Shown: positions 1 through 64,000 of the stretch, piece by piece
How positions within the stretch are numbered: the first letter of the stretch is position 1
Layout of the letters: each line of letters begins with the position of its first letter
IMG/VR virus record: IMGVR_UViG_3300021338_000003
Coordinates: 1 to 64,000 of that record
Strand: one strand, 5' to 3'
Length of the DNA stretch: 64,000 nt
Translations under genes and position numbers: made by a program
Notes under the pieces: generated by a model
What the model saw: the letters and a program-made list of their open reading frames with translations, nothing else
Databases searched by the model: none
What the model was told of the DNA's origin: nothing

Positions 1-804
1 GAAAGAAACGCCAGGCTTCTCACCGGTGTGGTTAGTGAAAATCATCGAGACGTTCTTGCGACCAAGAAGACGCTTGATCTTCCGAAGACCTCGGGAGTGA
101 ACACCCGCCGGTCCAGCCATGTTTTCCTTCTCGGGGTCATCGGCAGTCATCTTAGCGATGAGTGCAGCGGCCGAGTCACAGACGATGAGCATCTGGGGAG
201 GACCACCCTCATCCTGGTCCTCCAGCTCGTTGAGGAGGTACACCAGGTAATTGTAGTAATCGTCCCCATTGTCGTGAGCCTCCATAGTGAAAAGCTCATG
301 CTCGGGGTCAACCCTGTTGGCCAGCATATATCCCTTATCCCAACTTTCCTCAGCATCCCATGCATCAACCGGGATACCTGACTCAAGGGTTGCCGCCATG
401 GTCTGGAAGCAGAGGGTAGTCTTACCAGAATGTTCAGGGCCAAAGTACACCACGAGCTTGCCACCGGGAATGCCTCCTCCAGTCACAAGGTCCAGGTAAT
501 GGGACCCGGTGGTCAAGCAATCGCCAACGAGCTTTGGGCGCAGCTTCCGACGCCGGAAACCGAGCTTCTTCCGAGCCTTCTTCATTCCAGCACTTTCACG
601 GTCGATCTTCGCACCTCGACCCTTGTACTGATCACATGCGGGGGTACCCGTACCGACCCCACGTCCGAGGCGACACGAAATACCCGGAGGCAGGCCGCTC
701 TTCTCAAAGAAGGTATCAATGAACGAACACTGACCGCAGAAATGGTCAGCAAGAACCTTGCGACCGTGTGGGGCTTCGGGTATATCGGTTTTCTTGGCAG
801 GCAT
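1..804 (-). CDS. recA: RecA/UvsX-like recombinase, 3' end truncated by the window edge, with an N-terminal 4-Cys extension
   Basis: Absent from the ORF track because it runs off the edge. Manual translation from ATG 804 gives TGSHYLDLVTGGGIPGGKLVVYFGPEHSGKTTL (RecA P-loop), WDAEES, LIVCDSAAAL (Walker B) and MIFTNH. Confidence 0.92.
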   Translation of the reverse strand, partial: MPAKKTDIPEAPHGRKVLADHFCGQCSFIDTFFEKSGLPPGISCRLGRGVGTGTPACDQYKGRGAKIDRESAGMKKARKKLGFRRRKLRPKLVGDCLTTGSHYLDLVTGGGIPGGKLVVYFGPEHSGKTTLCFQTMAATLESGIPVDAWDAEESWDKGYMLANRVDPEHELFTMEAHDNGDDYYNYLVYLLNELEDQDEGGPPQMLIVCDSAAALIAKMTADDPEKENMAGPAGVHSRGLRKIKRLLGRKNVSMIFTNHTGEKPGVSF

Positions 805-809
805 TGTTG

Positions 810-2597
810 CTATACCTCAATATCAGTGATGGGGGTAACGTTCTCGGCCATACAACCAGTACAATTCACTCTGGATCCAAACCAGTTGCGGCTTTCGGAT
901 AGAGTTTCCTTTCCACACTCAGGACAAAGACCCGGAACGACTCGGCTTTGGAACCCAGAAACGACCCCATCCTCCGAGAAATCGAGGCCGATGTCCCCAT
1001 TCACTCGCTCATTCCTGAAATAGGGCTGGGTCTCGATGTCCTTGGGATAGACGAGGGTATAATATGTCTGGGTCCTATGGTCGAATGGTTCCTTAACCCT
1101 AGACCCTTCCTCGATGACCTTCACCAGGGACTTGAGGTTGGACATCAGGGGCTTGATGTCCGCCATTGTGTCAAAATGACCTCGAAACTTAGATGCCACT
1201 ACCATCTCAGCCCAGGAACTGGAGGACAGGATATTAAGAATAAGTTCACCACGCAGAGTGATTTGGCATGTACTGGGTCCAATCTTCTTCAGCAAACCCT
1301 GACTGAACAGACTTGCCATGACCCGACCAAAATTGGATTGGCGGTCCATGGAATACTCCCGGATAGCCGTCCGCAAAAGGTGACCCTCTGACACATTGGG
1401 ACTGGGCACATACCACTTCTGGACCACAGAAGAAGACTCTACAACAAATTCAGACGCCTTGAACCCTCTTTTGGGAAGGACGTTCTTGTCATCTAGGGTT
1501 GGTTTGGACACGAAGAGCATGCTCTTTGACCCCAATGGCCTCCTCTGACCAGGACCATCCCACAACTTCCACTGGATGGTGCTGCCCTTATTTGCAGACT
1601 CCAAAGCGAGGAGGGCCTGTGACCATACCCACTTGTAAATCACACCCTCGTCAGAGGAGGGATGATCAGCAGGAGTCACAGCAGGGTCTACAGGTTGAAT
1701 GAACAGTGGACCCGGACGCTGAGAGACCCCAGCCGTCTTATATCCCGCGGCCTTCAGAACTTTCTTTCCTCCCCGGATGAATTCTGGATCCATACCATCC
1801 TTAGCCCCCAGTACAGCAGTAATCATCCCACTGCTTTCCAATTTCTGTAGAGCTTTGATTATCCTTGAGCCCGGAAGGCCAACCTCAAGGCAAATATCAT
1901 AAACAAGACTGCCCAGGTTGAGCACAGATGGAGTACTACGACCCGTATCCCACTTGGACACAGTGTCTACAGTCAGAAACCCAGATTCGGCCATCCTCTG
2001 GTATCGTCTAGCAATGCCTTCAGACCCAACACATCCAGACTCCAAAACAACGTCCACTGGACCGCTCAATTTGGTCCGGCATATCCACTCGCATGAGACC
2101 ATCCGTCGACTCTGGAACATTGGCACCGCGGCGATGTGGAGAAGCAACAATTCCCCGACCCCAATGTTCACAGAAGTGCCCAAATATTCGGTAAGAGCCC
2201 GGGAGATATGAAGCCTGGAGAGACCTCGGGCTGCCGTCAGAGCAGTATACTGCTCGATGGCCCCCAGGTCAATGGACTGCTTCTTTCGAAGGGCAGAGTC
2301 CAGACCCTTCTTGTCGGTCACCCTGGAGAGGTCCACCCTGGTACATTTGGCGTCGGGGTGGAACGCCTGCACTTGTTTCTGGATGGCCAGAGATAGAGCC
2401 TCGCCTTCGTTGGTCTGGGGGAACCCCAAGTATACCACGTCTGTGTCCAGATTGGCCAACGTGGATACGGTTCCCGGGTGAAGGGATATCCCCTTTGGAC
2501 CCACCTTCATTCGGTGCTCGGGTAGACAAAGCACCGAATCGTGGATACGACCCAGGAATTCAGCCCGGCTAGGGGACTGCACGAAAATAACGGACAT
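810..2597 (-). CDS. Type IA DNA topoisomerase homolog, predicted catalytically inactive, with C-terminal zinc ribbon
   Basis: Colinear with TopA motifs: IFVQSPSRA (IVESPAKA), VYLGFPQTNEGEAL (IYLATDxDREGEAI), LQKLESSGMITA (AQRLYEAGYITY), IYKWVWSQ, PNVSEGHLL. Ends with CPECG...CTGC. Confidence 0.8.
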   Translation of the reverse strand: MSVIFVQSPSRAEFLGRIHDSVLCLPEHRMKVGPKGISLHPGTVSTLANLDTDVVYLGFPQTNEGEALSLAIQKQVQAFHPDAKCTRVDLSRVTDKKGLDSALRKKQSIDLGAIEQYTALTAARGLSRLHISRALTEYLGTSVNIGVGELLLLHIAAVPMFQSRRMVSCEWICRTKLSGPVDVVLESGCVGSEGIARRYQRMAESGFLTVDTVSKWDTGRSTPSVLNLGSLVYDICLEVGLPGSRIIKALQKLESSGMITAVLGAKDGMDPEFIRGGKKVLKAAGYKTAGVSQRPGPLFIQPVDPAVTPADHPSSDEGVIYKWVWSQALLALESANKGSTIQWKLWDGPGQRRPLGSKSMLFVSKPTLDDKNVLPKRGFKASEFVVESSSVVQKWYVPSPNVSEGHLLRTAIREYSMDRQSNFGRVMASLFSQGLLKKIGPSTCQITLRGELILNILSSSSWAEMVVASKFRGHFDTMADIKPLMSNLKSLVKVIEEGSRVKEPFDHRTQTYYTLVYPKDIETQPYFRNERVNGDIGLDFSEDGVVSGFQSRVVPGLCPECGKETLSESRNWFGSRVNCTGCMAENVTPITDIEV

Positions 2598-2606
2598 TTG
2601 CTCTCC

Positions 2607-2930
2607 CTAGAACAGGCCGAGAGGGCGTAGCCTGTCCCCTAGTGAGTTCAGGTCATCCTGATTTAGCAGGACGTCATGGATGATCTTACCATCCTTGAAG
2701 AAGCGAATCCGTGGGGCCCGAGCGATATCCACCAGGTGGCTTTGAGTCTCATCGATAGGCATCACAAACACTGGTTGTGATCCCTTAATACCATGAAGGT
2801 GCTCGACGAACTTCAGATGCTTTTTGGTTGGCGCTACCATCAGAAGGGCAAACTCCTGATTATCCCTGATAAGAGAGGTATATTGGTGCGCATGGACGTA
2901 GGTGAAACCTTCAGACCCCACGAATTGCAT
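2607..2930 (-). CDS. Thioredoxin-fold protein with no cysteines
   Basis: 107 aa. APRIRFFKDGKII matches the thioredoxin cis-Pro/beta hairpin (PTLLLFKNG), and VFVMPIDE resembles VAKLNID. The WCGPC position reads APTKKHL. Confidence 0.55.
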   Translation of the reverse strand: MQFVGSEGFTYVHAHQYTSLIRDNQEFALLMVAPTKKHLKFVEHLHGIKGSQPVFVMPIDETQSHLVDIARAPRIRFFKDGKIIHDVLLNQDDLNSLGDRLRPLGLF

Positions 2931-2938
2931 ATCTTACC

Positions 2939-4237
2939 TCACTCCATCGGCCGACGCTTGCGCCGACGCTTGCGAGGTGCCTCTTCGGAATCAGACTTGG
3001 TCGGAGGGCGCTTGCGCCGACGCTTACGCGGAGGCGGGGCCTCGTCCTCGCCATCAGCAGGAGGACGAGACTTGCGGGTACGAGTCCGAGTCTTGCCTCT
3101 GGCGGACTTGCTACCGGTCTTCTTCGAACGACGGCGACGGCGAGGAGCCTCTTCCTCCTCCTCGTCATCTTCGGAGCCCGTGTCCTTCCAAGCGTTATCG
3201 TTCTCATCCTTGCCTTCATACAACTCACGACGGGGGCGACCGTCGTCGTCATAATACCCAGACCGCTCCATGAACCGACGCATGTTGTCAGGGTCAACGT
3301 CAGCAGCCGCCATCTCTTCCAGAGGAAGAAGACCGGCCTCCTCGATCACCTTCATGCCTACCAGCGCCTTGGGGTTCTCACGACGGAGCTTGAAAATCCC
3401 CATGATATTGGTCTTCTTGCCGTTCTTGAGAATGTAGCGGCCGAAAACCTCTTTTATCTCATCTGAAGTGAGAGGGTGATTTGGAGCGTCATTGCACTTC
3501 TGTACGGAATACATGTCGTCGGCACGACGAGCCGTCTTGTCGAGGCTCATGGTGATGTCAAATCCCTGTTTGGGGTCAGCGGGATCGACACGTTCAAACT
3601 TGGCGATCTTATCGATAGCCTTCATAGGAGTGTAGGGCATTCCAGATTTACCCAGAACACCGAAGTCAGAATTACCCTTGACCACATCCCGGCCGCGGAT
3701 CGTCTTGACGTTGCGCTCGAAGCAGAACCACCAGGTACGCTGATTTGGGCGGGACTTGAAATCATCACACATGGGGCAGCAAAGGCGGTCCAGACGGACG
3801 GCCTTACCATTTTCCATAGCCCGAGGACAGAACCGGTCCTTGTTGCGGTCCGTTCCTCTGGGCACCTCGATCCCCTGTCGCTCCAGGGCGACAGCCTTTA
3901 CGACCTCGGAATCATACCAGCCCTGACCGGTCTTGGGGTTCTTCCAATCAACAACCTTCTCACGGAAGAGGTCGAACTTGGGGCAGAGGAAAGGAACACC
4001 AGGCGGAGCCTTCGGGGGCTTGAACTCCCTGCCCTCGGCGATGGCCTTTTCTCGCATTGACCCGAGCTTGTCAGCGTAGTCGCCGGCTCCCTGAACACAC
4101 CAATGGTTGGCGATGTCCTGGACGGGACCCACAAGCCGGAAACGACGATTCCGGTTATCAGGTACGATGAAGTTGACATCCTCGTCCCAGCGGCTGCGTC
4201 GCTCGCTGCCGCGGTCACTGTAATTGCGCATATTCAA
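2939..4237 (-). CDS. Putative single-stranded DNA-binding protein (T4 gp32-like) with acidic then Arg/Lys-rich tail
   Basis: RRFRLVG...HW, CCPMCD, DPKQGFDITMS and MYSV resemble the gp32 pattern. It lies in the same operon as recA. Confidence 0.6.
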   Translation of the reverse strand: MNMRNYSDRGSERRSRWDEDVNFIVPDNRNRRFRLVGPVQDIANHWCVQGAGDYADKLGSMREKAIAEGREFKPPKAPPGVPFLCPKFDLFREKVVDWKNPKTGQGWYDSEVVKAVALERQGIEVPRGTDRNKDRFCPRAMENGKAVRLDRLCCPMCDDFKSRPNQRTWWFCFERNVKTIRGRDVVKGNSDFGVLGKSGMPYTPMKAIDKIAKFERVDPADPKQGFDITMSLDKTARRADDMYSVQKCNDAPNHPLTSDEIKEVFGRYILKNGKKTNIMGIFKLRRENPKALVGMKVIEEAGLLPLEEMAAADVDPDNMRRFMERSGYYDDDGRPRRELYEGKDENDNAWKDTGSEDDEEEEEAPRRRRRSKKTGSKSARGKTRTRTRKSRPPADGEDEAPPPRKRRRKRPPTKSDSEEAPRKRRRKRRPME

Positions 4238-4350
4238 ATTTTCCTAATGGTGGCGTCATGGTCGTCATGACGGTTGGTGGGATGGTAACCAAGTGGTGGC
4301 GCCATTTAGGCGATGTGGTGTTGTGTTGCAACAATCGCAACACTCAGAAT

Positions 4351-5016
4351 TTAAGGCACGTCACCCACATAAGAGGGCGCCCACAGAATGTCACAGGTAT
4401 CCGTGCCGTTGGCTTCCAAAAGAACCCCCAGAGAGTAGATACGGGACCCAGTTGCGGAGGGCTCTGTGGTTGTGGCCTTGCCGATTGCATTGGACAGGTA
4501 TACCGGATTACCGACATCCCCAGCCACCGGAGTGGAACTGAACTTCGCCGTCACCTGATGCCCAAAGAAATTGTGGACAGATGCGATATCCCCCGACGAT
4601 GTATCGGCCAGAGCCACTGCTAGGGCATTCTGTCGAGTTCCCACATCATTCGAATCGGCCAAAAGCCAGCCCCCAGCAGGTCCAATGCACAAGATTTCCC
4701 CTGCCGACAGAGATGCTTTGGACTCAATGCGAGGACCACGAAGGGCGGCCCAAAGACCCCTCACCAGGTATCCAATTACGGTCTTGTCAATCTGGGTGAG
4801 GTCTGGTCCGTCGGTAGCAGGGCTGCCCACAGGCTTCGGATTCCAGGCAGCGCCGGCCAGAAATTGATTGCCACTGATGTCTACTGTATTCCAATTGGGA
4901 CTGGACCCTACATCGCCTAGGGATGCCCGAACAACGGACAATCCGGCGGGGTCAGCCAGGTAAGCCTCTTCCACTACCTGAATGATGGCTGCCTTCAAGT
5001 CTGCATACTCGCTCAT
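4351..5016 (-). CDS. Putative virion decoration / capsid-cement-like protein
   Basis: C-terminal LSAGEILCI...GNPVYLSNAIGKATTTEP...LGVLL resembles beta-clip head decoration domains. Confidence 0.45.
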   Translation of the reverse strand: MSEYADLKAAIIQVVEEAYLADPAGLSVVRASLGDVGSSPNWNTVDISGNQFLAGAAWNPKPVGSPATDGPDLTQIDKTVIGYLVRGLWAALRGPRIESKASLSAGEILCIGPAGGWLLADSNDVGTRQNALAVALADTSSGDIASVHNFFGHQVTAKFSSTPVAGDVGNPVYLSNAIGKATTTEPSATGSRIYSLGVLLEANGTDTCDILWAPSYVGDVP

Positions 5017-5017
5017 G

Positions 5018-6310
5018 TTACGACCTCTTCATCTGATCGACCGCAATGAGGGCCATCTGTCGGAGTCTTTCACGGACTATGTCCAGTGGGTACATGTCCT
5101 TACTATCCGGGACAAGGTCAAAGGTACCAAAACAGCAACAGATGACCATTCTTTCTTTGTAGGATAGGGCCGACATGTAGTCACTAGCCTGAGTGGATGA
5201 CTTCCGGGACAACGAGTCCTCTACAGACTCACCTTCGTCTACTACGTTGTCTCGAAGCATGGTGCCAGGGTCGTCTTCGGACAGTGGACTTTCAAGACTG
5301 ACTGGACGATTGATCTGAATGGCCTGCATGACTTCGACCACTTGCTCCTCGGTCATCTTCATTTCTTTGGCGATGGCGGGGATGTCGCCTACAATCCCCT
5401 TGTCGTGGCTCATCTGCTCCATCTTGCGGTACACCTGCCAAAGAGGGGCAGGGATCTTGCACATGTTGGCTTCGGTCTTAAGATGAAGCAGGACCGAAGC
5501 CTGAATCCAGTTGCGAGCCAGTCCCGAAAATGCCTTTTCCCGATTGGGGTCGAAATAATTGGCTGCTCGAACCAAACCAGTGGACCCGTGCTGGAAGTTG
5601 TCGAGTATCTGCTGTTCTGACCTTCCATACTTCCGAGCCATCTGCATCACCAAGCGACGGAAGGAGACCAGAACCTTTGTCCTCATGGCCATAGCAATCT
5701 TCATGTGCCACTGTACCTGCTTGACCACCCCGTAGAAGTGAGTTTGTGTCGCCCCAAACCTTTCCTCCATTGACCTCGCTTTCATTTCCAGTCTTGCTAC
5801 TTCCAGTCTCAACTTCGGTCGAACCCTTTCCCCTATATCCTCAAGTCGTTCAACTTCCAGCCGTTTAGGGATGGCTTGGTCAACATACATGCAGTAGCGC
5901 TTGGTGCTTCGGAGGAATGACTCTCCTAGGATGATATACACTGCATAGACGAAAGGAAGAGATTCCTTGTGTTGAACATAGGGGGATATTGTATCCTTTT
6001 CCTTCATCGCTGAGTGATACATGAAGTCCAAACCCAGCTCAATCAGCAGAACTTCCCGCGGCAGATAATCATCAACTTCATACCCACCCCGCTCTCTGAT
6101 GATGTCCTCCCCGTAGAAGATCGTGACATTTTTGAGAACCTTCGCCGCCATCTTGGTGGTATTCTCAATCATGAAGGCATCGAAGAAGGAAGTATGAGCG
6201 CCTATCAGGTCAGCAACGTCTTCAATCACCTCATAGAACTCATGATACCACCACACCATCTCTCTATGGGGTATCAACGGTGCGTTGTATAGGGTTCCGA
6301 GATTGTACAC
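5018..6310 (-). CDS. Phage-encoded sigma70-family RNA polymerase sigma factor
   Basis: Region 2 LVMQMARKY...QHGSTGLVRAANYFDP...FSGLARNWIQ; region 3 PVSLESPLSEDD; region 4 LSYKERMVI...RERLRQM. Confidence 0.88.
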   Translation of the reverse strand: MYNLGTLYNAPLIPHREMVWWYHEFYEVIEDVADLIGAHTSFFDAFMIENTTKMAAKVLKNVTIFYGEDIIRERGGYEVDDYLPREVLLIELGLDFMYHSAMKEKDTISPYVQHKESLPFVYAVYIILGESFLRSTKRYCMYVDQAIPKRLEVERLEDIGERVRPKLRLEVARLEMKARSMEERFGATQTHFYGVVKQVQWHMKIAMAMRTKVLVSFRRLVMQMARKYGRSEQQILDNFQHGSTGLVRAANYFDPNREKAFSGLARNWIQASVLLHLKTEANMCKIPAPLWQVYRKMEQMSHDKGIVGDIPAIAKEMKMTEEQVVEVMQAIQINRPVSLESPLSEDDPGTMLRDNVVDEGESVEDSLSRKSSTQASDYMSALSYKERMVICCCFGTFDLVPDSKDMYPLDIVRERLRQMALIAVDQMKRS

Positions 6311-6358
6311 TAGACCCCCCTAGGTCCTACAGGTTAAAGGAAACACACGGGTAACCGC

Positions 6359-6979
6359 ATGCCTGAAAACATACCGAAGCTGAACCTCGGTCAGATAATA
6401 CGCCTTACACCCAAGCAGATACGCCAAAGGGGCGTCAGGACGTGCTCAGTGAGGGTGTCCAGGGTGTCCGTTGAACTCGATGACTTCGGTGCCTCGAAGG
6501 TTGTCCAATCGCGTTCGCTCTGTATTGACAGAGTACACGTTTCCTCTATTCGATTCTACCATTCGGAAGGAATTCCATCCTCCCTGGTAGCACTTCGAAA
6601 CCTCCGTCGAGAAATCCCAACGGGCCGGGAACTCTACGGAGTACCGGTATGGGTATCCTGTGATTGTGAATGGTTTCTGTATGACTGCGAGGTTGCCCTG
6701 AACCGCTATGGGTGCACAGACATCCGGTTCTCCAACGGTGACTACCCCGTTGTACGAAACAGTGGGATGGTCCCTCGCCTATGCAAGCATCTGATTGCAT
6801 TGGCTCCGCTCGCCGTGGCGGCCAAGGAGAAGAGCAACCGGCCGGTGTCTTCTCCTACGTACCCTGTGCGACCTGGACCATTGCCCAGTCAGCTGCAACG
6901 TCAACTTGAAAGGGCCAAAGACCTTCCGAGTAGGGAAGAACTCGATGAAGCCATGAAGGGTGTCACCGATTTTCTTTGA
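6359..6979 (+). CDS. SWIM-type zinc finger protein
   Basis: VSCDCEWF...RLCKH (CxC...CxH). Confidence 0.7.
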   Translation: MPENIPKLNLGQIIRLTPKQIRQRGVRTCSVRVSRVSVELDDFGASKVVQSRSLCIDRVHVSSIRFYHSEGIPSSLVALRNLRREIPTGRELYGVPVWVSCDCEWFLYDCEVALNRYGCTDIRFSNGDYPVVRNSGMVPRLCKHLIALAPLAVAAKEKSNRPVSSPTYPVRPGPLPSQLQRQLERAKDLPSREELDEAMKGVTDFL

Positions 6980-7250
6980 CGATGTCCCATAGAACCTGGG
7001 TTCTATTGGCCTGCATCTTTCGGATGCCTGCATCGATCAAGGCAACCCGCTTGTAGTCATCATCTGAAAGGACGTGAAGAGACTTGCGCTTCTCCCGACC
7101 GACCAAGGCACCCTCTCGGTGGTGGATGTGGACCGTCGAATCGGGGTCCACATCCAGGGTCTCAACCCACCCGATATAATGGCGGTCAGTGACCTCACAG
7201 TAGAAAAACACCCGAGTCCAATCGGGAGTAACCTCGGCAACATGTGGCAT
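6963..7250 (-). CDS. Hypothetical protein
   Basis: 95-aa ORF with an AGGTGA-type RBS upstream; fills the gap between genes. Confidence 0.55.
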   Translation of the reverse strand: MPHVAEVTPDWTRVFFYCEVTDRHYIGWVETLDVDPDSTVHIHHREGALVGREKRKSLHVLSDDDYKRVALIDAGIRKMQANRTQVLWDIVKENR

Positions 7251-7287
7251 GAATCACCTCTAATGGATGGAGTTTAGTGGAGACTGC

Positions 7288-8115
7288 ATGCCCGAATGGC
7301 CCGAAGTCAAAGTGGTAGTCCACCAGCTCCAAAGACTGGTAGGGTCTGTCACTTCAAGATCCTGGTCCAACTCCAAGTACAACCCAGGCAGAAAACTCGG
7401 CGGGATAGAAGGACTGAAGGTCAAGAGAATCCGGCAGCGGGCCAAGTTCATCGAATTTCACCTTCGGCAAGGTTCGACCCGCAAAGTAGTCATCTTCCAT
7501 CTTGGCATGTCAGGAAAGCTTGGTATCGTTCCTCTGAGTAGCCCAGCTCTACAGGGTGTTCACTGCCACGCGTGGATGGCTTTCGAACACAAAGAGGCCC
7601 TAGTGTTCGTGGATCCCCGAAAGTTCGGGCGGGCCATGGTCATTGAAGACCCCAGCGTATATCGCTTCGAGTTATACAAAAATATAGGCCCCGAAGCGGC
7701 GGCTATTGACTTCAACACCTTTCACAGTCGCGTGTCCCAGAAACCGAAATGGACGGTCAAGAAGGCTTTGCTTGACCAAAGCCTGGTTTCAGGATACGGC
7801 AATATATATGCGAATGAAATCTTGCATTATGCCCAGGTTCATCCCCACTCAAGGATAGAGCTTGTTCCCCGAGAGCGATGGTTGGCAATCCACGGAGCAA
7901 CCCCACGTCTGTTTGACCATGCCTTCCGATGCGGAGGTTCTAGTCCCCAAAGCTTCCGAGGGCCAAATGGCGAGTCGGGGACCTTCCAAAACCACCACAG
8001 GATATACGGAAGGGAGGGAAAACCTTGTAACAGGTGTGGCAGGCCCATAATGAAAGGGTACCTCGATGGGAGGAGCACCTTTTGGTGCCAATGTTCAACA
8101 ATCTTCGATTATTAG
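7288..8115 (+). CDS. mutM: Formamidopyrimidine-DNA glycosylase / AP lyase (Fpg/MutM)
   Basis: Start reassigned to ATG 7288 (GGAG RBS), giving the catalytic N-terminus MPEWPEV. Also HLGMSG, DPRKFG, H2TH LLDQSLVSGYGNIYANE and zinc finger CNRC...WCQC. Confidence 0.93.
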   Translation: MPEWPEVKVVVHQLQRLVGSVTSRSWSNSKYNPGRKLGGIEGLKVKRIRQRAKFIEFHLRQGSTRKVVIFHLGMSGKLGIVPLSSPALQGVHCHAWMAFEHKEALVFVDPRKFGRAMVIEDPSVYRFELYKNIGPEAAAIDFNTFHSRVSQKPKWTVKKALLDQSLVSGYGNIYANEILHYAQVHPHSRIELVPRERWLAIHGATPRLFDHAFRCGGSSPQSFRGPNGESGTFQNHHRIYGREGKPCNRCGRPIMKGYLDGRSTFWCQCSTIFDY

Positions 8116-8123
8116 GAGAGGCC

Positions 8124-8375
8124 ATGCGTATGGTGGTTTTCTATTTGCTTCTGACTGGCTGTGTTTCCGAAGACACGGCTGTGTCTTATGCTCGGCGAGC
8201 CCACCCCGAGTGCTCCGGTCATGACGCCCTGTCACACCGATGGGCGGAAACCAGCCAGACCGAGGTGTCTATGGTCTGTGGGCCACCTGACCAGCCGGTG
8301 CGCCGTTCCATCACCGTCAAATGTGTGCATGGATTCGGCATTTTCGCCGATACCACCTGTCACGAAAACAACTGA
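8124..8375 (+). CDS. Small lipoprotein
   Basis: Start ATG 8124 after AGGAG. MRMVVFYLLLTG-C is a lipobox; the mature part is Cys-rich. Confidence 0.6.
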   Translation: MRMVVFYLLLTGCVSEDTAVSYARRAHPECSGHDALSHRWAETSQTEVSMVCGPPDQPVRRSITVKCVHGFGIFADTTCHENN

Positions 8376-8387
8376 GGGAGGTCCCAC

Positions 8388-9254
8388 GTGGCCAAGGTTA
8401 CGCTCAAATCTGCTGCCTATCTCAGGGGTGAGAAGGTGGTGTCCATCTTGGCCGTGTCCGAAGGCCAAATCCAATCCTCGCTCTTCTTCCGGCTGGGTAT
8501 GAAGTGCATGGAGAGAAAGAACGAGGATGGGGATGTTAGGGAGATTTGGTACTATGACCACCCCACCAACATCATGGCCATCCGCAATCTCAAGATGTCT
8601 TGGAAGGCCCAGGGAGTTGACCTCACTCTAGACTTGACCGATGCACTTGGTAATTCCATGGTTGACCTTTTGCATCCACGGGCGGTGAGATTCTATTCCA
8701 AGGAATTTCATCAAAAGATGGGTACTGACCCCATCTGGCAGGCACCCACTGCCGTGGACAAAATGGCAATGGGCCTCATAGCCAAGAAGCATCCACATCT
8801 GGCATCGGCTGCCGTCCTCATCCTCATTGAGGATTATGACCCCGAAAAGAAGGCAGAGCAAATCGCTCGAACAGGAAAGAAGAGCGAGGTTTGGGGATTC
8901 TGCCAGAAGATGAGCAAGACCGAGAAATCTCACACTGGGTTTGATTTCAAGATCACTCTTTGTCACGAGATTTGGCAACGGTTCGATCATGCCCACAAGC
9001 GCTATATGCTGGACCATGAGTTGATGCACTGTGGCCGAACCGAAAAGGGCAGGTGGGTATTGCTGGACCATGACGTTCAGCTCTTCAGCCAAGAGGTAGA
9101 AGAGTACAGCAACGTCATCCCTGCCCTCAATAGAGAAGTTAGCGCTCTATTGTTCAAGAAGAAGAGTGCCGACGCCGAGGGTGATACCAAGAGCGCTGAT
9201 AAGAAGGTACGGAGGCGCAAGAAGAAGCGCAAGCCCAAACCTGAATCCGACTGA
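8388..9254 (+). CDS. Phage metallopeptidase-domain protein
   Basis: DFKITL...LDHELMHCG...LLDHDVQLF (HExxH plus downstream HD); basic C-terminal tail. Confidence 0.75.
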   Translation: MAKVTLKSAAYLRGEKVVSILAVSEGQIQSSLFFRLGMKCMERKNEDGDVREIWYYDHPTNIMAIRNLKMSWKAQGVDLTLDLTDALGNSMVDLLHPRAVRFYSKEFHQKMGTDPIWQAPTAVDKMAMGLIAKKHPHLASAAVLILIEDYDPEKKAEQIARTGKKSEVWGFCQKMSKTEKSHTGFDFKITLCHEIWQRFDHAHKRYMLDHELMHCGRTEKGRWVLLDHDVQLFSQEVEEYSNVIPALNREVSALLFKKKSADAEGDTKSADKKVRRRKKKRKPKPESD

Positions 9255-9271
9255 TGCGGTAGGATTCGGAC

Positions 9272-9463
9272 ATGGCAAACAATCCTGCACTACAGGATAA
9301 GATAGAGTGGGCCCCAGACGATTGGGACTACCACTATGTGCCGTTGACTGATACCCACATCTTCGTTCATGACCTCACCGGACATTCGGTCATCATAAAC
9401 GGAGACTTCGATATAGACGAGATGAAAGAATACCTCAAGGAGTGGTCAAATGCACATTCTTGA
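9272..9463 (+). CDS. Hypothetical protein
   Basis: 63-aa ORF in the operon with an AGGA RBS. Confidence 0.55.
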   Translation: MANNPALQDKIEWAPDDWDYHYVPLTDTHIFVHDLTGHSVIINGDFDIDEMKEYLKEWSNAHS

Positions 9464-10112
9464 CTGGAGTTGGGGCCCGGACAACAAGCTCGGTCTCGGA
9501 GCAGCCCTGGGTATCGGGATGTTCGTGGGGTCGGTGGTCCTCATCATTTTGAATGAAACCACCGACATCTTCAGAAAGCCCAAACCGCCAGCCTTTCAAG
9601 GTGATTGGATTCCCGACCATCAGAACGCTTGTCATGACTACAAGGAACTCGGACTATTGCAAGAGGCCAAAATCCTCTTCGAGGAGGACCTTTCCTGGCC
9701 GATATGGCCTGACCTCGACGTAGTCACCTGTGACTACGTTCACGGGCCATCTCCTACTGGCACCATCACCTTCAGGTCCTGCAATTCTCTCCGCAGGACC
9801 CGAGATGGGGACGTTATCCCTTGCCCCATGGAGGGGCTCAAAAGGGTCCCTGGAGCTACGTACACCAATGTGGATGCCAACGGCATGGTCCGGTCCATTG
9901 ATGTGTACACCAACTTCAACGAAATCAGTATGTGCAGCCCCGCCCACGAATATGGGCATGCCAGGGGTCTACGAAAGAAGAGGGATGAGGAAGTCCCAGG
10001 CATGTACGTGATCAGCGGACACACCGAGAAGCCTGGTCACCTGATGGGCACACCATGTGGGTTCGGAACCAAGTGGCTGGACCGTGGCCCCGACGGTGAC
10101 TGGCCCTACTAG
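9450..10112 (+). CDS. Membrane-anchored metzincin-like zinc protease
   Basis: N-terminal TM helix; AHEYGHARGL...GH...LMG (HExxHxxG, displaced third His, Met-turn). Confidence 0.6.
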   Translation: MHILDWSWGPDNKLGLGAALGIGMFVGSVVLIILNETTDIFRKPKPPAFQGDWIPDHQNACHDYKELGLLQEAKILFEEDLSWPIWPDLDVVTCDYVHGPSPTGTITFRSCNSLRRTRDGDVIPCPMEGLKRVPGATYTNVDANGMVRSIDVYTNFNEISMCSPAHEYGHARGLRKKRDEEVPGMYVISGHTEKPGHLMGTPCGFGTKWLDRGPDGDWPY

Positions 10113-10534
10113 AGAAACTCGTGGTCTATGGCCCTATCCAGTTCGACCCCGCGGACAAAATCGTTCCATGGGTCCGTGGCTTCGACGAAATCGCAACGTC
10201 GATTGCCATCATGGGTCAGAGCACAATCCACTACCCGCCAAACGGGCACATTATCTGTGCCCCTTTTCATAACCCAACCAGTAGCAATCGGAAAATATTG
10301 CTGGTCTGTGAAAAGGTCTCCAGCATCAGCATGCATGAATTGAGAAGCATCGCCGGCCAGGAACCCACGGTCAGCATACAGAACCCACCGGATAACCTCA
10401 CACTCTCGAAGCATATCAGGTAGGCTGGGGTTTATCCATACCTCAATCTCAGGAGGAACATAGTTGTGAGCCCGAGTCGCACGCCAAGTGGGTCTGCACT
10501 TCCGAATAATGGGCTCTGGGTAAGAATGTTTCAC
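10109..10534 (-). CDS. Hypothetical protein
   Basis: GTG start overlaps the TGA of the upstream gene (GTGA coupling). Confidence 0.55.
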   Translation of the reverse strand: MKHSYPEPIIRKCRPTWRATRAHNYVPPEIEVWINPSLPDMLRECEVIRWVLYADRGFLAGDASQFMHADAGDLFTDQQYFPIATGWVMKRGTDNVPVWRVVDCALTHDGNRRCDFVEATDPWNDFVRGVELDRAIDHEFL

Positions 10535-11064
10535 TTCAGCGCCCCCTGCACGTCTTCCAGGGTCAGGATTGCATTGTCCGGCCCCATGGACTTGAGCTTG
10601 GACTCCCATAGGTCCCGGAGCGTTTTTGGGTCTACATCAACAGCCAGACTGGCTGCCTCCTCGGTGGAGTAGGCACCCAATACCCACGCGTGGTCACAGG
10701 CAACGAGAAAGTGACCGTTCAGCGGGTGAATGGTTACGTCTGGAACGTAACCCTCATCTTCATCCTCGATGCCCGGTGTTGTAGCGGACTTGACCACTTT
10801 GTGATAGAGGGCAGCCACCAAAGTCTCCGTCATCTCTGCGATCGGAGTCATGGGCCTGTTTGTGTTCTGGTATTGAAGGACGTACCGGACCCCCGCCTCT
10901 TCACTAACAGTACGGACCAGCCAGAACACCGATTCAACTTCGTCATTCCACCCACATACCAACACCTGGTCATCAGGACCAGGGGCGTCGACATACACGG
11001 TTATGTCATTCCAAGGGGTTTTGACGAGCCGATCCAGAAGTTCGTCTTGCAATTGCTTGTTCAT
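10531..11064 (-). CDS. Hypothetical protein
   Basis: 177-aa ORF with a GAGG RBS in the minus-strand operon. Confidence 0.6.
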   Translation of the reverse strand: MNKQLQDELLDRLVKTPWNDITVYVDAPGPDDQVLVCGWNDEVESVFWLVRTVSEEAGVRYVLQYQNTNRPMTPIAEMTETLVAALYHKVVKSATTPGIEDEDEGYVPDVTIHPLNGHFLVACDHAWVLGAYSTEEAASLAVDVDPKTLRDLWESKLKSMGPDNAILTLEDVQGALK

Positions 11065-11071
11065 TTGTACC

Positions 11072-11611
11072 TCAGTGCATCGGCCCGCTGTTGACCATGA
11101 CGAACCAGTCAGGTTTCTGGATTACCCCGGTTTCAACCAACCACGACAGGTGGTCAGCCAGTGGCACCCCTGTGGCCTTGGCTTGAAGCCGGTACAACTC
11201 CATTTGGTCGAAGGGGACCATGACGAACTCCCCTCTATGGACCATGGCTACCATCTTAGCCAGAGACATACAATCATCCTCGGTGAAAGTTGCCTCAATA
11301 TGAACCTTCACCAACCGGGACCATTCATCCCGGAGGTCCACGGGCGGGGTCCACCAAGAATGGAGAATCCACCTCAGGGCGATACCATACCCCTCCCAGG
11401 TAGAGAGGTCCATGACCAAGGTGTCAGCCGGTGTTTTGTACGAATAGTCCTCACCGAGCGGGAAGTAGAGAGGATCCTCAGTGACAGCCCTATCCCAAGG
11501 GAGGTGCACAATACCACGAGTAGGGTGCTCTGTACACATGTGAATCACATGTTGACCATGGGAGAACACAAGACCCCGAGGGAGTTCGTATGCCCAATCG
11601 GGAATTCTCAT
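11072..11611 (-). CDS. Hypothetical protein
   Basis: 179-aa ORF with an ATGA overlap with the SbcC-like gene. Confidence 0.6.
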   Translation of the reverse strand: MRIPDWAYELPRGLVFSHGQHVIHMCTEHPTRGIVHLPWDRAVTEDPLYFPLGEDYSYKTPADTLVMDLSTWEGYGIALRWILHSWWTPPVDLRDEWSRLVKVHIEATFTEDDCMSLAKMVAMVHRGEFVMVPFDQMELYRLQAKATGVPLADHLSWLVETGVIQKPDWFVMVNSGPMH

Positions 11612-13677
11612 CTCTTCCTCCTCTTGATTTGGCTGAAGACTTCAGGTCTGCTGACGGTATACTCGCGGTCAAAACCCTCAAACGACTTGATAGCCGGAGT
11701 GTGGGTGATGGCGAAGATGGTCTCGTATTCACTCTTAAGATCGGCCAGGACCTCAACCAGCTCCTCTGGACGGTCGAGACCACCATCGAATTCATCAAGG
11801 AACAGGAGGTTGGTCTTAACCCGCCGAATGTCCCGCTCAGTGAGAAGAAGAGCAATAGACAGCCGCTTTTTCTCACCCTTACTCAACACCCGGACATCAC
11901 TGTTAACACCTTCCACCTTGTCGTGGCACATGAACGCCGTCTTCTTCTCGTTGTCCACTAGGCTGAAAGTATACCGAGGTAGAAGAGTATTGGCATAATG
12001 GTCGAGGTGCTCGGCAATCAATGCCAGAATCTCTCGTACCCGGTCCCGGCGAAGACCTTGTCGACCGAAAGCAGATACCAAGCCCTCGAAGATTTCCAGT
12101 TCTTCGGCTATGGGCTTACCCTTCTCCACCAAGCCTTCAACACGTTCAATGGATTCCTTAATACGGGCTTCCTTCTGGATGTGAGCCCTGACCTTTTCTA
12201 CCTCCTCAGTCAGCACTCGCTCCTTCCGTCTGCATTTCTCCAAGCGGGCCTTCCACTGCTTCAGTTCTACTTGGGTTTTGCGTGGGTCACCCTTGGCCAG
12301 CCCTTGGAGTTTCTTTTCTTGTTCGGCATTCTTCTTGGCCCGCACAATCCGATTGTGGAGAGCAGTGTCCTTCTCATACAGGACATCCTTTTCTCTCTCT
12401 AGTCTCTCTAGAACCCCCGGTGGTCTTGAAGGAAGGGCAGCCTTGGCCTCCCGAACCACCTCACGAAGCCCTCTGGCTTCATCAAAGACCTCAAGGATGT
12501 CTTCCAAGGTCTCAATCTTCTTCTGATATATCCGAGAGCGCTTCGTAAGAATAGCCAGTCTGGATTCGTAATTCCCCTGGTGGATATGGTCCAATCCCTG
12601 TTCGCAAGTGGGGCATGTGTCCTGCCCCTCAAGCCGTTCCATCAAAGAAATCTCTGCTTCAACCTCGGCGAGATTTTTCCGAGTGACCTTGACCCTTGCC
12701 CGGCATTTCTTTTCGTCATGGCTACTAACCTCTGACAATGCTTCTTTCAGGTCAACAACCGCTTTCTCATGGCGTTTTTTGTGGGCATAATAGGAGTCAT
12801 GGATGTCAAGCTTGTCATCGATTTGGTCCATCTTATCCCGAATCTTGGTTTGACGAGCCCGAAGAACCTCAAGGGACTCCTTCTCCTTTCCCTGCGCTAG
12901 AGTCATTTGAATGTTCTGCCTGGTCCTCTGCTCGGCCAAGAGTTTAACCAAATTGACGACCAAACGGTCAGCTTTGTCAACCTTTTTCCTGACGGCATCT
13001 CTGGCGGATTTCTTCCTCTTCAACTCGGAGTAATCGACTGGCTTGAGATTGCGGAGGTCTTCACGAAGAAGCTTCAACCGAACTTCATTTTCTTTGTGTT
13101 CCTCCATCAAACCCCGAATAGCCTTGAGCCTCTTTTGGGCCGCATCGTGATACTCCCCATACTCAAGGTCAAAAGTTTGGGATACGTAATCAGTCCGGCT
13201 GGCATCCGTCCCATCAATGAGAGGGTGAATTGACTCCGACCCCAAAGACACCACAGCCCGGAACTCGGCATAGGACATACCCAAAAGGTCGGATGCCATT
13301 TTCTGGGCCTGCACCGGCTTCTTAACCGGCGTGATGGGCTCCTCTTCTTCCCCCCTCCAGATTCGAATGCCCGTAGGCTCCCCTGGCACCTTTCGGCAGC
13401 ACATAACCACATATGGGACCCACTCGTCGCCCTCCTGGCGCTCAAGCTCCACCATACCCATGAAGTCTTTGCCGACGGTCCTAGAAATGACGTCGTTGTT
13501 CTTCCCGGATTTCTCACTCTGATTGTAGAAAATCAGCGATAGAAGCTCGGGGATGTTGGACTTCCCGGTTCCATTCTTTCCCTGAACCAGGACAAGACCT
13601 CGGTTCTCCAACCGCAGGAACAGCTCCTTCCAAGTGAGCCCATGGCGAACCTTCAAGCTCTTCAGACGAATTTGCAA
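11608..13677 (-). CDS. sbcC: SbcC/Rad50/gp46-like ABC ATPase recombination nuclease subunit
   Basis: Walker A GKNGTGKS, long coiled coils with a CPTC zinc hook, signature LSKGE, Walker B LFLDE and H-loop ITH. Confidence 0.92.
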   Translation of the reverse strand: MQIRLKSLKVRHGLTWKELFLRLENRGLVLVQGKNGTGKSNIPELLSLIFYNQSEKSGKNNDVISRTVGKDFMGMVELERQEGDEWVPYVVMCCRKVPGEPTGIRIWRGEEEEPITPVKKPVQAQKMASDLLGMSYAEFRAVVSLGSESIHPLIDGTDASRTDYVSQTFDLEYGEYHDAAQKRLKAIRGLMEEHKENEVRLKLLREDLRNLKPVDYSELKRKKSARDAVRKKVDKADRLVVNLVKLLAEQRTRQNIQMTLAQGKEKESLEVLRARQTKIRDKMDQIDDKLDIHDSYYAHKKRHEKAVVDLKEALSEVSSHDEKKCRARVKVTRKNLAEVEAEISLMERLEGQDTCPTCEQGLDHIHQGNYESRLAILTKRSRIYQKKIETLEDILEVFDEARGLREVVREAKAALPSRPPGVLERLEREKDVLYEKDTALHNRIVRAKKNAEQEKKLQGLAKGDPRKTQVELKQWKARLEKCRRKERVLTEEVEKVRAHIQKEARIKESIERVEGLVEKGKPIAEELEIFEGLVSAFGRQGLRRDRVREILALIAEHLDHYANTLLPRYTFSLVDNEKKTAFMCHDKVEGVNSDVRVLSKGEKKRLSIALLLTERDIRRVKTNLLFLDEFDGGLDRPEELVEVLADLKSEYETIFAITHTPAIKSFEGFDREYTVSRPEVFSQIKRRKR

Positions 13678-13680
13678 GGT

Positions 13681-13932
13681 TCAGTCCTTGTAGTCAGTGG
13701 GCAGCGGGCCATCAGAGGGAAAGTCTTCACCCGGAAAGCTCTCCGGACCGGCAGGCTCCAGAACATCCCTAATAATTTCAGACAGTGTCTCGGCCACTTC
13801 CAGGGGCGGTTCCTGAAGTTCTGCATCGAACGCGACCGAGGGTACAACATCCATCAAGCAACACCCGCCGGCTGAACAACCTCGGGGGTTGCAACAATCG
13901 GTACCTGTCTTCGCACAAGTGAAAGACACCAC
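13681..13932 (-). CDS. Small Cys-rich hypothetical protein
   Basis: 83 aa, coupled to the dnaX stop; N-terminal CAKTGTDCCNPRGCSAGGCC. Confidence 0.45.
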   Translation of the reverse strand: MVSFTCAKTGTDCCNPRGCSAGGCCLMDVVPSVAFDAELQEPPLEVAETLSEIIRDVLEPAGPESFPGEDFPSDGPLPTDYKD

Positions 13933-15062
13933 TACTCCCCATGCAGGCGATTGACAGCATAGGAAGCGAAGGACACCAACTCCAAAGTGCTATCCCCCGT
14001 GAAGTCCTTGGCTCGCTGTAGAGTAGCATCCAAAAGCATGCCAGTGTGGCCCACATGCGTCGTGTTGCACCGAACGTTCTTAACCTTCTTGGTCCACCAA
14101 GCATGGGACTTCGGCACCAGGTCGGGTGCGTGCAACGACACTACCCAGTGGGACCAGTGGCGGACTACAAACCCCAAGAAGATGGAGGCTGGGACGTCCA
14201 CTGCATATGCCGCGGCATACGCACCCTCAAGATTGCCCCGGATAATGGCCTCGGTGTACTTCATGGAAGCCTGATAGGGATTCGCCGCCTCGTTGGAATC
14301 CATGATGCCCAACATCATGTTCTCGATGTCATCAGAGGACAAAGAGCCCTTGCTGGTCACCAAAGCCATCACCTTGTCCAGCATGCCAATGGCATTGCGC
14401 GGATGACCATCGGAAATCTCGGCGATGCGAATCAGGACCTTCTTAGGGACCTTAACCCTTTCCCTTTTGCATATGGCATACAACCTTTTGGCCAGGGTCT
14501 CGGCCTCTACTCTGCGGAACGTGAGGTGACCGGCTGAACATCGACCAACAATCGCCTTCTTAAGCTTACCCGGGTCCGTGGTGCAGAAGATCCATATAGT
14601 GTTGGGCGGAGGATTCTCAATGGGAATCAGCAAAGCTTCCTGTCCCTCCTTGATGATGCCCTGGGGCTCGTCAAGAAGAAACACCCTTTTGTGACCTCTC
14701 ATGGGGGCATACTTCGATTTGCGGATCAGACTCCGCATATTATCAAGCTTCCGATGATTTGAGGCATTAACCTCTAGGTGAGAGGGGTGATCCGGGGGGT
14801 CCTGTAGCATCCCAAGGCATGATTCACACTCCCCACAAGGATCGATACCATCAGGGGACTTGCAATTGACTCGCATCGAGATCCAACGAGCCATGGACGT
14901 CTTGCCACACCCTGTTGGACCCTCCAGCAGCCAGGCATGCGGCATCTTATCAACACCCCGCTCCACGATGCCCCGGACCATATCAATGGTCGCCTCATTG
15001 CCTGCGAACTCGCGCAGCTTGCGGGGCCTACTGGTGTGGGTCAGGTTATCCAACTGGGACAT
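13932..15062 (-). CDS. dnaX: DNA polymerase III gamma/tau-like clamp loader subunit
   Basis: Start ATG 15062 (GGAGG RBS). RP..L.EFAGNE, GPTGCGKT, zinc module NC...PCGECESC, VFLLDE, GRC arginine finger and GHPRNA. Confidence 0.92.
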   Translation of the reverse strand: MSQLDNLTHTSRPRKLREFAGNEATIDMVRGIVERGVDKMPHAWLLEGPTGCGKTSMARWISMRVNCKSPDGIDPCGECESCLGMLQDPPDHPSHLEVNASNHRKLDNMRSLIRKSKYAPMRGHKRVFLLDEPQGIIKEGQEALLIPIENPPPNTIWIFCTTDPGKLKKAIVGRCSAGHLTFRRVEAETLAKRLYAICKRERVKVPKKVLIRIAEISDGHPRNAIGMLDKVMALVTSKGSLSSDDIENMMLGIMDSNEAANPYQASMKYTEAIIRGNLEGAYAAAYAVDVPASIFLGFVVRHWSHWVVSLHAPDLVPKSHAWWTKKVKNVRCNTTHVGHTGMLLDATLQRAKDFTGDSTLELVSFASYAVNRLHGE

Positions 15063-15117
15063 ACAACCTCCGTTGACAGCGTTTAAATCGTTGTTATCCG
15101 TTACTGTGAGGTTTTCT

Positions 15118-15987
15118 ATGTCTGAAATGCCCAAGAGGCGTATTCTAGGTCTGGCGTTCATCAGCCCCGCTATGGCTATCGTCATGGCAATGGCGGATCA
15201 CCGCCTGAATGCCATGCTCGTCAATGACGACACCTCCGTGTCTGACGTACGAGAGTTCATCAAGGCCCAGCGTTCCGGAATGAAAAGAGAGAAGACCCTG
15301 GTGGTATCCGGAATCCGGAACCTCAGGAAGCTTGGCCCTAAGCCCCAGCTCGTCCACGTCGTGGTGTGCGATATCCCAGCTATCTTGGGCGAACTCCCCG
15401 AGGTGAAGGTAGGTGACGGTCGTCTGGTGGATGGGAGGTGGAAGCTCGAAAGTCTCACTCCGGCGGAACTTGTCAATCGTATCCGTTGGTCCAAGTATTC
15501 GGTGACTATCCACCCCAAAAAGGTAGCCGCTATCCGGGCATCTCACATCCGAGTTCTGCCTGACCACTCCAAAAAGTTCGACCCTCTGGCCGCTCTCGAC
15601 GAGATTCTGTCCGACCTGAAGGAGGACTTCCGCCCCGATTTCGAGAGCGGTATGTACAAATTCCTTGGTGGTTTCTCAAAGCGCCGGGACTTCACTTCCC
15701 TTCGGGTTAAGGCCGCAGCACGGTTCACAGGACCAGATAGCACTGAAGCGTTGCAGCAATTCAAGAAGAAGTGCTCAACGCTTCAGAAATGGATTGAGGA
15801 CCCAGAAAAGGGTCGGTCGGTTACGGCTGCCTACCAAATTTGCTGCCGCAAACCATCCATCAAGGTAGTGGCCGCGGCAGAAAGGACAAACGCCAGTCTT
15901 GAGGTGCTGACCCGCCTCATCCGGGCAATCCCTCCTAGTAAGAAGGTCGATTTTCCCGGCTACAAGGCAGACCTCAAGAAGGTTTGA
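15118..15987 (+). CDS. Hypothetical protein, possibly a degenerate clamp-loader accessory (delta-like) subunit
   Basis: Divergent from dnaX. DDTSVSDVREFIK...KTLVVSG weakly resembles an AAA+ clamp-loader segment; no P-loop. Confidence 0.5.
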   Translation: MSEMPKRRILGLAFISPAMAIVMAMADHRLNAMLVNDDTSVSDVREFIKAQRSGMKREKTLVVSGIRNLRKLGPKPQLVHVVVCDIPAILGELPEVKVGDGRLVDGRWKLESLTPAELVNRIRWSKYSVTIHPKKVAAIRASHIRVLPDHSKKFDPLAALDEILSDLKEDFRPDFESGMYKFLGGFSKRRDFTSLRVKAAARFTGPDSTEALQQFKKKCSTLQKWIEDPEKGRSVTAAYQICCRKPSIKVVAAAERTNASLEVLTRLIRAIPPSKKVDFPGYKADLKKV

Positions 15988-15990
15988 CCT

Positions 15991-16401
15991 CTATCCCGGG
16001 CGGGCAATCAACCCACTGTCGGGTTGAACCCACCCATGCTTCTCATCGTTCCACTCAAGACTCAGTTCACCCCGTGTGCGAGACTCGACCTTGAGCTTGC
16101 GATTGGTCTTGCTGACGTCTAGAACGTGGACCCGAAGGCGAATACGTCTCCCTTCAAAAACACCCTGAAGAAGTAGAGAGTCTGGTGGCTTTGGAACCCC
16201 CTTCGTCTCTTGCTTGCCATACACAGTGCCCAAGTTGCCTTGCCACCTGGCGATCTTGCCTTCCTCTACCAAAGCCTCAAGATGTTTGAGGGCAGTAGGA
16301 GTAGAACACTCTGCCTTGCGGGCGACAACAGTTGTACCACCAGACTCTTCGAGCACGGCAGATAGAACACGGTTACGAATATCAGGATTGAAAGAAGCCA
16401 T
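15991..16401 (-). CDS. Winged helix-turn-helix DNA-binding protein
   Basis: RNRVLSAV...TTVVARKAECSTPTALKHLEALVEEGKI; GGAG RBS before ATG 16401. Confidence 0.7.
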   Translation of the reverse strand: MASFNPDIRNRVLSAVLEESGGTTVVARKAECSTPTALKHLEALVEEGKIARWQGNLGTVYGKQETKGVPKPPDSLLLQGVFEGRRIRLRVHVLDVSKTNRKLKVESRTRGELSLEWNDEKHGWVQPDSGLIARPG

Positions 16402-16429
16402 TTCTCCACTCTCTTCAGGTCCCACTTCC

Positions 16430-17092
16430 TTACTCCTCCACGTCCAGCTCGGTAGTCAATGACCCACCGCTCCCCAGACCAGCCCAATCCATACCCAGAA
16501 TGTCCGGGCACTCATGGTCGCAAAGCTCATGAACAAGCTTTGCAAGGTCCTCCAGGGGGCCATGGAAGTTGAACTTGTAGAAGTTTCCCTTGGTACAATC
16601 GGGAGCGACTGCGGAAGCTCCAGGTTCGACCTCAATCTCAAGGGGTTCTTCTCCACCTGGGACACGGAAGGATGCGAAGTACACGTTCCTCCCAGCCTCT
16701 TGGCGGCGAATGTGGCGTCGAGCTTCATCGATGGCCTTCACCACCCCCTCGTCATCGAGGCTGGCCAGGACCCACACCTTGGACCCCATATACATATACT
16801 TCGACGCATCCACAGAAAGGTCGTCGGTGACAATCCACGACTTGGGCGGTTCTGCCTCCTCCAAAGCAGCCCTCTTCATATCCCGGGCACGTTGCACCAG
16901 GGCCTTGATCCTGTCGGAGGACACCCTGTAGAATCCATCACACACCTTCTCGGCGTCGCGCCCGGCCAGGCGATAGAGCCTGGCCAAAGTGGACCCAGGA
17001 AACGTAGCCCTCGGAGCCTCACTATGATTCGAACAATACTCTAGAAAGAAGTCATCAGTCCAGGTACTCATGTCAGTGGAATCGAAATTCAT
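16430..17092 (-). CDS. Hypothetical protein
   Basis: 220-aa ORF with an ATGA overlap with the DUF2786 gene. Confidence 0.6.
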   Translation of the reverse strand: MNFDSTDMSTWTDDFFLEYCSNHSEAPRATFPGSTLARLYRLAGRDAEKVCDGFYRVSSDRIKALVQRARDMKRAALEEAEPPKSWIVTDDLSVDASKYMYMGSKVWVLASLDDEGVVKAIDEARRHIRRQEAGRNVYFASFRVPGGEEPLEIEVEPGASAVAPDCTKGNFYKFNFHGPLEDLAKLVHELCDHECPDILGMDWAGLGSGGSLTTELDVEE

Positions 17093-17832
17093 CGCACACC
17101 TCCCTCGATTCTCTTCGTTTCCTTGATTTCGTCCTTCTTGGGCCCCTCCACACCCTTGTGGAGCTTGATATCCAGACCGGCCTTGTAGCCATCCCGGTTG
17201 AAGTCACTCTTGGACCCACCCTTGTACTTTCCGATCTTGGGGCAACGAGCCAACATGAACTCGTCGGACTTCTGGGCCCGAGACAGCACCAACGCAGTGC
17301 CCTGGGGGTCCTCGGCCTTGCCGGCGTCACGAATCTCTTGAAGCTTGACCGACAGGCCCCACACCGCAGACTCACGGTAGGACTGACAGTCACCATAGAG
17401 GTTGCGAAGGCCACGAGCAGTCCGCTCCTTCTTCCACTTCTTGAGGGCCTGCTGGATCTGACGTTCGCAGATATCGTAGAGGTAGTGCAGAATTTCAATA
17501 TCGGTCTTGTGACCAAAGAGCCGGGCGACGGCCTTGTTGGAGCCCTTGCCGGGGGTCTTGACCTTCATACGGAGGGCCTTGACGTTGCAGTGGTTGGCCA
17601 GAGCCCACACCAGCTTCATACGCCAAGTGACGCGACCAACATCCAGGCGGTCCTCAACGAGAGGGTCGGCTTCGAGGCTCACATCATTGATCTCCGACAT
17701 GGAGATGGCATGCTCCCGCATCATCTTGGCGGCGAGCTTGGCGGCGAGTTCCCCCTCGGGGGTACCAGCCTGGTCGTCGGCCAGGGCCATCATCTTCTTG
17801 AGCTTCTTCACGATCGGATTGATGTTAGTCAT
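17089..17832 (-). CDS. DUF2786 domain protein
   Basis: KKLKKMMALA...TPEGELAAKLAAKMMREHAIS; start ATG 17832 after AGGAGG. Confidence 0.8.
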   Translation of the reverse strand: MTNINPIVKKLKKMMALADDQAGTPEGELAAKLAAKMMREHAISMSEINDVSLEADPLVEDRLDVGRVTWRMKLVWALANHCNVKALRMKVKTPGKGSNKAVARLFGHKTDIEILHYLYDICERQIQQALKKWKKERTARGLRNLYGDCQSYRESAVWGLSVKLQEIRDAGKAEDPQGTALVLSRAQKSDEFMLARCPKIGKYKGGSKSDFNRDGYKAGLDIKLHKGVEGPKKDEIKETKRIEGGVR

Positions 17833-17855
17833 CAGGTTGCCTCCTTGACACAAGT

Positions 17856-17884
17856 ATTATAACACGGCATGATATACCTGTCAA
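17856..17884 (-). promoter_or_regulatory. Perfect-consensus sigma70 promoter with extended -10
   Basis: Minus strand reads TTGACA-ggtatatcatgccgTGt(17)-TATAAT, just upstream of the DUF2786 RBS. Confidence 0.88.
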
Positions 17885-17909
17885 GCAGGTCCTTCTGGGA
17901 GGATCCCAA

Positions 17910-18224
17910 ATGGAATTCGATTTGTATAGTGTTCTTGTTGCTGCCCTTACCTGGGTACTCACTCTTGGCGCCGGAAAGGTTATAGACCTTTCCAAGTACC
18001 CTCGTATGCGTCATATCCTACCCCTTGTGGCTATGGTCCTGGCTACTGGTCTTCAGTCTGCATTGGCTGTATGGCAGGGTGCCGATGCTTTCAGCGCCGA
18101 GGTGTTGTTGACGGGTCTATCCACTGGGGCTGTGGCTATCGCGAGTCATAGTCAAGGCCGGGAGATCTTGAAGCTCATCGCCGAGCTTGGGAAGCCTCTT
18201 CCTGAAGAGAATCCGACCGAGTGA
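17910..18224 (+). CDS. Putative holin (three TM helices)
   Basis: 104 aa with three hydrophobic segments, GLSTGAVAIASH and a charged C-terminus. Confidence 0.55.
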   Translation: MEFDLYSVLVAALTWVLTLGAGKVIDLSKYPRMRHILPLVAMVLATGLQSALAVWQGADAFSAEVLLTGLSTGAVAIASHSQGREILKLIAELGKPLPEENPTE

Positions 18225-18237
18225 TGGTGATTGCGAC

Positions 18238-18266
18238 TTGTGCTTCCTAGGATGCCATGTTAAAAT
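18238..18266 (+). promoter_or_regulatory. sigma70-type promoter
   Basis: TTGTGC-17-TAAAAT; spacer ends in TGCCATGT; upstream of AGGAGG and the 18290 ORF. Confidence 0.7.
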
Positions 18267-18289
18267 GGTTGTGTACCTAGGAGGCACAA

Positions 18290-18598
18290 GTGAGTGAAGA
18301 CCCCCTCTCCTTCCCCTGGCTGGAGGAGAACATTGGCCGCATCCTCGGTGGTCCCTCTTCAATGCGTGAAGTCAAGGGTCACCCCCTGAACAAGCTGGCA
18401 AAGGCCATCAGGGTCCTCAGCGAGGACCCCGGGACCACCGACTACGACGTGGCTACCGTGCTCTGGGATGTCTACGATGTCGCCCGGAAGTTCGGTCAAC
18501 AGGAGGCCCGCCGGAAGGCCCTCAGCCAGGCGATCACCCAGAACTCAGTGGAGGGTCGACGCCTCCACGATGAATGGTTCAAGGAAGTGACCAAGTGA
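18290..18598 (+). CDS. Hypothetical protein
   Basis: AGGAGG RBS; first gene after the promoter. Confidence 0.65.
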   Translation: MSEDPLSFPWLEENIGRILGGPSSMREVKGHPLNKLAKAIRVLSEDPGTTDYDVATVLWDVYDVARKFGQQEARRKALSQAITQNSVEGRRLHDEWFKEVTK

Positions 18599-19092
18599 AC
18601 GTCACACCAGGGTACAAGACGTCCAATAAGCGTATCGATGACTTCTGGGGCCAGAAGCTCCAGAAGGGGGTCGACCAACTCGTCAAGGCCATCGAGGCCG
18701 GAGCCATCGACGAAGCCAAGATGACCCCCTTTCAGGTGAGGATGGTCATCGGTTGCAAGACCGCCATGGCTTCCAGAGTGATCCGTGTGTACAAAGACAA
18801 GAAGAACGAGAAGCTCAAGAGAATTGTGGTCCCTATTGTTCACCCCAAAGGTCATGTGGTAAGGCCCAACCCGGATGCGGAGCCCAAGCCCAACACAGCA
18901 ACCGAGGATTCTCTTCTCGAAACCGTCATCAACTCCCTAGACAGGCTTGAACTTGCCAAGGGCAAGGGGGTCTACGCCAAGGAGATCTCCGGGGATACCG
19001 GGTACCCTCACGGCGAGGTGCTGGAGGCCCTGGTCATGGCCCATAACATCGGATGCGTGGTCAAGAAGGGACCAAGCTGGAGGCTCGGATGA
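18595..19092 (+). CDS. Hypothetical protein with C-terminal winged-HTH-like domain
   Basis: GTGA coupling; GVYAKEISGDTGYPHGEVLEALVMAHNIGCVVKKGPSWRL. Confidence 0.55.
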   Translation: MNVTPGYKTSNKRIDDFWGQKLQKGVDQLVKAIEAGAIDEAKMTPFQVRMVIGCKTAMASRVIRVYKDKKNEKLKRIVVPIVHPKGHVVRPNPDAEPKPNTATEDSLLETVINSLDRLELAKGKGVYAKEISGDTGYPHGEVLEALVMAHNIGCVVKKGPSWRLG

Positions 19093-19319
19093 AAATCCAC
19101 AAAATGTCGTTGCTGTTCGAAGACATCCCGGAGGATGTGCGGGCTGATATGACCAGCGTGGTTGAGGACATCGTTCTGAGGGGCAAAATCCCACACCCCT
19201 ATCCGGAGTGGATGGCGGAATGGTTGAAGATTGGAGAGTTCAGCGACAAGCAACACTTGATGGTCATCTCTACAGTGCTACCGGCTAGGGTGTTGATCTC
19301 TATTGTTCGAGAATCTTGA
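19089..19319 (+). CDS. Hypothetical protein
   Basis: ATGA coupling. Confidence 0.55.
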   Translation: MKIHKMSLLFEDIPEDVRADMTSVVEDIVLRGKIPHPYPEWMAEWLKIGEFSDKQHLMVISTVLPARVLISIVRES

Positions 19320-19658
19320 ATGGGTGATAAGCCCTGGTTCCTCTATATGGTCCAATCCGAAAAGACGGGGTACGTGTATGTCGGAGTAACTGTTCTCATG
19401 GCAAGGAGACTCCGGCAACACAACGGGGAAATCAAGGGAGGGGCCAGGGCTCTCCGGGGGCAACGTCCGGTCAGGTTGTTGTGGTGCGCCGAGGTGGAAG
19501 GAGGCAAGATTCCTGCACTTCGGTGTGAATACTGGCTGAAGAGGCATTCGAAGAAGTGGAAGCTTGAGTTTGCTCGGCTCGGTTCAGAGGAATCCACGGC
19601 CAGACTCCCGGAGAAGCTCCCTTATGGGTTCATTGTGATCAAGAAGGAGGAGCCATGA
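19320..19658 (+). CDS. GIY-YIG nuclease (SLX1/YhbQ-like)
   Basis: WFLYMV...YVGVT...RRLRQHNGEIKGGA...RP...ALRCE. Confidence 0.85.
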   Translation: MGDKPWFLYMVQSEKTGYVYVGVTVLMARRLRQHNGEIKGGARALRGQRPVRLLWCAEVEGGKIPALRCEYWLKRHSKKWKLEFARLGSEESTARLPEKLPYGFIVIKKEEP

Positions 19659-20320
19659 CTACGGTATGGCGAGAAAGATGGGAACGCGCAGTATATGAGG
19701 GCACTGAATCATATATCTTCAATCACGGATATACCATTACCCGGGCAGCCCACGGTCTCATTTGGTCAGTCGGGTACCCATGTGCCTTGATGATGGACGA
19801 CATCAGTGACGTTATGGTAATAACCATGTCCCTATTCACTTCCCTACTTGAGGGACCAACTCTCAACGACCCCGACCCAAATCTCCAACTCAGAAGGGAC
19901 CCAGACGAACCAGAAAAGATGTATGCCAAACACTTCGGGAAGGTGTATATCAAGGTCAATACTGACTGGTATGATGTCGACACCATGAAGCTTGATGTCG
20001 GGGCCAGCAAAGGCATTGAGGCTGGCCTTGACCTTCGAAAGAGGCAGGCAGAAGCCATGAAGGTCGAGATTCAAGCAGAATTGGCAAAATCCCTGTTCGA
20101 GGCCGAAGGCGGAGAACTGTCCCTCCTTGACGGGGACGATGGGGAAGATGAGGAAGAACCCGACGATGAGTTGAAGGTCTCTATCTCCAACGTCTTGACA
20201 TGGGACGACATCACATCTGATAGCAGGCTGTACCCGTGGAGGGGGTTTGCCGAGAAAAACAACTTTCCTCCTGCACTAATGGAGGCTATTTTGCAAAAGG
20301 AAAGAAGGAGAAAGTCATGA
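19655..20320 (+). CDS. Hypothetical protein
   Basis: 221-aa ORF with AGGAGG RBS and ATGA coupling. Confidence 0.6.
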   Translation: MTTVWRERWERAVYEGTESYIFNHGYTITRAAHGLIWSVGYPCALMMDDISDVMVITMSLFTSLLEGPTLNDPDPNLQLRRDPDEPEKMYAKHFGKVYIKVNTDWYDVDTMKLDVGASKGIEAGLDLRKRQAEAMKVEIQAELAKSLFEAEGGELSLLDGDDGEDEEEPDDELKVSISNVLTWDDITSDSRLYPWRGFAEKNNFPPALMEAILQKERRRKS

Positions 20321-21003
20321 GTAGACAGCCCCTGAGGATCGCCTTTGCTGGAGCCTCCGGCACCGGCAAGACCACCCTGGCCAAGTACGTGTATGAGGTC
20401 ATGGCTCCTGACATGAAGTTCAACCCTATCGGGTCTCGAAGTGTCTCGAAAATGATGGGGTTCAACTCTCCATATGACGTAGATATGGCTTCCCTGCTGG
20501 TGTACAACCAAACCCTGAACAGGACCCGGGACGCCAACAAAGCAGCCCGGAAGAGTATGGAGGGGTGTACGCTTGGTGACACCACCATGAGGGCCAAGTT
20601 CCAGCAAGTGCTCATGCTAGAGAAGGTTGCTTGGGAAGAAAACCATCCATTCATGGTTACGGATCGAACCACTCTGGACGTCGCGGCATATATCGCCATG
20701 CACTGTCCCAACGAGTTGCATACTGGCATCCTTGATGTGGCCGTCAAACATATGGCCCTCTATGACATCATTTTCTATTGCCCTATGGAACCATTCATTC
20801 GTTTGGATGATGGCGTTCGTGTGACTACCCTTGGATACCACAAGGCATACGACTTCTTCATTCATGGTGGGCTCAAGAAGTGTACTGACGGAGAGTCTCA
20901 CACGGAACTCATCGCCCTTCAGACGCCCGACCTGGACAAAAGAAAGGAAATCGTCCACAAGACTGTTACCAGATGGGTCGAGTGGCTCAAGAGCAAGAAT
21001 TAG
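20317..21003 (+). CDS. P-loop nucleotide kinase (NadR/AAA_28-like)
   Basis: IAFAGASGTGKTT, VTDRTTLD, YDIIFY and DDGVR; start ATG 20317. Confidence 0.78.
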   Translation: MSRQPLRIAFAGASGTGKTTLAKYVYEVMAPDMKFNPIGSRSVSKMMGFNSPYDVDMASLLVYNQTLNRTRDANKAARKSMEGCTLGDTTMRAKFQQVLMLEKVAWEENHPFMVTDRTTLDVAAYIAMHCPNELHTGILDVAVKHMALYDIIFYCPMEPFIRLDDGVRVTTLGYHKAYDFFIHGGLKKCTDGESHTELIALQTPDLDKRKEIVHKTVTRWVEWLKSKN

Positions 21004-21015
21004 GAGAGATAGAAC

Positions 21016-21249
21016 ATGGGACTACGAGCACAACGGAAGAAGATGGCCAAGAAGTTCCGAGTAGGAGATATAGTCACATGGGGAAACGGAAGTGTCAATG
21101 CCAAGGTCGATGAAGTGTCCAGTGCGGGCTTGTATGTCAACACTGTCATGTCAGATGGCAGGCCCGCACCCAGGTATTTCGTCCCCTTTGTTCCCGACAC
21201 CGACATGGAGCCTCTTCGATTAGTAGAGAGACCAAAAGGAAAGGGCTGA
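21016..21249 (+). CDS. Small hypothetical protein (SH3/KOW-like)
   Basis: KFRVGDIVTW...AKVDEV; AGGAG RBS. Confidence 0.5.
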   Translation: MGLRAQRKKMAKKFRVGDIVTWGNGSVNAKVDEVSSAGLYVNTVMSDGRPAPRYFVPFVPDTDMEPLRLVERPKGKG

Positions 21250-21287
21250 TATTATAAAACGGCGGCACCACAAGAGAGGTGACCCCC

Positions 21288-22535
21288 ATGGCTACTGATA
21301 TCGCCATTTCCTTTGATACGACTGGTTCTATGAACTCCATCATGCAGCAAGTACGCCGCCAGGTGGAGGACACAGTCAATGAACTCTTCGAGTCCGTACC
21401 GGACCTTCGGGTATCCATTATCGCCCACGGCGACTACTGCGATGCCATGTCGTCCTATCTGTCCAAGCACATTGAGTTGACCTCGGATCAGAAGAAGATC
21501 GTGTCCTTTGTCAAGAGCACCGGTTCCACCTGCGGGTATTCCGCCGAGGAAGCATACGAGCATGTCCTCTGGCTGGCTCGGTCACTCAATTGGCGGGCCG
21601 ACGCCACCAAGGCCCTAGTCATGATCGGAGACGCTCACTGTCACCCGGAGAGCAGGTGGGGTACAAAGGAATGTGGCCAAGTCATCAACCCTCGTCGCCT
21701 TGACTGGAAGAACGAGGCCAAACTCCTGCATAACAACTTCGGTGTCAAGGTGTTCTCGGTTCATGCACTCGCCCGTTATCGCAGGGGGTCGGCCTTCTTT
21801 TGGAGGGGAATGGCCGAAGCCACCTCTGGGAAGTATCTGACCCTCGATGACTTCCCCGAGATCGTCGCCACCCTCAAGCTCCTCACATACACTCAGACCG
21901 ACAAGGCTCCCGACCTGGTCAACCAATACGTCGAGTCCCTGGTGACCACCAAGAAGATGACCTCTGGCCTGGCTGACACCGTCGCCGAATTGACCGGGAT
22001 GGAGCGTCCAACGGTCACCAAGATGAGCCTCGGTGGAGGGGGTGGGTCGACACGGTCCACCAGCACCCGCACCCGGAGGGTGGCCACCACCGTTTCGGAA
22101 GCCGACCTCGAAGCATACGGGGATGTATCCTTGGAGCCGGTTCCTCCCGGGCGGTTCCAAATCCTCGAAGTGGAAAAGGACACTGACATCCAGAAGATGG
22201 TGGTAGCCAACGTCGGCGAAGGGTCGTTCCAGAAGGGGTCTGGATACTACGAATTCGGACGCGGTGGACCGAAGGGCAAGGGCAAGTCAGTCAAGGTTCA
22301 GTCCTACAAGAATGTGGTTCTTGTAGACAAGACCAGTGGTGACCTCTGGACGGGAGATGCAGCCCGAAAGCTCATTGGGCTGCCCAAGGACAAGGACTAT
22401 ACCCTGTCCCCCTCCAAGGCGGGTGATTTCCTAGACCAGTACTTCGTGTTCATTCAGAGCACATCGTATAATCGCAAGCTTCTAGCCAACACCCTCTTCC
22501 TCTATGAGGTTGCAGAGTTCGCTGAAGCGGCCTGA
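21288..22535 (+). CDS. von Willebrand factor A (MIDAS) domain protein
   Basis: DIAISFDTTGSM, IIAHGDYCD, EAYE and LVMIGDA. Confidence 0.85.
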   Translation: MATDIAISFDTTGSMNSIMQQVRRQVEDTVNELFESVPDLRVSIIAHGDYCDAMSSYLSKHIELTSDQKKIVSFVKSTGSTCGYSAEEAYEHVLWLARSLNWRADATKALVMIGDAHCHPESRWGTKECGQVINPRRLDWKNEAKLLHNNFGVKVFSVHALARYRRGSAFFWRGMAEATSGKYLTLDDFPEIVATLKLLTYTQTDKAPDLVNQYVESLVTTKKMTSGLADTVAELTGMERPTVTKMSLGGGGGSTRSTSTRTRRVATTVSEADLEAYGDVSLEPVPPGRFQILEVEKDTDIQKMVVANVGEGSFQKGSGYYEFGRGGPKGKGKSVKVQSYKNVVLVDKTSGDLWTGDAARKLIGLPKDKDYTLSPSKAGDFLDQYFVFIQSTSYNRKLLANTLFLYEVAEFAEAA

Positions 22536-22582
22536 TCAGGTGGGCAGATTGCTCTTGAAACCCCACCGGGGAAGGAGCAATC

Positions 22583-22882
22583 ATGGCCTTCACTATCCAG
22601 GCTGCGGAGCAGACTGACCTGAATCTCACCACCACTCCCCAGAGGCTGGAATATTCCTCTGGGAACCCGCTGGTAGGTCAGGAATTCGTTCATATCAGCA
22701 GCGCCTCCGTGGATTCCGCCATCGTCGTGTACGTTGACCTTCGACGTGGGTCCACCCCTACCTCCGCTGGCACTGATAAGGCCCCCCTAAGCCAGCTCCC
22801 TCATTACTTTGTATGTGAGGGAGTCACCGAAATATGGCTTTCGGCTTCTGCGGCCACTACTGTCTGCGTCACCGTGAAGTGA
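22583..22882 (+). CDS. Small beta-rich putative virion/adaptor protein
   Basis: 99 aa, AAGGAG RBS; leads the operon of giant virion proteins. Confidence 0.5.
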   Translation: MAFTIQAAEQTDLNLTTTPQRLEYSSGNPLVGQEFVHISSASVDSAIVVYVDLRRGSTPTSAGTDKAPLSQLPHYFVCEGVTEIWLSASAATTVCVTVK

Positions 22883-22889
22883 CCTGACA

Positions 22890-25800
22890 ATGACTACCCG
22901 ACGCAAAAACAGCCTAACAAAGATGTTCGGGTGGATGAAGAACAGCCCTCTCATCCGCAAGGTTGTAGCCTTTGCCCTATCTCGAAAGAGGGGTGGTCCC
23001 TCAGCCGCCCTGGCAGTCGAGCATCAGGGTGGTCAGGACCTAGATGACCGTTATGGTCCTCTACCCGTAGATTCCGATAACTATATTCTCGACCCCTATA
23101 CCGGTGAAAGACTTCAGGTTGAAAACGGTTGGGAAGATACCGATACGGTTGGGGACCACGAACCGTATTTGGGTGCCATCGGTCGTAGTGATGGTTCTAT
23201 TCGGATCGGAAGCGGCGCACCTGCCTCCCAAAGGCGACAAGGTCTAGACCAACTAGACTTCACTAATTATTTGCAGGTCACCCTTTCAGAAGACGCTCAC
23301 AGCTTCATTGCGCAAGCCACGATGACTGGGTCTCCGACGCTAGAAAACCCGGTCTTCGGGATCGATGCATCCGATTACCGGTGGGGTATTCAGGTAGTCG
23401 GGCCGAACGAGATTAGTAACCGCATTTTCGATAACACCGTGGTACGTGCTACTGCCACCATCACGGGTGCCAGCGCATTCGCATCTGGTGTGACGTTCAC
23501 CGCTGGAGGTGGTGCCGACTCTGATGGTGATGTATCCCTAGCCGCGTGGGATGACACGGGCACGGAAGTTAACACCCCAGATACCGACAACTTCGCCGGT
23601 ACCGTCACCAGCCTGGCGGGTGAGTACACTATTGGCCGTGGCCGCGGAGGCGGTGATTTCGTCAATGGGACCATCAATGTATGGGGTGGCTTCGACGGTG
23701 ACCATTATGATTCTGCGACGCTTTCAACAATGGAGGCATCCATTCGTGCCGGGATGGATGTAGATACCCTAGCCGGGACGTATGGCGGGGCTTGGTCGGA
23801 TGGTATAACACCGGGCGCTTACTCCCGCATCGCAACCGAGAAACTTTTCAGTCTATCAGGGGCTGGGTCGAAGCCAGTGGTTGCTCGCCCGGGCACATCA
23901 GGAGAAACATACACCCAGCCACAGGATATCGATGGTCTAATCGGTGATTGGGATTGCTTGCGCGGTGCTACCTATACCGGTACCACCCTGACGGGTTGCT
24001 ATGATTATGGTCCAAATGAGTGGGACCTGACTCACGGTAGCACCGTAGGCCAACGTACTGTCGAGATGCTGGGTCGCAACGTATTCCTTCCAGGTACCGG
24101 TGGAGGGACTTACCTGGAGCGTGCGATCACTACAACCATCGAAGACTTCACCGTTACGTGCTCGATCCCGATCAGGTCGTACAGCTCGACGGGCCGTTCG
24201 TATTTCAGCATGAACGTAGCGGCCATCGCCACGTGGGGACTTCAGATCCAGCAGGGGCCGTCTGTTGGTACAATGGCCATCCTTGACGATTCTGGTACTA
24301 CGGTTGCAACCATACCTCATGGTGCCCGTACCTCGGGCAACGGTGATGCTGCTCATGCGATCCTGGTGTTTCGACGTACAGCTGGTGGGGATGTTGTTGT
24401 CGACTGCTGGTATGACCAGGACGCGGGAGGCGGGTTGGTACGGTCCACACAGGTGGTAGCCTCCGATACCTTCTCTGCGTCGATTGACGTTACTGGAGTG
24501 GCAGTCGGCGGAAGGTATGGAACAAGCGTAGGGTCGTGGAACAGCTTTTCAGGCGTGCACCGTGTTACTATGCACGACAGCGCCATATCTGACGATGACA
24601 TGATTGCCGTGGTCAAGGGTCACGCTGCCCGACTGGGTTGGGACACCGATTTGATTAAGCCTCTGGTTCTACCGGCCAAGGCTGCGCGTTACGTCGGCGG
24701 GAAGACGCTCGAAGATAGCGTAGGCGAGCTTCCGAAGGACGCAGACGGTTACTATCTTACGCGGAATGGGTTGTCCTACCTCACGGTAGACGATGGGTTC
24801 GACATTGGCGATGTCGTCGGTGAACCCAAGCTCTACGGTCTACTCACTGCACAGGTGATAGGAAACCCGGCCACCCAGCGCCGCTCGGGCTTCGACAACA
24901 ATGACGACCTCAACTACGCGCTCGTGACTCTCGATACGAGCGACATCTCCTTCCTCGTCTCGGCCAACCGTGCAACGAACACCTATGACGCCATCTTCGA
25001 TTCAACAACGGCTGACCCGCGAGTCCAGTTATCGACTGGTCCAGGAGGCATCGCCACACTGCGGATGCGCACCACCGACGGAGGCGTCACCGAATTTGCT
25101 GATACAGCAGGAATTGTCCCGCCTGGGCAGAACTTCTTCGGCGGTACCTTGGATGGTAGCACGGGAGACATGCTGTCGAAGGTGTGGGATAGCTCCGGTG
25201 CCCCATTGGGCACAGGGTCTCACACCGGAACGGTAGCTGTCGACATTTCCGGTCCCCTCTACTTGGGTCGGCAATTCAACAACGCATATGCCTGGGATAG
25301 CGGCATCTTCTGGGCCATGGGTTGGGACGGGACGGTCATGTCCGAAGCTGACCTTGACGCCATCGTAGCGGCAATGCAGGCCGGTGCGGACATCGATGAC
25401 ATCAGGACCACCTACGGTGTCACGTTGGCCACGGACGGTATCGTCTGCGGTGCCTACGACCCCGATAACCCTACGGTCCTCTTCACCGAAGCTGGTGCAG
25501 GCGAGTCTGTCCGACTCCACAACACGGCTCCGGCACTCCCCGCAGTCGCCGCCCGCTACATCGGAGGGAAGACTCTGAATGACTCCATCGGGGAGCTGTT
25601 CAAGGATGATGACGGCTACTACCAGTCGCGCCTCACCGGCGAATACCTGACTTTGGACGATGGATTCGGGTCAGGGGATGCGATTGGTCCGGAGTACATG
25701 TATGGCCTGAAGACCGCCGTAGTAGAGAACAACGGCACACCAATCGCACGTGGTGGGTTGCGCCGGAACGGGTTTACATTCGATAGCTCTGGCAGTCAGT

Positions 25801-27338
25801 ACATCGGATTCAACCTCACCTCCGAAGAGGCTCACAGCTTCCTCGTCTACCTGGAAGGCGATCCGTCTGTGACGAGCCCCAGCACCCAGTTCGTGTTTGG
25901 CTTTGATGCCACGGCTCCTCTCGGGGCAGGCTGGCAAGGCTTGCTGTCGAACTTGGAACCCAACCTTCGGACTTACAACGCTGCGACCACCGAGGATGTA
26001 GCCGCACGTGTACTGATTTCACAACCGGTCACTGCCAATGACCTCCAGTGGATCGGCGGCTTCCACGACGGCACCGACACCGAGCTATCGTGCTGGGATG
26101 ATGTCGGTGCACAGCTGGGGGTCACTGGCACAAGTACCCGCTCTGTGCCCGTCACGCTTACGGCGCAGCCCTACTTCCTCGGCGGTCGGCCTGGCGGTGG
26201 TGTGCCTCTCCAGTACGCCGAAGTGCTGGAAGTCTACGGATGGGACGGTGGTGCAGGGAAGACTTTCTCGGAGCTGCAGGCAGTCATCGACGCATCCATT
26301 GCAGGCGGAGAACCCTCCGCCAATGCACCGGGTGCAGACCTGGCCTCCGACGGCATCATCTGCGGTGCCTACGACCCGCTGGACACGACCATCCTCTTCA
26401 CCGAATCCGGGGCAGGGGAGTCGGTGCGTGCTCACGTCACTGCACCCGTGGTACCGGCTCTCGTCGCACGCTACAACGGAGGTAAGACTCTCACGGATGC
26501 AACAGGTGAGCTGCCCAAGGACGAGAACGACTACTATAAGTCGCGCCTTACCAACGAGTACCTCTCTGTCGATACGGGATTCGCCGACACAGACGTTGTG
26601 GGTGAGCCGAAGGTGTACGGTCTTCTGACTGCCACGGTACATGGCGCGCCTGCAACTGCGCGACGTTCGGGCTTCGATGCCTGCACCGACGCAGACTACA
26701 TCGAGATCCTCCTGTCTGACTCTGACTACGGGAGTGCGCTGGCGCTGACTCGACAGACATCCACCCCGGCTGTACCGCAGGGATTCCTCTTCGGGGCAGG
26801 TACTGACCCTCGATGGGGAATGCTGTACACCTCGGGTGATTACCGAACCCAGACGGTCAACAGTGGTGTACTGCAGACCGACATAGCCGGAGCACTGTCC
26901 ACCACGGCGGCTGATCGGTTCATCGCTGCCACTGTAGACAACGCGAGCGGAACTCTTACGCAGACGGCACACGCATGGGATGAGACAGGAACGCCACTGG
27001 CAGGCTCTCCGGATCAGGACACTAGCGGTGCCCACGGCGGGGACCTTTCCGGAGTCTATTACCTTGGTCGGACCAAGAGCACCGGGTATGCCTACACCAG
27101 TGGAACAGTCCGAATTGCTCTCGGATGGGATGGAGCGACTTTGTCCGATGCGCAGCTGCAGTCTGTCGTAGATGACATCCTGGCTGGAGAGGATATCGAC
27201 ACTGTAGCCAGCAACGCTGCTGTGATGCCTGCCCTGGCGACAGACGGACTCGTTTGTGGAGTCTATGACCCCTACGATACCGCCCTACTCTACACTTTGG
27301 GAGCCTCAGGTGCTGACGTTACCCTGACAACTCCGTAA
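22890..27338 (+). CDS. Giant repetitive virion fibre/adhesin with ConA/LamG-like modules
   Basis: 1482 aa, rich in G/T/A/D. Four units of about 290 aa start with ARYxGGKTLxDxxGELxKD (first copy degenerate) and end with DGxxxGxY, plus one different LamG-like insert. Confidence 0.7.
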   Translation: MTTRRKNSLTKMFGWMKNSPLIRKVVAFALSRKRGGPSAALAVEHQGGQDLDDRYGPLPVDSDNYILDPYTGERLQVENGWEDTDTVGDHEPYLGAIGRSDGSIRIGSGAPASQRRQGLDQLDFTNYLQVTLSEDAHSFIAQATMTGSPTLENPVFGIDASDYRWGIQVVGPNEISNRIFDNTVVRATATITGASAFASGVTFTAGGGADSDGDVSLAAWDDTGTEVNTPDTDNFAGTVTSLAGEYTIGRGRGGGDFVNGTINVWGGFDGDHYDSATLSTMEASIRAGMDVDTLAGTYGGAWSDGITPGAYSRIATEKLFSLSGAGSKPVVARPGTSGETYTQPQDIDGLIGDWDCLRGATYTGTTLTGCYDYGPNEWDLTHGSTVGQRTVEMLGRNVFLPGTGGGTYLERAITTTIEDFTVTCSIPIRSYSSTGRSYFSMNVAAIATWGLQIQQGPSVGTMAILDDSGTTVATIPHGARTSGNGDAAHAILVFRRTAGGDVVVDCWYDQDAGGGLVRSTQVVASDTFSASIDVTGVAVGGRYGTSVGSWNSFSGVHRVTMHDSAISDDDMIAVVKGHAARLGWDTDLIKPLVLPAKAARYVGGKTLEDSVGELPKDADGYYLTRNGLSYLTVDDGFDIGDVVGEPKLYGLLTAQVIGNPATQRRSGFDNNDDLNYALVTLDTSDISFLVSANRATNTYDAIFDSTTADPRVQLSTGPGGIATLRMRTTDGGVTEFADTAGIVPPGQNFFGGTLDGSTGDMLSKVWDSSGAPLGTGSHTGTVAVDISGPLYLGRQFNNAYAWDSGIFWAMGWDGTVMSEADLDAIVAAMQAGADIDDIRTTYGVTLATDGIVCGAYDPDNPTVLFTEAGAGESVRLHNTAPALPAVAARYIGGKTLNDSIGELFKDDDGYYQSRLTGEYLTLDDGFGSGDAIGPEYMYGLKTAVVENNGTPIARGGLRRNGFTFDSSGSQYIGFNLTSEEAHSFLVYLEGDPSVTSPSTQFVFGFDATAPLGAGWQGLLSNLEPNLRTYNAATTEDVAARVLISQPVTANDLQWIGGFHDGTDTELSCWDDVGAQLGVTGTSTRSVPVTLTAQPYFLGGRPGGGVPLQYAEVLEVYGWDGGAGKTFSELQAVIDASIAGGEPSANAPGADLASDGIICGAYDPLDTTILFTESGAGESVRAHVTAPVVPALVARYNGGKTLTDATGELPKDENDYYKSRLTNEYLSVDTGFADTDVVGEPKVYGLLTATVHGAPATARRSGFDACTDADYIEILLSDSDYGSALALTRQTSTPAVPQGFLFGAGTDPRWGMLYTSGDYRTQTVNSGVLQTDIAGALSTTAADRFIAATVDNASGTLTQTAHAWDETGTPLAGSPDQDTSGAHGGDLSGVYYLGRTKSTGYAYTSGTVRIALGWDGATLSDAQLQSVVDDILAGEDIDTVASNAAVMPALATDGLVCGVYDPYDTALLYTLGASGADVTLTTP

Positions 27339-27374
27339 GGTCGCAGCTTCTTCGTAAGAACTCGGAGAAGCAAA

Positions 27375-30300
27375 GTGCCAGTAGACAGACCATCCTGGAC
27401 CGAGAACTTTGTTGAGGCTCTCCTGAGGTATGGCCTCAAAAAGCGCTACGTTAATACGGTTGTACCCGCAGCACCAAATATCTCTTCAATCACGGTAACC
27501 CCCATGGGCCCCGTCCGAGTAGGAGATGTCCTTACAGCTGTAGTCAATCTCACTTGGACCCCCACCGGGTCCCTAACATACCAATGGCGGGTGGGCGGCG
27601 TTGACCAGCCCGGAGAAACCAACCCTACGTATACTACGACGGCTGCCGGTGACGTCACAGTATACGTGGTGGCCACCAATACCGAGGGATCCGACAATCT
27701 CGAAAGTGACACAGTGCGGGTCAACTCTGAGGTGACCATCGCCATGATGGGGGATGTCAACTCGGTTGGTGGCCACTCGGATACCTCCAGTGATGCTGGG
27801 CTATTGGGTGCATGGTATGAATACCGAAATTCCGGAGGCGCCACTACCATACCCACTACTGGATTTGGTCCCGCCCTAGGAGTCACGCAGAGCTTGGCTT
27901 CGGCCAGCCAATTCGTCCAGCTGGCTGACCACTCTGTATCCGGGGCTACCCTATCCGATTGGGCCTCAACCCACGAGGCAACTTGGTACGCTGTCATCGA
28001 TGCCATGACATCGGGTGACACCCCCACCGATGTAATAATCACCCACGGCGAGGAGGATGCTAAGACTCTTTCTGATGCCGATGCATATGAAGCCAACCTC
28101 CTGGCGCTCATATCCCGGATTCGGGCATTGTATGGTATAGCAGTACGCATCCACCTTTGCTCTCTGCGATCCCTGCCCCTCGGTACATACCCCTATTGGG
28201 CCACAGTACAAGCCGCCCAGGCTGCCGTGGTTGCTGCTGACCCCTTAGTGTTTGCCATCAATCCAGCCGGATTCCCTAAGGTAGACCCTGTTTCGTATAC
28301 TGGAGAGGGCCAGCGAGACCTTGGGCAGGCATATGCTACCTCAATAGTCGATGAGGGAGGAGCCATTACTATTCTCCCCCGTTTTGTGGGTGGAACCATC
28401 GATCCTTCCTCTCCCCTTGAGGGGCAAACTCTCACCGCCACTATGAGGTGGGCCGGTACGTATCCACAGTCCTATGCCTCCCAATGGTCCGATGATGGGG
28501 TAGAACTCTCGGGAGAAACTTCTGAAACCCTAGTGGCAGCCCCAGAGGGCACCGTAGAACTCAACCAGGATGCCACCAATAGCGTCGGAACCGTATCCGG
28601 AAACGTGTCTACCACTGTCGGGGCCGTGGCCTCTTTGGGTAGTGCCATTAAGAGAAAAGCTCTGGGAGACGACTATATTATCACTGCCGGTCAAGTCACT
28701 ACGGTCAGTGACACCGTTGCTTTTGTCCTATTCGAGCTTGATGATTTTTCAGGGTCTGATGGAACCATCATCGACTTTGGTATTGATGGAAGCACCGGAT
28801 CACCCTTCCGGCTGTCTATCACCGGAGAATCCAGTCTCCAACTCGAATACAGAACCAACTCTGGACTGCAAACTCTGGCCCTTGCTACTTCCGTTGATAC
28901 CTTCTATGACGGCGCCCAACACCTGGTATGGATTCGAATTCAAGACGGCACTCCGGGAACCGTTCGAATGGGCATCGCCGCTACTGGTGGGGATGAAGCC
29001 ACTGATTCCCGGCCCGAAGGTATCACTTCCGGGCTGACCAGCGCCGCAGCCGCTTTGTTTGCTGACATTACCACTCCAGCCCGAGAAATGGCCGGAGCTG
29101 TGTCAGCAGTGGTTATTGATGGCTGGATCACAGACACCCGAGTTGATTCCCTACACACCTCCATCGCTGGGGTCAGTGGTTCTCTATCTTGGGTCGTATT
29201 CCTGTCCGAACTGGATTCTCATATGACCGCCGAGGGGTCTACGTACATTTGGTCTCCTATTGCGGATATTGGTGACATCACTGTTGCTGGTGATGTCACT
29301 GATAACTCTGGGACCTTCAGTCACACCCTGGTGTCCGGTATCAATAATACGGCCGGATGGCCTTATGCCGAAGGATTCAGTCAGTCCACGTTGTCACTGA
29401 GCGGAGGAACTCACATCCAAGGGTCCTCTACATATGCAGTGTCTGATACCATGACCCTCCTATGGTACGGAAATGTTCAAAGCCTTGGTATTTTGGACGG
29501 GTTTCTAGCCGGAGCGGTCCCGGACTCCGGCGAATTTGGTGTGGCCATACGGTATACCGACAGCGCGACCATCCAGGCTATTTGGAGAGATGGTGGGGAC
29601 AATCTTGTCACCCAAGACCATACTGTGGAAAATATATCGACAGCCGATCGAGATTTGCACTTTGTGGCTGCCAATCCATCGTGGGGCGTACGGGTTGGTA
29701 TGGCCCATATGACTGCCCAGAGTTATTATTCTGAGAATTCTACAACTGTTGCTGCTGGCACTTCCCCTCACGGTCCAGGCTTCGGTTCTCCACATACCTC
29801 TACCTCGCAGACAAACCCCACCCTGCGAGGGGTTACATATGAAAACGCTTGGGCGCTGCAAATCAACCGAGACCTCACTGATGACGAGTGGGAAAGGGCT
29901 CGTAGAGGTGATTGGTTCTGGGCCTACGGAGATGCTTCCGTAGCGTGGATTGTTGTTCCGACTACAGACCTGGAAATCGGAGAGACCATCAGTGATTCAA
30001 AGGTAGACCAATCTGAACTCACAATGGTTGTTGATGGACATCAAAGTACCCTTTCTGGACAAATATCAGGGGATGATGTTATACCTCCTACCCCCACTGC
30101 CCCAGTCATTCTAGATATAAGCATAGACTGGACAGACGCTGATGCTGATACAGACCCCAACGTCGGGGACACTTTCTTCCCTATATTTTCGACCACTGGT
30201 GACCCAACTCCTGTTCTGTCGTACGAATGGTTCCTGGGCGCCGTGTCCCAAGGCACGACAACCTCCCTCGTGGTTGGGTCTGATGGAAGCTTGACTGTTG

Positions 30301-31139
30301 ATATAGAGGCTACAAACAGCGAGGGTACTGATAGCGATACATCAGCAGCCGTTATAGTGTTGGCCAGTGCATCCGGCCTGGCTCCAGACGAAGTATCAGG
30401 ACTATACTTGTGGGAGGATGGATTTGACTCAGCCACCTACAATGGGTCTAATGAGCTTACTGGTATTACGGACAAAGGCCCAAATGGTATTGATATCACG
30501 CCTGACTCCGGTACTGGTCCGACCCCTACCTCATATGAAGTGGATGGGGTCCCAACTGATCTTCCAGGGCCCTTCACGGTTGCGCTTCCTACTAACCATC
30601 CCGAAAGCGCTACCGGACTCGCCAAGGTATTCACCGATATTACCGTTATGGCTATTGTACCAACCATAACATCGCAAACAAATGGTACTGCGATGTTTAG
30701 TATGTATGGCGATGACGGCGGCGGTGCCAACTATCAACTTGTTCTAGGCCAGGGTCCAACCCCTGATGATATTCAAGCGTTTATGCAAGGAGGGTCTATT
30801 GAAATACCGGTTGACTGGTCAACCGGTAACAATGGGTCTCATGCCATCGTGTTCTTTCGCAGGCAGGCAGGGGTTGACCTCTATCTTGACAGCTGGTATG
30901 ACAACCTGTCAGGTGGAGGAATAACAAAACCCGCACAGGTTACATACGGGTCAGACCCGACTACCGGTACCATGACTATTGACAGTGTAGCGTTCGGGGG
31001 TAGAGGGTCCATTACACAAGTGTGGGTAGGAAACCCCATACATATGGTTGCCGTATGGGACGAGTATGTCAGTGATGGAGACATTGTATCCCTGGCCCAA
31101 TGGGCAGGATCCCGACTTGGATTCACCGGAATATCGTAG
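27375..31139 (+). CDS. Large modular virion protein: Ig-like repeats, SGNH/SASA-like domain and LamG-like domains
   Basis: VGDVLTA...YQW...VATNxxG Ig-like motif three times; MMGDVNS / HGEED / DPVSY SGNH-like blocks; C-terminal LamG-like module. Confidence 0.7.
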   Translation: MPVDRPSWTENFVEALLRYGLKKRYVNTVVPAAPNISSITVTPMGPVRVGDVLTAVVNLTWTPTGSLTYQWRVGGVDQPGETNPTYTTTAAGDVTVYVVATNTEGSDNLESDTVRVNSEVTIAMMGDVNSVGGHSDTSSDAGLLGAWYEYRNSGGATTIPTTGFGPALGVTQSLASASQFVQLADHSVSGATLSDWASTHEATWYAVIDAMTSGDTPTDVIITHGEEDAKTLSDADAYEANLLALISRIRALYGIAVRIHLCSLRSLPLGTYPYWATVQAAQAAVVAADPLVFAINPAGFPKVDPVSYTGEGQRDLGQAYATSIVDEGGAITILPRFVGGTIDPSSPLEGQTLTATMRWAGTYPQSYASQWSDDGVELSGETSETLVAAPEGTVELNQDATNSVGTVSGNVSTTVGAVASLGSAIKRKALGDDYIITAGQVTTVSDTVAFVLFELDDFSGSDGTIIDFGIDGSTGSPFRLSITGESSLQLEYRTNSGLQTLALATSVDTFYDGAQHLVWIRIQDGTPGTVRMGIAATGGDEATDSRPEGITSGLTSAAAALFADITTPAREMAGAVSAVVIDGWITDTRVDSLHTSIAGVSGSLSWVVFLSELDSHMTAEGSTYIWSPIADIGDITVAGDVTDNSGTFSHTLVSGINNTAGWPYAEGFSQSTLSLSGGTHIQGSSTYAVSDTMTLLWYGNVQSLGILDGFLAGAVPDSGEFGVAIRYTDSATIQAIWRDGGDNLVTQDHTVENISTADRDLHFVAANPSWGVRVGMAHMTAQSYYSENSTTVAAGTSPHGPGFGSPHTSTSQTNPTLRGVTYENAWALQINRDLTDDEWERARRGDWFWAYGDASVAWIVVPTTDLEIGETISDSKVDQSELTMVVDGHQSTLSGQISGDDVIPPTPTAPVILDISIDWTDADADTDPNVGDTFFPIFSTTGDPTPVLSYEWFLGAVSQGTTTSLVVGSDGSLTVDIEATNSEGTDSDTSAAVIVLASASGLAPDEVSGLYLWEDGFDSATYNGSNELTGITDKGPNGIDITPDSGTGPTPTSYEVDGVPTDLPGPFTVALPTNHPESATGLAKVFTDITVMAIVPTITSQTNGTAMFSMYGDDGGGANYQLVLGQGPTPDDIQAFMQGGSIEIPVDWSTGNNGSHAIVFFRRQAGVDLYLDSWYDNLSGGGITKPAQVTYGSDPTTGTMTIDSVAFGGRGSITQVWVGNPIHMVAVWDEYVSDGDIVSLAQWAGSRLGFTGIS

Positions 31140-31148
31140 GAGAGACCG

Positions 31149-31556
31149 ATGACATACGCTATTTTTCTATCTTTGTCCTGGGCAAACCCCAGTATTGAGC
31201 AAGTCCAGAAGGAAAACCTCACTCTCAGGGCAGCCATTGAAGACTACCAGAAGTCCAACGAAGCTCTAGAAGAAGCCGTCGAAGCTCTTCAATCTCAAAA
31301 TAAGGAGCTTCGGCTATCTATTCGAGAATTTGAAACAGCCACTCGAAGTTTCGAGGACACTTTGAAAGCCAAAGAGGAACTCATCATCCTCCATAAGAGC
31401 CGTGCTGATGCGGCTGAAAAATGGGCCGAGCGAAGTGAGGAACTCCGAAGGAAAGAGATCAATTCTCCCGACCTCGGCAAGGCTGAACGGTTGATTTGGG
31501 CTGGTGCAGTGGTAATCACTACTGGGTATGCTCTGATTCAAAAACAAGGAGGATAG
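31149..31556 (+). CDS. Exported coiled-coil protein with C-terminal TM (spanin-like?)
   Basis: Signal-like N-terminus, long heptad region and hydrophobic C-terminus. Confidence 0.45.
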   Translation: MTYAIFLSLSWANPSIEQVQKENLTLRAAIEDYQKSNEALEEAVEALQSQNKELRLSIREFETATRSFEDTLKAKEELIILHKSRADAAEKWAERSEELRRKEINSPDLGKAERLIWAGAVVITTGYALIQKQGG

Positions 31557-31557
31557 C

Positions 31558-31908
31558 GTGGAAATCGAATTCAATTCCCTGTGGGGTATCATATTAGCTG
31601 TTGTTGCGGTTGCCATAGGGGTTGTGGGGTCCAACCTCAAAAAGTGGAAGTCCAACAGAGATGCTCACAGGGCCCTGGAGGAGTACAACAAAGCCCGTGA
31701 AGATATTGAGAATAGTGTCTCAATAGTTAGCGAAAGAGCCAAAAGGTCCGAGAAAACAGCCCAAGAAGCACTTGGAAGGGCCCGGAAGGGTGTCGAAATA
31801 GCTGATGCCATAGGACCGAAGGCCGACAGACTACTCCAGGAGGCCCGAGAAGCTCGCTTGCGGGCTGAAAAACATCTAGATAGCCTTGACGACAAGAAGG
31901 ACGTCTGA
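31558..31908 (+). CDS. N-terminal TM plus coiled-coil protein (i-spanin-like?)
   Basis: LWGIILAVVAVAIGVVG followed by a charged helical domain. Confidence 0.45.
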   Translation: MEIEFNSLWGIILAVVAVAIGVVGSNLKKWKSNRDAHRALEEYNKAREDIENSVSIVSERAKRSEKTAQEALGRARKGVEIADAIGPKADRLLQEAREARLRAEKHLDSLDDKKDV

Positions 31909-31909
31909 C

Positions 31910-32104
31910 ATGCCCTCTAACCTTGTCAAGACCGAAAGAGACGAACGACTATGGGAAAAGGCCAAAGACCAAGCCAAGGAGGCCGGAAAAGCCGAGGATT
32001 GGGCCTATGTCAATGGTATCTTTCAGCGCATGAAGCATCGAGATGGGGGCGGAGAGCGTACCTCTGCTATTCGAGAAATCATTCTTCGCTCTCTCGAACA
32101 ATAG
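31910..32104 (+). CDS. Small helical phage protein
   Basis: MPSNLVKTERDERLWEKAK...DWAYVNGIF; start ATG 31910. Confidence 0.55.
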   Translation: MPSNLVKTERDERLWEKAKDQAKEAGKAEDWAYVNGIFQRMKHRDGGGERTSAIREIILRSLEQ

Positions 32105-32116
32105 GGAAGGATCGTC

Positions 32117-32341
32117 ATGGACGACAAGGAGACCAATACTTCAGGATTGACAAAAATTGTCCTATCTCTCCTTCCCTATGATGGTACCATAATTATCATG
32201 TTCAAATCAGGGGACATAGAGAAGATCCCCGTCGGACTTTTCCCTGAGGAAATGCAGGAAAGATTCTGGGAAATGATTCTGGATGTTTCCCAGGAGTCCT
32301 GGGAAACATACGAGAAATTCGGGGAAGTAGCCGAATCTTAA
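32117..32341 (+). CDS. Hypothetical protein
   Basis: 74 aa with an AAGGA RBS. Confidence 0.5.
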   Translation: MDDKETNTSGLTKIVLSLLPYDGTIIIMFKSGDIEKIPVGLFPEEMQERFWEMILDVSQESWETYEKFGEVAES

Positions 32342-32863
32342 CCGAATACTTGCGTACCCCTTCAGGCCATGCTACATTGTATATAGGCACACCGGCCTGG
32401 AGGTTCAAATGACCAAGTTCATCGCAATTTTCGCAGGTCGTAGCATCGTCCTGCCTGCTGTCGACTTCGAAACCGCCTGCGTCTACGCCACGCGCATTTT
32501 TGGACCCACGGTCCATGTTTGCGCTGTCTAGAGGCGGCTCCGACTGGTGATTAAACCAAGTCGGCTTCAACACACAACACAGAAACCCTCGTCAGATTGC
32601 CTCCGACGGGGGTTTCTTTGTATCCGGAGGGCCATATGGGCCGTACTTCGTTGTCACAATATAGCGCGTTGGAACTTCTGGAAGAGCTGCAGAAGAGAGG
32701 ATACTTGGTTGCCCATGATGTCCACAAAGTCAAACAGCGTGTTCGGGTGACAGACCGCTTCAGACACCTCATGAGAAAGCACCTGGGTCCAACCGTCCTA
32801 GAAGAAGAGATGACGTCCAGGTCGAGGTCGAATTTTGAGCGATTCCTATTCCCGACAGGTATA

Positions 32864-32957
32864 TTGACATGTCAAAACGATCGCGAAGGTGGCTTCTAGG
32901 TTGATTGTGCCATTCAATAATGCAACACATTGTTGCATTTTGACATGTCAATGGCAC
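32864..32957. promoter_or_regulatory. Palindrome cluster (two TTGACATGTCAA boxes and nested inverted repeats)
   Basis: TTGACATGTCAA at 32864-32875 and 32940-32951; AATGCAACA-cat-TGTTGCATT; flanking GTGCCATT...AATGGCAC. Confidence 0.6.
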
Positions 32958-33578
32958 TCTGAGACCAGTCAATAGGGGATAGAAAACCCCTAAGCGGTAG
33001 GGTCAGAACTTCCCAAAACGTCTCAGAAGACCCAGAAATGCACTGGATACGGCCCAAAGCCCTTCGTGTATGACCGCGAGCTTTTTGTAGGCCCCAGAAA
33101 ACGTCCAGGCCATACATGAAGGGGCTTCTCAAAATGCTCTTTCTGACACTGATCGTTCCCAGATATTGCCATGTCAATTCTCCGAACACACTGAGCCATA
33201 AGGCATGCATGGACCAACCTTTGGGGAGGGGGGTTTGGGGGGTGGGGCGGTTCCCACCCCACCCCCGATCCCAAGATCGATCTCCCCTGGTGGAAAGGTG
33301 GGGAATAGACTGAGTTCCCCACCACTGGAAAGGTGAGGAAGGTGGAAGCACGAGGTTGCGGAGCAACCGAGTGACCCACAACCCATCCCGCCAGGGATGG
33401 GGCCAAAGAGAATGACCGTTGCCAAATCGATGGAGTTCCGCCAAATCGATGGAACTCTCGTGGAGGACCGGCCAAATTTCGGGTGCAGGCAGATTGTGAT
33501 TAGCCCCATGTCGTCGTAGGGGCTGTCAATCTGCCCCCGGTTAGCCAAATGTTTGACTGTCTCCTCCAAAAACGTGTT

Positions 33579-34373
33579 ATGGTCCATATCATCCCGGCGG
33601 TTCTGATGTTGGGAGCAATTTCCTTTCTGCCCGAGAAAGGAATAGTCCACGGTCCATGCACTACCCTTCCCATTTGGGTACGTCAGGTTTGGGCATTCAC
33701 CGGGTTTTTGACCTGGATATCGTATGGGGAAATAGCCTATCAGGCATGGACCCTTCATGACCATCCCTCCACTTCCTGGCTACCCCGCTGGCTTTTGCCG
33801 GGGGTTACCCTTTTTGTGGGTACTTGTGGTCTGGGTCACCTTCTAGCTTCCGTGGGCCTTCAGTTTTGGGCCCGTTGGGACCTCGTCGCATTCTGGCAGG
33901 GTATTACTGCCGCCATATCGGTCCCTGTTGCTCTCGCTATTGCCCTTGGTTCCAACTCCCTGAAGCACGAGGCCATGATCGCCTCGTGGGGTCTGCATGA
34001 AACTCTTGTGAACCTGGGCCGATCTTTTGTCTACCGGGTTCGCCCAGATAACACCATCGTTTTTTCTATTGGCGACGGGTGGAAGCTTCCTGCGTTTCGT
34101 AAGTTTGCCCCCAACGGGTTTCTTGAAGACCCAGAACTCATGCACCTTTCAAAATGGATTGATGAAGGTTCTATTCTCCGAGACACCAACATTGATCAAG
34201 TTCGAAAGACAAAAAAGCAACATGAGTGGGTATCCCGCTCATATGGCTATACCTGGTTGAATACCGCCCGACCCCTCCCGGGCGGTGACATCGTTATCGA
34301 AGTCCAAAACGCGTCCAAAGTGGCGTCGGAGGAACGATATCGGATTATGGATGAAGTATTGGGAGAGGAGTAG
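33579..34373 (+). CDS. Membrane sensor: ETR1-like ethylene/Cu-binding TM domain plus PAS-like domain, no kinase
   Basis: LTWISYGEI, LFVGTCGLGHLL and ITAAISVPVAL match ETR1 helices I-III (IAIAYFSI, FIVLCGATHL, LTAVVSCATAL). The C-terminus ARPLPGGDIVIEVQN is PAS-like. Confidence 0.7.
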   Translation: MVHIIPAVLMLGAISFLPEKGIVHGPCTTLPIWVRQVWAFTGFLTWISYGEIAYQAWTLHDHPSTSWLPRWLLPGVTLFVGTCGLGHLLASVGLQFWARWDLVAFWQGITAAISVPVALAIALGSNSLKHEAMIASWGLHETLVNLGRSFVYRVRPDNTIVFSIGDGWKLPAFRKFAPNGFLEDPELMHLSKWIDEGSILRDTNIDQVRKTKKQHEWVSRSYGYTWLNTARPLPGGDIVIEVQNASKVASEERYRIMDEVLGEE

Positions 34374-34376
34374 CCC

Positions 34377-35117
34377 ATGAGCTTGGACAAAACACCTGAC
34401 CTTCCGCCTCTACGGGAACCGAGGAGGGAAGAACTCTCGGACTCGGAGCGGATCGACCAAACCATTCGCGTGCTCAGTGCTGTACGCGGCGAATTGAAAA
34501 GTGTGTCTGTGCAGGTGGCTTCCCTCAATGGGCACATAGCCACCGAGATATCAGCTCTTACTACTTCTATTACGACGTTGAGTAGTCGCATCCGAACCTT
34601 GGAATCACACCGTCAAGACGAAGAAAGAGACAACGAAATACACCAAGCCAAAAGGGAAGCCAAAAGGGAGGGTAGGGATGAGGGGTATATCCAGGCAGCC
34701 CAAGACATTGCTGCCCGTCTCGGCATCAATACCGAGGATGTCTTGGCTATGCGTCAGTCAGATACCTTGGTCCCCAGGGCCCGGGACCATGGACCATCTA
34801 TCCCTACTAACCCTGGAACCGCAACCCCACTATCCGAGAAAAAACCGCACTGGGTCATCCAGGCTGTTGGGACCTTTTTCTCCAATACTATCAGCCTAGC
34901 TGGCACCGAGGGCGGGAAACGTCTGATTGTAGGGGCCGTCGCTTTGGGCCTCGGTCAAGACGCTATTATTACTCTTGGGAAAATCATAGAGAAAATAGAC
35001 CCAACGCCAGCCCAAGTGGTATCGGTTGAAGTTGGCAACCCAGATACAGATGCGGACGCCGACGTTGACATAACCGAAAGTGACGCCGATACAGATGCCG
35101 ATGGGGGACCACGGTGA
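34377..35117 (+). CDS. Coiled-coil membrane protein with acidic DADAD tail
   Basis: Heptad region, hydrophobic LIVGAVALGLG and C-terminal DTDADADVDITESDADTDAD. Confidence 0.6.
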   Translation: MSLDKTPDLPPLREPRREELSDSERIDQTIRVLSAVRGELKSVSVQVASLNGHIATEISALTTSITTLSSRIRTLESHRQDEERDNEIHQAKREAKREGRDEGYIQAAQDIAARLGINTEDVLAMRQSDTLVPRARDHGPSIPTNPGTATPLSEKKPHWVIQAVGTFFSNTISLAGTEGGKRLIVGAVALGLGQDAIITLGKIIEKIDPTPAQVVSVEVGNPDTDADADVDITESDADTDADGGPR

Positions 35118-36286
35118 ACATACTGCGCAAGACGATTCTGGCCAGGTTTGATAGCATACTGCTATACCATGGAACCGACGCCTATAACGTTGAATCCATT
35201 CTCCGTCAAGGCTTGAAACCCCGTGGGTCAGTGGGCAACCTGGGTTGGGACAAGAATACCCTCGTCGACGTGAGAAACAATTCTGTGTTTCTCACAGCTG
35301 ACATCGAAAAGGCCGCTCGATATTCTTTTGGTGAAGAGAAAGACCAGGTACCAGCCATCCTTGAAATTCGCATTTCTGGACGCCATGCCCAAAAACTCAA
35401 GTATGATCCTCTTGACCGTAATGATGCTGCATGGGAAATAGACGATGAGGGCGGAACTGATTTTGAAGCCCTCGTTATACTAGAAGACATTGCTAGTGAT
35501 GCCATACGTAACATCACTGGTCACAAACCCCACTTTTCGGTTAGGGGACTACCTCAATTCCATGAGGTAGAGGATTTGGATGGGGTTAATGTCTACAAGG
35601 TCCTACCTCAAGCCATCCTGAAGGTGCTAGACTCGAACTGGATTACTAGGAAGGATGTGGTTCGGGCTATACAGGATGCACTTAAGAAGTGGGGTAGGGC
35701 CAACAAGAGAACCCCTGGGCAGTACCAGTCAATCAGTATTCACCCATACCTAGACGTGCGAAGAGACGGCACTATCAAAATGTCCAAAGACTGGATGGAA
35801 ACCCGAGAACAATTGTTCTATCAAAAGGGGTTACCCCCAAGTACTATCAAAGGTGTGTGGTTTAGGGAGATTGACTTTCGATCATCTGGTATTAATCAGA
35901 TGAAGGTCGATGAAAAGTCATTCGGGGTCAGACGCCTACCATACGAGGTGGTCGAGGACCATCAGACATCCATAGAAATCACCAACAAAATCATCAGAAA
36001 AGAATATTACACAGTCGACATGCTATATCGGAATTCGGAAGATTTTTTGGTAGTATCCGACCACCTGGAGAATATGGGCCTCGAAAGATGGGAAGAAGTA
36101 GACCATCTTCAGACTCTGACCCGGGAAGAAATCGAGGAGGATTTTGAATCCTTGATAGACACTCTTGCTGAAAGTGCAATCTATATACAGGATGACCTCC
36201 ATAACAGTCACGGAAATGACCCTGCTATTCATGAAGATTTGTGGATTCTCGTAAACCCTAGGGATGCCATGGAGCTTGTGTCATGA
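35114..36286 (+). CDS. ADP-ribosyltransferase-fold protein (KptA/PARP-like clade)
   Basis: LLYHGT...SILRQGLKP...VFLT...A.RYS...AILEI, with a distal EQLFY...LPPSTIK. Confidence 0.65.
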   Translation: MNILRKTILARFDSILLYHGTDAYNVESILRQGLKPRGSVGNLGWDKNTLVDVRNNSVFLTADIEKAARYSFGEEKDQVPAILEIRISGRHAQKLKYDPLDRNDAAWEIDDEGGTDFEALVILEDIASDAIRNITGHKPHFSVRGLPQFHEVEDLDGVNVYKVLPQAILKVLDSNWITRKDVVRAIQDALKKWGRANKRTPGQYQSISIHPYLDVRRDGTIKMSKDWMETREQLFYQKGLPPSTIKGVWFREIDFRSSGINQMKVDEKSFGVRRLPYEVVEDHQTSIEITNKIIRKEYYTVDMLYRNSEDFLVVSDHLENMGLERWEEVDHLQTLTREEIEEDFESLIDTLAESAIYIQDDLHNSHGNDPAIHEDLWILVNPRDAMELVS

Positions 36287-36819
36287 AATCCAAGTATAAC
36301 CTCGCCGTTCCCAAGTTAGCCAAAGCTTGGGGAATTGTTGAGAAAATGGGAAAGTCCGAAAACCCCGAGGTACTTGGGTTTCATGAAGAGCTTATCAAGG
36401 CCCTCGATACGTCCAAGTGGACAGACGCCGAAGACCAGATGCTCGCGAAGGTGACCGAGAGGGCCAATTATCTGCGGCACGTGTTGGACATGCACTTCGC
36501 CAAGGACACGGCACAGGGGAAATGGAACCCTGATGTTCCATCAACAGGACACTGTGCTGTTGCGGCCATAATCGGACACTGGATGTTCAGGTGGCGGGTT
36601 GGCAGTAGTATAGTCAATCAGGCCAGTCACTGGTACAACATGGCCCACGGTCTCACTATTGATATCACCGGTGACCAATTCGGAAAGCCTGAAGTCCAAG
36701 TGTCCCGAAGCATCTTGTATCCGCACAAGCACCGTGTTCGCGCTATCAGTGAGGCCAATGAAGAGACCATCAGGCGCGCCAACTTGCTAGCCCAACGAGC
36801 CGGATTGGTATATTCATGA
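36283..36819 (+). CDS. YunG-like papain-fold protein
   Basis: GHCAVAA...SHWYN...DITGDQF (Cys-His-Asp/Asn). Confidence 0.6.
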   Translation: MKSKYNLAVPKLAKAWGIVEKMGKSENPEVLGFHEELIKALDTSKWTDAEDQMLAKVTERANYLRHVLDMHFAKDTAQGKWNPDVPSTGHCAVAAIIGHWMFRWRVGSSIVNQASHWYNMAHGLTIDITGDQFGKPEVQVSRSILYPHKHRVRAISEANEETIRRANLLAQRAGLVYS

Positions 36820-37076
36820 ACACCATTGACGCACATAAGTATAGCGGCCATCATGGCCAGGACCTTCTAGCCAGCGAGAAGGCTGGATGCTTTCACTGCG
36901 AAAGGATATTTCCGGTGGGTGATATACAGCAATGGACCGACAGCAAAAAGACGGCCCTCTGCCCTCATTGTGGTATCGATGCTGTGCTCCCGGACATCCG
37001 GGTAGACATTAGCCCCGAGTTCCTTGCCAAAATGAATGACGATTGGTTCAAGAAGAAGGCTGACGTCCATAAGTGA
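36816..37076 (+). CDS. Small zinc-ribbon protein
   Basis: GCFHC...TALCPHCGIDAVL. Confidence 0.7.
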   Translation: MNTIDAHKYSGHHGQDLLASEKAGCFHCERIFPVGDIQQWTDSKKTALCPHCGIDAVLPDIRVDISPEFLAKMNDDWFKKKADVHK

Positions 37077-37154
37077 CTGAAAGGGTGTAAGGTTGGGTGT
37101 CCGGAGGGTAGCGAGTCACCCCCTCTGGCTTACCCCAACAAAGAGAGATACCCA

Positions 37155-37664
37155 ATGAAGTCCAGCACCCCCACCACCAAGGCTTTCTCGGGCCAGGAAG
37201 TGGAGCTGACCCTCAACCACGGCGAGGGCACCATGCGGCCCCGCAAGGTCAACGTGACCGCTGCTGATGCCCTCGGCATCGCCTATGAGTGGTCGTTCCG
37301 CGGGTCGCCCCGTGAGGACTTTGCCCCCTGGAGCGCTGTCCATATGATTTCGCTCAAGCATGGTCCGAGCAAGGAGTTTCCGCCCAAGTCCTGGGCCAAG
37401 ACCTTCAAGAAGTCCAAGCCCGCTGGTGCCACTGGTATGGTTGTGGTTGGCAAGAACTGCGAAGTCATGATCCGTGACCTCGGCACGGATGATACCGAGA
37501 AGGTCACCACCATCAAGGGCTACGTGCAGACCATTGACGACCAGGCTGCCATGATCGTCCACAACCGGTTCGGTCAGGTATACCAGTCGACGATCCCCCT
37601 CACTCACGTGGTGAACATCGAATACCGTGAGAAGAAGGATACGAAGCCGCCCGGCGTCGCCTGA
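37155..37664 (+). CDS. Hypothetical beta-barrel protein (possibly tandem Sm/SH3-like)
   Basis: Two similar halves (GQEVEL...PWSAVHMI; GKNCEV...PLTHVVNIEY) and high GC3 codon bias. Confidence 0.55.
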   Translation: MKSSTPTTKAFSGQEVELTLNHGEGTMRPRKVNVTAADALGIAYEWSFRGSPREDFAPWSAVHMISLKHGPSKEFPPKSWAKTFKKSKPAGATGMVVVGKNCEVMIRDLGTDDTEKVTTIKGYVQTIDDQAAMIVHNRFGQVYQSTIPLTHVVNIEYREKKDTKPPGVA

Positions 37665-37696
37665 TCTGAATTCTCACGTGAATTCTCACGACCACT

Positions 37697-37729
37697 TAGG
37701 CCACCCTAGGGAAATCCTTGGGTGGCCTA
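37697..37729 (+). terminator. Intrinsic terminator-like hairpin
   Basis: TAGGCCACCC-taggGAAAtcctt-GGGTGGCCTA after the 37155 ORF. Confidence 0.65.
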
Positions 37730-37824
37730 TCTGTATACGAAATACTTGCACATCTGAGATATAATGTGTTATATTCCTAGTGTGGTCGTGAGAGACCAGG
37801 GAATTCAACAACAGGAGAGATACC

Positions 37825-38649
37825 ATGTTCGGTGGTGATGATTCGTGGGATGAGGACGATTGGGGCGAGTGGAGCGAGGACGGGGATTCGTCCGGGGCTG
37901 CTTCCGATGACAAGCCGGCTGAGGAGGAGGCCCCCAAGCCTGCTGCTGCCAAGCCGGCAGCCAAGAAGAAGCGGCCCGCCAAGGCCAAGGCGGTTGACAA
38001 GCCCGCTGCGGCCAAGAAGAAGCGGCCCGCCAAGGCCAAGGCGGTTGACAAGCCCGCTGCGGCCAAGAAGGCAGCTGCGGCGAAGAAGGCAGCTGCGGCG
38101 AAGAAGCCAGCCGCTGCCAAGAAGCCTGCGGCCAAGAAGGGTCCGCTGGTTCCGCTGACCTTCTTCAAGGCCGGTGACAACCTCGTTCTCCAGAAGAACG
38201 ACCCCCAGACTGGCGAGGCGCAGAACTTCAACAAGGCGCACTTCAAGAAGGGTGCCCTCAAGGGTCTGATGACGTACGACTTCAAGTCGGTGGGCTATAC
38301 TACGCCCTACGCCCAGATCAAGGAGCTTCGGGCCGCCCTGAAGGAAGCTGGCTACAAGCTCGTTCGTGGCAAGGCTCCAGCTGCTGCGAAGCCGGCCGCT
38401 TCCAAGAAGCCGGCCGCTTCCAAGAAGCCGGCCGCTTCCAAGAAGCCCGCGGCTGCGAAGCCGGCTGCAGCCAAGAAGCCGGCCGTCAAGCTGGCCAACC
38501 GGAAGGCGTACAACACCCTCGTGTCCTCCATCCGGGACAGCCTGGTGATGGTCGGTGCTCGCTTCAGCGAGGACGACGCCCGCAACGCCCTGGACTACTT
38601 CCTGTCGCGCCCCGAGGCGTCCGTCAGAGATGCCTGGGACAAGCGGTGA
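37825..38649 (+). CDS. Histone H1/AlgP-like Lys-Ala-Pro-rich DNA-binding protein with acidic N-terminus
   Basis: KKPAAA repeats in two blocks; N-terminal DDSWDEDDWGEW; AGGAG RBS. Confidence 0.75.
   Translation: MFGGDDSWDEDDWGEWSEDGDSSGAASDDKPAEEEAPKPAAAKPAAKKKRPAKAKAVDKPAAAKKKRPAKAKAVDKPAAAKKAAAAKKAAAAKKPAAAKKPAAKKGPLVPLTFFKAGDNLVLQKNDPQTGEAQNFNKAHFKKGALKGLMTYDFKSVGYTTPYAQIKELRAALKEAGYKLVRGKAPAAAKPAASKKPAASKKPAASKKPAAAKPAAAKKPAVKLANRKAYNTLVSSIRDSLVMVGARFSEDDARNALDYFLSRPEASVRDAWDKR
37960..38061 (+). repeat. 51-bp perfect tandem duplication in the histone-like gene
   Basis: GCCAAGAAGAAGCGGCCCGCCAAGGCCAAGGCGGTTGACAAGCCCGCTGCG twice; an 18-bp unit also occurs three times at about 38389-38442. 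Confidence 0.9.
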
Positions 38650-38656
38650 GAGCCCT

Positions 38657-38747
38657 TGTTCTCAAACCATTCCATTATCCCCCTGATGGAATGGTTTGAG
38701 AACATCAGTGATGAACCCCCTACAACTTCCAGAGTAGGGGGTTCATC
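38657..38747. terminator. Double hairpin between convergent genes
   Basis: 18-bp stem TGTTCTCAAACCATTCCA/TGGAATGGTTTGAGAACA (38657-38704) and 13-bp stem GATGAACCCCCTA/TAGGGGGTTCATC (38710-38747). Confidence 0.75.
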
Positions 38748-38789
38748 TGTATTAGGAGTAGCCGTGGGCCAAGACCGTACTGGGAACCT

Positions 38790-39722
38790 CTAGACGTCCC
38801 GACACTTGATTTTGAGTTGAGCCTCCATCCGTATGCTGCCGCCTTTGGACAGACGGATGTTTCGAGACTCCTCCCACGACTTGCGAACGCTCCTAGCCGC
38901 CTCAGACGGGGGCGTATTGCATTCTAGAACCCTTCTCATCTGGGCTACCAGGTCCTCCCAGTCGTCACCCCATGGCTCATCCTCGATACGCTTGACTGGC
39001 GGAGCATCGAGGGTGGTCACCTTTCCATTCCTAGGGAACTTCTTTCCGGTTTCAGTTCGGAACACCATCTCCGATGTACCACGAGGGTGGGTTTGACCTC
39101 TGACCCGTATATCTCTTCCGGCCGCTTTGAACCCAACGCTCCCGGAGAACATGATTTCTGGGCCCTTAGAAAGGTCAAGAGGGTCCTCGTATTGGGTTAG
39201 GAAGCGGCCGTGGGGTCCGTCGAGTATTTCGACGGGGGCGACAGTCCATGAGCCCTCCCCGGGGCCCTCCGAGACCCAGGTCAGGAGCAGGCCCTCGTGC
39301 TCACCATTTCTGACCAGTATTGGAGTGGTTTGGGAATGGGTAGCCAGGGCAAATTCCTGGGCCAGGACCCCACCCACTCTGATGGTCCTGTTTTGGACTT
39401 TCTGTACTTGGTCAGACATATCCTTGAAATGCTCACAGGATATTGACTCGGCACTTCGATGATTGTCCATGCCATCAATAAGGCCCAAGTCCGAGCATGG
39501 TTTGGACTTCCTGTAGCGACTGAACTTTGTCCAAAATTGGCATTCGCCACAAGTGGCATGGGTCAAGGGGGTGTACTTATCACAGAGGTAGTCAGGGGGT
39601 GTTCCGATGACCTTCTTACCATCTATTTTGACCCTTTTGGATACCTTGCACGTACGACCCCGCACCTTGTGTTGCCACAAAAAACAGGTGGCACAACTTG
39701 GGGGTGGTTGACTGTTTGCCAT
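38790..39722 (-). CDS. Hypothetical protein with two tandem 4-Cys modules
   Basis: CATCFLW...C...CDKY and CGECQFW...C...CEHF. Confidence 0.65.
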   Translation of the reverse strand: MANSQPPPSCATCFLWQHKVRGRTCKVSKRVKIDGKKVIGTPPDYLCDKYTPLTHATCGECQFWTKFSRYRKSKPCSDLGLIDGMDNHRSAESISCEHFKDMSDQVQKVQNRTIRVGGVLAQEFALATHSQTTPILVRNGEHEGLLLTWVSEGPGEGSWTVAPVEILDGPHGRFLTQYEDPLDLSKGPEIMFSGSVGFKAAGRDIRVRGQTHPRGTSEMVFRTETGKKFPRNGKVTTLDAPPVKRIEDEPWGDDWEDLVAQMRRVLECNTPPSEAARSVRKSWEESRNIRLSKGGSIRMEAQLKIKCRDV

Positions 39723-39731
39723 TCGCCCCTG

Positions 39732-40067
39732 TTACTCCTCTGGATCGCCCTCTGGTATGTTGAGGGGCTCGGTTATGAGGTACTCGTCGTAGTCCTCTTC
39801 ATCTTCGTACTCGACCTCATATTCCTCATTGTCTTCAGTGATAGTGGTCATGTACTCGTATACCTCGGGGCTCACGATGCATCGAGTCCAATATGTCCAA
39901 ATTCCGGCCACACCCTCATCCAATTCTGGATCCAGGTAGACGGCTATATTCCCAGTGAATTGAGAGATGGTAGCAATGTTGTGTGCCATGTCCTCAGAAG
40001 GTATGCGGCACACAACAGGGAAGTGGTCGATGAACTCGGGAATTTCCCTCTCTTCATCGGTGCTCAT
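39732..40067 (-). CDS. Small acidic hypothetical protein
   Basis: 111 aa with a GGAG RBS and an E/D/Y-rich tail. Confidence 0.6.
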   Translation of the reverse strand: MSTDEEREIPEFIDHFPVVCRIPSEDMAHNIATISQFTGNIAVYLDPELDEGVAGIWTYWTRCIVSPEVYEYMTTITEDNEEYEVEYEDEEDYDEYLITEPLNIPEGDPEE

Positions 40068-40097
40068 TTTCTCTCCCTGTCTACAAAAAAGCTGTCG

Positions 40098-41723
40098 CTA
40101 CTTGTCAGACTTCAAACGACGCCTAACAAAGCTTGCGTGCCGGGTCTTGATGCCGGGGGTATCTTCCTGGCGTTCGATTTCAATGGTAGTACCCAGGAGG
40201 GAATCCCGGATCTCCCAGAACTTCTCTCGTTGGGCATCACTGTAGCCTCCACCCACCTGGATTTCAACTCCGTTGTCAAGACGACATTTCAAACCACCCA
40301 GGATATGCTCATATTTGGTCCCTGGGTTCCCGGGGTAGAACCCAACCACCTCAACGTCCACCGTTTCAAACGGCTTAATACGGTGATATCCACTGCGCTT
40401 TCTATTGCGTTCTCCGGCGGCATAAGAGGCGTCGACATCCTTGATGACGATCCCCTCATATCCCTTGTTGCGGGCAACGCCATACAGATGCATGATCTTT
40501 TTGAACCGGTCCTTGGACCCTACCCGACGGGCAGGGGACAATACCAGACTAGGGGCGATATCAGAGGATCCGTCCAGAAGTTCTTCGATCACCGACCTCC
40601 GGTCACCGAAAGCCACATCAGCGACCCCATCTTCAAAGCATTGGAGGTCCCAGATGAAGTCAAACACCATCAGTTGAAGCGGTCTATCTTCCATATCCTG
40701 GGTGGTTTGGGCGGATACGGCGTCCGAGTACTTAGTCGACCCCTTGGCTACGGCTTCGCAGTCCAGAACCCCCATGGTATACCCACCGGCATTCAGAAGG
40801 GCAGCAGCTTCTCTAACCAGATACTGAAGATGGTCCAGTGGCAGGCCCTTTCGGGAATACACTCGACCCAGACCCTGAGTAGAGTCCGTCACCTGCACCA
40901 AGGTGCGCAGACCATCATACTTGGTCTCGATGATGAGCCTCGGGGGGAGTTCGCTCAGAACTCGCTCCAGGTTGATATCCCTCTTGACCGTAGAACACAA
41001 GCTGACGTTGAAGCTTGGAAGGAGGTCCTTCCATACTTTGCGGACATTTCCTTCCTTGAAACCAATCTTGAGGTCTCGCTGTAGGATACGGAACGCCCAT
41101 TTCCTATACTTGACGGTCATCTTTTCGAGGAGCGTCGTGAGCCGGTCCAAATCCCTCTGGTTGGCGGCTGGCTTCTCATTAAGGGCCCGGAGATGGGCTA
41201 CAAACTTGGTCCACGCCTTAAGTGTGTTGGCCTTACTGCCGGATGTTGACCAGTCAATAGTGAACTTAGAGCCTACCCCATACGCCAGGTGCCAATCATA
41301 GGCCAGAACGAAACAATCTTGCAAAATGGGGTTGTCCTTATGGCCCTCGAACACCTCCAACTTCGGCTTAATTTTGGTTCCGATGCCTTCCACCCTTTCG
41401 AGAGCATTGATGGCAGCAGGCAGGAAATGCCGAAGAGCCCGGGGATCGTAGGGGTCAAGCCCCTTGAGGACCTCTTGCTGGGCATGTTCTTTGCGGATCC
41501 TCTTGAGGTCATCAGCCTCCACTTCGGATATCACGTTCTCTCGAAGGTGCTTCAAGACGATGGCCTCTCGGGATACAGGTGGGAATCCTCCATCTTTTCC
41601 CTGTAGAGCGTGACTGAAAACAACATCGATTTCCGCGGCCTTCATCCTATACTTGAGGCCCTTAGTGACGGCGTCATGGGCCTTGGACCGGACCTTGCTG
41701 AGGGTGTTCATTGAGATCTCCAT
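40098..41723 (-). CDS. ATP-dependent DNA ligase
   Basis: Motif I ETKYDGLR, YSRKG, LDCEA, MVFD, EGIVIK, RIKP, OB domain VGGGYSD and RHASF. Confidence 0.93.
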   Translation of the reverse strand: MEISMNTLSKVRSKAHDAVTKGLKYRMKAAEIDVVFSHALQGKDGGFPPVSREAIVLKHLRENVISEVEADDLKRIRKEHAQQEVLKGLDPYDPRALRHFLPAAINALERVEGIGTKIKPKLEVFEGHKDNPILQDCFVLAYDWHLAYGVGSKFTIDWSTSGSKANTLKAWTKFVAHLRALNEKPAANQRDLDRLTTLLEKMTVKYRKWAFRILQRDLKIGFKEGNVRKVWKDLLPSFNVSLCSTVKRDINLERVLSELPPRLIIETKYDGLRTLVQVTDSTQGLGRVYSRKGLPLDHLQYLVREAAALLNAGGYTMGVLDCEAVAKGSTKYSDAVSAQTTQDMEDRPLQLMVFDFIWDLQCFEDGVADVAFGDRRSVIEELLDGSSDIAPSLVLSPARRVGSKDRFKKIMHLYGVARNKGYEGIVIKDVDASYAAGERNRKRSGYHRIKPFETVDVEVVGFYPGNPGTKYEHILGGLKCRLDNGVEIQVGGGYSDAQREKFWEIRDSLLGTTIEIERQEDTPGIKTRHASFVRRRLKSDK

Positions 41724-41730
41724 AGAATGG

Positions 41731-41759
41731 TTGCCTTTTTACGGCTGCCGTGTTATAAT
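41731..41759 (+). promoter_or_regulatory. sigma70-type promoter
   Basis: TTGCCT-17-TATAAT; shares TGCCGTGTTATAAT with the promoter at 17856-17884. Confidence 0.8.
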
Positions 41760-41776
41760 GGGTTAGGAGGCATCAA

Positions 41777-42145
41777 ATGGCGAAATACATCTTCGTAACG
41801 ACCAATTGTGACGAGTGTGGGAGCATTTTCTCATCCATCTGCAAGGCGGGGGACTACAGCGGAAAGTGCATGGACTGCCAGGAAAAGGCCGAGGCCCCTG
41901 TGGTCAACCCTGAGCACGTTGCGGCTGACTTGGACCAAATCGAAGTTCGGTCTACCGGCGCAGCCAACCGCAAGCCGCGTCCTTTCTTCTGTGACCGTGT
42001 CTGTCTGCATGAATTCGACCTCTCCTTCGTTCAGCATCACGTAGGACTGGATATCAAGGTGTGTGAGTGCGGATGGCATAGAGACTGGACCAACGAAGTT
42101 CACACCAGGCCCTACACCACCCCACAGAAGCCCTGGAGGCGATGA
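41777..42145 (+). CDS. Cys-rich zinc-binding hypothetical protein
   Basis: CDEC, CMDC, CDRVC and CECG; AGGAGG RBS. Confidence 0.6.
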   Translation: MAKYIFVTTNCDECGSIFSSICKAGDYSGKCMDCQEKAEAPVVNPEHVAADLDQIEVRSTGAANRKPRPFFCDRVCLHEFDLSFVQHHVGLDIKVCECGWHRDWTNEVHTRPYTTPQKPWRR

Positions 42146-42732
42146 TGGTACCTATCGATTATGCCTCGTGGTGGGCTGGTTTGCCTTCGGGCCAAGTTTT
42201 CACACCTTGGCGGCAATACATGATCGAGTGTGTGTCCGGAACCCGGAAAATGGAGCCATTCATGGCCTGTCTTTCTCATCCATTAACCACCGAACCCATT
42301 TCCAAGGATCCATTCATCAACGAGCATGAGCTTGCTCACTTCATCCTATGTCCCGATGACAAGGTGTTGGACCCCTTGTGGGGTATCGAGTTTGATGGTC
42401 CCTTCGAAGAGGAATTCAGGGACCTTGACAAGGCACGTTTTGAGGTGCGAGTCCTGTTCATCCAGGAAGTCATTCTCAATTACACTCACCACCGGGAGCA
42501 CTATCTGCAGTGGGTCAAATCCCCGGTCGGTCGAGAGGTGATGCTTAATAACAAGTGTCACCCCTGGATTGGGTCGGTTCAGATGGCAATGACATACTGC
42601 TATATCAGCCCCCTATCGACCGCCCAGGTTCGGCACGAGGTGGACCACATGGTCGCTGCCGACTGGACCATCGGAAAGGTGTGGTCGGAGCTGGAACGAA
42701 AGAAAGAGCTTGTCAGACAGCTTCTGCTGTGA
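42142..42732 (+). CDS. Hypothetical protein
   Basis: 196-aa ORF with ATGA coupling. Confidence 0.6.
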   Translation: MMVPIDYASWWAGLPSGQVFTPWRQYMIECVSGTRKMEPFMACLSHPLTTEPISKDPFINEHELAHFILCPDDKVLDPLWGIEFDGPFEEEFRDLDKARFEVRVLFIQEVILNYTHHREHYLQWVKSPVGREVMLNNKCHPWIGSVQMAMTYCYISPLSTAQVRHEVDHMVAADWTIGKVWSELERKKELVRQLLL

Positions 42733-42783
42733 TAAACCGTAGTCGCCAAAGTAGAACGGGGCATATGCCCCAAAGGAGAGCCA

Positions 42784-43770
42784 ATGGCCGCCAAGAAGTC
42801 CCGCAAGCCCAAGTCCCGCAAGCCCGAGCCCGAGGTCGAGGAAGACGACGATTGGGCAGACGACGACTGGGGTGATGACGAGGAAGAGTCCGACGATGAG
42901 GGGTCTGACGACGATTGGGAGGATGAGGAGCCCGAGGACGATGATGAAGACTGGGGCGATGACGAGGAGTCTGACGACGAGGACGACGAGGAGTGGGAAG
43001 ACGAGGAGTCTGACGACGAGGACGACGAGGAATGGGAAGAGGAAGAGTCCGAAGATGAGGACGACGATTGGGACGACGAAGAGTCCGAAGATGAGGACGA
43101 CGATGACTCGGACGAGGATGACTCCGAGTGGGATGATGAGGACGAAGACGACGACTCGGACGACGATGATGACTCTGACTCTGATGATGACTGGGACGAC
43201 GATGACTCGGACGACGATGATTCGGACGACGATGACTCGGACGACGATTGGGACGACGATGATTGGGACGACGAGTCCGAGGACGAGTCGGACGATGAAG
43301 AGTCGGATGACGAGGACGATGAAGAGTCGGATGACGAGGACGATGAAGAGTCGGATGACGAGGACGATGAAGAGTCGGATGACGAGGACGATGAAGAGTC
43401 GGATGACGAGGACGATGAATCCTCCTCCCTTGCTATGACTCCCCTCGAAGACGGCTCCCTGGGCATCGTAGGCAACGACTTCCCCAAGGGCATCACCAAA
43501 AACCTCCTCAAGGAGCTTGGGTTCACCTGGAATCGCAACAAGAAAATCCCAGGTATCGGTCAGCGTGGTGTCTGGACCCTCGACAAGAAGGCTACCAAGA
43601 AGGTCACCAAGGCTCTCATGAAGCACAATGTGTCCATCACCATGCTCGATGGTGATGAGGGCAAGTTTGCGGCCATGCAGGCCCGTCTCGCCACCCTCCG
43701 CAAGACGTACGATGCCATGGGTCTTGCCTTGCAGGAGTTTGAGGCTCTCCTGAACGCAGCAAAGGCGTAG
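42784..43770 (+). CDS. Extremely acidic low-complexity protein with a globular C-terminal domain
   Basis: About 200 residues of almost only D/E/S/W. Basic N-terminus MAAKKSRKPKSRK; C-terminal LLKELGFTWN...GVWTL; AAGGAG RBS. Confidence 0.85.
   Translation: MAAKKSRKPKSRKPEPEVEEDDDWADDDWGDDEEESDDEGSDDDWEDEEPEDDDEDWGDDEESDDEDDEEWEDEESDDEDDEEWEEEESEDEDDDWDDEESEDEDDDDSDEDDSEWDDEDEDDDSDDDDDSDSDDDWDDDDSDDDDSDDDDSDDDWDDDDWDDESEDESDDEESDDEDDEESDDEDDEESDDEDDEESDDEDDEESDDEDDESSSLAMTPLEDGSLGIVGNDFPKGITKNLLKELGFTWNRNKKIPGIGQRGVWTLDKKATKKVTKALMKHNVSITMLDGDEGKFAAMQARLATLRKTYDAMGLALQEFEALLNAAKA
43291..43419 (+). repeat. 24-bp tandem repeat, five copies plus a partial (DDEESDDE)
   Basis: GACGATGAAGAGTCGGATGACGAG perfect copies start at 43291, 43315, 43339, 43363 and 43387. 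Confidence 0.92.
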
Positions 43771-43791
43771 GACTACCTTCTCCCTACCCAC

Positions 43792-43824
43792 GAGGCCCCG
43801 GTAGCGCTTCCCTACCGGGGCCTC
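43792..43824 (+). terminator. Intrinsic terminator-like hairpin
   Basis: 13-bp stem GAGGCCCCGGTAG/CTACCGGGGCCTC after the acidic protein gene. Confidence 0.75.
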
Positions 43825-43839
43825 CCTGTATTTGGGATA

Positions 43840-43868
43840 TTGCCTTCCTTTGTATGTCGTGCTAAAAT
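43840..43868 (+). promoter_or_regulatory. sigma70-type promoter
   Basis: TTGCCT-17-TAAAAT; spacer ends in TGTCGTGC. Confidence 0.72.
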
Positions 43869-43890
43869 ACAATCAGACAGGAGAGAACAT

Positions 43891-44400
43891 ATGTGGGTCG
43901 ATGAAGCACGACGACAACTTTCTGACCACGTACCAGCGTATATGTGGGAGGGTGAAGAGGAAGACTCTTGGCCTGAGCTTCAGGCTGAGGTCCATGGCAC
44001 CTTGTATGATGGTAGCGACGTTTTGTGGCGTGTCGATGACAGCCATATCAGCCTGGAGATCGACAGCCTCCAGCTGAAGTGCGCACATGAAGGCGACTAC
44101 GCAGTGTGTGCTGCAGCATTAATAGAGGCTATGTATGCTTTCAATACCAAGCACAACAAGCTGGCCTCTATCCGAAGTGCCAATAGGAGGGTGTCCGGGA
44201 ACAGAAAGCCTTACCCTTCCATGGGTAACCACGCAGTACATCCGGGTCATGACGCGATCGACTGCGAGGAGCGCATCACAGTCAACGCCCACCCTATGGG
44301 CACAAGCCACAATGGGTATGCGTGTGGTGCTACGGGTGGGCACTGCCTCCCGGGAACCGACAAGTGCCCCCTGACGCTCGGAGGAAAGAATGTCTCGTAG
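43891..44400 (+). CDS. Hypothetical protein
   Basis: ATG 43891 after AGGAG; Cys/His-rich C-terminus. Confidence 0.6.
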   Translation: MWVDEARRQLSDHVPAYMWEGEEEDSWPELQAEVHGTLYDGSDVLWRVDDSHISLEIDSLQLKCAHEGDYAVCAAALIEAMYAFNTKHNKLASIRSANRRVSGNRKPYPSMGNHAVHPGHDAIDCEERITVNAHPMGTSHNGYACGATGGHCLPGTDKCPLTLGGKNVS

Positions 44401-44737
44401 TCAAAGGGTCGATCAACTGCGGTTTCTCATCGAAGATGCATTTGATGAATCCATCCGACATGATTCATCCTACACCAACGCTGTCAACGCCCTTGAGCGG
44501 CTGTGTTCTATGGCCAAAGGAGATACACCCGACCCACCTGTAACCCAGGAGGGTTGGATTTCTACCCCTAGGGGTGCTTGGATGGAACACCTCAAAAAGA
44601 CCGGGGTATATGACCCGAAGGTGTTCAAAAATTGCATTGAGGACGCGTCTCGACTTAAGGGGCATCCTTCGCGTGCCATATCCCATCTGATTGAGGCAAT
44701 CAAAATTCTGGGTGAAGCCACGTTCGAGGTGGAGTGA
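44390..44737 (+). CDS. Hypothetical protein
   Basis: GGAGG RBS; overlaps neighbouring operon genes. Confidence 0.55.
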   Translation: MSRSQRVDQLRFLIEDAFDESIRHDSSYTNAVNALERLCSMAKGDTPDPPVTQEGWISTPRGAWMEHLKKTGVYDPKVFKNCIEDASRLKGHPSRAISHLIEAIKILGEATFEVE

Positions 44738-44919
44738 TGGTTGAACTGACCGATCGAGAGAAGAGGAAGTGGTCAAAGGACCTTATTCATGATGACGGGG
44801 TGTTCATGTCCCTTCTACGTTCAGCGCTGAAGGGATCTGCCGTCGCCATGATTCAAATCCGCAACGATCGTGAAGCCCGCCGGGCACTTGGGCTATTGGA
44901 GTATGAAGATGCTACCTAG
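44734..44919 (+). CDS. Hypothetical protein
   Basis: GTGA coupling. Confidence 0.5.
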   Translation: MMVELTDREKRKWSKDLIHDDGVFMSLLRSALKGSAVAMIQIRNDREARRALGLLEYEDAT

Positions 44920-45148
44920 GGAAAACTCGAAGTGGGTGCACACCGAGTCTGGAGGTGTGTATGAGGTTATCGGGTTGGCTGTAGTCAAGTCCAGAGCCAA
45001 ATCCATCGACGGACGCTATACAGTCGTGTACAAGGATTCATCCGGTCAAATGTACACGAGGTCCCTGCCCAACTGGAGTGCCCGAATGGTTCCGTTGGAT
45101 AGCCCGACTGGCGCCGCTGCTGTCGCCACGGCAAAGAGGGTAGGATGA
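44903..45148 (+). CDS. DUF1653-like protein
   Basis: WVHTESGGVYEVIGLA...VVYK...MYTRSL. Confidence 0.65.
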   Translation: MKMLPRENSKWVHTESGGVYEVIGLAVVKSRAKSIDGRYTVVYKDSSGQMYTRSLPNWSARMVPLDSPTGAAAVATAKRVG

Positions 45149-45657
45149 AGGTGATGTTTGATACTCACCCTATCCAGTGTACTGTCAAGTTCGCACGCCC
45201 CGAAGCCGGTCAGGGCATTGGACGGATGATTTTCAGGTATCCTCGCGTTGGCCGTTTGGTCGCTTCGGTGGCTTTCATCGACGAGAGACATGGATATATC
45301 GATACCAAAAGGATGACCGCCCGTCAGGCTCGACTATTGTGGAAGAAGGCTGTCACTCCCTATCGTCGGAAGTGGGGTAACGTGTTCTTCTCTCGGGTCA
45401 AGCTTGGTATACCTTTGGCCGACCGGGTGTCTGACATCGAAGCCATTGATGAGTTCCTAGTCCAGGAAGGGGTGTACAAAAGGATGCCCGACGACCGCCT
45501 CGAAGACCTTCGATTCAATGGGTCCAGCACTCTCAACTTTTTCTCAGGGTATGCCAACTTGGCCAAACAGGCTCTGGACCGGGGTGTTGAGCAGGGAGTC
45601 GTGTCCAGTGAAGATGCCTACATGTTTATGAATCGAGTTCATTTGGCCATCAGGTAG
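45145..45657 (+). CDS. Hypothetical protein
   Basis: 170 aa with ATGA coupling. Confidence 0.6.
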   Translation: MKVMFDTHPIQCTVKFARPEAGQGIGRMIFRYPRVGRLVASVAFIDERHGYIDTKRMTARQARLLWKKAVTPYRRKWGNVFFSRVKLGIPLADRVSDIEAIDEFLVQEGVYKRMPDDRLEDLRFNGSSTLNFFSGYANLAKQALDRGVEQGVVSSEDAYMFMNRVHLAIR

Positions 45658-45683
45658 CCTCTAAACCACGGTTTGGAGGTAAT

Positions 45684-45947
45684 ATGGTTCACGATGTAGA
45701 AATGGACTTTGATGGGGTTATCAACGACCCCAACATTTTCCCCGGCCATGGAAGGATGCTGGGCCATTTCTCCTTCCATGATGTTGAGAACAAGGCGTTG
45801 AAGGAGCATTATGCTCACTTTGCTTATTTGGCCATCCATGTTATAACCTCATGCCCTGCGGTTCTAGAGCGACAGGTGGAGGCCACGGTGGCACTACGTA
45901 AGCTTCTTGAGGCCCGGGACGCTTTCGAGCGGGCTGTGGCGTGGTAG
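45684..45947 (+). CDS. Acb2/Tad1-like helical hairpin protein (putative cyclic-nucleotide sponge)
   Basis: HFSFH...HFAYLA..VI..CP...EATVALRKLLEARDAFERAV; GGAGG RBS. Confidence 0.5.
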   Translation: MVHDVEMDFDGVINDPNIFPGHGRMLGHFSFHDVENKALKEHYAHFAYLAIHVITSCPAVLERQVEATVALRKLLEARDAFERAVAW

Positions 45948-47572
45948 CCAAGAAGAAAAAGAAGCCCCAGACTGCCATCCTCAACGAGCGGCTGTGGGTG
46001 CCTGCCGGGCATGTTGACAGGTCAATAACCTCCGAATTTACGTACACCTTCAAGAGGAAGGAAGACGTGCGAGTGGAGGATGACTCTGGATATTTCTCGC
46101 ACTACGAGTACCGGTTCTTCGATGAAGTGCATGAAATGTTCGTCCGTGAGGGCCGCATGTTCGGCTTCCATCGGGGTAACATTGAACGACTGAAGAAATT
46201 CTTCGGGCACCTGAAGTGGAAGGATGAGAGGACCTCCATTCCTATGGGGGCGGCCCTGGCTCATAAGGAAGGTATCTCCTACCGCCATGACCAAGAGAAG
46301 TGCATCCAGAGCATGCTCAAGACCGACGGCGGGGGCCTTCAAATCGCCCCTACCGGATGGGGGAAGACGTTCTTTGGTATCTCAATGGCCATCGAGACCG
46401 GACAGCGTACCCTAGTCCTAGCCAGCCGAACCAACTGGTTGGATGATTGGATGAAGGACCTCCGCAAGCATACCAACATGGAGGAGCTTGAAGAGGAGTA
46501 TGGCGGGCCAGTCTGCGGCATCATCAAGAACAGCGTCAGAGAAGAAGACCTCTTTCCTTGCATCAACTTCTGCACCTTCAGCGCATTCTACACCCATATT
46601 GCCGAGCACCAGAGAGAAAGACTCAAGAATTCTTTCGGGATGGTCATTGCAGATGAGGCGTCCCAGCTGCCAGCAAAGGAGGTGTCTGCCGCATTCACGG
46701 CATTCAACCCGAAGTGGCGGGTTGCCCTGACTGCCGATGAGAAAAGGGCTGACCGTCTCCATAAGCTCACGTACGATATCGTCGGCCCCATTATTTCTCG
46801 TGGCAAGAGAAGGGATAACCTGACTGGAAAGGTGATTCGTGAGAACTCGGGGATTACCCTGAATGCCGCCCGCTTCTATGGCAACTGGCTGGGTACCCTC
46901 CAGTCTAAGATCAGCAAGAACAAGCAATTCTCGGAGCTTGTGATTCGTAGGGCCATTGAAGATGTGGCTGCTGGGTACAAGGTGATGATTATCACCAAGA
47001 CCAAAGCCCAGGTGGCATACATCAGCCAGAGGCTAGCCACCGAGGAATATCCAGTCAGGCAGAGAAACAAGAAGACTGGGAAGACAAGGACCGTGTACCG
47101 CGAAATACAGGTGGCGGTCCTACAGGGTGGGAAGAGCAAAAGGGACAATTACAAAAACGACGAGGTCAAAAAGCAGGCCCGGGCCGGCGAAGTTGATGTC
47201 TTGGTGTGCACTCCTATCGTCGAACTCAATACCGACATCGACAGGATGGACTGCCTGCATGACATGATGCCTGTCGGAAACGAGCAGGCCATCCGCCAAA
47301 GATGGGGTCGTGTCGGCCGCGAGCACCCCGACAAGAAAACCCCTCGTATCCGGATTTGGGATTTCAAGGCCGGACCTGACCATCACCCCGCGGCCAAGTT
47401 CCTCGTCAAGGCTTGGGCCCTTAAGGAAGAGTGGGCCTTGCGCCATGGATATCAGATATCCGACTATACCCCCAGGGGGTCCCTGGAGCGTCTGGATGCC
47501 AGGATCCGGAGTAAGGAGGGGTCGGATAAGAGGGTCGAACAGAGCTTTATTAGGCGCAAGAAGGACTACTAG
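45941..47572 (+). CDS. Superfamily 2 DNA helicase (UvsW/XPB-like)
   Basis: Q-motif YRHDQ, APTGWGKT, IADEAS, ALTA and QRWGRVGR. Confidence 0.88.
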   Translation: MVAKKKKKPQTAILNERLWVPAGHVDRSITSEFTYTFKRKEDVRVEDDSGYFSHYEYRFFDEVHEMFVREGRMFGFHRGNIERLKKFFGHLKWKDERTSIPMGAALAHKEGISYRHDQEKCIQSMLKTDGGGLQIAPTGWGKTFFGISMAIETGQRTLVLASRTNWLDDWMKDLRKHTNMEELEEEYGGPVCGIIKNSVREEDLFPCINFCTFSAFYTHIAEHQRERLKNSFGMVIADEASQLPAKEVSAAFTAFNPKWRVALTADEKRADRLHKLTYDIVGPIISRGKRRDNLTGKVIRENSGITLNAARFYGNWLGTLQSKISKNKQFSELVIRRAIEDVAAGYKVMIITKTKAQVAYISQRLATEEYPVRQRNKKTGKTRTVYREIQVAVLQGGKSKRDNYKNDEVKKQARAGEVDVLVCTPIVELNTDIDRMDCLHDMMPVGNEQAIRQRWGRVGREHPDKKTPRIRIWDFKAGPDHHPAAKFLVKAWALKEEWALRHGYQISDYTPRGSLERLDARIRSKEGSDKRVEQSFIRRKKDY

Positions 47573-48210
47573 TGAAAAAGATCCACCGGGGATGGAAATT
47601 CAACAAAGCCACGACCCAGGAGAAGCTCTTGGCTCTGGCCGGAGTCCCTCCCGAGAATTGGAAGCCTATCAGTGGTGACGTGGTCTTCTCGAATATGTCA
47701 TACTCTCACTACCGTGGGAGTTCTACCATCACTGACAAAGAGCAGCAGGAGTGGTTCAACCTTCTGATGGACCCGGATGAATTGCTCAAGGGGCGGCTTG
47801 TGCTGATTGGGTGCCCAGGTCACGACACCCATGCTCTACATGTTGCAGTTGACATGGTCCGGCCCATCATGGACCAGGCTGCTGAATCGGGAGTAGCCAC
47901 CAAAAAGGTCAGGTTCACCGACCTGTCCCAGGTTCCAGATTTTGACACGTCAATGCCTGATGGTACCCGTGGTTCTCGTTGGTGGTGGGAGGGGAAGGAA
48001 ACCGCGGTTCATGTAATCCACAACATCACCGAGGAATGCACCCCTGGAAGGCTCCAAAAGTGCCGTGACGTCATTAGGGCTTTTCACCTGTCCACAAGGA
48101 TTGTGGTAATTGCTGGAGCTGACCCTATTGAGTTTGCCCTTGACGTTCTTCGAGTGAAGCCTGAGGTCTGTTTGTATATGGACCGGATTTCTGTGAAGGT
48201 GAGCCGTTGA
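47572..48210 (+). CDS. Putative degenerate DnaC/IstB-like helicase loader
   Basis: LVLIGCPGHDT at the Walker A position and VHVIHNI at the Walker B position; coupled to dnaB by a TTGA overlap. Confidence 0.45.
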   Translation: MKKIHRGWKFNKATTQEKLLALAGVPPENWKPISGDVVFSNMSYSHYRGSSTITDKEQQEWFNLLMDPDELLKGRLVLIGCPGHDTHALHVAVDMVRPIMDQAAESGVATKKVRFTDLSQVPDFDTSMPDGTRGSRWWWEGKETAVHVIHNITEECTPGRLQKCRDVIRAFHLSTRIVVIAGADPIEFALDVLRVKPEVCLYMDRISVKVSR

Positions 48211-49595
48211 GCAACTCAATGCCCTTGTACAACCCGAAGCTTGAACAGCGGGTTCTCGTTACTATTACCGATAGCCACGATCGGGCGCGTAACCACTTGA
48301 TGTCTCAGCTTCGGACTTCGTGGTTTGGATATGAGCCTGCTCTGGAGGTATACGAGCATGTTGCCAGGATGATGAGGGAAGGGGCGGAAATCCCTACTGC
48401 TCGAACTCTGGCTATGGACTCCGGCCTGACGGATAGGGCTCGCTCCTTCCTTCAGAAGGGTCAGGGGAGGGGGTCAAAGCATCCAGCAAGGATGTCCAAG
48501 AAGGCTGATCTCGAAAGGTCCCTCAAATACCTCTCCAAGTACAGAAAGCAGCGCATTTGCCACCACATTGGGAACCTTGTCGGTGATGAGCTGGAGAAGG
48601 AGAACCCAGACCACGAAGACCTCTTCGAAGATGTTGAGAAACTCATTCTCCAAGCCCGCAGAGGCCAGGGTCAGTCCATAGTCCACATCGGCCAGGGTGA
48701 CAACTTCAACGATGACTTTGAGGACCTTCTGTCCGACGAGTCAATCGATCTCATCCCTACCGGATGGAAGCCGTTTGACGCCGAGACGGGCGGATTTGGT
48801 CGCACAGACCTCGTGTTCCTGGCAGCCAATTATGGTGGCGGCAAGACCACTGTAGCCCTAGACATGGCCAAGAATGTCTACAAGGAAGGGTATTCGGTAT
48901 GCGTGGTCTCCCTGGAGATGCCCCGCCGTCAGGTGTGGGCTCGTGTCTGGTCCAATGAGACCAAGATTGAATTCTCAAAATTCCGTCTGCACAACCTCAG
49001 CGGTGACGACAAGAAGAGAATCCGCCATGCCCGCAAGAAGTGGATGGAGTATGGAAAAGCAAATGGGGTGCGATTCTCGGTTTGGAACCCCGGGGCCCTG
49101 ACACCAACCCAAATGATCAATGAGTTGAAGGCATATGGTTTCGACCTCATTATCGTTGACTACATCAATCTCTTTGAAATGCCTTCCGGGAAGGATGAGC
49201 GAATCGCCCTAGGTGAGATGGCCCGGACCCTGAAGCTTGGTGCCGGTGAAAACTTCCTCAACTGCCCTATCGTGGTCCTTGCTCAGCTCAATGACGAAAA
49301 TCGCATCAAATACAGCCGGGCCATGGCCGAGCACGCTGACTATATTTTGTGGTGGCGCCGGGATGATGAGGAGAAGATCACCCACTATTTTGATGTCCAC
49401 CAGGACAAGGCCCGTAACGCCCGCCAGTATTCTATGAAGTTCAGGGAAGATTTCTCCACCATGTCCGTTGAGGCGCTCCACGAGATCAAGCCTGAGACCC
49501 AGGATACTCCCAAGGAAGCGGACGAAGATCCCAAGAAGAAGCCCAAGAAGCGTAACAGACCACGCGGGGCCATGGATGGGTTGACCCTGTTGTGA
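48207..49595 (+). CDS. dnaB: DnaB-like replicative helicase
   Basis: IPTGW..FD...GGF, AANYGGGKT, VSLEM, IIVDYINL, VLAQLN, YSRAMAEHAD and KARN. Confidence 0.92.
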   Translation: MSNSMPLYNPKLEQRVLVTITDSHDRARNHLMSQLRTSWFGYEPALEVYEHVARMMREGAEIPTARTLAMDSGLTDRARSFLQKGQGRGSKHPARMSKKADLERSLKYLSKYRKQRICHHIGNLVGDELEKENPDHEDLFEDVEKLILQARRGQGQSIVHIGQGDNFNDDFEDLLSDESIDLIPTGWKPFDAETGGFGRTDLVFLAANYGGGKTTVALDMAKNVYKEGYSVCVVSLEMPRRQVWARVWSNETKIEFSKFRLHNLSGDDKKRIRHARKKWMEYGKANGVRFSVWNPGALTPTQMINELKAYGFDLIIVDYINLFEMPSGKDERIALGEMARTLKLGAGENFLNCPIVVLAQLNDENRIKYSRAMAEHADYILWWRRDDEEKITHYFDVHQDKARNARQYSMKFREDFSTMSVEALHEIKPETQDTPKEADEDPKKKPKKRNRPRGAMDGLTLL

Positions 49596-49601
49596 GGAAA
49601 T

Positions 49602-50543
49602 ATGCGTTCTCTTTTCGGCGAATCCAACGAACCAATGTTGGCCACCTCGATGGTGGGTCCACTGCTCAAGACGAAGTGTGTTCTGGTGGTGGATGTATCC
49701 AACATCGCCCACAGATGCTGGCACTCCCCAGGCTACAAGAACATGTCGCACAATGGTCAACAGACTGGCCACGTGTACGGTTTCTTTCGTACCATCGACT
49801 CCTTCGTCAACGCCTCAAAGATTCGGCCAGTATCCATCGTCTACTGCACAGACGGCCACGCAGCCGCAAGGTATGAAAGGTATCCTGAGTACAAAGGCAA
49901 TCGAGACAAGAAGTATGACCTCGTTCCAGAGGTTGTAGAGGTTGCTCACCTCATGCCTGGGTACACTGTGCATCGAGATGACTGGGAGGCCGATGACTGT
50001 GCCGGGTCTTTTGTGCGTGCTCTTCGGGCCCGGGAGGCCAAGGAAGGAGTTAGACCAGCCAAGGTCATGCTTGTCACTGGCGACAAGGATTTTGAGCAAT
50101 TGCTCGATTTTGAAGATGTCTATATTTGGACGTCCTCGAAATCCAACCCCTATGGTCCATCCGGAATCAAAGAAGCTCAGGACCCGCGACACATCCCGAT
50201 GATGAAGGCCATACATGGAGACACGTCGGATAACATCTTTGGAATTCCCTACTTCAAGAAGAAGGTCACAGCTGCGATCCTCCCCAAGATGGAGGACCCT
50301 CTATCTGTTGATGAGTTCGTGGCCCTAGCCAAGCAGGAATGCTCCAGTAGGGTGTACGAAAAGGTCCTGAATTACAGGAGAAAGGTCGAGGACAATATTT
50401 TCCTAACTCGCATCAGGACTGAACTCCGATTGAAGATACGCAAAAATCGGGCTTCGGAAAGTAAACTCCGAGGTCTACTACAAGACAAGTACGGATGCAG
50501 CAAGCTGGACCACAGCATGAGGAGGCTATTCGGTGGGCCGTAA
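49602..50543 (+). CDS. 5'-3' exonuclease / flap endonuclease (Pol I N-terminal, T5 D15-like)
   Basis: LVVD, RYERYPEYKGNR, EADD, TGDKDFEQL and GDTSDNIFGI. Confidence 0.92.
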   Translation: MRSLFGESNEPMLATSMVGPLLKTKCVLVVDVSNIAHRCWHSPGYKNMSHNGQQTGHVYGFFRTIDSFVNASKIRPVSIVYCTDGHAAARYERYPEYKGNRDKKYDLVPEVVEVAHLMPGYTVHRDDWEADDCAGSFVRALRAREAKEGVRPAKVMLVTGDKDFEQLLDFEDVYIWTSSKSNPYGPSGIKEAQDPRHIPMMKAIHGDTSDNIFGIPYFKKKVTAAILPKMEDPLSVDEFVALAKQECSSRVYEKVLNYRRKVEDNIFLTRIRTELRLKIRKNRASESKLRGLLQDKYGCSKLDHSMRRLFGGP

Positions 50544-51729
50544 TCTCAAGCGAAAGAAGAAAAACGTCTCCGAGCCACTGAGCCAGTGCCGGTTCAAGGT
50601 GGCCACCCAGGCTTTCCTTCATGGTCTGGGTCGAGTGTCCAGCATGCTGGCCATCAATGACGTTAAGGCCGAGCACCAACGGGTTCTCGTCACCGCCAAG
50701 GAAGAGGGGTACATACTCATCGAGTCTGGGTCCTCGGGGTCCTACTGCAAGGTCAAGGTCACGGCGGAGGTGGTTCAGCCTGGCTACTTCTGCACCCAGA
50801 TGCAGATCCCTCAACTTCGGTATGGCGGCCCGACCGTCATGTTCTCTACCGACACCGAGGCCAGGAGGGTCAAGTATTCCTCTCGGATCCGTGGAGACTT
50901 CGTATGCTCCACCAACCCAGACTCCATTGTCAGGAATCGCCCCAAGGACAAGCCAGAGAACTCCATGTGGGTGCCAGTCAAGAAGTTCTCGGAGGTATAT
51001 CAGACGGCATATTTCAACGCTGATGTGGCTGAAGACAACCCAGACGTGCTGGTGCGGTATGACATTGAGCCCAAGGCCAAGAAGGGTGACGGCCCGTCCC
51101 ACATCCTTCGTTTGACCGTCCATGACCTTCACCGTGCTGCCTTCTCCCATGATGGCATCTCGGTCAAGGGCAAGTCCGGCACTGGCACCTTCCTGGCTTC
51201 CTCGATGTGGAAGTTCCTCCGCGGAGCCTCCCAAGAGGAGGTGTCCATGATGATCGGGGCCACAGACGACTCCATATGGCTTCACACCGACGTCTGTACT
51301 TCGGTATCACCTAGGGTACATGGTAATGTCCGCAATGTGTCCGAGTGGTCCAATGCCTTCGAGGATGACGAATCTGATTTCGGGTTTGCTATTGACACTG
51401 CAAACCTTGTGGAGGCTGTTCGTGATGTGGCCTCTATTCATGATGGAGATGCCGAGTCCGAATACCGGTTGAGTATGATGGTCAACAAGAATGGCCGCAA
51501 GCTCAAGTTGGTCATGGAATCGAACATTGGGAAGGCCGAGCAGGAGATTCCGATCCATTCCGGGCAGGCAGGAACGGTGGATGTAGATTCGGCCTTCCTC
51601 CTCAATTCTCTGGGCCTCTTCAAAGAGAATTGCCCCTCCTTCTTCACAGTGTGGGAGAACGCACTACGGATGAAGGTTATGGGAGATCACGAGTCCACCC
51701 ATTTCATGAGCACTCTGGTGCGCCGATGA
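50533..51729 (+). CDS. Probable DNA sliding clamp (DnaN beta-like)
   Basis: 398 aa with a three-domain alpha/beta periodicity; LTVHDLHRAA resembles DnaN VATDGHRLA; replication-operon context with a DnaX loader in the window. Confidence 0.6.
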   Translation: MGRNLKRKKKNVSEPLSQCRFKVATQAFLHGLGRVSSMLAINDVKAEHQRVLVTAKEEGYILIESGSSGSYCKVKVTAEVVQPGYFCTQMQIPQLRYGGPTVMFSTDTEARRVKYSSRIRGDFVCSTNPDSIVRNRPKDKPENSMWVPVKKFSEVYQTAYFNADVAEDNPDVLVRYDIEPKAKKGDGPSHILRLTVHDLHRAAFSHDGISVKGKSGTGTFLASSMWKFLRGASQEEVSMMIGATDDSIWLHTDVCTSVSPRVHGNVRNVSEWSNAFEDDESDFGFAIDTANLVEAVRDVASIHDGDAESEYRLSMMVNKNGRKLKLVMESNIGKAEQEIPIHSGQAGTVDVDSAFLLNSLGLFKENCPSFFTVWENALRMKVMGDHESTHFMSTLVRR

Positions 51730-52205
51730 CTACTGATTTCACAAAAACCGGACCCCGAGAATTCAGGGTATATGTCCTGAAGTCGTCGAAGGCCCCTAGG
51801 AGAGAACCAGAGGAATATGGGGCACTCAAGAAGTCTTTGTATAGGGATGGTCGGGTGACCCTATATGTGTGGCTACATGATGGTAAGCCGATCATGTACT
51901 CCCTGGAAGTAAGCCGGGAGCCCACGGCTTCTGTGGATGGCCCTATTTCGGCCGCCATTTTTTTCAGGAAGCACTCCAAGGAGTACAAACGTCGCAAGAT
52001 GTCTGTCATGTTCAGGGATGAATACGTACGGCTGTTGCGGTTTGGGAAGAGCAATTTTGATTATGTGTTCTGTTGTTCCAAGCCCCGGTCCAATCTTCGA
52101 CTGGGCGATAGACGCTTTTCTACCATTGCCAACATTCATCCTATGGAAAAGGAAGTCACTCGTGTCAATGTGACCATACCCAAGAAGGAGCCAAACGATG
52201 GCTAG
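51726..52205 (+). CDS. Hypothetical protein
   Basis: ATGA coupling to the clamp gene. Confidence 0.55.
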   Translation: MTTDFTKTGPREFRVYVLKSSKAPRREPEEYGALKKSLYRDGRVTLYVWLHDGKPIMYSLEVSREPTASVDGPISAAIFFRKHSKEYKRRKMSVMFRDEYVRLLRFGKSNFDYVFCCSKPRSNLRLGDRRFSTIANIHPMEKEVTRVNVTIPKKEPNDG

Positions 52206-52998
52206 CAAGAAGCCGGAGGTATACCGGGATGAAGAGGGTAACCTTATGCGTCCAGAGGAGGTTGCGGGTACGGCCATATGCGGTCGGTGTATATTCTATT
52301 CTGCCCTTCACCCGGCAACCATGGGACCATGCAAGGATACGTTCTCAGTCACCCGCACAACCAGGGCGTGCGTGGACTTTGAAATCGATGTTGACCCGTC
52401 ATACTACCGTCGTATTTCTGCTGTGAAGAAATACAATCTTTTGGCAGGACCTTACCTGGAGCAGCTGGGGGACTTGATCGAAGAGGTTCAAAGCCTGGCC
52501 GGGCGAGTATTCTCTAGGGCCCAAACCAGAGCCGGCAATAAGAGGACCATGGCCCCAGTGTTGGAAGTCCTCAGGAAACACAAGGATACCTCTGCGCTCA
52601 TCCCATTTTTGGAGGAGGTGCAGAGGTACAGGGACCGCGTATCCGAAATTCAAAGTATGGCCATCAATTGGGCTGGGGAGATCGGGGTCATCAGAGAGAA
52701 GGCCGAATCTTACATGTATTCCAAGTTCTCAGAAACCCGTACCGTCAAGCCAGAAGCCATCAGGAAGGCCACTATCTCTTCCGTCCTAGCGGAGCTGCAG
52801 GAAGCCCATGACCGGGTGGATGTTCTCCTCAAACAATGTGATGCTGCCCTGCGCAATTTCTCTGCCCAGCATAACGCTCTCATTGAGATTCAGGTTTCTG
52901 CCCGCACACCGGTAGCAATCCCTAAGGTAGCCTTGTCCGAGTTGAAGGCTGATGATAGTCCCATCCTCCGGGGCAAGAGCAGGAATAGAAACCGGTGA
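52198..52998 (+). CDS. 4-Cys module plus long helical domain (UvsY-like recombination mediator?)
   Basis: CGRCIFY...C...CVDF at the N-terminus; long amphipathic helices at the C-terminus. Confidence 0.5.
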   Translation: MASKKPEVYRDEEGNLMRPEEVAGTAICGRCIFYSALHPATMGPCKDTFSVTRTTRACVDFEIDVDPSYYRRISAVKKYNLLAGPYLEQLGDLIEEVQSLAGRVFSRAQTRAGNKRTMAPVLEVLRKHKDTSALIPFLEEVQRYRDRVSEIQSMAINWAGEIGVIREKAESYMYSKFSETRTVKPEAIRKATISSVLAELQEAHDRVDVLLKQCDAALRNFSAQHNALIEIQVSARTPVAIPKVALSELKADDSPILRGKSRNRNR

Positions 52999-53453
52999 AT
53001 AGGCGCCCTACCATAGACGAACGGTCTTGTCCCGATTGCGGGCAAGCCGTAGACTGGGGAGAAGAAGGAAAAAGTCCGTCTAAACCAACTCTTTGCATGA
53101 GTTGCAATTGGGAAGGACCATTCTATAATACGATACCTCGTCCCCCTAACCCGAAAGATGGCAAGAGGGTGGATGACCTGTATTCTGCGTTCAAGGAAGT
53201 CCTTGAATTCGAAGTGGCATCAGAGAAAGCGTTTGGGAAATTTCAAAACTTCATGGTGTCAAATCCCAATGCCGACAATGATGAAACGTCCCAGAAGATA
53301 TTCAGGGAGTACATAGACAAGGTGGGCCAGATCAAATTCCTCATTAACATCTTGAGTCTGTCCAGTGTGGACCCGGAAGTAGCCAAGCACATCGTCGGTA
53401 ATGAGGTAAACAGGCTATTTCCGAACCTTCCAATGAGGATCGCCAGGCAATGA
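52995..53453 (+). CDS. Zinc-ribbon hypothetical protein
   Basis: CPDCG...CMSC. Confidence 0.55.
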   Translation: MNRRPTIDERSCPDCGQAVDWGEEGKSPSKPTLCMSCNWEGPFYNTIPRPPNPKDGKRVDDLYSAFKEVLEFEVASEKAFGKFQNFMVSNPNADNDETSQKIFREYIDKVGQIKFLINILSLSSVDPEVAKHIVGNEVNRLFPNLPMRIARQ

Positions 53454-53809
53454 AGATCCGCACGTTCTTTCTTCTGCTGAAGAATAGGGCCCCTATCTTC
53501 TCATCCAACGAGGGGAGGAGGTCGGTCCTGGTATGGACTTCCAGGGCCAAGGCTCGGGCCTATCAAAACGCCCGTACGAATGAAGGTGAAGATACATTCG
53601 ATATTGAGGAGTGGAAGCCTCTTTTCCTGGTCAAAACCCTCGAATCGTACAAGAGTGTGCTAGAAAAGGGAGGGGTCGAATGGGTAATGGTGGACCATCC
53701 GGGGAGGTCGGCGAAAAAGGTTCTGCACCTGAGATTGGAGGACGTGTTGGGCCTGGAAAGCAACCGTCCCTTCAGGGCGATCCGGGACAAAAGCACCCAG
53801 GGGTCGTAG
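53450..53809 (+). CDS. Hypothetical protein
   Basis: ATGA coupling. Confidence 0.55.
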   Translation: MKIRTFFLLLKNRAPIFSSNEGRRSVLVWTSRAKARAYQNARTNEGEDTFDIEEWKPLFLVKTLESYKSVLEKGGVEWVMVDHPGRSAKKVLHLRLEDVLGLESNRPFRAIRDKSTQGS

Positions 53810-53883
53810 CCCTCTCTCACCCTGGTCTGGAACAGCTGGTGGGTGGTGCTGTATTCCAGTTAGGCTCTGGACCCCAGAGGGGC

Positions 53884-54243
53884 ATGGCTGTGTCCGCTGC
53901 CCTGCGAGACATCACCCCCAAAGTTCAAGGCATCCTTCCTGAGTATTTGTATGACTCTAATCTGGATTTTGTCGAAGAGCCTACGGTGAACACCGAGTGT
54001 GACTTGGAGTCGTATATTCTCATTCGAGCCCAGGCTCTCGTGGTTGACCTTGACTACTCTCCGGCAGGAGCCGAATGCTTGATAGCCAAGGCCCACAAGA
54101 TTCCAGTGATTGGGCTCAGTGAGCGTAGAACGTTCTTGCCATCCACTCGAATCAACACCGATTACCTGATTTGGCCACGGCTAGAATCCGTGCAGCTCAT
54201 TGTAGAAGCCTTGAGGAGCCAGGTATGGCCAACGTCAAGATAG
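53884..54243 (+). CDS. Nucleoside 2-deoxyribosyltransferase-like protein (start uncertain)
   Basis: LIRAQALVVDLD...GAECLIAKAHKIPVIGL resembles the NDT motif AD.VVA.LD...G.E...A.A..KPV. Confidence 0.5.
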   Translation: MAVSAALRDITPKVQGILPEYLYDSNLDFVEEPTVNTECDLESYILIRAQALVVDLDYSPAGAECLIAKAHKIPVIGLSERRTFLPSTRINTDYLIWPRLESVQLIVEALRSQVWPTSR

Positions 54244-54806
54244 AGAAATACGACGACTACCCGACACCACTTCCTGACGCCCGGTATCTGACCTCTCTTC
54301 TTCCGATCGAACCGGGCTCAACCATACTTGAGCCCCATGCCAACAAAGGCAACTTCCTCCGAGCCATCAAGCTTGAGACTCGGGGCATGGGCTGCAAGTA
54401 TTTTGCCAATGAATATCAGGCGAAGTACATTCCTACGCTTCGGAGGGTTATCCGGCCCAAAAGAGTACGACATGGGGATTTCTTTGACATCAAACCTCGG
54501 AGCGATGGTAGGTTTCGGTTTGATTGGGCCATTGGCAATCCTCCATTCACCGGAAATTCTGGGATTCTCCATACAGAGCATGCCCTGAAGCTCGCTCGAA
54601 ACGTAGCATTCTTTCTTCCGCTGCGCTACCTCTCGTCGGGTCAGAGATTCCAGTTTTGGAATGAATCACCCATTCGTCGTTTTTGGAGTGTTGCAGAGAG
54701 GCCGGTATTTGTTGGTTCCTCTGGTGGTCGTACGGATTATGCTTTCTACCACTGGCAGCACGGATACGAAGAAGAGCCTACGTTCGGGGTGATTTCGCTC
54801 TTGTGA
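54225..54806 (+). CDS. Orphan amino (N6-adenine/N4-cytosine) DNA methyltransferase
   Basis: DYPTP, ILEPHANKGNF (SAM binding), GDFF and IGNPPF (motif IV); ATG 54225 after GAGGAG. Confidence 0.85.
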   Translation: MANVKIEKYDDYPTPLPDARYLTSLLPIEPGSTILEPHANKGNFLRAIKLETRGMGCKYFANEYQAKYIPTLRRVIRPKRVRHGDFFDIKPRSDGRFRFDWAIGNPPFTGNSGILHTEHALKLARNVAFFLPLRYLSSGQRFQFWNESPIRRFWSVAERPVFVGSSGGRTDYAFYHWQHGYEEEPTFGVISLL

Positions 54807-54815
54807 GGGGTCAGC

Positions 54816-57767
54816 ATGTTTGAAGACGATCCAAAGCGTAATCTCATTGAGGATGCGCGTGTGTGGATCTCGGGGGTCGAGGTAACCTCCCGCTTGACCT
54901 CGGCTGTCACCATCACCAAGGTAGGAAGGGGTAGCCATAACACTGTTCAGTTCACCCTATCGAACGCTTCGGATGGGTTCGTCCTTAATGAGAGGAACCT
55001 TGATTCCAGCTTGCCTCTGAATGAGCGGTTCTATACTGGTGGCAGTCCAGCCGAGCATGGTGAGAGCATCAAGCTCGCAATGTTCCAGTACAAGAACGAT
55101 GAAACCAGAAATCCAATTGATGAGCAGACCGGAGAGCGACGGTGGCCCCTATCGGTCAACTCGACCATTCTCCACTCCCTGGACACCATCTTTGTGGCGG
55201 AACGTTGGCCCTATAGTCAACAAACCCTCTACTATCCAGCGTTCAAAGGATATGTCGAAACCAAAACCATCTCGGAAAACTTCGTCAATGGACAGTCCAA
55301 CATTACGGTCACTGGCTTTGACATCCGGGCTTTGATATCTCGGATGCGGCTTCAGATGAATTACGTCATCACCAACGCGTTGGCTCCGGTGTCTTTCAAT
55401 TCTGGAGCCACGTCCAATGCTGATACTCTGAATGCCTTCGACCCAGTGGTTCAGGAGGGTATATTCTCGGACCTTCAGAATCCGAGCCAATGGACCACTC
55501 CTGTCGCTGGTCTGTCCCTCAAGGATACCATCGAGTTCTTGGTGACTGGAACCATCACCGAGACCGAAGAGATCCAAATTCCTGGGTATTCTAGCGAAAT
55601 TCGGGACAAAATTCTCTCTACTTCTCGGGAGGAAGTGGCCCGCAGGGGTGTGGGCCGAATGAAGACTGGTATTGTTGTTTCCTATCCCAATGGGGGCGGG
55701 GAGAGTGCCAACGATGTGAGGATTTTGGAGGAATGGCACCGCCTGTGCCTATTCGGGGTACCCGATCAGGGGGACGATCTCGAAGTATCCGACGAGGCTC
55801 AAGATGCGGTGTCGGCTGACCTTCCCGACGAGGATGCCGACACTTTGAATCTCACCCTAGGCCAGCGCCTGTTGTTCTCCACCTCAAGCCGGCCCTGGAC
55901 CCCAGAAGAGACCGAGCGTCACGGCCAAGGAAGCACCTGGGATGGCCCTACAGCCCCTCATGCTATGTCTCTCCATTTCCTATTGCCTTCTACTGGCGGA
56001 GGCATGAATGGGGTCACATCCTTCACGGTGGACCAGGGTTCTGATGAAAGACGTTGGCAGAGCCGGATGTCTATTATAGAGGATTATCTCGACAACCTGG
56101 ACTACCACATCGCGGTGACTGGCGCCGGGGATATGGTCATCGAATTTCCAATGTATGACTTCCAGCCGGACAGGTTTGGTGAATTCGAGGAGGCATTTCG
56201 AGTTCGGCACGATGGGGAAGGAAAGTCCATCACCTTTGATGATGACCGACCCAACGTCCCAGCCTGCATGATCATGACTGCAGGGTACAACCCAGATGTA
56301 GAGAGGATAGGGCAACTTGAGGACGCGGCCGTGGAAGAGGAATTCACCTCGGTGTTGCGAGTCGTCCTCCTGGCCCCTGTCGTGGCGTCCCGTATTGGGA
56401 TGAATATCGAGCGAACGTCCCTGCCGTTTGCATTGGATGACGTTTGCCGTCTCCGTCAATTCGCCGTCTTGCGATTCCAAAGGAAGCTTGCTGAGGCCAA
56501 CAACCTTGCGGTTGACTTGGTTTATCGACCACTCCTGTTCCCAAATCGGCCGCTCCACGAAAGCAAGCGGGACCGGATGGGGTGGATATCCCAGGTGACG
56601 TCCACCGTCCCCCCCTCTCGTATGCACATGGGACACGCCACCATTGGTGCTGTCCTGAAGTACGTCCGAAAGCCGGTTACCTTGGCCAACGGTGACATCG
56701 AATACCGTCTCATCACGGGCTCGAAGACGCTTCCTCTCTCGTACACCGGAGAGGGTCCGGCCATGAACTCGTCCCGGGGTATTCTTATTTCGGACACGAG
56801 CCCTACGGACTTGGACATCACTGCCGACCCGTGTGATGGGTCCACCCGCGGTGCCCCTGCGGTTGACTACTTGTCCTTGGACAATGCCATCGGCTTGGTA
56901 TTTGATGAGAATGCCGCCCAATCTTGCTCTAAGAGTGCCGATGACTTGGCAGCCGACGTTCGGTCTCTGTGGGAGCGTCTCCAGCAGCTGGCGTTGGACG
57001 AGTTGCGCCTGAGGCTGGAGCTTACGTGTACGTTCCGTGACCCAGTGGTGGACACGAACGAGCCGTTTGACCCTGACCTTCACTCCATATATCCTGCCCG
57101 GGCTTTTGACCTTGTGGTGTACCGGTGGGACTTCTCGGCTGGTACCCAGGAGGATTACGAAGCTGTTGGGGCCCTAGGAAAGTCCATCGGTCTACAATGG
57201 GGAGGAGATGCTCCTACTTTCGAGTCGGCTCCCACTATTGCCGATGTGCAGGAAAAGATCTTCGAGCGAGTGAACTTCCACCTATCCAACACCAGCACCC
57301 GGTTCAAGGACGGAGGGTCTGGTACTCCCTACATATATGGCGGAGCGTTCAACAAGCAAGACCCATCCCCTAAGTCCATTGGGGTTGATTGCTCCGGTCT
57401 GATCGTTGACTGCTATGTGTACGCTGGTCTGATGAGCCGGGATACCCGCCCAAACTCAAGCCAGCTTGCTGGTATCTTTCCCTCGACCGACAACCCCAGA
57501 CCCGGGGACATCCTGTTTGTAGGCAAGGGGCGAATCACCCATTGCGTGCTTATTGGTGAAGCTGGGTATCCCTCAGTGGTTGGTGCTTCGGGTGGAACCA
57601 AGGACACAACCACCCTCAAGAAGGCAAGTGACAAGAATGCTCGGGTGAAGACTTTCAGCAATTACGTTCCGGGAATTCGCCCCGAGTCTGAAGTCCAGGG
57701 TTTTGCCACACCCTTCGACAACCTCGTGTCCAGTATTCCCTTCCTAAACCACTTCAGTCTCCCGTGA
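54816..57767 (+). CDS. Baseplate hub-like tail protein fused to peptidoglycan hydrolase domains (M15 and NlpC/P60)
   Basis: N-terminal hub-like beta region (FKGYVET...ITVTGFD). C-terminal M15 motifs TFRD...LH...AFD...LQWGGD...HF, and NlpC/P60 PYIYGG...DCSGL...PGDILF...HCVL. Confidence 0.75.
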   Translation: MFEDDPKRNLIEDARVWISGVEVTSRLTSAVTITKVGRGSHNTVQFTLSNASDGFVLNERNLDSSLPLNERFYTGGSPAEHGESIKLAMFQYKNDETRNPIDEQTGERRWPLSVNSTILHSLDTIFVAERWPYSQQTLYYPAFKGYVETKTISENFVNGQSNITVTGFDIRALISRMRLQMNYVITNALAPVSFNSGATSNADTLNAFDPVVQEGIFSDLQNPSQWTTPVAGLSLKDTIEFLVTGTITETEEIQIPGYSSEIRDKILSTSREEVARRGVGRMKTGIVVSYPNGGGESANDVRILEEWHRLCLFGVPDQGDDLEVSDEAQDAVSADLPDEDADTLNLTLGQRLLFSTSSRPWTPEETERHGQGSTWDGPTAPHAMSLHFLLPSTGGGMNGVTSFTVDQGSDERRWQSRMSIIEDYLDNLDYHIAVTGAGDMVIEFPMYDFQPDRFGEFEEAFRVRHDGEGKSITFDDDRPNVPACMIMTAGYNPDVERIGQLEDAAVEEEFTSVLRVVLLAPVVASRIGMNIERTSLPFALDDVCRLRQFAVLRFQRKLAEANNLAVDLVYRPLLFPNRPLHESKRDRMGWISQVTSTVPPSRMHMGHATIGAVLKYVRKPVTLANGDIEYRLITGSKTLPLSYTGEGPAMNSSRGILISDTSPTDLDITADPCDGSTRGAPAVDYLSLDNAIGLVFDENAAQSCSKSADDLAADVRSLWERLQQLALDELRLRLELTCTFRDPVVDTNEPFDPDLHSIYPARAFDLVVYRWDFSAGTQEDYEAVGALGKSIGLQWGGDAPTFESAPTIADVQEKIFERVNFHLSNTSTRFKDGGSGTPYIYGGAFNKQDPSPKSIGVDCSGLIVDCYVYAGLMSRDTRPNSSQLAGIFPSTDNPRPGDILFVGKGRITHCVLIGEAGYPSVVGASGGTKDTTTLKKASDKNARVKTFSNYVPGIRPESEVQGFATPFDNLVSSIPFLNHFSLP

Positions 57768-59107
57768 GTCCAATGATCACTGCAGCCACTGGTCCGGCCC
57801 CGGATTCGCAGAATATCGCCCTGAAGACCAAAGAGGAATTCCTGAAGAGTAGGAATCCTAGAGGCAAGTTTCATGACCCCAAGTCCTATGACCAAGGATT
57901 AGAGGAACTCAATCGCGACTATAAGCGACGAGGTATTGGGGAAATCTCATATGGCCATGACCAACTTTTGGTGGAGGAAACATCCGATGGTCTGTTTCTC
58001 AACCACCGGCAACGTGGACCAGTGGCCTACCTGTATGACACCATCCTATACCACATCCATGGCTTCAACCCAGGCCGATTGGCTGACCGATATTGGTCCG
58101 AGGAGTGGACCTCAAGCGATAACGACTGGGTGAATTTTGCTTTCTCCCGGTCTGTGAAGGTCAAATATCTGGCTGAGGTGGTTGAGGCAAAAAGTAGTCA
58201 AGGCCGACGTATGAGGAGGAAATATCCTCGTGTTCTGCAACGCCTGAAGAGAAAGAAGCAAGAATTTGAGCTTCGCCAGGGTGCCGAAGACCAACCGTTA
58301 GGTATGAATCTTGCCATCCTCAACGGTAAGGGGGAGGTAGTGGCCGTGGCTCAGAATGAATGGGGTGCCACTCTGGTCATTGTGGCCCGAGAATACCGAG
58401 GTATGGGCCTCGGCCAGTATATCACCGAGAAGTGGTATGAGATGAACCCTCAGAACGAGTCTGGCGGATTCACTCCTCAAGGGTACAACAACGCCATCCG
58501 AGTGTGGGAGAAGGCCGTCCGTGACCTCTTGGCGCGGGGCTGGTATTCCCAACTGGTTAGAGATGGGTCCTTGACCCAAGAGAAAGCGCAGGATATCATC
58601 TCCGGGCTGTCTGACTCCAAGGTTCAACGGTCTAACATACCGGAGCCTAGTCAAGAGGAGGTTGCGAAGGCCAAGCCTCTAATCCTTGTGGATGACAACA
58701 TCTCCTTCGTATTGTATGACGCTAGGGTATACGAAGGGTCGGTCGATGACGTTTATGACGGAAAGTACGTATATGGCTACGGATTTCTGCGTGATTCCGG
58801 CGACAAAACCTTCATCTTCTCCTTGGACTATGACCGACCATATGCCAGGTTGGCCACGGCCATTATCATGCAGATGGCCAGAGACGAAGGTGAGGATCTC
58901 TATGACGGAGAAGGATACCACGACCTCGTAGAATTTGATCTCCTACCTGGGGGATCTTGGGAACGAGATGGTGACCTGGTAAGGTTGAAGGAAGACCTTC
59001 TGGACCTTGAGGGGGCGGCCATTATTGAAAGAAACATTCGGAACGCCAACGACAAGTATGGGATGTACCGTACGTCTCTCCTAGAAACGGCAAACAGTAA
59101 GTGGTGA
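57764..59107 (+). CDS. GNAT acetyltransferase-domain protein
   Basis: IVAREYRGMGLGQ (acetyl-CoA motif A) and FTPQG. Confidence 0.65.
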   Translation: MSPMITAATGPAPDSQNIALKTKEEFLKSRNPRGKFHDPKSYDQGLEELNRDYKRRGIGEISYGHDQLLVEETSDGLFLNHRQRGPVAYLYDTILYHIHGFNPGRLADRYWSEEWTSSDNDWVNFAFSRSVKVKYLAEVVEAKSSQGRRMRRKYPRVLQRLKRKKQEFELRQGAEDQPLGMNLAILNGKGEVVAVAQNEWGATLVIVAREYRGMGLGQYITEKWYEMNPQNESGGFTPQGYNNAIRVWEKAVRDLLARGWYSQLVRDGSLTQEKAQDIISGLSDSKVQRSNIPEPSQEEVAKAKPLILVDDNISFVLYDARVYEGSVDDVYDGKYVYGYGFLRDSGDKTFIFSLDYDRPYARLATAIIMQMARDEGEDLYDGEGYHDLVEFDLLPGGSWERDGDLVRLKEDLLDLEGAAIIERNIRNANDKYGMYRTSLLETANSKW

Positions 59108-59110
59108 CCG

Positions 59111-60178
59111 ATGGATGACTGGCGCAAAATAGCCCGAGAGGCCACGTCCAAGCCTGCCGATGAAAGGGAAGGTCTCAACCGCCCCACCGAGGCTGTGGTT
59201 GAATCTGTCTCCACCGAAACTGAGACCATTCAGGCTTCCGACTTCGGTGGCGGTGGAAAATGTATAGTCACACACCCGTTCATGGGTGTGCGATCTTGGA
59301 TTCGAGCCCTGCCCGAGCGAGGCGCCTCGGTAGTCTTGTCCCGGCGCGGAGATTCTGCGGTTTCCGAAACCGCATATTACCGGTCCCTGGATCCTGCCCG
59401 CCGGGTGGCCAAATATAGGGCCGGTGTTGGCTACTATCGTGCTATTGACCAGGGCGAATTCGATATGTCGTCCTATGGGTTGGCCCAGGTGTACGGGTCC
59501 CGGGGCGGGTCTTTGGACCTCCGTGGAGGCATCACTAGGGGGTGGTTCAATAACGAGTCCCTTGAGGTTGGATTCAAGGCTCCACTTCACGTTCGTCAGC
59601 TCCACGACCATCGATATGCCAGCCTGGCGGGAGAAGAGAGGTTTGGTGCCGTGTGGAGGCCGACCGGACTTCAGAATGATACCCGGGGATGGCAGGAAAT
59701 CGATGGGTCCTTTGCCCGGGAATATACCCGTGTTCTATCTTTCCAGGGTATTCCTGGTGTCTTGGTAGACTACCGTGAGGGACATGTCTTTGAGGATGAT
59801 GGGTCCCGGGCCAACACTCCATCAGCTCAGCCTGCCCGACGCCGGGCGATATACTACGATTCTCAAGGGGACAACAACCTGGAGTTGATGGACGAATCTG
59901 GCAACACCTGGGAGTTTCTCTCTTCCAATGCCAAACTTGGCAAGCAAATAGACATCCCAGAGGGATCCCACCGCATCAAGGTAGGAGTTAACATCGCCAT
60001 GCAGGCGGACAAGGATATTACTGCCACAGGCCAAAACCTCATCGTGCGGACAAGGAACATCATTCACCTGGAGTCCGAAGTGGCCATCAAGCTCGTGTCC
60101 AAGGGGATGATCACCCTGAGCGCGGCGATAGTCGAAATAAACAAGAGAGTCATCAACTCTACACCCTCGCCCTTCTGA
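59111..60178 (+). CDS. Baseplate spike / gp5-gpV-like protein
   Basis: N-terminal OB-like region with LPERGASVVL, C-terminal beta-helix-like repeats and position next to the hub gene. Confidence 0.6.
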   Translation: MDDWRKIAREATSKPADEREGLNRPTEAVVESVSTETETIQASDFGGGGKCIVTHPFMGVRSWIRALPERGASVVLSRRGDSAVSETAYYRSLDPARRVAKYRAGVGYYRAIDQGEFDMSSYGLAQVYGSRGGSLDLRGGITRGWFNNESLEVGFKAPLHVRQLHDHRYASLAGEERFGAVWRPTGLQNDTRGWQEIDGSFAREYTRVLSFQGIPGVLVDYREGHVFEDDGSRANTPSAQPARRRAIYYDSQGDNNLELMDESGNTWEFLSSNAKLGKQIDIPEGSHRIKVGVNIAMQADKDITATGQNLIVRTRNIIHLESEVAIKLVSKGMITLSAAIVEINKRVINSTPSPF

Positions 60179-60191
60179 AAGGAGGTACCTC

Positions 60192-61004
60192 TTGGCTACC
60201 GACCTCGAAGAGTCTGAATTTGAGCTTCCTGTTGCTGTTATACCGGTCCCGTCGCCGTTTCCCTGCAACATTGAGGCACCGGAACTCAAGTTCCTGAACG
60301 GAATTAGCATCAAGCCGTTTCTGGCCCCAGGAACCCCGTTCACGGACTGCAACCTTATCGAGAAGTTGATGGCCCAGCTTCAGGCCGCTCTGGCTGCCAT
60401 CTCTCCGTTGTTCCTCATTTCGGACGTTCTATTAGCCATTCTCCAGTGTATCCAGGCCATCCCTGATGCCATCACCAGCCTATCGCCTCAACCGCTGCTG
60501 GAGTGTTTGGAGAATCTCATTGCCGTTGTAGTGGCTCTTCTGTGTGCGGTCTATCCTCCGTTCGCATTCCCGACCATGATTCTCTCCTGGTTCGAATTTC
60601 TCATTCGCCTCATGGGGTGCGTGATTGATGAGCTGACGGCCCTTTGTGATGGCATTCGTCGTTTGACCAACCTGGAAGAGCTTCTCAAGATTCGAGCCCA
60701 GCCCGAATTGGAGGACATTTTGCTGGCAGCGGAATACAACCTGGAGTGCCAGCAGAGCAACGTCTATACTCTGTTTGAGGTGGTCATCGCCATCATCGAA
60801 ACCATCAATTCTTTCATTCAGCTTGCCAACACTGTGGCAGGCGAGGACCTCATCCCAGAAATCCCAATCCCTGTCTTCTCGCAGGATACTCCCTGTGAGG
60901 AAGTTTTGGAGATTGTCCAAAACATCAAGGACGTTCTCGTGGCTGGTGCCGGTGCCATCAAGATTCTGGATTGTGACGCTCCTCTTGGCCTTGGGGCATC
61001 GTGA
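60192..61004 (+). CDS. Helical hydrophobic putative tail/baseplate protein
   Basis: 270 aa with an AGGAGG RBS, directly after the spike gene. Confidence 0.5.
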   Translation: MATDLEESEFELPVAVIPVPSPFPCNIEAPELKFLNGISIKPFLAPGTPFTDCNLIEKLMAQLQAALAAISPLFLISDVLLAILQCIQAIPDAITSLSPQPLLECLENLIAVVVALLCAVYPPFAFPTMILSWFEFLIRLMGCVIDELTALCDGIRRLTNLEELLKIRAQPELEDILLAAEYNLECQQSNVYTLFEVVIAIIETINSFIQLANTVAGEDLIPEIPIPVFSQDTPCEEVLEIVQNIKDVLVAGAGAIKILDCDAPLGLGAS

Positions 61005-61375
61005 TGAGTGATTTCTTTCAATGGCACGACGATGGCTCTCTATCCCTAGATGTCGAATGTCTGGAGCCCGATGGGTCCAAGGTGTGGCGCCGGGTTCGCA
61101 TTGACCAGGAGCGTTTGGCCTCTGTAATCTCGGATAGTCCCCAGGGCACGAGATTTTTGATGAACCGGGTGATTCGGAAAGTCACCCCTGCTTTCAAGAA
61201 CCTCAACCCCAAGTCGGTGTCTAAGTTCTTGCAAGCCCCTGACATGCTTCAGAAGGCGATGGAGAATCCGACCACAGATTCGGATCAGCTCCTGCCTCCC
61301 CAGATTCTTGAACTGGAGAGCAAGTATCTTCCAGCCCAAGAAATCAAGGCCCACTACTTCGCACTCAAGGTATGA
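61001..61375 (+). CDS. Hypothetical protein
   Basis: GTGA coupling. Confidence 0.55.
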   Translation: MMSDFFQWHDDGSLSLDVECLEPDGSKVWRRVRIDQERLASVISDSPQGTRFLMNRVIRKVTPAFKNLNPKSVSKFLQAPDMLQKAMENPTTDSDQLLPPQILELESKYLPAQEIKAHYFALKV

Positions 61376-61378
61376 CTA

Positions 61379-62998
61379 ATGGCCGGTATCAGGTATCGCG
61401 CGTGTGAGTTCGATGCAGACCTCGGTGCTGCGGTTCAGGACTACCAGTCGTATGTCATTTCGAGGCACGAGACAGTCCGGTCAAACATTTCGACCGTTCT
61501 CAACACCGTGGCCAATAACTTCCGGGATCTCGATGATCTGGAGGATGTACTTCTAGCCGCTCTAGGTAACTTTGGCATCACATCCAGGGCTGCCCTGCGT
61601 CAACGTTATGGCATGTATGAACTCCCCCAAACCCAAGAGGAGAGGGAACTCTGGTTGCTGGAACAGGTGAATACGGTTGTGGTGGATGGCCAATATTTGA
61701 TGAAGGACCCGGGAGGCATTGACCTCACGTCCTATACCACGTTGCATTCCTACGTAGGCGACGCCATCTCTTCCCTGATTTCCTCCGGTCGCCCTTTTCA
61801 CATCCATGCCAAGTACCAGGGCGTTACGTATACCGACGTCAACCTCAACAAGGTGGCTGAAGACCTCGGCATATCGGTATCTGAGTTCGATTCTATCCTG
61901 TTTGCCTGGAATGGGAACGTGAACTCGGGTCTTCGTAATCTCATCATTGAAAAAGGCATTCCGGGTGCTGCCCTATATGGAGTCATGTCTGGCCAAAGTC
62001 GGAATGGGGTTGAGGTGGTGGTTATTCCTCGTGTTGACCTTATTCAGAAGCTCCGGTCCATGGGCCTGTCGGATTCTGGTGTATACAAGCTCTTCAGCCG
62101 TGGTGTGTCCAAGGTGACCATCGATTCTCAGGAAATCCGAGAGGGGGACAGTGAGGACACATTGCCTGGGGCCTTCCTGTCCACTCCCTATCCAGGAGAG
62201 ACAGCCCGAGCCCTGACCGCCGAGATTCGGATGTATCCTGGTGTTGGGGGCCGGCTCAATTCGGGGGTAGAGGTGTATTTGGCCCCTATCTTGGTGTTGG
62301 CTCGGGCCATTGATTTGAGTCAGACCTTTGCCAGTCAGGATGTTATGGCCCGCACTTCGACCAAGATAGGGGCCGACGCCCAAGTGGGTCAGGCAGCACT
62401 AGCGGCCCAGGAAGTTCAATTCACTCAGATGACTCAGACATTTGGGGCTTTTCAGCAGAGCGCTGACTTCTTCATCGAGCAGGCGGCCCTAGCTGAAGAG
62501 ACAGCCGCGTTTTTTGGTGTCGGTGCTGATTGTGGCCGCAATTCGGGTACTGGCGGGTTTGGTGACTTTGATTTTTGGGGTACGGTCTTGTCCGACCTCC
62601 AAAGTCAAAGCATCGACAACCTCGTGAAGGAATGGAAAGATGTGGCTACCAACATCAACTTCGGCGGTGACCTCATAAACGACCTCTCTTTCAACATGGT
62701 GTCTTTGTCCTGTGAGGCTGTCTCGCTGAATTGCCAGGGACAGAATAACCTCGAAGACCTTGGCGCCGAAGGCGGACCATACGATACCGATGGCGGCACC
62801 AACATGGCTCTCGAAGATGTGTCGGACGTGCTCAAGAGCACAGAGCGCATGCTGGAGGCGTTCCAGCAAATAGGGCCCAACCTCTCGTTGGCTTCCATTG
62901 GCTTGGGTCAGCTAGAGAGCTTGACTACCGAGCCATGTGAGAGTCCCGCCAACATCTCCTTCCTTCAGTCCATCCGAGGCAACGGGACTCTGGGATGA
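61379..62998 (+). CDS. Hypothetical, probably structural protein
   Basis: 539-aa acidic ORF in the tail operon. Confidence 0.55.
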   Translation: MAGIRYRACEFDADLGAAVQDYQSYVISRHETVRSNISTVLNTVANNFRDLDDLEDVLLAALGNFGITSRAALRQRYGMYELPQTQEERELWLLEQVNTVVVDGQYLMKDPGGIDLTSYTTLHSYVGDAISSLISSGRPFHIHAKYQGVTYTDVNLNKVAEDLGISVSEFDSILFAWNGNVNSGLRNLIIEKGIPGAALYGVMSGQSRNGVEVVVIPRVDLIQKLRSMGLSDSGVYKLFSRGVSKVTIDSQEIREGDSEDTLPGAFLSTPYPGETARALTAEIRMYPGVGGRLNSGVEVYLAPILVLARAIDLSQTFASQDVMARTSTKIGADAQVGQAALAAQEVQFTQMTQTFGAFQQSADFFIEQAALAEETAAFFGVGADCGRNSGTGGFGDFDFWGTVLSDLQSQSIDNLVKEWKDVATNINFGGDLINDLSFNMVSLSCEAVSLNCQGQNNLEDLGAEGGPYDTDGGTNMALEDVSDVLKSTERMLEAFQQIGPNLSLASIGLGQLESLTTEPCESPANISFLQSIRGNGTLG

Positions 62999-63063
62999 TT
63001 TCGAAGGTAGAAGTTTGACGATTGGACTCGGGAGTGATAGGATCCCTTCATCAGGGAACACTT

Positions 63064-64000
63064 ATGACCAAAAGCATCGAAAAAGTAATCAAAGCGGCCA
63101 CTCAATCCCAGATTGTCGAGGCCATTGAAGAATGGCTTCACTGGCCCGAGACCGCCCATGGTGTTGACGTACAGTGGCTTAACCGTTTCTTCACTGGGTT
63201 CTGCCGTGACGTTGCCTACATCGATGGTGTCCGGAAGCATGCCCAGCTCAACAGGGCCGTCAGTCCTGAGGCATGGGATGAAGTCCTAGAGGTTGTTCAG
63301 GACTACACTCTGGCGACCTTTGTGAAGGACTCCTATGTCAAACAGAGAGGCGGAGGTCAGCATCACAGGGATTTTGAGATTCTTATCCAAGGGAGGCGTC
63401 CCTTCAAGGTCCCATCGACCCTCGACAAAAATCAACGCGGAAATCTGTACAGGTATCTCTATGACTTCCTCAAGACCAACCAAGAAATCAAATCCGTCAG
63501 GTCTGGAGTCACCTTCTTCATCCTCACTACCGATACCGCCGCTGACCTTAATAACATAACCAAGAGATGGGTCAAGAAGAATGTTGGCAAGGTCTATAAG
63601 CTTGACAACCTCTTGTACATGTTCGGTTCAGGACCGGGGTTCTTCTCTGCTCATGCCTCTCAAAATACGATAGTGCCAATCCTGATAGAGCGGTTCGGTG
63701 ACCACATCGAGGAGATTGACGGCGGAGGTGGATATATTGAAGGTTACCGCACCAGCAACAGGGAGTTCTATAACCGAGTCAAGCAATGGTACAAGGACTC
63801 CAGGGTTTGGGGTCTGCCCACCAGCGCAAAATGGAGTACCTTCTCCGGCTGGCCACAAGAGGAAATGAGATTGTGGTGGAAAGGGTTGGATGACTCTGAT
63901 GCAAAGGAGATTGAACACCATATCATCGAAGCCATACCCTTCAACGTCATCCCTTCTGCGAGTGGTAAGGCAATCATCGTTGAGAATTGTGGCGACTGGG
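63064..64000 (+). CDS. Hypothetical protein, 3' end truncated
   Basis: Not in the ORF track. The frame is open from ATG 63064 (MTKSIEKVIKAATQS...) to the window end. Confidence 0.65.
   Translation, partial: MTKSIEKVIKAATQSQIVEAIEEWLHWPETAHGVDVQWLNRFFTGFCRDVAYIDGVRKHAQLNRAVSPEAWDEVLEVVQDYTLATFVKDSYVKQRGGGQHHRDFEILIQGRRPFKVPSTLDKNQRGNLYRYLYDFLKTNQEIKSVRSGVTFFILTTDTAADLNNITKRWVKKNVGKVYKLDNLLYMFGSGPGFFSAHASQNTIVPILIERFGDHIEEIDGGGGYIEGYRTSNREFYNRVKQWYKDSRVWGLPTSAKWSTFSGWPQEEMRLWWKGLDDSDAKEIEHHIIEAIPFNVIPSASGKAIIVENCGDW

What the first reader, a model, noticed from the sequence alone, without database searches (positions are those of the whole stretch)
33579..35117. Phage-encoded ethylene-receptor-like sensor with no kinase, next to a coiled-coil membrane protein
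Seen: three TM helices align with the ETR1 ethylene-binding domain and keep the Cys-x3-His motif (CGLGH), the helix-I Tyr and the helix-III TAxxS. The ETR1 Asp25 position is Gly. A PAS-like domain follows and the protein ends without a HisKA, GGDEF or receiver output. The next gene starts 3 nt later and encodes a coiled-coil/TM protein, and spanin-like genes lie about 2 kb upstream. Known: this domain binds Cu(I) and ethylene in plants and cyanobacteria. Inference: a two-gene small-molecule or copper sensing unit that may tune lysis timing, or a dominant-negative interferer of a host kinase. I know of no described phage system like it.
Basis: partly seen in the sequence, partly recalled or inferred. 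Interest (0 to 1): 0.78.

Follow-up and report, generated by a model that had tools for sequence, protein, structure and literature searches.

The report
Phage ethylene-receptor-like membrane gene pair
A 250-kb phage carries a very divergent, kinase-less copy of the three-helix membrane domain that plants and bacteria use to bind copper and ethylene, fused to a PAS-like domain and coupled to a small coiled-coil membrane protein. The same pairing recurs in unrelated phages, often beside their cell-wall-cutting enzymes, and I found no description of it.

Summary
Gene 33549/33579-34373 encodes a signal-anchor helix, a three-helix ETR1_N (ethylene-binding-domain, EBD) homologue and a PAS-like domain, with no output domain. 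Pfam alone is sub-threshold (20.6 bits, cut-off 27). Homology is nevertheless firm: its only relatives among 1.8 billion proteins are short EBD proteins that pass the Pfam cut-off, and hhalign against 16 cellular EBDs gives 98% (E=1.6e-13).

Cys-x3-His, the helix-I Tyr, TAxxS and an N-terminal Cys are kept. Asp25 is Gly, Pro36 is Ala and Lys91 is Gln, so high-affinity ethylene binding is unlikely.

The main result is comparative. I found an undescribed set of output-less EBD proteins in phage contexts. In 16 of 17 loci the EBD gene abuts or overlaps a gene for a hydrophobic, mostly single-pass and often coiled-coil protein. In two loci a bona fide PAS domain sits in that partner instead, which links the parts functionally. 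Four of about eleven loci have a muralytic enzyme within three genes.

Best reading: a phage-autonomous two-protein membrane module acting late in infection, possibly timing lysis. That function is inferred. The host-kinase decoy reading is weaker, and the decaying-fragment reading is not supported.

The parts
33549..34373 (+). Gene for the 274-aa EBD-PAS-like membrane protein (P0001).
   Evidence: ORF and gene calls. Only self at high identity among 5.8 billion and 1.84 billion proteins.
33573..33635 (+). N-terminal hydrophobic helix (residues 9-29), a signal anchor or 'TM0' preceded by Lys/Arg. It would place the following Cys on the outer face.
   Evidence: Hydropathy. AF2 helix 5-26. A similar extra helix occurs in L019, P0005 and L081.
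33657..33968 (+). ETR1_N / ethylene-binding-domain homologue (residues 37-140). It comprises the pre-helix Cys37, helix I (Gly52 at the Asp25 position, Tyr59, Ile62, Ala63), helix II (Val90, Cys93, His97) and helix III (Gln117 at the Lys91 position, Thr120, Ser124).
   Evidence: Pfam 20.6 bits. Transitive homology. hhalign 98%. AF2 pLDDT 85-96 when run with the 79-sequence alignment. Residue tally.
33825..33839 (+). CGLGH motif, equivalent to ETR1 Cys65-x3-His69, the Cu(I) ligands.
   Evidence: Cys and His are invariant in 25 of 25 phage-context and 53 of 53 cellular EBDs.
33981..34370 (+). PAS-like cytoplasmic domain (residues 145-274).
   Evidence: ESM Atlas features 0.96/0.95 to PAS_4 clusters, and structure TM 0.60-0.72 to PAS_7 and sensor proteins. 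Strand/helix order in the single-sequence model: two strands, two helices, three strands. No Pfam or hhalign support. One homologue, P0004, at 33% identity.
34377..35117 (+). Partner gene for a 246-aa tail-anchored protein. It has a coiled-coil-like N-terminal half (about residues 18-110), one TM segment (about 183-201; nt 34923-34979) and an acidic Asp/Thr/Ala tail (nt 35031-35114).
   Evidence: Sequence and hydropathy. No family match. The same architecture follows the EBD gene in L005, L007, L008, L009, L019, L080 and L082.
35114..37076 (+). Three further genes chained by 4-nt overlaps: ART/PARP/Tpt1-like (35114-36286), YunG-like (36283-36819) and a zinc-ribbon protein (36816-37076). They may be co-transcribed with the pair; whether they belong to the module is unknown.
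   Evidence: ORF coordinates and gene calls. Pfam and PHROG hits. This downstream set was not seen in the related loci examined.
31149..31908 (+). Two small coiled-coil/TM ORFs directly after the tail-fibre-like gene. The 135-aa one has a coiled coil and a C-terminal TM. The 116-aa one has an N-terminal TM and a coiled coil.
   Evidence: Sequences. Only weak hits, for example Holin_LLH at 17.9 bits against a cut-off of 24.9.

Best explanation
The two genes form a phage-autonomous membrane module that belongs to an undescribed set of phage-borne, output-less ethylene-binding-domain (ETR1_N) proteins.

Shown:
- Gene 1 has a signal anchor, then an outward-facing Cys. A three-helix EBD follows that keeps the Cys-x3-His metal site, and then a PAS-like domain that is inferred to be cytoplasmic.
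- Gene 2, 3 nt downstream, is a coiled-coil protein anchored by one C-terminal TM helix.
- Across phages of very different G+C content, the EBD gene abuts or overlaps a gene for a hydrophobic, mostly single-pass and often coiled-coil protein.
- The PAS domain sits on either gene.

Inferred:
- The EBD probably forms a dimer through the conserved Cys, as ETR1 does through Cys4/Cys6.
- It holds a metal, probably copper, and passes a conformational signal through PAS and coiled-coil contacts on the cytoplasmic face to the partner.
- The output is a late-infection membrane event, most likely the timing of membrane permeabilisation or lysis.

The window copy is a fast-evolving member with a degraded ligand pocket (Asp25 to Gly, Pro36 to Ala, Lys91 to Gln). 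It probably does not bind ethylene with high affinity and may work as a metal- or redox-dependent or purely structural variant.

My confidence by part: identity about 0.9, two-gene module about 0.85, lysis-related function about 0.35.
For: Identity:
- The window protein groups with L019 (SH-aLRT 95). L019 has the same layout of TM0, EBD and a C-terminal domain, followed by a coiled-coil, hydrophobic segment and acidic-tail partner.

Phage setting:
- The window contig is IMG/VR UViG_3300021338_000003.
- PHROG hits include phrog_29287 at E=7e-91, plus clamp loader, DnaB and ligase families.
- Related loci carry portal, terminase, tail-fibre and RecT/YqaJ genes.

Module:
- In 16 of 17 loci a gene lies within 8 nt of, or overlaps, the EBD gene. 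My crude hydropathy test found a TM segment in 13 of those 16 partners. L005 and L019 have a hydrophobic C-terminal stretch seen by eye, and the L011 partner is cut by the contig end.
- Locus G+C ranges from 0.36 to 0.69.
- Rosetta-stone evidence: in L007 and L008 the EBD stands alone, and the partner is PAS + C-terminal TM, with a coiled coil in L007. The PAS passes the Pfam cut-off at 27.8 and 40.3 bits.
- Both arrangements are consistent with PAS being cytoplasmic.

Lysis link:
- Amidase_2 lies directly upstream in L005.
- An annotated endolysin lies directly downstream in Maribacter phages Colly and Molly. Their authors found an amidase but no recognisable holin or spanin, only TMD proteins nearby (PMC8776804).
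- A CHAP domain lies three genes away in L022.
- A lysozyme-like protein lies three genes away in L082.
- My rough estimate: four of about eleven loci against about 6% expected per locus gives p of about 3e-3.
- The short phage EBDs (111-183 aa, three TM helices, charged C-tail) have the size and inferred topology of class I holins.

Precedent for ion conduction: rice OsERS1 is reported to be a cation channel that depends on Cys4/Cys6 and not on Cys65 (PMC13261662).
Against: - Nothing here tests function.
- The window copy has no muralytic gene within 31-39 kb, and at 274 aa it is far larger than a holin.
- The slot after tail-fibre genes and beside lysis genes is also a classic site for morons and superinfection-exclusion genes, so synteny does not discriminate.
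- L005 and L082 contain other small TM proteins that could be the real holins.
- Strict conservation of Cys/His is not a property of known holins.
- Partner proteins share architecture only, with no detectable sequence similarity.
- Partners come in two opposite topologies (N-terminal or C-terminal TM), so they may not be one family.
- Several 'phage-context' sequences lie on contigs too short to confirm a phage origin. P0022 groups with Planctomycetota cellular EBDs.
- The PAS assignment rests on predicted structure and language-model features only. My own AF2 models were of low confidence in that region (pLDDT 46-64).
Confidence: 0.45

Rival explanations
1. Decoy or dominant-negative receptor. 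The kinase-less EBD-PAS protein forms heterodimers with a host EBD histidine kinase or diguanylate cyclase, through the TM domain and the N-terminal Cys. That silences or locks host signalling during infection, for example cell-surface, pilus or biofilm programmes.
For: Cellular EBD proteins are abundant in Planctomycetota and Cyanobacteria and nearly all carry HK or GGDEF outputs. The phage copies keep the pre-helix Cys that corresponds to the ETR1 dimerisation cysteines. From general knowledge, not tested here: truncated etr1-1 N-terminal fragments confer dominant ethylene insensitivity in plants.
Against: The phage copies are very divergent from any cellular EBD. The window copy is at most 31% identical over the core and has the longest branch in the tree, which is not what a mimic that must pair with a host receptor would show. 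Maribacter phages and other low-G+C loci carry the module, yet no Bacteroidota genome was among the 57 cellular hits; this scan was limited by its search patterns. A decoy needs no dedicated, translationally coupled partner. The host of the window phage is unknown.
Confidence: 0.15
2. Accessory (moron-type) membrane system unrelated to lysis. Candidates are superinfection exclusion, a counter-defence or conflict sensor, or a regulator of the downstream ART-like effector operon (35114-37076).
For: The position after tail-fibre genes is typical for morons. In the window the pair is chained by a 3-nt gap and 4-nt overlaps to ART/PARP-like, YunG-like and zinc-ribbon genes. The L081 partner carries an effector-associated domain, EAD11. 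L020 has a 2H-SAK/InPase protein two genes downstream.
Against: The downstream effector-like genes are not conserved across the related loci. There are no PADLOC matches. The recurrent neighbours are structural and lysis genes rather than defence genes.
Confidence: 0.2
3. A true ethylene (or other small unsaturated or gaseous ligand) receptor. The Cu(I)-loaded EBD binds the ligand and the pair adjusts the infection programme to it.
For: Cys65/His69, Tyr32, Ile35, Ile62 (Val here), Thr94 and Ser98 equivalents are kept. Most phage copies have Asn at the Asp25 position. In ETR1 the Asn variant is functional with reduced ethylene affinity and occurs naturally in some cyanobacteria and plants (PMC10266040; PMC11971883 abstract).
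Against: The window copy has Gly at Asp25, and D25A abolishes ethylene binding in ETR1 (PMC10266040). It also has Ala at Pro36 and Gln at Lys91. Its closest C-domain relative, P0004, has lost helix I and the His, so ligand binding looks dispensable in this sub-lineage.
Confidence: 0.1
4. A decaying fragment of a captured host sensor-kinase gene with no function.
For: A very long branch and loss of three of the residues that define canonical EBDs. Pfam score below the cut-off.
Against: The ORF is intact and tightly coupled to downstream genes. The same output-less architecture plus partner occurs in the sister sequence L019 and in many other phages. The partner shows no kinase remnant. The nearest relatives in 1.84 billion proteins are short EBD proteins, not kinases. 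The metal ligands and helix-III motif are retained.
Confidence: 0.05

Closest known systems
Ethylene receptors with an N-terminal ethylene-binding domain: Arabidopsis ETR1/ERS1, Synechocystis SynEtr1, Azospirillum AzoEtr1 (EBD-PAS-HK)
   Same: Homologous three-helix TM domain (Pfam ETR1_N). It shares the Cys-x3-His copper ligands, the helix-I Tyr and Ile, the helix-III T-A-x-x-S motif and an N-terminal Cys before helix I. As in AzoEtr1 and the cellular locus L053, a PAS-type domain follows the EBD (PMC11819568).
   Different: There is no kinase, GGDEF or receiver output. The Asp25/Lys91 polar pair is replaced by Gly/Gln in the window and by Asn/His in most phage copies. Pro36 is Ala. The gene is phage-encoded and paired with a tail-anchored coiled-coil protein. 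The Pfam score is below the gathering cut-off.
Cellular output-less EBD proteins of Phycisphaerales (L023, L025, L030; 277-327 aa)
   Same: An EBD followed by a coiled coil and a roughly 100-aa C-terminal domain with no Pfam match and no output domain.
   Different: They have canonical Asp25/Lys91 and very high ETR1_N scores (108-122 bits). At least L023, the only one whose surroundings I read, lies in ordinary chromosomal context next to a two-component system, with no TM/coiled-coil partner gene seen there.
Class I holins and pinholins (for example lambda S105, phage 21 S68) and holin-antiholin pairs (T4 T/RI)
   Same: This applies to the short phage EBD relatives. They are about 110-180 aa with three TM helices, an inferred N-out/C-in topology and a charged C-terminal tail. 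They lie beside endolysin genes and are coupled to a second small membrane protein.
   Different: There is no sequence relationship to any holin family in Pfam or PHROGs. The conserved metal-ligand motif is unknown in holins. The window protein is 274 aa with a PAS-like domain and is not next to an endolysin.
Rice OsERS1/2 'hormone receptor-type ion channels' (PMC13261662)
   Same: An EBD-containing protein reported to conduct cations in a way that depends on the N-terminal Cys pair and not on Cys65. This gives a precedent for an EBD acting as a membrane-permeabilising element. The phage copies keep an N-terminal Cys.
   Different: It is a full-length plant receptor in the ER membrane. No channel activity has been shown for any bacterial or phage EBD. 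The link is an inference.
Rz-type i-spanins
   Same: Some partners (L014 gp062, L015, L017, L022) have an N-terminal TM followed by a coiled coil. L022 has a weak hit to Rz-like spanin phrog_739 (E=0.008).
   Different: The window partner has the opposite topology (coiled coil first, C-terminal TM). In the window and L005 no adjacent gene encodes a lipoprotein; L021 and L022 do have an upstream lipobox protein. In L007 and L008 the partner's soluble part is a PAS domain, which is normally cytoplasmic.

Membership tests
ETR1_N / ethylene-binding domain (Pfam PF25487) | Score at or above the Pfam gathering cut-off (27 bits) | tested here: not met
   20.6 bits, E=5e-4, profile positions 5-88 of 97.
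ETR1_N / ethylene-binding domain (Pfam PF25487) | Homology shown by profile-profile comparison and by intermediate sequences | tested here: met
   hhalign probability 98%, E=1.6e-13 against 16 cellular EBDs. The nearest relatives P0002, P0003, P0005, P0006 and L019 pass the cut-off at 33-59 bits.
ETR1_N / ethylene-binding domain (Pfam PF25487) | Three TM helices with the copper ligands Cys65 and His69 on helix II | tested here: met
   AF2 helices 42-69, 80-106 and 110-155 at pLDDT 85-96. Cys93 and His97 align to the invariant Cys and His.
ETR1_N / ethylene-binding domain (Pfam PF25487) | Asp25 on helix I. It is Asp in 93.6% and Asn in 3.7% of 1,221 EBDs, and is needed for copper and ethylene binding (PMC10266040). 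| tested here: not met
   Gly52. This is the only Gly among the 78 aligned EBDs; the phage copies are mostly Asn.
ETR1_N / ethylene-binding domain (Pfam PF25487) | Lys91 on helix III, the partner of Asp25 (PMC10266040) | tested here: not met
   Gln117. Cellular EBDs have Lys or Arg in 47 of 53; phage copies are mostly His.
ETR1_N / ethylene-binding domain (Pfam PF25487) | Other residues needed for ethylene binding in ETR1 (Tyr32, Ile35, Pro36, Ile62). The residue list is from my memory of Wang et al. 2006; the 'seven residues' are cited in PMC11819568. | tested here: inconclusive
   Tyr59 and Ile62 are kept. Pro36 is Ala63. Ile62 is Val90.
ETR1_N / ethylene-binding domain (Pfam PF25487) | N-terminal Cys for a disulfide-linked dimer | tested here: met
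   Cys37 aligns with a Cys present in 24 of 25 phage-context and 51 of 53 cellular sequences. Disulfide formation itself was not tested.
ETR1_N / ethylene-binding domain (Pfam PF25487) | Saturable Cu(I) and ethylene binding | not testable with these tools
   Needs biochemistry.
Ethylene receptor / two-component sensor | A signalling output domain (HisKA + HATPase_c, GGDEF or receiver) on the same polypeptide | tested here: not met
   No such domain at E up to 1. The protein ends after the PAS-like domain, and the partner shows no kinase remnant.
PAS domain | Match to a PAS sequence profile | tested here: not met
   No Pfam PAS hit. hhalign against the PAS of L007/L008 gives probability 0.5%. 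No hit in PDB sequences.
PAS domain | PAS fold (five-stranded sheet with flanking helices) | tested here: inconclusive
   The ESM Atlas model of residues 145-274 gives TM 0.60-0.72 to PAS_7 and sensor proteins, and features of 0.96 to PAS_4 clusters. My AF2 models have low confidence in this region.
Holin (class I) | Small membrane protein encoded next to the endolysin, with a charged C-terminal tail | tested here: not met
   The window protein is 274 aa with no muralytic gene within 31-39 kb. The feature is met by the short relatives in L005 and L022, and partly by L014 and L082.
Holin (class I) | Forms lethal membrane lesions that release endolysin | not testable with these tools
   Needs expression and lysis assays.
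Spanin (partner gene) | An i-spanin has an N-terminal TM with a periplasmic coiled coil, plus an o-spanin lipoprotein gene | tested here: not met
   The window partner has a C-terminal TM. No lipobox ORF is adjacent, and there is no spanin family hit.

The most novel reading that the evidence does not exclude
Phage EBD proteins are a new class of lysis-clock component. They would be metal-loaded, three-helix membrane proteins that act as ligand-, redox- or copper-gated holins or holin regulators, read out through a PAS/coiled-coil partner. In that case the plant hormone-receptor domain has been recruited by phages to decide when to permeabilise the host membrane.
Probability: 0.17. Interest if true: 0.85.

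Novelty: new variant of a known kind. Interest (0 to 1): 0.62.

Why it matters
The ethylene-binding domain has so far been discussed as the input of plant, cyanobacterial and proteobacterial receptors that always carry an enzymatic output. This work finds stand-alone or PAS-only versions in phages of widely different G+C content, fixed next to a small membrane partner and often beside endolysins.

That raises two possibilities. The domain may have an output-independent activity, such as metal binding, ion conduction or protein-protein switching. Or phages may use it for a late-infection membrane decision.

It also supplies natural variants of the Asp25/Lys91 pair (Asn/His, Gly/Gln) that bear on how the copper site is coupled to helix III. 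Cultured Maribacter phages Molly and Colly make the question testable.

For the window itself the message is more modest. This copy is a degenerate, fast-evolving member and is unlikely to be an ethylene sensor.

Tried and rejected
- The word-indexed protein search and megablast/tblastn against GenBank phages found nothing for the window protein.
- PDB sequence searches with the protein, the C-domain profile and the EBD profile gave nothing useful. No EBD structure has been solved.
- Single-sequence AF2 was poor (pLDDT 51). AF2 with 79 sequences resolved only the EBD.
- Foldseek against AFDB Swiss-Prot and the Atlas shape search with the whole model were weak (E about 0.1, TM below 0.4). Several plant ethylene receptors and PAS kinases were among the top hits, which I treat as a lead only.
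- hhalign of the C-domain against bona fide PAS domains from partner genes was not significant.
- Partner proteins from different loci show no sequence similarity. The partner's Atlas look-alikes (DUF7201, DUF1515; 0.79) are below the lead level.
- No PADLOC or NCBIfam hits for the pair, and no PHROG for any phage EBD.
- The three assemblies carrying the gene are identical in nucleotide sequence over 14 kb, so no selection test was possible.
- The promoter and terminator scan was not above the shuffle expectation.
- I rejected the 'kinase remnant' reading because BLASTP of the partner and of P0001 against an EBD-PAS-HK (L053) shows nothing beyond the EBD motif.
- Several alignment-driven collection scans failed for lack of a conserved stretch and were repeated with smaller alignments.
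Full report
**1. What is at the coordinates**

The window equals positions 1-64000 of JGI metagenome contig Ga0213839_1000090. The contig is 250,817 bp and is listed in IMG/VR as UViG_3300021338_000003.

Its genes include DnaB-like helicase, ATP-dependent ligase, SbcC-like nuclease, clamp loader, exonuclease and a sigma-factor-like protein. There are also two giant tail-fibre-like proteins, an NlpC/P60 tail lysin, and strong matches to PHROGs of unknown function (phrog_29287 at E=7e-91). It is a jumbo-phage genome. I did not see capsid or terminase genes inside the window.

The finding covers two ORFs on the + strand. The second is 34377-35117 (246 aa), separated by 3 nt. Three more genes follow with 4-nt overlaps.

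**2. The ethylene-binding-domain (EBD) claim**

Pfam gives one hit, ETR1_N (PF25487). It has E=5e-4 and 20.6 bits, below the cut-off of 27, but it spans almost the whole model.

An exhaustive phmmer search of 1.84 billion representative proteins found only five relatives.
- Four proteins of 141-308 aa align to the TM region with library-wide E of 3e-6 to 8e-4. Each passes the Pfam ETR1_N cut-off on its own at 44-59 bits.
- One protein (P0004) aligns to the C-terminal domain.

A scan of 185,579 species genomes yielded 57 cellular EBD proteins, from Planctomycetota, Cyanobacteria and a few other phyla. Of the ten I scanned against Pfam, all score 86-122 bits on ETR1_N; seven carry HisKA/HATPase or GGDEF outputs, and one of those has the EBD-PAS-HK layout of AzoEtr1. 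The other three, all from Phycisphaerales, have no recognisable output domain. Most of the 57 ORFs are 500-1300 aa.

A profile of the window protein plus its sister L019, compared with 16 of these cellular EBDs, gives hhalign probability 98% and E=1.6e-13.

With a 79-sequence alignment, AlphaFold2 models residues 41-140 as three long helices at pLDDT 85-96. Homology is therefore secure, although the Pfam threshold itself is not met.

**3. Key residues**

In the alignment with tool-derived canonical sequences:
- the pre-helix Cys is Cys37
- Asp25 is Gly52
- Tyr32 is Tyr59
- Ile35 is Ile62
- Pro36 is Ala63
- Ile62 is Val90
- Cys65 is Cys93
- His69 is His97
- Lys91 is Gln117
- the T-A-x-x-S motif is at 120-124.

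According to PMC10266040, Asp25 is Asp in 93.6% and Asn in 3.7% of EBDs. It is critical for copper and ethylene binding, D25A abolishes ethylene binding, and Asp25 is coupled to Lys91. The window protein has lost both residues. It is the only one of 78 aligned EBDs with Gly at that site.

Copper binding through Cys/His remains possible. High-affinity ethylene binding is unlikely.

**4. The C-terminal domain**

No sequence method recognises it. My AF2 models have low confidence there, although the single-sequence model shows two strands, two helices and then three strands, a PAS-like order.

The ESM Atlas holds a model of this exact protein. For residues 145-274, the nearest clusters by language-model features are PAS_4 families (0.96, 0.95). 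The nearest by structure are PAS_7 and sensor HK/GGDEF proteins, with TM by query of 0.60-0.72 and 0.54 on both sides for a 152-aa PAS_7 protein.

I accept 'PAS-like fold' as probable, not proven.

**5. Related loci**

Following the relatives to their contigs, and searching viral, metagenome and GenBank phage collections, gave a set of output-less EBD proteins in phage contexts:
- L005/P0007
- Maribacter phages Colly_1 and Molly (gp063)
- L015, L017, L019
- L020/P0009, L021/P0020, L022/P0014
- L080/P0010, L081/P0018, L082/P0008
- the short contigs L006-L009.

All those tested pass the ETR1_N cut-off. Their neighbours are portal, terminase, tail-fibre, RecT/YqaJ and DnaB genes.

None of the EBD proteins tested matches any PHROG. 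Among 50,697 GenBank phage records, only the eight Mollyvirus genomes carry one, annotated 'hypothetical protein'. Six literature searches found no paper describing phage EBD proteins.

In a quick maximum-likelihood tree the phage-context label is strongly clustered (4 changes against a shuffled mean of 21.4). The window protein pairs with L019 (SH-aLRT 95) on by far the longest branch. The tree has only 98 columns and many unresolved forks, so I use it only for these two points.

**6. The two-gene unit**

In 16 of 17 loci the EBD gene is followed or preceded, with a gap of 8 nt or less and usually an overlap, by a gene for a hydrophobic, mostly single-pass protein that often has a long Glu/Lys/Arg/Gln-rich helical stretch. 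My crude hydropathy test detected a TM segment in 13 of those 16 partners. The L005 and L019 partners have a hydrophobic C-terminal stretch seen by eye, and the L011 partner is cut by the contig end. Locus G+C ranges from 0.36 to 0.69.

Two forms occur:
- Coiled coil first with a C-terminal TM: window, L005, L007, L008, L009, L019, L080, L082.
- N-terminal TM first: L014 (Molly), L015, L017, L020, L021, L022, L081.

In L007 and L008 the EBD protein is bare, and the partner is PAS followed by a C-terminal TM, with a coiled coil between them in L007. The PAS passes Pfam cut-offs. In the window the PAS-like domain is on the EBD protein; L019 and P0005 also carry a C-terminal domain there, but it is uncharacterised.

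A domain that moves between two adjacent genes is classic evidence that the products work together. Both arrangements are consistent with PAS being cytoplasmic: three helices running from the outside in, or a tail-anchored protein.

P0004 is the only homologue of the window's C-domain. It is also followed by an overlapping coiled-coil gene, but it has lost helix I and the His.

**7. Function**

Muralytic genes lie within three genes of the EBD in four of about eleven loci with adequate flanks:
- Amidase_2 directly upstream in L005
- endolysin directly downstream in Colly and Molly
- a CHAP domain in L022
- a lysozyme-like protein in L082.

For Molly, the authors reported an amidase but no recognisable holin or spanin, only TMD proteins nearby, and they inferred a canonical holin-endolysin mechanism (PMC8776804).

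The short EBD proteins have the size, helix number and charged tail of class I holins. A 2026 paper reports that rice OsERS1 conducts cations in a Cys4/Cys6-dependent and Cys65-independent manner (PMC13261662). It is therefore reasonable, but unproven, that the module acts in the late membrane events of infection.

Arguments against:
- The window copy is large and is not near an endolysin.
- The genomic slot is also typical for morons.
- Other small TM genes in some loci could be the real holins.
- Invariant Cys/His is not a holin trait.

**8. Rivals**

- A host-receptor decoy is possible where hosts have EBD receptors. It fits poorly with the extreme divergence, the dedicated partner, and carriage by Bacteroidota phages whose phylum gave no cellular hit.
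- A conflict or effector-regulating role is hinted at by the ART-like operon in the window, EAD11 in L081 and 2H-SAK/InPase in L020. These neighbours are not conserved.
- A decaying kinase fragment is not supported.

**9. Verdict**

- The object is a divergent member of an undescribed set of phage-borne, output-less EBD proteins with a conserved membrane partner. I class it as a new variant of a known kind.
- The module is of real interest, and it can be tested in cultured Maribacter phages.
- The window copy itself is probably not an ethylene sensor.

Noticed in passing
window 35114-36286 (+): A 390-aa protein whose N-terminal ~100 residues look like an ADP-ribosyltransferase / RNA 2'-phosphotransferase fold ('LLYHGT...'). 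Hits are Pfam PARP at E=3e-4, NCBIfam Tpt1/KptA at E=0.002 and phrog_11974 at E=2e-5. Its start overlaps the partner gene's stop by 4 nt.
   Followed up: partly
window 36283-37076 (+): A YunG-family protein (PF24585, 48.7 bits) and an 86-aa zinc-ribbon protein (phrog_30788, E=1e-18). Each overlaps the previous gene by 4 nt, giving a five-gene chain that starts at the EBD gene.
   Followed up: no
window 37825-38649 (+): A 274-aa protein rich in Ala/Lys/Pro repeats (KKPAAAKK...), resembling histone H1 or a nucleoid protein. Its length differs between otherwise identical assemblies (274 aa in L001, 251 aa in L002), which suggests repeat-number variation.
   Followed up: no
window 27375-31139 (+) and 22890-27338 (+): Two giant tail-fibre-like proteins of 1254 and 1482 aa. 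The first carries a SASA-type sialate O-acetylesterase domain (37 bits), which suggests a receptor-modifying fibre.
   Followed up: no
window 31149-31908 (+): Two small ORFs directly after the fibre gene. They mirror the two partner architectures: a coiled coil with a C-terminal TM (135 aa), and an N-terminal TM with a coiled coil (116 aa; weak Holin_LLH hit). No lipoprotein ORF is nearby.
   Followed up: partly
alignment A9 (phage-context and cellular EBDs): The Asp25/Lys91 polar pair of cellular EBDs (Asp 41 and Asn 12 of 53; Lys or Arg 47 of 53) is replaced in phage copies mostly by Asn/His (Asn 19 and His 13 of 25). The few phage copies with Asp or Lys keep the canonical partner residue, for example P0018 with Asp/Lys. 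This looks like covariation at the copper site.
   Followed up: partly
L011 (P0004): The closest relative of the window's C-terminal domain (33% identity) has only two TM helices, keeps the Cys but lacks the His of Cys-x3-His, and is still followed by an overlapping coiled-coil gene. It is a further-degenerated version of the module.
   Followed up: partly
L081 2463-3308; L020 8207-9856: The L081 partner (N-terminal TM plus coiled coil) ends in an effector-associated domain, EAD11 (PF19964). L020 has a 549-aa 2H-SAK/InPase-domain protein two genes after the EBD. These are possible links to conflict-system components.
   Followed up: no
L023, L025, L030 (Phycisphaerales genomes): Cellular EBD proteins of 277-327 aa with canonical residues, a coiled coil and an unassigned C-terminal domain but no output domain. 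L023 lies convergent to a histidine kinase / OmpR-type regulator pair.
   Followed up: partly
window 5018-6310 (-) and 13932-15185 (-): A phage-encoded sigma-factor-like protein (phrog_351, E=3e-24) and a clamp loader (phrog_5846, E=4e-55). Both are consistent with a jumbo phage that has its own transcription and replication apparatus.
   Followed up: no

What the first reader, a model, noticed from the sequence alone, without database searches (positions are those of the whole stretch)
37825..43770. Histone H1-like protein and ultra-acidic protein sharing Asp-Asp-Trp motifs: possible condenser/chaperone pair
Seen: a KKPAAA-repeat basic protein begins with DDSWDEDDWGEW. About 4 kb away, a protein has roughly 200 D/E/S residues punctuated by about ten Trp (DDDWADDDWGDD...) and a basic N-terminus, so the two have mirror-image charge layouts. 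Both have strong RBSs, high GC3, recent tandem expansions and their own terminators. The 38790 ORF between them also contains PWGDDW. Known: polyanionic prothymosin-alpha chaperones H1, and aromatic stickers in charged disordered regions promote phase separation. Inference: a phage nucleoid or condensate system, or a DNA mimic.
Basis: partly seen in the sequence, partly recalled or inferred. Interest (0 to 1): 0.65.

Follow-up and report, generated by a model that had tools for sequence, protein, structure and literature searches.

The report
Paralogous basic and acidic phage DNA-binders
An uncultivated 251-kb jumbo phage carries two related, probably abundant, proteins that share a small DNA-recognition-type domain, one with lysine-rich histone-H1-like arms and the other with a 200-residue Asp/Glu arm studded with tryptophans; the pair recurs in the only two relatives found, and its function is untested.

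Summary

New findings:
- The two proteins are paralogs. A's middle domain and B's C-terminal domain are homologous (hhalign E 4.9e-6 through a bridging relative). Both fold as beta-beta-alpha-beta-beta-alpha-(beta).
- Fold searches of both models keep returning the XPB damage-recognition domain, the T4 UvsW N-domain and MutS domain I, at modest scores (Z 5-5.8).
- Only two other contigs in the public databases carry either protein, and each carries both. In one the genes are adjacent.
- The more distant A homolog has a B-like basic-tip plus acidic-Trp arm. The mirror-image charge layout is therefore derived, not ancestral.
- All six proteins keep an acidic Trp motif N-terminal to the domain.
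- A and the operon containing B have sigma70-like promoters of one class that occurs 22 times in the genome. Their codon bias resembles the capsid gene's. They lie among ligase, helicase and FEN genes.

Best reading (confidence 0.4): abundant non-late DNA-architectural proteins. The polyanionic Trp arm competes with DNA for the basic arms and domain, within one molecule and between A and B. Binding between A and B is inferred, not shown. The family has no sequence match to any known family.

The parts
37155..37664 (+). 169-aa gene directly upstream of A. It looks like a tandem Sm/Hfq-like fold and is conserved next to A in L012.
   Evidence: 53% identity to L012:84-623. The Atlas model (pTM 0.73) resembles tandem-Hfq proteins at TM 0.60-0.64. 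Capsid-referenced CAI rank is 2 of 308.
37698..37736 (+). GC-rich hairpin followed by TCTGTAT. It is terminator-like and insulates A from the upstream gene.
   Evidence: Sequence. One of 8 strong hairpin+CTGTAT sites in the genome.
37746..37775 (+). Sigma70-like promoter of A: CTTGCAC, spacer, then an extended -10 AATGTGTTATATT. It is a diverged member of the genome's 22-copy promoter class.
37825..37932 (+). A residues 1-36: acidic cap with three Trp (DDSWDEDDWGEW), net charge -14.
   Evidence: Conserved as MENDDDWGDWEDSWDDEEE in P0001.
37933..38139 (+). A residues 37-105: first Lys/Ala/Pro (KKPAAA-type) basic arm, net charge +24. It contains a perfect 51-bp x 2.2 repeat.
38140..38373 (+). 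A residues 106-183: alpha/beta domain (beta-beta-alpha-beta-beta-alpha-beta), net charge +7, XPB-DRD / UvsW-N / MutS-I-like fold.
   Evidence: AF2 pLDDT is 70-83. Foldseek's top hit is 2fz4 XPB at probability 0.96 and E 0.19. VIA gives Z 5.0-5.2 to XPB chains and 4.8 to UvsW. The Atlas shape search returns XPB_DRD and MutS_I clusters.
38374..38490 (+). A residues 184-222: second Lys/Ala/Pro/Ser basic arm, net charge +11, with an 18-bp x 5.6 repeat.
   Evidence: A basic linker sits at this position in all three A homologs.
38491..38649 (+). A residues 223-274 plus the stop codon: conserved C-terminal three-helix region (VKLxNRKAYN...).
   Evidence: Conserved in P0001 and in the L013 A-like protein (tblastn E 5e-8).
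38711..38752 (+). Hairpin followed by CATCTGTAT downstream of A. It is terminator-like and lies between convergent genes.
38790..39722 (-). 310-aa ORF with a Cys-rich N-terminus and the motif EDEPWGDDWEDL. It is part of the 4-kb block that separates A and B in this phage only.
   Evidence: No Pfam or PHROG family. The motif was not followed further.
40098..41723 (-). ATP-dependent DNA ligase. A ligase also lies next to the pair in L013.
   Evidence: Pfam DNA_ligase_A_M at 3e-17 and PHROG 114 at 3e-71. 31% identity to L013:6080-6724.
41731..41759 (+). Consensus promoter (TTGCCT, 17 nt, TGTTATAAT) of the operon 122 aa - 196 aa - B.
42784..42834 (+). B residues 1-17: basic tip MAAKKSRKPKSRKPEPE, net charge +5.
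   Evidence: KSRKPxPEVEE is conserved in L012. Basic tips are also present in both L013 paralogs.
42835..43428 (+). B residues 18-215: polyanionic disordered arm of Asp/Glu/Ser with 11 Trp and no other aromatic residue. The last ~54 residues are a perfect 24-bp x 5.4 repeat without Trp.
   Evidence: The L012 ortholog has 10 Trp plus an in-frame TGA where the spacing predicts an eleventh. The Atlas model of the whole protein has pLDDT 0.46.
43429..43647 (+). B residues 216-288: alpha/beta domain homologous to A's middle domain (motif LKELGFTWNRNKK...VWTL). The C-terminal part is basic (residues 233-328, net charge +10).
   Evidence: AF2 pLDDT 74. VIA's top hit is 2fz4_A XPB at Z 5.8, rmsd 1.9 over 54 residues, then UvsW at Z 5.2. 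hhalign to the A family gives E 1.8e-4, and E 4.9e-6 through L013.
43651..43770 (+). B residues 290-327 plus the last residue and stop codon: a 38-residue amphipathic C-terminal helix (...GLALQEFEALL...).
   Evidence: Conserved in L012 and P0005.
43792..43831 (+). 13-bp GC-rich hairpin followed by CCTGTAT. This is the terminator of the B operon.

Best explanation
A and B are a lineage-specific pair of paralogous, abundant, non-late (probably early or middle) nucleic-acid-architectural proteins of a jumbo phage.

Shared plan. Each protein is built on the same small basic alpha/beta domain. That fold is the one SF2 helicases (XPB, T4 UvsW, ZorD) and MutS use to recognise distorted or branched DNA. 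The ancestral layout is basic N-terminal tip, acidic Trp-punctuated disordered arm, domain, C-terminal helices.

Protein A. In this phage and its closest relative, A has replaced most of its acidic arm with H1/AlgP-like Lys-Ala-Pro arms. This should make it a high-avidity, sequence-nonspecific DNA coater or compactor, and it keeps a short acidic-Trp cap.

Protein B. B keeps and has expanded the polyanion (net charge about -145, with 11 Trp).

Proposed mechanism (inferred, not shown). The acidic-Trp arm acts as a nucleic-acid mimic or electrostatic shield. It occupies the basic domain and arms in competition with DNA. A's cap would do this within the same molecule. B's eleven motifs would do it between molecules. 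B would then buffer, load or strip A, and possibly other basic DNA binders. The Trp residues would serve as cation-pi or base-like contact points.

Shown: architecture, paralogy, co-occurrence, expression signals and fold class.
Inferred: DNA binding, A-B contact and the shield role.
For: - Paralogy. hhalign of A-mid against B-Cterm gives E 1.8e-4. The B profile against the L013 A-like domain gives probability 86% and E 4.9e-6. The secondary-structure order is the same in both AF2 models.
- Fold class. XPB DRD, UvsW-N, ZorD-N and MutS-I are returned for both models by Foldseek-PDB, VIA-wide and the Atlas searches, and weakly by BFVD.
- Basic surface. A-mid has net charge +7 and B 233-328 has +10. 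Two Lys are invariant across the six domains.
- Linkage. All three contigs that carry either gene carry both. In L012 the order is 169aa-A-B without gaps.
- Conserved acidic-Trp motif. It lies N-terminal to the domain in all six proteins. The B orthologs share Trp number and spacing although the arm shifts from D-rich to E-rich.
- Expression. One 22-copy sigma70-like promoter class drives A and the B operon and is absent from the capsid gene. Capsid-referenced CAI ranks are 3 (A) and 7 (B) of 308.
- Neighbourhood. DNA ligase, SF2 helicase, DnaB and FEN here; PolX and ligase in L013.
- Precedent. Phage phi29 p6 is a histone-like protein whose disordered acidic tail lowers DNA affinity as an electrostatic shield (PMC10899789).
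Against: - No experiment or expression data exist.
- Fold matches are modest: Z 5-5.8 and Foldseek E >= 0.19. That is below the Z 7-8 the tool says unrelated models often reach. ACT and eIF1-like folds tie with the DRD hits.
- No Pfam, PHROG or PDB sequence match exists, including XPB_DRD.
- The L013 A-type paralog is net acidic, so a polycation-polyanion pairing is not conserved.
- Complex prediction for the folded parts gave no verdict.
- The sample is three contigs, so co-occurrence is weak statistically.
- Acidic tandem repeats without Trp occur in other genes of this genome, which shows a general tendency to expand such repeats.
Confidence: 0.4

Rival explanations
1. B acts on its own as an anti-host decoy. 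Its long polyanionic, Trp-studded arm mimics DNA or ssDNA and soaks up host DNA-binding proteins (nucleoid proteins, restriction or other defence nucleases, SSB partners) early in infection. A is an independent DNA binder.
For: - Extreme negative charge and predicted disorder.
- Transcription from a host-type promoter.
- High codon adaptation.
- Acidic DNA mimics such as Ocr, ArdA and Arn are a known phage strategy (own knowledge).
- The Atlas structure list for B includes an ArdA cluster at TM 0.48, which is weak.
Against: - It does not explain why A carries the same motif, why the genes are paralogs and adjacent in L012, or why the arm is fused to a basic DNA-recognition-type domain.
- Known DNA mimics are folded proteins with patterned charges, not 200-residue disordered arms.
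- No similarity to any PADLOC, Pfam or PHROG anti-defence family was seen.
Confidence: 0.2
2. Both proteins are replication or recombination accessory factors that bind forks or branched DNA through the DRD-like domain. Their acidic-aromatic arms work like the acidic tails of SSB, T7 gp2.5 and T4 gp32, recruiting the phage helicase, ligase and polymerase and gating their own DNA binding.
For: - Position among ligase, SF2 helicase, DnaB and FEN genes, with PolX and ligase alongside in L013.
- Fold class shared with helicase substrate-recognition domains, including the weak HARP hit.
- Acidic tails ending in an aromatic residue are the standard replisome tethers in phage systems (own knowledge).
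- A neighbouring 111-aa ORF also has an acidic Tyr-rich tail.
Against: - Eleven motif copies and a charge of -160 far exceed what a tether needs.
- H1-like arms and capsid-like codon bias suggest stoichiometric coating rather than a replisome accessory.
- No acidic-Trp motif was found in a disordered context elsewhere in the replisome genes.
Confidence: 0.2
3. A is a packaged DNA-condensing internal head protein. B is its assembly chaperone and keeps it off DNA until packaging, as acidic chaperones do for adenovirus protein VII or for protamines.
For: - Capsid-like codon usage.
- Complementary charges.
- A paper on other large aquatic phages speculates that H1-like proteins compact the genome for packaging (PMC12619734).
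Against: - A and the B operon use the sigma70-like promoter class that the capsid gene lacks.
- The genes lie in the replication module, far from the head genes at 195-216 kb.
- The L013 A-type protein is acidic.
Confidence: 0.1
4. The charged arms are neutral products of repeat expansion on two small ORFan proteins, and the shared Asp-Asp-Trp strings have no specific function.
For: - Perfect, evidently recent tandem repeats are present in both genes.
- Other genes of this genome also carry acidic repeats.
- The last 54 residues of B's arm lack Trp.
Against: - Trp is the only aromatic residue in 215 residues.
- Trp number and spacing persist between orthologs whose folded domains share only about 47% identity and whose arms differ in Asp/Glu content.
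- The N-terminal acidic-Trp motif is present in all six proteins from three phages.
Confidence: 0.1

Closest known systems
Phage phi29 protein p6 (histone-like genome organiser with an acidic tail)
   Same: A phage-encoded DNA-coating protein made from an early gene. Its disordered Asp/Glu tail lowers its DNA affinity by shielding the basic DNA-binding patch (PMC10899789). This is the same logic proposed here for A's cap and B's arm.
   Different: The fold and sequence are unrelated. The p6 tail is about 20 residues, sits at the C-terminus, has no Trp pattern and acts only within the same molecule. There is no separate polyanionic paralog and there are no Lys/Ala/Pro arms.
Linker histone H1 with prothymosin-alpha; HMGB1 acidic tail (eukaryotic polycation/polyanion disordered systems)
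   Same: The Lys/Ala/Pro-rich arms of A resemble the H1 C-terminal domain in composition. B is a long Asp/Glu polyanion that could bind such arms with high affinity while staying disordered (own knowledge of the H1-ProT-alpha system).
   Different: A has no winged-helix globular H1 domain and no Pfam H1 or Hc1 hit. Prothymosin-alpha has no folded domain and no regular Trp. Here the two partners are paralogs sharing a domain, and binding is untested.
Bacterial and phage H1-like Lys/Ala/Pro repeat proteins (AlgP, Chlamydia Hc1 PF07432, H1-like proteins reported in 'moraphages')
   Same: KKPAAA-type low-complexity arms. An H1-like annotation has been reported for other large aquatic phages (PMC12619734).
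   Different: A gives no PF07432 hit at E <= 0.1. Its conserved parts, the DRD-like domain and the C-terminal helices, are not found in those proteins. The one IMG/VR hit to A's arm (L001) is a low-complexity match only.
XPB damage-recognition domain, T4 UvsW N-terminal domain, MutS domain I, SMARCAL1 HARP
   Same: The same beta-beta-alpha-beta-beta-alpha-(beta) arrangement. These are the top or near-top structural matches for both A-mid and B-Cterm in several libraries. The DRD is described as a DNA-binding domain of repair enzymes and remodelers (PMC6422496).
   Different: Those domains are N-terminal modules of ATPases. Here the domain stands alone between charged disordered arms. Sequence identity is 4-12%, Z is only 5-5.8, and no HMM match to PF18458 or PF01624 was found.
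Acidic C-terminal tails of T7 gp2.5, T4 gp32 and bacterial SSB
   Same: Acidic disordered segments with a key aromatic residue. They compete with ssDNA for the protein's own binding cleft and also tether partner proteins (own knowledge).
   Different: Those tails are single short motifs at the C-terminus of OB-fold proteins. Here there are up to 11 Trp-centred motifs, N-terminal to a different fold.
Phage DNA-mimic proteins (Ocr, ArdA, Arn)
   Same: Strongly acidic early phage proteins that imitate the charge pattern of DNA.
   Different: Those are folded proteins with fixed charge geometry. B's arm is predicted to be disordered, and no sequence or convincing fold similarity was found.

Membership tests
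Linker histone H1 / Hc1 (PF00538, PF07432) | Sequence match to the H1 globular winged-helix domain or to the Hc1 family model | tested here: not met
   Pfam scan of A at E <= 0.1 returned no family.
Linker histone H1 / Hc1 (PF00538, PF07432) | Lys/Ala/Pro-rich low-complexity DNA-binding arm | tested here: met
   A residues 37-105 (24 K, 30 A, 9 P) and 184-222 (11 K, 17 A, 7 P). This is a compositional resemblance only.
XPB_DRD / MutS_I / UvsW-N fold class | Three-dimensional fold match covering the domain | tested here: inconclusive
   For B, 2fz4_A gives Z 5.8, rmsd 1.9 over 54 residues, and UvsW gives Z 5.2. For A, Foldseek's 2fz4 hit has probability 0.96 and E 0.19, and VIA gives Z 5.0-5.2 to XPB chains. 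The Atlas returns XPB_DRD and MutS_I clusters at TM-by-row 0.49-0.66. The hits are consistent across searches, but the scores lie within the range the tool warns can arise from common arrangements.
XPB_DRD / MutS_I / UvsW-N fold class | Sequence-profile match to PF18458, PF01624 or PF13625 | tested here: not met
   Each of the six domain sequences was scanned against Pfam at E <= 10 and none matched these models. A profile search against PDB sequences was also negative.
XPB_DRD / MutS_I / UvsW-N fold class | Binding to distorted or branched DNA | not testable with these tools
   Needs EMSA or fluorescence assays with purified domain.
Phage DNA-mimic proteins (Ocr / ArdA / Arn) | Folded acidic protein whose surface charges copy B-DNA geometry, or family sequence match | tested here: not met
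   No Pfam or PHROG match. B's arm is predicted to be disordered (whole-protein Atlas pLDDT 0.46). The only ArdA cluster seen scored TM 0.48 on the C-terminal domain, not on the arm.
Polycation/polyanion disordered pair (H1-prothymosin-alpha type) | Two co-expressed proteins with large opposite net charge in disordered regions | tested here: met
   A has net charge +29 and B has -145. Both are transcribed from the same promoter class. This holds for the window and by composition for L012, but not for L013, where the A-type protein is acidic.
Polycation/polyanion disordered pair (H1-prothymosin-alpha type) | Direct high-affinity binding between the two proteins | not testable with these tools
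   Disordered electrostatic complexes cannot be predicted with these tools. The one complex job, on the folded parts, gave no verdict.
New A/B family itself (basic tip, acidic-Trp arm, domain) | Both paralogs present together in every genome that has either | tested here: met
   Window, L012 and L013 each carry both. No other carriers were found. The searches were the 5.8-billion-protein word search (three queries), a 1.84-billion-protein HMM search with the B domain only, and scans of IMG/VR and JGI metagenomes. The sample is three contigs.

The most novel reading that the evidence does not exclude
The pair is a phage-encoded polycation/polyanion system. A compacts or coats DNA. B reversibly dissolves or buffers that state through multivalent Trp-Lys (cation-pi) contacts. 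Together with DNA they would form a tunable coacervate-like replication compartment in a jumbo phage that has no protein-shell nucleus. This would be a bacterial-virus counterpart of H1 and prothymosin-alpha, evolved by duplication of a single DRD-fold protein.
Probability: 0.15. Interest if true: 0.8.

Novelty: new variant of a known kind. Interest (0 to 1): 0.55.

Why it matters
Charged disordered arms that gate DNA binding are well studied in eukaryotic chromatin (H1, HMGB1, prothymosin-alpha). In phages they are known only as short tails (phi29 p6, gp32, gp2.5).

Here one ancestral protein appears to have duplicated and split into a strongly basic and an extremely acidic version. The Trp positions are kept under selection, and the signals point to high expression.

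If the two proteins do antagonise each other on DNA, this would be a simple two-gene system for studying four things:
- polyelectrolyte competition;
- the role of Trp contact points;
- possible condensate formation in bacteria;
- how jumbo phages that lack a proteinaceous nucleus organise or protect their DNA.

The work also defines a sequence-novel stand-alone version of the helicase and MutS DNA-recognition fold.

Tried and rejected
Searches with no informative result:
- Pfam and PHROGs on A, B and seven neighbours found nothing for A or B.
- Megablast of the 10-kb region against the phage collection found no match.
- The word search with B's C-terminal part found nothing. The L012 ortholog is called as two short ORFs and so fell outside the length window.
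- The word search with P0005 found only itself.
- IMG/VR scans with A, B, the ligase, the domain and full-length alignments, and the 169-aa gene gave only a low-complexity hit (L001) and a spurious 31-residue hit (L014).
- The metagenome scan returned only the window's own contig, Ga0213839_1000090.
- The genome-contig scan with the 169-aa gene found nothing.
- The other hits of the big HMM search (P0003, P0004, P0006, P0007) are repeat proteins or chance matches.
- Pfam at E <= 10 on the six domains and the PDB sequence profile gave nothing relevant.
- Literature searches found no described acidic-Trp phage protein. One search call failed on term syntax.

Comparisons that failed:
- Direct BLASTP of A against B was not significant.
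- The two-sequence hhalign was also not significant, at probability 2.4%. Homology became visible only with the L013 sequences.
- No sequence link was found between B's domain and the N-terminus of the neighbouring SF2 helicase.
- No third paralog exists in the genome.

Jobs without an answer:
- Complex prediction of A 106-274 with B 216-328 gave no verdict, score 0.00. It is not evidence either way.

Ideas rejected:
- The reverse-strand poly-Ser and poly-Leu ORFs over the repeats are not real genes, because the conserved domain lies in the + frame.
- A genome-wide acidic-Trp short linear motif shared by many proteins was not found. The other instances are isolated and lie in structured contexts.
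- Reading L012's in-frame TGA under another genetic code was rejected because the evidence is too thin.

Full report
**Context.** The window is the first 64 kb of a single 250,817-bp contig whose ends overlap, so the assembly is circular. Its public name is JGI metagenome contig Ga0213839_1000090. It is a tailed jumbo phage:
- The major capsid protein is 28-31% identical to those of Pseudomonas phage Lu11, phage NCTB and jumbo phages of Erwinia and Pseudomonas putida.
- It has a large terminase and a DNA polymerase.
- No close relative exists in the phage collection or in IMG/VR.
- The genome uses TGA as its commonest stop codon, in 108 of 198 long ORFs, so it reads under the standard code.

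**Observation.**
- ORF A (37825-38649, 274 aa) starts MFGGDDSWDEDDWGEW. It then has a 69-residue Lys/Ala/Pro arm (+24), a folded middle part, a second basic arm (+11) and a helical C-terminus.
- ORF B (42784-43770, 328 aa) has a basic tip (+5). It then has 215 residues made of 104 Asp, 56 Glu, 25 Ser and 11 Trp (net -160), with no Phe or Tyr, and then a folded C-terminal part.
- Shine-Dalgarno sequences are strong.
- GC3 is raised: 0.80 for A and 0.73 for B, against 0.63 for the genome.
- Perfect tandem repeats are present: 51 bp x 2.2 in A and 24 bp x 5.4 in B.
- GC-rich hairpins follow both genes.
- ORF 38790-39722 (-) contains EDEPWGDDWEDL.
- Dense acidic-Trp motifs occur nowhere else in the genome. 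Other acidic repeat proteins do exist, but without Trp.

**Relatives and linkage.** Neither protein matches Pfam or PHROGs.
- *L012.* A word search with A's non-repetitive half found one homolog. It is P0001, 56% identical, on a 2.6-kb ENA contig.
  - The gene order there is 169-aa gene, then A, then B, with no intervening genes.
  - In the window, A and B are separated by a 4-kb block. It holds a 310-aa ORF, a 111-aa ORF and DNA ligase on the minus strand, then two small plus-strand genes.
- *L013.* A full HMM search of 1.84 billion representatives with B's C-terminal domain found one more true relative. It is P0005 on a 6.7-kb ENA contig.
  - L013 also carries an A-type gene (443-1279). Its C-terminal region matches A at tblastn E 5e-8.
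  - A family-X polymerase and a ligase homologous to the window's ligase lie alongside.
- *Summary.* All three contigs that carry either gene carry both. No other carriers were found in any collection searched.

**The two proteins are paralogs.**
- The L013 A-type protein has the B-type front end. It has a basic tip (MAKKSSKSKNK...) and a 75-residue acidic arm beginning EDDEDEEWDDEEDWEDL. These are followed by A's middle domain, a basic linker and A's C-terminal helices.
- Its middle domain carries ELKDAGLSYSRKK, which bridges A's KELRAALKEAGYKL and B's LKELGFTWNRNKK.
- Profile comparison of the B family with this domain gives probability 86% and E 4.9e-6 over 48 columns. The comparison of the A family with the B family gives E 1.8e-4.
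- AF2 models give the same order of elements in both proteins. A residues 106-183 have pLDDT 70-83, and B residues 216-328 have mean pLDDT 74. The order is beta-beta-alpha-beta-beta-alpha-(beta).
- The mirror-image charge layout is therefore a derived state of the window and L012 lineage. The conserved plan is basic tip, acidic-Trp arm, domain, helices.
- No third paralog exists in this genome.

**Fold of the shared domain.** Independent searches converge on one class.
- *A, Foldseek against PDB.* The top hit is the N-terminal half of A. fulgidus XPB (2fz4, probability 0.96, E 0.19). MutS domain I and tRNA-endonuclease N-domains follow.
- *A, VIA-wide.* XPB chains score Z 5.0-5.2, UvsW 4.8 and ZorD 4.1. 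CASTOR ACT domains tie with these.
- *A, Atlas shape search.* It returns XPB_DRD (PF18458) and MutS_I (PF01624) clusters, plus N-termini of phage SNF2 and ResIII helicases.
- *B, VIA-wide.* The top hit is again 2fz4_A (Z 5.8, rmsd 1.9 over 54 residues). Next come the T4 UvsW N-domain (Z 5.2), S. tokodaii XPB, the ZorD N-terminus and Taq MutS.
- *B, other libraries.* The Atlas's own model matches Helicase_C_3-containing clusters at TM 0.44-0.47, and BFVD gives weak hits of the same kinds.
- *Caveats.* The scores are modest, and the tool warns that Z below 8 can reflect a common arrangement. No sequence model of these families matches. I therefore treat the fold class as likely, not proven.
- *What the fold does.* The DRD is described as a DNA-binding domain of repair enzymes and remodelers (PMC6422496).
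- *Charge.* Both domains are basic (A-mid +7, B 233-328 +10). Two Lys are invariant across the six sequences.

**The acidic-Trp arm.**
- All six proteins have an acidic Trp motif at the start of the acidic segment, usually a doublet 3-6 residues apart.
- The two B orthologs share only about 47% identity in the folded domain, and their arms differ in Asp/Glu content. Even so, they keep 11 and 10 Trp at intervals of 5-21 residues.
- In L012 the only longer gap (34 residues) contains an in-frame TGA in the context EDED-TGA-EDED. That is where the spacing predicts a Trp codon.
- Part of the periodicity comes from repeat units of 39 and 27 bp. The last 54 residues of the window's arm are a recent Trp-free expansion.
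- In the more distant L013 lineage the punctuation is sparser and mixed: W, I, L and Y.
- The exclusive use of Trp, and its persistence across diverged orthologs, argues for selection rather than repeat drift.

**Expression signals.**
- The genome has one very clear promoter class. It is a CTTGCAC or TTGACA -35 element plus a TGCCATGTTA(T/A)AAT extended -10.
- There are 22 copies, each 10-50 nt before an RBS and start codon.
- One diverged copy precedes A (37746-37775). A good copy (41731-41759) precedes the operon 122 aa - 196 aa - B. The capsid gene has none.
- Capsid-referenced codon adaptation ranks the upstream 169-aa gene 2nd, A 3rd and B 7th of 308 ORFs. The ranks for A and B rest on few amino-acid types.
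- Together these suggest abundant proteins made by host RNA polymerase outside the late class.
- Neighbours are DNA ligase, an SF2 helicase, a DnaB-type helicase, a FEN-type 5'-3' exonuclease and a weak PARP-like (ADP-ribosyltransferase-type) protein.
- The 169-aa gene looks like a tandem Sm/Hfq fold (Atlas TM 0.60-0.64).

**Interpretation.** The best-supported reading has two parts.
- A is an abundant DNA coater or compactor. It combines the DRD-like domain with H1-like arms.
- The acidic-Trp segment is a nucleic-acid-mimicking shield that competes with DNA for the basic surfaces. A's cap would act within one molecule, and B's eleven motifs would act between molecules.

Phage phi29 p6 is a tested precedent for an acidic tail that reduces the DNA affinity of a phage histone-like protein (PMC10899789). 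Acidic aromatic tails of T7 gp2.5 and T4 gp32, and the H1-prothymosin-alpha pair, are further analogies from general knowledge.

The steps that are shown are architecture, paralogy, co-occurrence and adjacency, promoter class and codon bias. The fold class is shown at moderate confidence. The steps that are inferred are DNA binding, A-B contact, the shield mechanism and expression timing. The one complex prediction gave no verdict, and no read data could be obtained.

Rivals are listed with their own tests:
- B is an anti-host decoy.
- Both proteins are replisome accessory factors with SSB-like tails.
- A is packaged into the head, with B as its chaperone.
- The arms are neutral repeat products.

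**Novelty and verdict.** The family has no sequence relatives outside three uncultivated phage contigs and belongs to no described family. Its ingredients are each known: H1-like arms, acidic shields and a DRD-type fold. The combination has no described counterpart that I could find. That combination is a paralogous basic/acidic pair built on a stand-alone DRD-like domain, with a long Trp-punctuated polyanion.

I rate it a new variant of a known kind, interest 0.55.

Noticed in passing
L012:1940-1942 (B ortholog, codon 113): A single in-frame TGA interrupts the B ortholog where the Trp spacing predicts a TGG. All 10 complete genes examined on L012 and L013 end in TAA or TAG and none in TGA, whereas the window genome uses TGA for 108 of 198 stops. 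This could be a sequencing error, a nonsense mutation or TGA avoidance or recoding in those relatives. The data are too few to name another code.
   Followed up: partly
window 37698-37736, 38711-38752, 43792-43831, and 36190 (-); genome 83247, 174905, 205603, 233381: There is a recurrent element: an 11-14-bp GC-rich hairpin followed directly by (C/A)TCTGTAT(T/A). Eight strong copies occur in the genome, and three of them bracket A and close the B operon. It looks like a phage-specific terminator or processing site without a normal U-run.
   Followed up: partly
genome-wide, 22 sites, e.g. window 17866 (-), 18256, 37765, 41749: There is a highly conserved promoter class: a CTTGCAC or TTGACA -35 element and a TGCCATGTTA(T/A)AAT extended -10. 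Each copy lies just upstream of an RBS and start codon. The class is absent before the capsid gene, so it is probably the host-polymerase (early or middle) regulon of this phage.
   Followed up: partly
window 37155-37664 (+): This 169-aa gene is conserved next to A in L012. Its codon adaptation is second only to the capsid gene. Its Atlas model resembles tandem Sm/Hfq domains (TM 0.60-0.64). It may be a third nucleic-acid-binding member of the cluster.
   Followed up: partly
window 39732-40067 (-): This 111-aa ORF has a C-terminal acidic, Tyr-rich tail (EEYEVEYEDEEDYDEY). It is another acidic-aromatic segment lying between A and B.
   Followed up: no
window 38790-39722 (-): This 310-aa ORF has a Cys-rich, zinc-ribbon-like N-terminus and the motif EDEPWGDDWEDL, which resembles A's cap. 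It has no family match. Whether the motif is functional or conserved was not tested.
   Followed up: no
window 35114-36286 (+) and 36283-36819 (+): A 390-aa protein has a weak PARP-catalytic-domain match (E 3e-4, below the Pfam cut-off), which may indicate an ADP-ribosyltransferase. A YunG-family protein (E 1e-12) lies next to it, just upstream of the cluster.
   Followed up: no
genome 81733-82260 (L002:17733-18260) and 210521-212689 (L009:6521-8689): Other genes carry long perfect acidic tandem repeats without Trp, for example PEAAD x7 followed by DEEDS and DEEE runs, and DSDDS runs. This genome readily expands acidic repeats.
   Followed up: partly
genome 195599-199510 (L008:11599-15510): The large terminase ORF is 1303 aa. 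The terminase profile matches in three stretches within residues 77-700. This suggests an insertion such as an intein, or a fused extra domain.
   Followed up: no
L013:4899-6053 and 2409-4178: The distant relative carries a family-X DNA polymerase next to its B-type gene, and a 589-aa protein with no family match between the paralogs. Neither has a homolog in the window genome.
   Followed up: partly

What the first reader, a model, noticed from the sequence alone, without database searches (positions are those of the whole stretch)
56930..57767. NlpC/P60 domain inserted inside an M15 peptidase domain at the end of the baseplate hub
Seen: M15C-type motifs run L...V....L...TFR...LH......AFD...VGALGKSIGLQWGGD. 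The closing DxxHF motif normally follows within about 10 aa, but here it appears only at the extreme C-terminus (FLNHFSLP) after a complete NlpC/P60 domain of about 170 aa (PYIYGG, DCSGL, PGDILF, HCVL). The Zn ligands H, D and H are all present, but the catalytic acid before the last His is Phe. Inference: a nested dual hydrolase, or an inactivated M15 scaffold that presents an active NlpC/P60.
Basis: partly seen in the sequence, partly recalled or inferred. Interest (0 to 1): 0.6.

Follow-up and report, generated by a model that had tools for sequence, protein, structure and literature searches.

The report
NlpC/P60 peptidase nested inside M15 fold
The last 280 residues of a large phage's baseplate-hub-like protein are a cell-wall-cutting cysteine peptidase inserted into the final loop of a zinc-peptidase fold that keeps its metal ligands but has lost its catalytic acid, a rare wiring of two common parts.

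Summary
The gene at window 54816..57767 (+) encodes 983 aa. After a hub-like N-terminal part it carries an M15 (VanY/M15_4-type) core, residues 704-800. Next comes a complete NlpC/P60 domain (about 807-967), and then a 9-residue tail (975-983, ...NHFSLP).

- **M15 relatives:** 32 standalone M15 relatives all close with [D/E]xxH[F/I][E/Q] 7-11 residues after WGG.
- **Fused proteins:** the 11 fused representatives close 160-190 residues later, with an invariant NHF.
- **NlpC/P60 relatives:** about 75 standalone relatives stop 12-16 residues before that tail.
- **Structure model:** in an AlphaFold2 model (pLDDT 88.6), four M15 crystal structures align at Z 10.5-11.2 from model residue 10 to the last residue, skipping the insert.
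- **Split-chain test:** an independent fold docks only residues 975-983 onto the M15 core. H979 sits against D765 (score 0.77, best control 0.21).

The residue three before the last His is F/Y/A/N in 11 of 11 fused proteins, never D/E. The Ser-x-His serine is also lost, and the Arg is lost in 5 of 11.

Most likely this is a virion-associated lysin. An intact Cys-His NlpC/P60 is held by a Zn-binding, catalytically dead M15 scaffold that may still bind peptidoglycan. I rate it a new variant of a known kind, of moderate interest.

The parts
54816..57767 (+). Whole gene: 983 aa plus stop (protein P0001).
   Evidence: It is one uninterrupted ORF. Full-length homologs of 770-1018 aa exist.
54816..56885 (+). 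N-terminal region of about 690 aa, hub-like (gp44 / GPD / gp27-type look-alike).
   Evidence: No Pfam, PHROG or PDB sequence match was found. The Atlas's own model of residues 10-640 resembles Phage_GPD / Gp44 hub clusters, with TM by row 0.73-0.79. It is well conserved among the 11 homologs.
56925..57215 (+). M15 (VanY/M15_4-like, LAS fold) core, residues 704-800. It holds helix 1, the strand with C738 and R741, H756, D765, helix 2 and the LQWGG strand.
   Evidence: The profile of this part finds Pfam-confirmed M15_4/VanY proteins at whole-library E down to 1.4e-10. hhalign gives probability 99.8%. Pfam itself is below threshold, 12.7-14.4 bits against 25. The fold matches LysECD7, ChiX, Ply500 and LysB4 at Z 10.5-11.2.
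57081..57083 (+). Codon of H756, the first predicted Zn ligand.
   Evidence: It is invariant in 11 of 11 and aligns with the SxH histidine of standalone M15.
57108..57110 (+). Codon of D765, the second predicted Zn ligand (AFD).
   Evidence: It is invariant in 11 of 11. It is predicted to touch H979.
57234..57716 (+). Inserted NlpC/P60 (C40) domain, residues about 807-967. It includes its N-terminal helix 808-823 (with H822), C859, H909 and GASGG 923-927.
   Evidence: Pfam PF00877 scores 29.9-33.8 bits against a cut-off of 23. The fold gives Z 13-16 on model residues 112-273. About 75 standalone relatives of 135-175 aa cover exactly this span.
57390..57392 (+). Codon of C859, the NlpC/P60 nucleophile (DCSG).
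   Evidence: It is kept in all 11 fused proteins and in the standalone relatives.
57540..57542 (+). Codon of H909, the NlpC/P60 catalytic His.
   Evidence: It is kept in all 11 fused proteins and in the standalone relatives.
57717..57737 (+). Return linker, residues 968-974.
   Evidence: Confidence is lower here, with pLDDT about 66 in the block for model residues 271-280. The sequence is variable among homologs.
57738..57764 (+). Closing strand of the M15 fold, residues 975-983. F976 stands in the place of the catalytic acid, followed by N978, H979 (third predicted Zn ligand) and F980.
   Evidence: NHF is invariant in 11 of 11. It is absent from NlpC/P60-only relatives. It forms a strand at model residues 284-286, pLDDT about 84. 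M15 structures align through to residue 288. Only 975-983 dock on the core, with pairs 765-979, 763/764-980/981 and 793-795 with 979-981.
59111..60178 (+). Downstream spike-like gene, 355 aa (context, not part of the enzyme).
   Evidence: The Atlas feature search scores 0.94, with 186 shared features, for Phage_base_V clusters. There are structural look-alikes of Mu Gp45 and gpV. Its homolog follows the hub gene directly in L001 and L101.

Best explanation
The C-terminal 280 residues of this hub-like tail protein form one nested two-domain peptidoglycan-hydrolase module. The chain first builds nearly all of an M15 (VanY/M15_4-type, LAS-fold) zinc-peptidase domain, residues 704-800. It leaves that domain in the loop after the conserved WGG and folds into a complete NlpC/P60 cysteine peptidase (about 807-967). 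It then returns with nine residues (975-983) that form the last beta-strand of the M15 sheet and supply the third metal ligand, H979, next to H756 and D765.

The M15 domain is most likely a pseudo-enzyme. It keeps the Zn ligands and the conserved Trp. It has lost the catalytic acid (F976) and the Ser of Ser-x-His, and in half of the family the substrate-binding Arg as well. It therefore probably acts as a Zn-stabilised scaffold that may still bind peptidoglycan stem peptides.

The inserted NlpC/P60 (C859, H909) is the likely working hydrolase. It would open the cell wall locally when the tail penetrates.

Shown or predicted here: homology of both parts, the position of the insert, family-wide conservation, and the predicted packing of the tail. 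Inferred: Zn binding, loss of M15 activity, NlpC/P60 activity and bond specificity, and the role at infection.
For: - **M15 core homology:** the profile search of 1.84 billion representatives gave 38 hits. Six are long proteins of the same architecture. The other 32 are small proteins; all but one of the ten I scanned match Peptidase_M15_4 or VanY, eight above Pfam's cut-off, and the two nearest match endolysin PHROGs. hhalign of the core against them gives probability 99.8%, E 1e-27.
- **Closing motif in relatives without the insert:** they all close with [D/E]xxH 7-11 residues after GG, and several end right there, as in ...PHFQL.
- **Closing motif in the fused proteins:** all 11 have an invariant NHF 160-190 residues after WGG, at or near the C-terminus.
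- **NlpC/P60-only relatives:** about 75 of them share the N-terminal helix and end at the equivalent of residue 967, without the tail.
- **AlphaFold2 model:** with 118 rows it has mean pLDDT 88.6, and the tail forms a strand at model residues 284-286.
- **Structural alignment:** LysECD7 gives Z 11.2 (100 residues aligned, rmsd 2.5). ChiX gives 10.9, Ply500 gives 10.8 (103 aligned, chain 14..137) and LysB4 gives 10.5. All span model residues 10/11..288. NlpC/P60 structures at Z 13-16 occupy 112..273.
- **Split-chain fold:** ESMFold2 without an alignment scores 0.77 against a best control of 0.21. That mark was reached by 51 of 78 solved complexes and 2 of 108 mismatched pairs. Runs agree in at least 71% of contacts, and partner pLDDT is at least 47. 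Only 975-983 touch the core, with H979 against D765 and W795.
- **Loss of catalytic features:** the residue three before the last His is F/A/Y/N in 11 of 11. The Ser of SxH is D or Y. The Arg is Asn in 5 of 11.
- **Experimental precedent:** EndoT5 D130A, a mutant of the equivalent acid, is inactive yet still competes for peptidoglycan (PMC10487532).
Against: - All structural evidence is prediction. I could not read coordinates, so the Zn-site geometry is inferred from aligned ranges and a contact list.
- Only 11 rows of the alignment cover the tail. Both predictors may place it from memory of the M15 fold.
- By sequence alone the tail adds no score. The global hhalign score is 144.7 with the tail, 146.1 with the segment after WGG, and 140.8 with a reversed tail.
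- Pfam's M15_4 model is not reached.
- pTM of 0.69 leaves the relative orientation of the domains uncertain.
- The NlpC/P60 subfamily has Gly where the usual third triad residue sits, so its activity is also inferred.
- An invariant Glu (E749) or N978 might replace the missing base.
Confidence: 0.72

Rival explanations
1. True nested dual hydrolase. The topology is the same, but the M15 domain is still catalytic and uses a substitute general base (for example invariant E749 or N978). The module then cuts two different bonds of the stem peptide.
For: All three metal ligands and the conserved Trp are invariant in 11 of 11 despite 33-54% identity. E749 is invariant. Other LAS enzymes use bases other than Asp or Glu (established knowledge of the HxH-type M15A and M23 enzymes, not tested here).
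Against: No acidic or His residue stands three or two residues before H979 in any of the 11 members. The Ser of SxH is lost in all, and the Arg in 5 of 11. EndoT5 D130A is completely inactive (PMC10487532).
Confidence: 0.15
2. Plain tandem arrangement. A truncated M15 remnant lacking its last strand is followed by NlpC/P60. The conserved C-terminal NHF tail then serves something else, for example contact with the spike or another hub subunit, or completion or regulation of the NlpC/P60 site, which lacks its usual third residue.
For: The tail gives no extra profile score over controls. The NlpC/P60 subfamily has Gly at the third triad position, so a His supplied from elsewhere is conceivable. 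Both structural tests are predictions.
Against: Standalone members of the same NlpC/P60 subfamily manage without the tail. In the model, M15 structures align through to the last residue while NlpC/P60 structures end at 271-281. The isolated tail docks on the isolated M15 core with H979 at D765, and the controls fail. An M15 sheet without its last strand and third ligand would hardly keep H756 and D765 invariant.
Confidence: 0.08
3. H822 (RxxFH), 25 residues after WGG, is the real closing His, and the two domains are simply consecutive.
For: It is invariant in the first six homologs. Its distance from D765 (57 residues) resembles that in EndoT5 (D73 to H133).
Against: It is absent in P0010. It lies at the end of helix 113-128 of the model, which belongs to the part aligned with NlpC/P60 structures. 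The same His is present in NlpC/P60-only proteins L031, L043 and L059.
Confidence: 0.03

Closest known systems
Single-domain M15 phage endolysins (EndoT5, LysECD7 8q2g, Ply500 catalytic domain 2vo9, LysB4 6akv) and ChiX 5opz
   Same: They share the fold (Z 10.5-11.2), the H...D...H metal ligands, the conserved Trp before the last loop, and a closing H-F strand at the C-terminus. The nearest sequence relatives are small proteins of 117-200 aa that hit endolysin PHROGs.
   Different: Here the loop between WGG and the closing strand holds a whole domain of about 165 aa instead of 7-11 residues. The catalytic Asp/Glu three before the last His is replaced by Phe. The helix-loop between the TCTxR strand and the first His is shortened. 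The domain sits at the end of a tail protein, not in a lysis enzyme.
Tail and baseplate proteins carrying NlpC/P60 or CHAP domains (phrog_329 minor tail proteins, Myxococcus phages Mx8 p72 / Mx9, the diffocin baseplate protein 8v3w_H, the phi812 baseplate 9eug_A)
   Same: In each, an NlpC/P60-type peptidase is built into the tail tip for cell-wall penetration. The insert hits phrog_329, Mx8 and Mx9, and these structures.
   Different: In those proteins the peptidase is an ordinary consecutive domain. None is reported, or seen here, as being threaded through an M15 fold.
T4 gp5 and phi29 gp13 (established knowledge, not tested here)
   Same: Both are hub, spike or knob proteins that carry wall-degrading domains. 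gp13 combines two hydrolase folds, one of them a LAS-type metallopeptidase. In gp5 the lysozyme lies between other domains of the same chain.
   Different: The enzyme families differ (lysozyme, M23) and the domains are arranged in series. Both gp13 domains are regarded as active. Neither has one enzyme fold interrupted by another.
Non-catalytic cell-wall enzyme folds used for binding (RipD 4jxb/4lj1; the EndoT5 D130A mutant)
   Same: These are precedents that a hydrolase fold stripped of a catalytic residue can still bind peptidoglycan (titles; PMC10487532).
   Different: RipD is a dead NlpC/P60. Here the NlpC/P60 looks alive and the M15 looks dead.

Membership tests
Peptidase M15 (M15_4 / VanY-like, LAS fold) | Match to the curated Pfam model above its gathering score | tested here: not met
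   PF13539 scores 12.7-14.4 bits against a cut-off of 25. Only 1 of 5 homologs matches at all.
Peptidase M15 (M15_4 / VanY-like, LAS fold) | Significant profile homology to bona fide members | tested here: met
   The profile of residues 702-800 finds 32 small proteins at E 1.4e-10 to 1e-3 over the whole library. Of the ten I scanned, nine match M15_4 or VanY and eight exceed Pfam's cut-off. hhalign gives probability 99.8%.
Peptidase M15 (M15_4 / VanY-like, LAS fold) | LAS (hedgehog / DD-peptidase) fold, including the last strand | tested here: met
   On a predicted model only. Z is 10.5-11.2 to four M15 structures and 9.5 to hedgehog N-domains, with aligned range 5-11..288.
Peptidase M15 (M15_4 / VanY-like, LAS fold) | Three Zn ligands, His, Asp and His, brought together | tested here: inconclusive
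   H756, D765 and H979 are invariant, and H979 is predicted to touch D765. No coordinates or metal analysis were available.
Peptidase M15 (M15_4 / VanY-like, LAS fold) | Catalytic Asp/Glu three residues before the last His | tested here: not met
   The residue is F976 here, and F/A/Y/N in 11 of 11 fused proteins. It is D or E in every standalone relative that could be parsed.
Peptidase M15 (M15_4 / VanY-like, LAS fold) | Ser-x-His serine and the Arg of the TCTxR strand | tested here: not met
   The Ser is replaced by Asp (6) or Tyr (5). The Arg is kept in 6 of 11, including this protein (R741), and is Asn in 5.
NlpC/P60 (peptidase C40) | Match to PF00877 above its gathering score | tested here: met
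   It scores 29.9-33.8 bits against 23, and 5 of 5 homologs match.
NlpC/P60 (peptidase C40) | Papain-like NlpC/P60 fold | tested here: met
   On a predicted model. Z is 16.0 to 7cfl_B (120 aligned, rmsd 1.9), with 40 rows at Z 12.6 or more on model residues 112-273. An Atlas viral NlpC/P60 cluster gives TM 0.87.
NlpC/P60 (peptidase C40) | Catalytic Cys and His | tested here: met
   C859 (DCSG) and H909 are kept in all 11 fused proteins and in the standalone relatives.
NlpC/P60 (peptidase C40) | Third polar triad residue at the canonical position | tested here: not met
   G923 of VGASGG aligns with the Asp or His of canonical members L004 and L005. This holds for the whole standalone subfamily.
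Baseplate hub (Mu gp44 / P2 gpD / T4 gp27 type) | Sequence family match | tested here: not met
   No Pfam, PHROG or PDB sequence hit was found for residues 1-690, nor for the 11 homologs.
Baseplate hub (Mu gp44 / P2 gpD / T4 gp27 type) | Hub fold, with an adjacent central spike gene | tested here: inconclusive
   The Atlas's own model (pLDDT 0.54) resembles GPD / Gp44 clusters, TM by row 0.73-0.79. The downstream 355-aa protein resembles Phage_base_V / Mu Gp45. I had no model of my own for this part.

The most novel reading that the evidence does not exclude
The module is a true nested dual hydrolase. The M15 domain would still work through a non-canonical base (E749 or N978) and would be mechanically coupled to the inserted NlpC/P60 through the two connecting linkers. 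Docking or undocking of the C-terminal strand during tail contraction would then switch both active sites on together.
Probability: 0.12. Interest if true: 0.7.

Novelty: new variant of a known kind. Interest (0 to 1): 0.5.

Why it matters
Tail-tip lysins and M15 or NlpC/P60 enzymes are well known. One wall-hydrolase fold threaded through another, with the host fold turned into a metal-binding pseudo-enzyme, has not turned up in the searches made here. The nested form was absent from BFVD, from Atlas clusters of 50 or more members, and from the representative prokaryote genomes. The literature search found no description of it.

- **Annotation:** domain-based annotation sees only NlpC/P60 here, so similar discontinuous domains are probably being missed.
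- **Engineering:** the loop between the conserved Trp and the closing strand of M15 enzymes can evidently accept a whole domain. That could be useful for engineered lysins.
- **Natural experiment:** the family is a test of what an M15 fold does once its catalytic acid is gone.
- **Limit:** the family is small, 11 representatives among 1.84 billion, and confined to large uncultured phages. The biological reach is therefore limited.

Tried and rejected
- **First AlphaFold2 run:** with only 5 homologs it gave mean pLDDT 49.6 and was unusable.
- **Alignment A6:** with the M15-only rows cut before xWGG, MAFFT scattered those rows into the NlpC/P60 columns. I discarded it. I used A5 instead, where only five residues per M15-only row are displaced onto the similar WGG of the NlpC/P60 domain.
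- **Tail homology by sequence alone:** hhalign of chimeric alignments (core plus tail, plus next segment, plus reversed tail) gave no discrimination, scoring 144.7, 146.1 and 140.8.
- **PDB sequence search with the M15 profile:** only chance hits.
- **N-terminal 690 residues:** Pfam, PHROG and PDB sequence searches, including all 11 homologs, found nothing.
- **H822 as the closing His:** rejected.
- **Phage GenBank collection:** only Mx8 and Mx9 NlpC/P60 matches, no full-length relative.
- **Genome scans:** the scan with the M15-core alignment could not be run because no stretch was conserved enough. The scan with the whole module found only NlpC/P60-only genes, mostly in Zixiibacteriota and Ignavibacteriales MAGs.
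- **Literature searches:** no description of this arrangement was found.
- **Not used:** Read laying and the look-up of sequencing runs.
Full report
**What is there.** The finding lies in one uninterrupted ORF, window 54816..57767 (+), 983 aa, kept as P0001. The window is part of a 250,817-bp metagenome contig (L021). The surrounding genes are phage-like. They include helicases, a DnaB-like helicase, an exonuclease, a clamp loader, an SbcC-like protein, a sigma factor and a methyltransferase. The codon boundary is 56931 and the M15-like domain begins slightly earlier, at C704.

**Family scans.** Pfam finds NlpC/P60 at residues 836-912, with 29.9 bits against a cut-off of 23. The M15_4 match is sub-threshold, 12.7-14.4 bits against 25, and covers profile positions 13-59 of 70, that is, without the closing motif. 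PHROGs gives a minor tail protein family (phrog_329) for the NlpC/P60 part and weak endolysin families for the M15 part. So sequence families alone confirm the insert and leave the M15 part open.

**Relatives with the same architecture.**
- The word search found four (P0002-P0005, 36-51% identical over the module).
- IMG/VR gave a fifth, on a 176-kb viral contig (L001, P0006).
- The exhaustive profile search with the M15 core (alignment A4) found 38 proteins among 1.84 billion representatives. Six are long proteins of the same architecture: P0004 and P0007-P0011, 770-1018 aa.

In all 11 proteins H756, D765, W795 and a terminal N/A-H-F are kept. The residue three before that His is F, A, Y or N, never D or E.

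**Relatives lacking the insert.** The other 32 hits are small proteins. Of the ten scanned, nine hit Peptidase_M15_4 or VanY and eight did so above Pfam's cut-off. The two nearest hit endolysin PHROGs at E 1e-19 to 1e-26. They share the N-terminal helix, the TCTxR strand, SxH, PAxAFD with the same His-to-Asp spacing as here, and GLxWGG. Every one closes with [D/E]xxH[F/I][E/Q] 7-11 residues after the GG, and several end right there. hhalign of the fused cores against these proteins gives probability 99.8%, E 1e-27. The M15 core is therefore homologous to real M15 peptidases, and what it lacks locally is exactly the closing strand.

**Relatives of the insert alone.** The metagenome scan returned about 75 distinct small proteins of 135-175 aa with the same NlpC/P60 subtype. 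These are their shared features.
- They share the helix that precedes PYxWGG, then DCSG, the His, and the unusual IGASGG.
- They end at GFxDPF, the equivalent of residue 967 here.
- None carries the NHF tail, including the one whose match ran furthest (L125).
It recurs in NlpC/P60-only proteins L031, L043 and L059 and is missing in family member P0010. It belongs to the insert, not to the M15 site.

**Does the tail pack into the M15 domain?** By sequence alone this cannot be shown. Adding the tail to the core does not raise the profile-profile score above controls. Structure prediction is what decides it here.

The second used 118 rows. These were the 11 fused proteins, the 32 M15-only proteins cut before their closing motif so as not to prejudge the answer, and the NlpC/P60-only proteins (alignment A5). 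It reached mean pLDDT 88.6 and pTM 0.69. The tail forms a strand at model residues 284-286, which are H979-F980-S981.

Structural alignment of this model to solved structures gave two sets of matches.
- NlpC/P60 domains align at Z 13-16 on model residues 112-273.
- M15 enzymes align from model residue 10 or 11 to residue 288. LysECD7 gives Z 11.2 with 100 residues aligned. ChiX gives 10.9, Ply500 gives 10.8 with 103 aligned (chain 14..137), and LysB4 gives 10.5.

An alignment of about 100 residues that spans 278 must skip the insert and pick up the tail.

As an independent test I folded the M15 core (700-804) and the last 34 residues (950-983) as separate chains, with Zn, in ESMFold2 without any alignment.
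- The score was 0.77 against a best control of 0.21.
- That mark was reached by 51 of 78 solved complexes and 2 of 108 mismatched pairs.
- The runs agree in at least 71% of contacts, and partner pLDDT is at least 47.
- Only residues 975-983 touch the core. They lie between the 762-768 strand and the 792-797 strand and against helices 1 and 2.
- The best-defined pairs are 764/765 with 979/980 and 793-795 with 979-981.

Both predictors put the terminal H-F segment into the M15 sheet beside D765.

**What the M15 domain probably does.** In EndoT5 the metal ligands are H66, D73 and H133, and the catalytic aspartate is D130, three residues before the last His. The D130A mutant is completely inactive but still competes with the wild type for peptidoglycan (PMC10487532). 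Here that position is F976 and is never acidic in the family. The Ser of SxH is Asp or Tyr, and the Arg of TCTxR is Asn in 5 of 11. The ligands and the Trp are invariant. I read this as a pseudo-peptidase that keeps a structural metal site and perhaps substrate binding. An invariant Glu (E749) leaves some room for residual or altered catalysis.

**What the insert probably does.** Cys and His are intact in all members. The canonical third residue is Gly in the whole subfamily, including the standalone proteins, so this is a property of the subtype and not a sign of decay. The bond cut cannot be told from sequence.

**Context.** The N-terminal 690 residues match no sequence family. The Atlas's own model of them resembles Phage_GPD / Mu Gp44 / DUF5047 hub proteins, with TM by row 0.73-0.79. 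The 355-aa protein downstream resembles Phage_base_V / Mu Gp45 spikes. In relatives L001 and L101 that spike-like gene follows the hub gene directly. 'Baseplate hub' is thus a reasonable but only structurally suggested label.

**Novelty.** No BFVD entry and no Atlas cluster matched both domains together; the best TM by query was 0.48, and the best-fitting rows covered the NlpC/P60 part only. The representative prokaryote genomes held only the standalone NlpC/P60. Two literature searches found no description. These searches are limited, so absence is not proven. Tail-associated NlpC/P60 domains, M15 endolysins and dead hydrolase folds used for binding are all known. The discontinuous M15 fold with a nested NlpC/P60 and a family-wide loss of the M15 acid is a new variant.

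**Verdict.**
- The nested reading is supported, with confidence about 0.85 for the topology.
- The 'dead scaffold plus live NlpC/P60' reading is preferred, with confidence about 0.6-0.7.
- Interest is moderate.

Noticed in passing
window 57764..59107 (+): A 447-aa gene has a GTG start that overlaps the hub stop codon. It matches phrog_29287 (unknown function, E 7e-91) and gives a faint GNAT hit of 14.5 bits. It lies between the hub and spike genes here. In relatives L001 and L101 the spike-like gene follows the hub directly, so this looks like an inserted gene.
   Followed up: partly
window 57582..57596 (GASGG 923-927), and loci L022-L100: The NlpC/P60 subtype has Gly where the canonical third triad residue (His/Asp) sits. 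This applies to the fused proteins and to about 75 standalone proteins of 135-175 aa. The standalone ones occur in metagenomes and in Zixiibacteriota and Ignavibacteriales MAGs.
   Followed up: partly
window 56925..56927 (C704) and 57027..57029 (C738): A Cys pair is invariant in the M15 core of all 11 fused proteins. C704 is marked as a beta-bridge in the model. Some standalone M15 relatives (P0018, P0022, P0037) also carry both Cys residues. This may be a disulfide or a second metal site.
   Followed up: no
proteins P0001-P0011: The fused family splits into two types. One has D-x-H plus Arg (P0001-4, 7, 10). The other has Y-x-H plus Asn (P0005, 6, 8, 9, 11) at the eroded M15 active-site positions.
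   Followed up: partly
window 59111..60178 (+): This 355-aa protein has no Pfam or PHROG hit, but its features and predicted shape resemble Phage_base_V / Mu Gp45 central spikes.
   Followed up: partly
window 22890..27338 and 27375..31139 (+): Two very large ORFs, 1482 and 1254 aa, have almost no PHROG matches. The only hit is a short tail-protein-like stretch at the start of the second.
   Followed up: no
window 45941..54806 (+), and L101 1..9996: The hub gene follows directly on a replication block (helicase, DnaB-like helicase, exonuclease). In this window a DNA methyltransferase also lies immediately upstream of it. The same replication-then-hub order is kept in the relative on the NCBI contig.
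   Followed up: no
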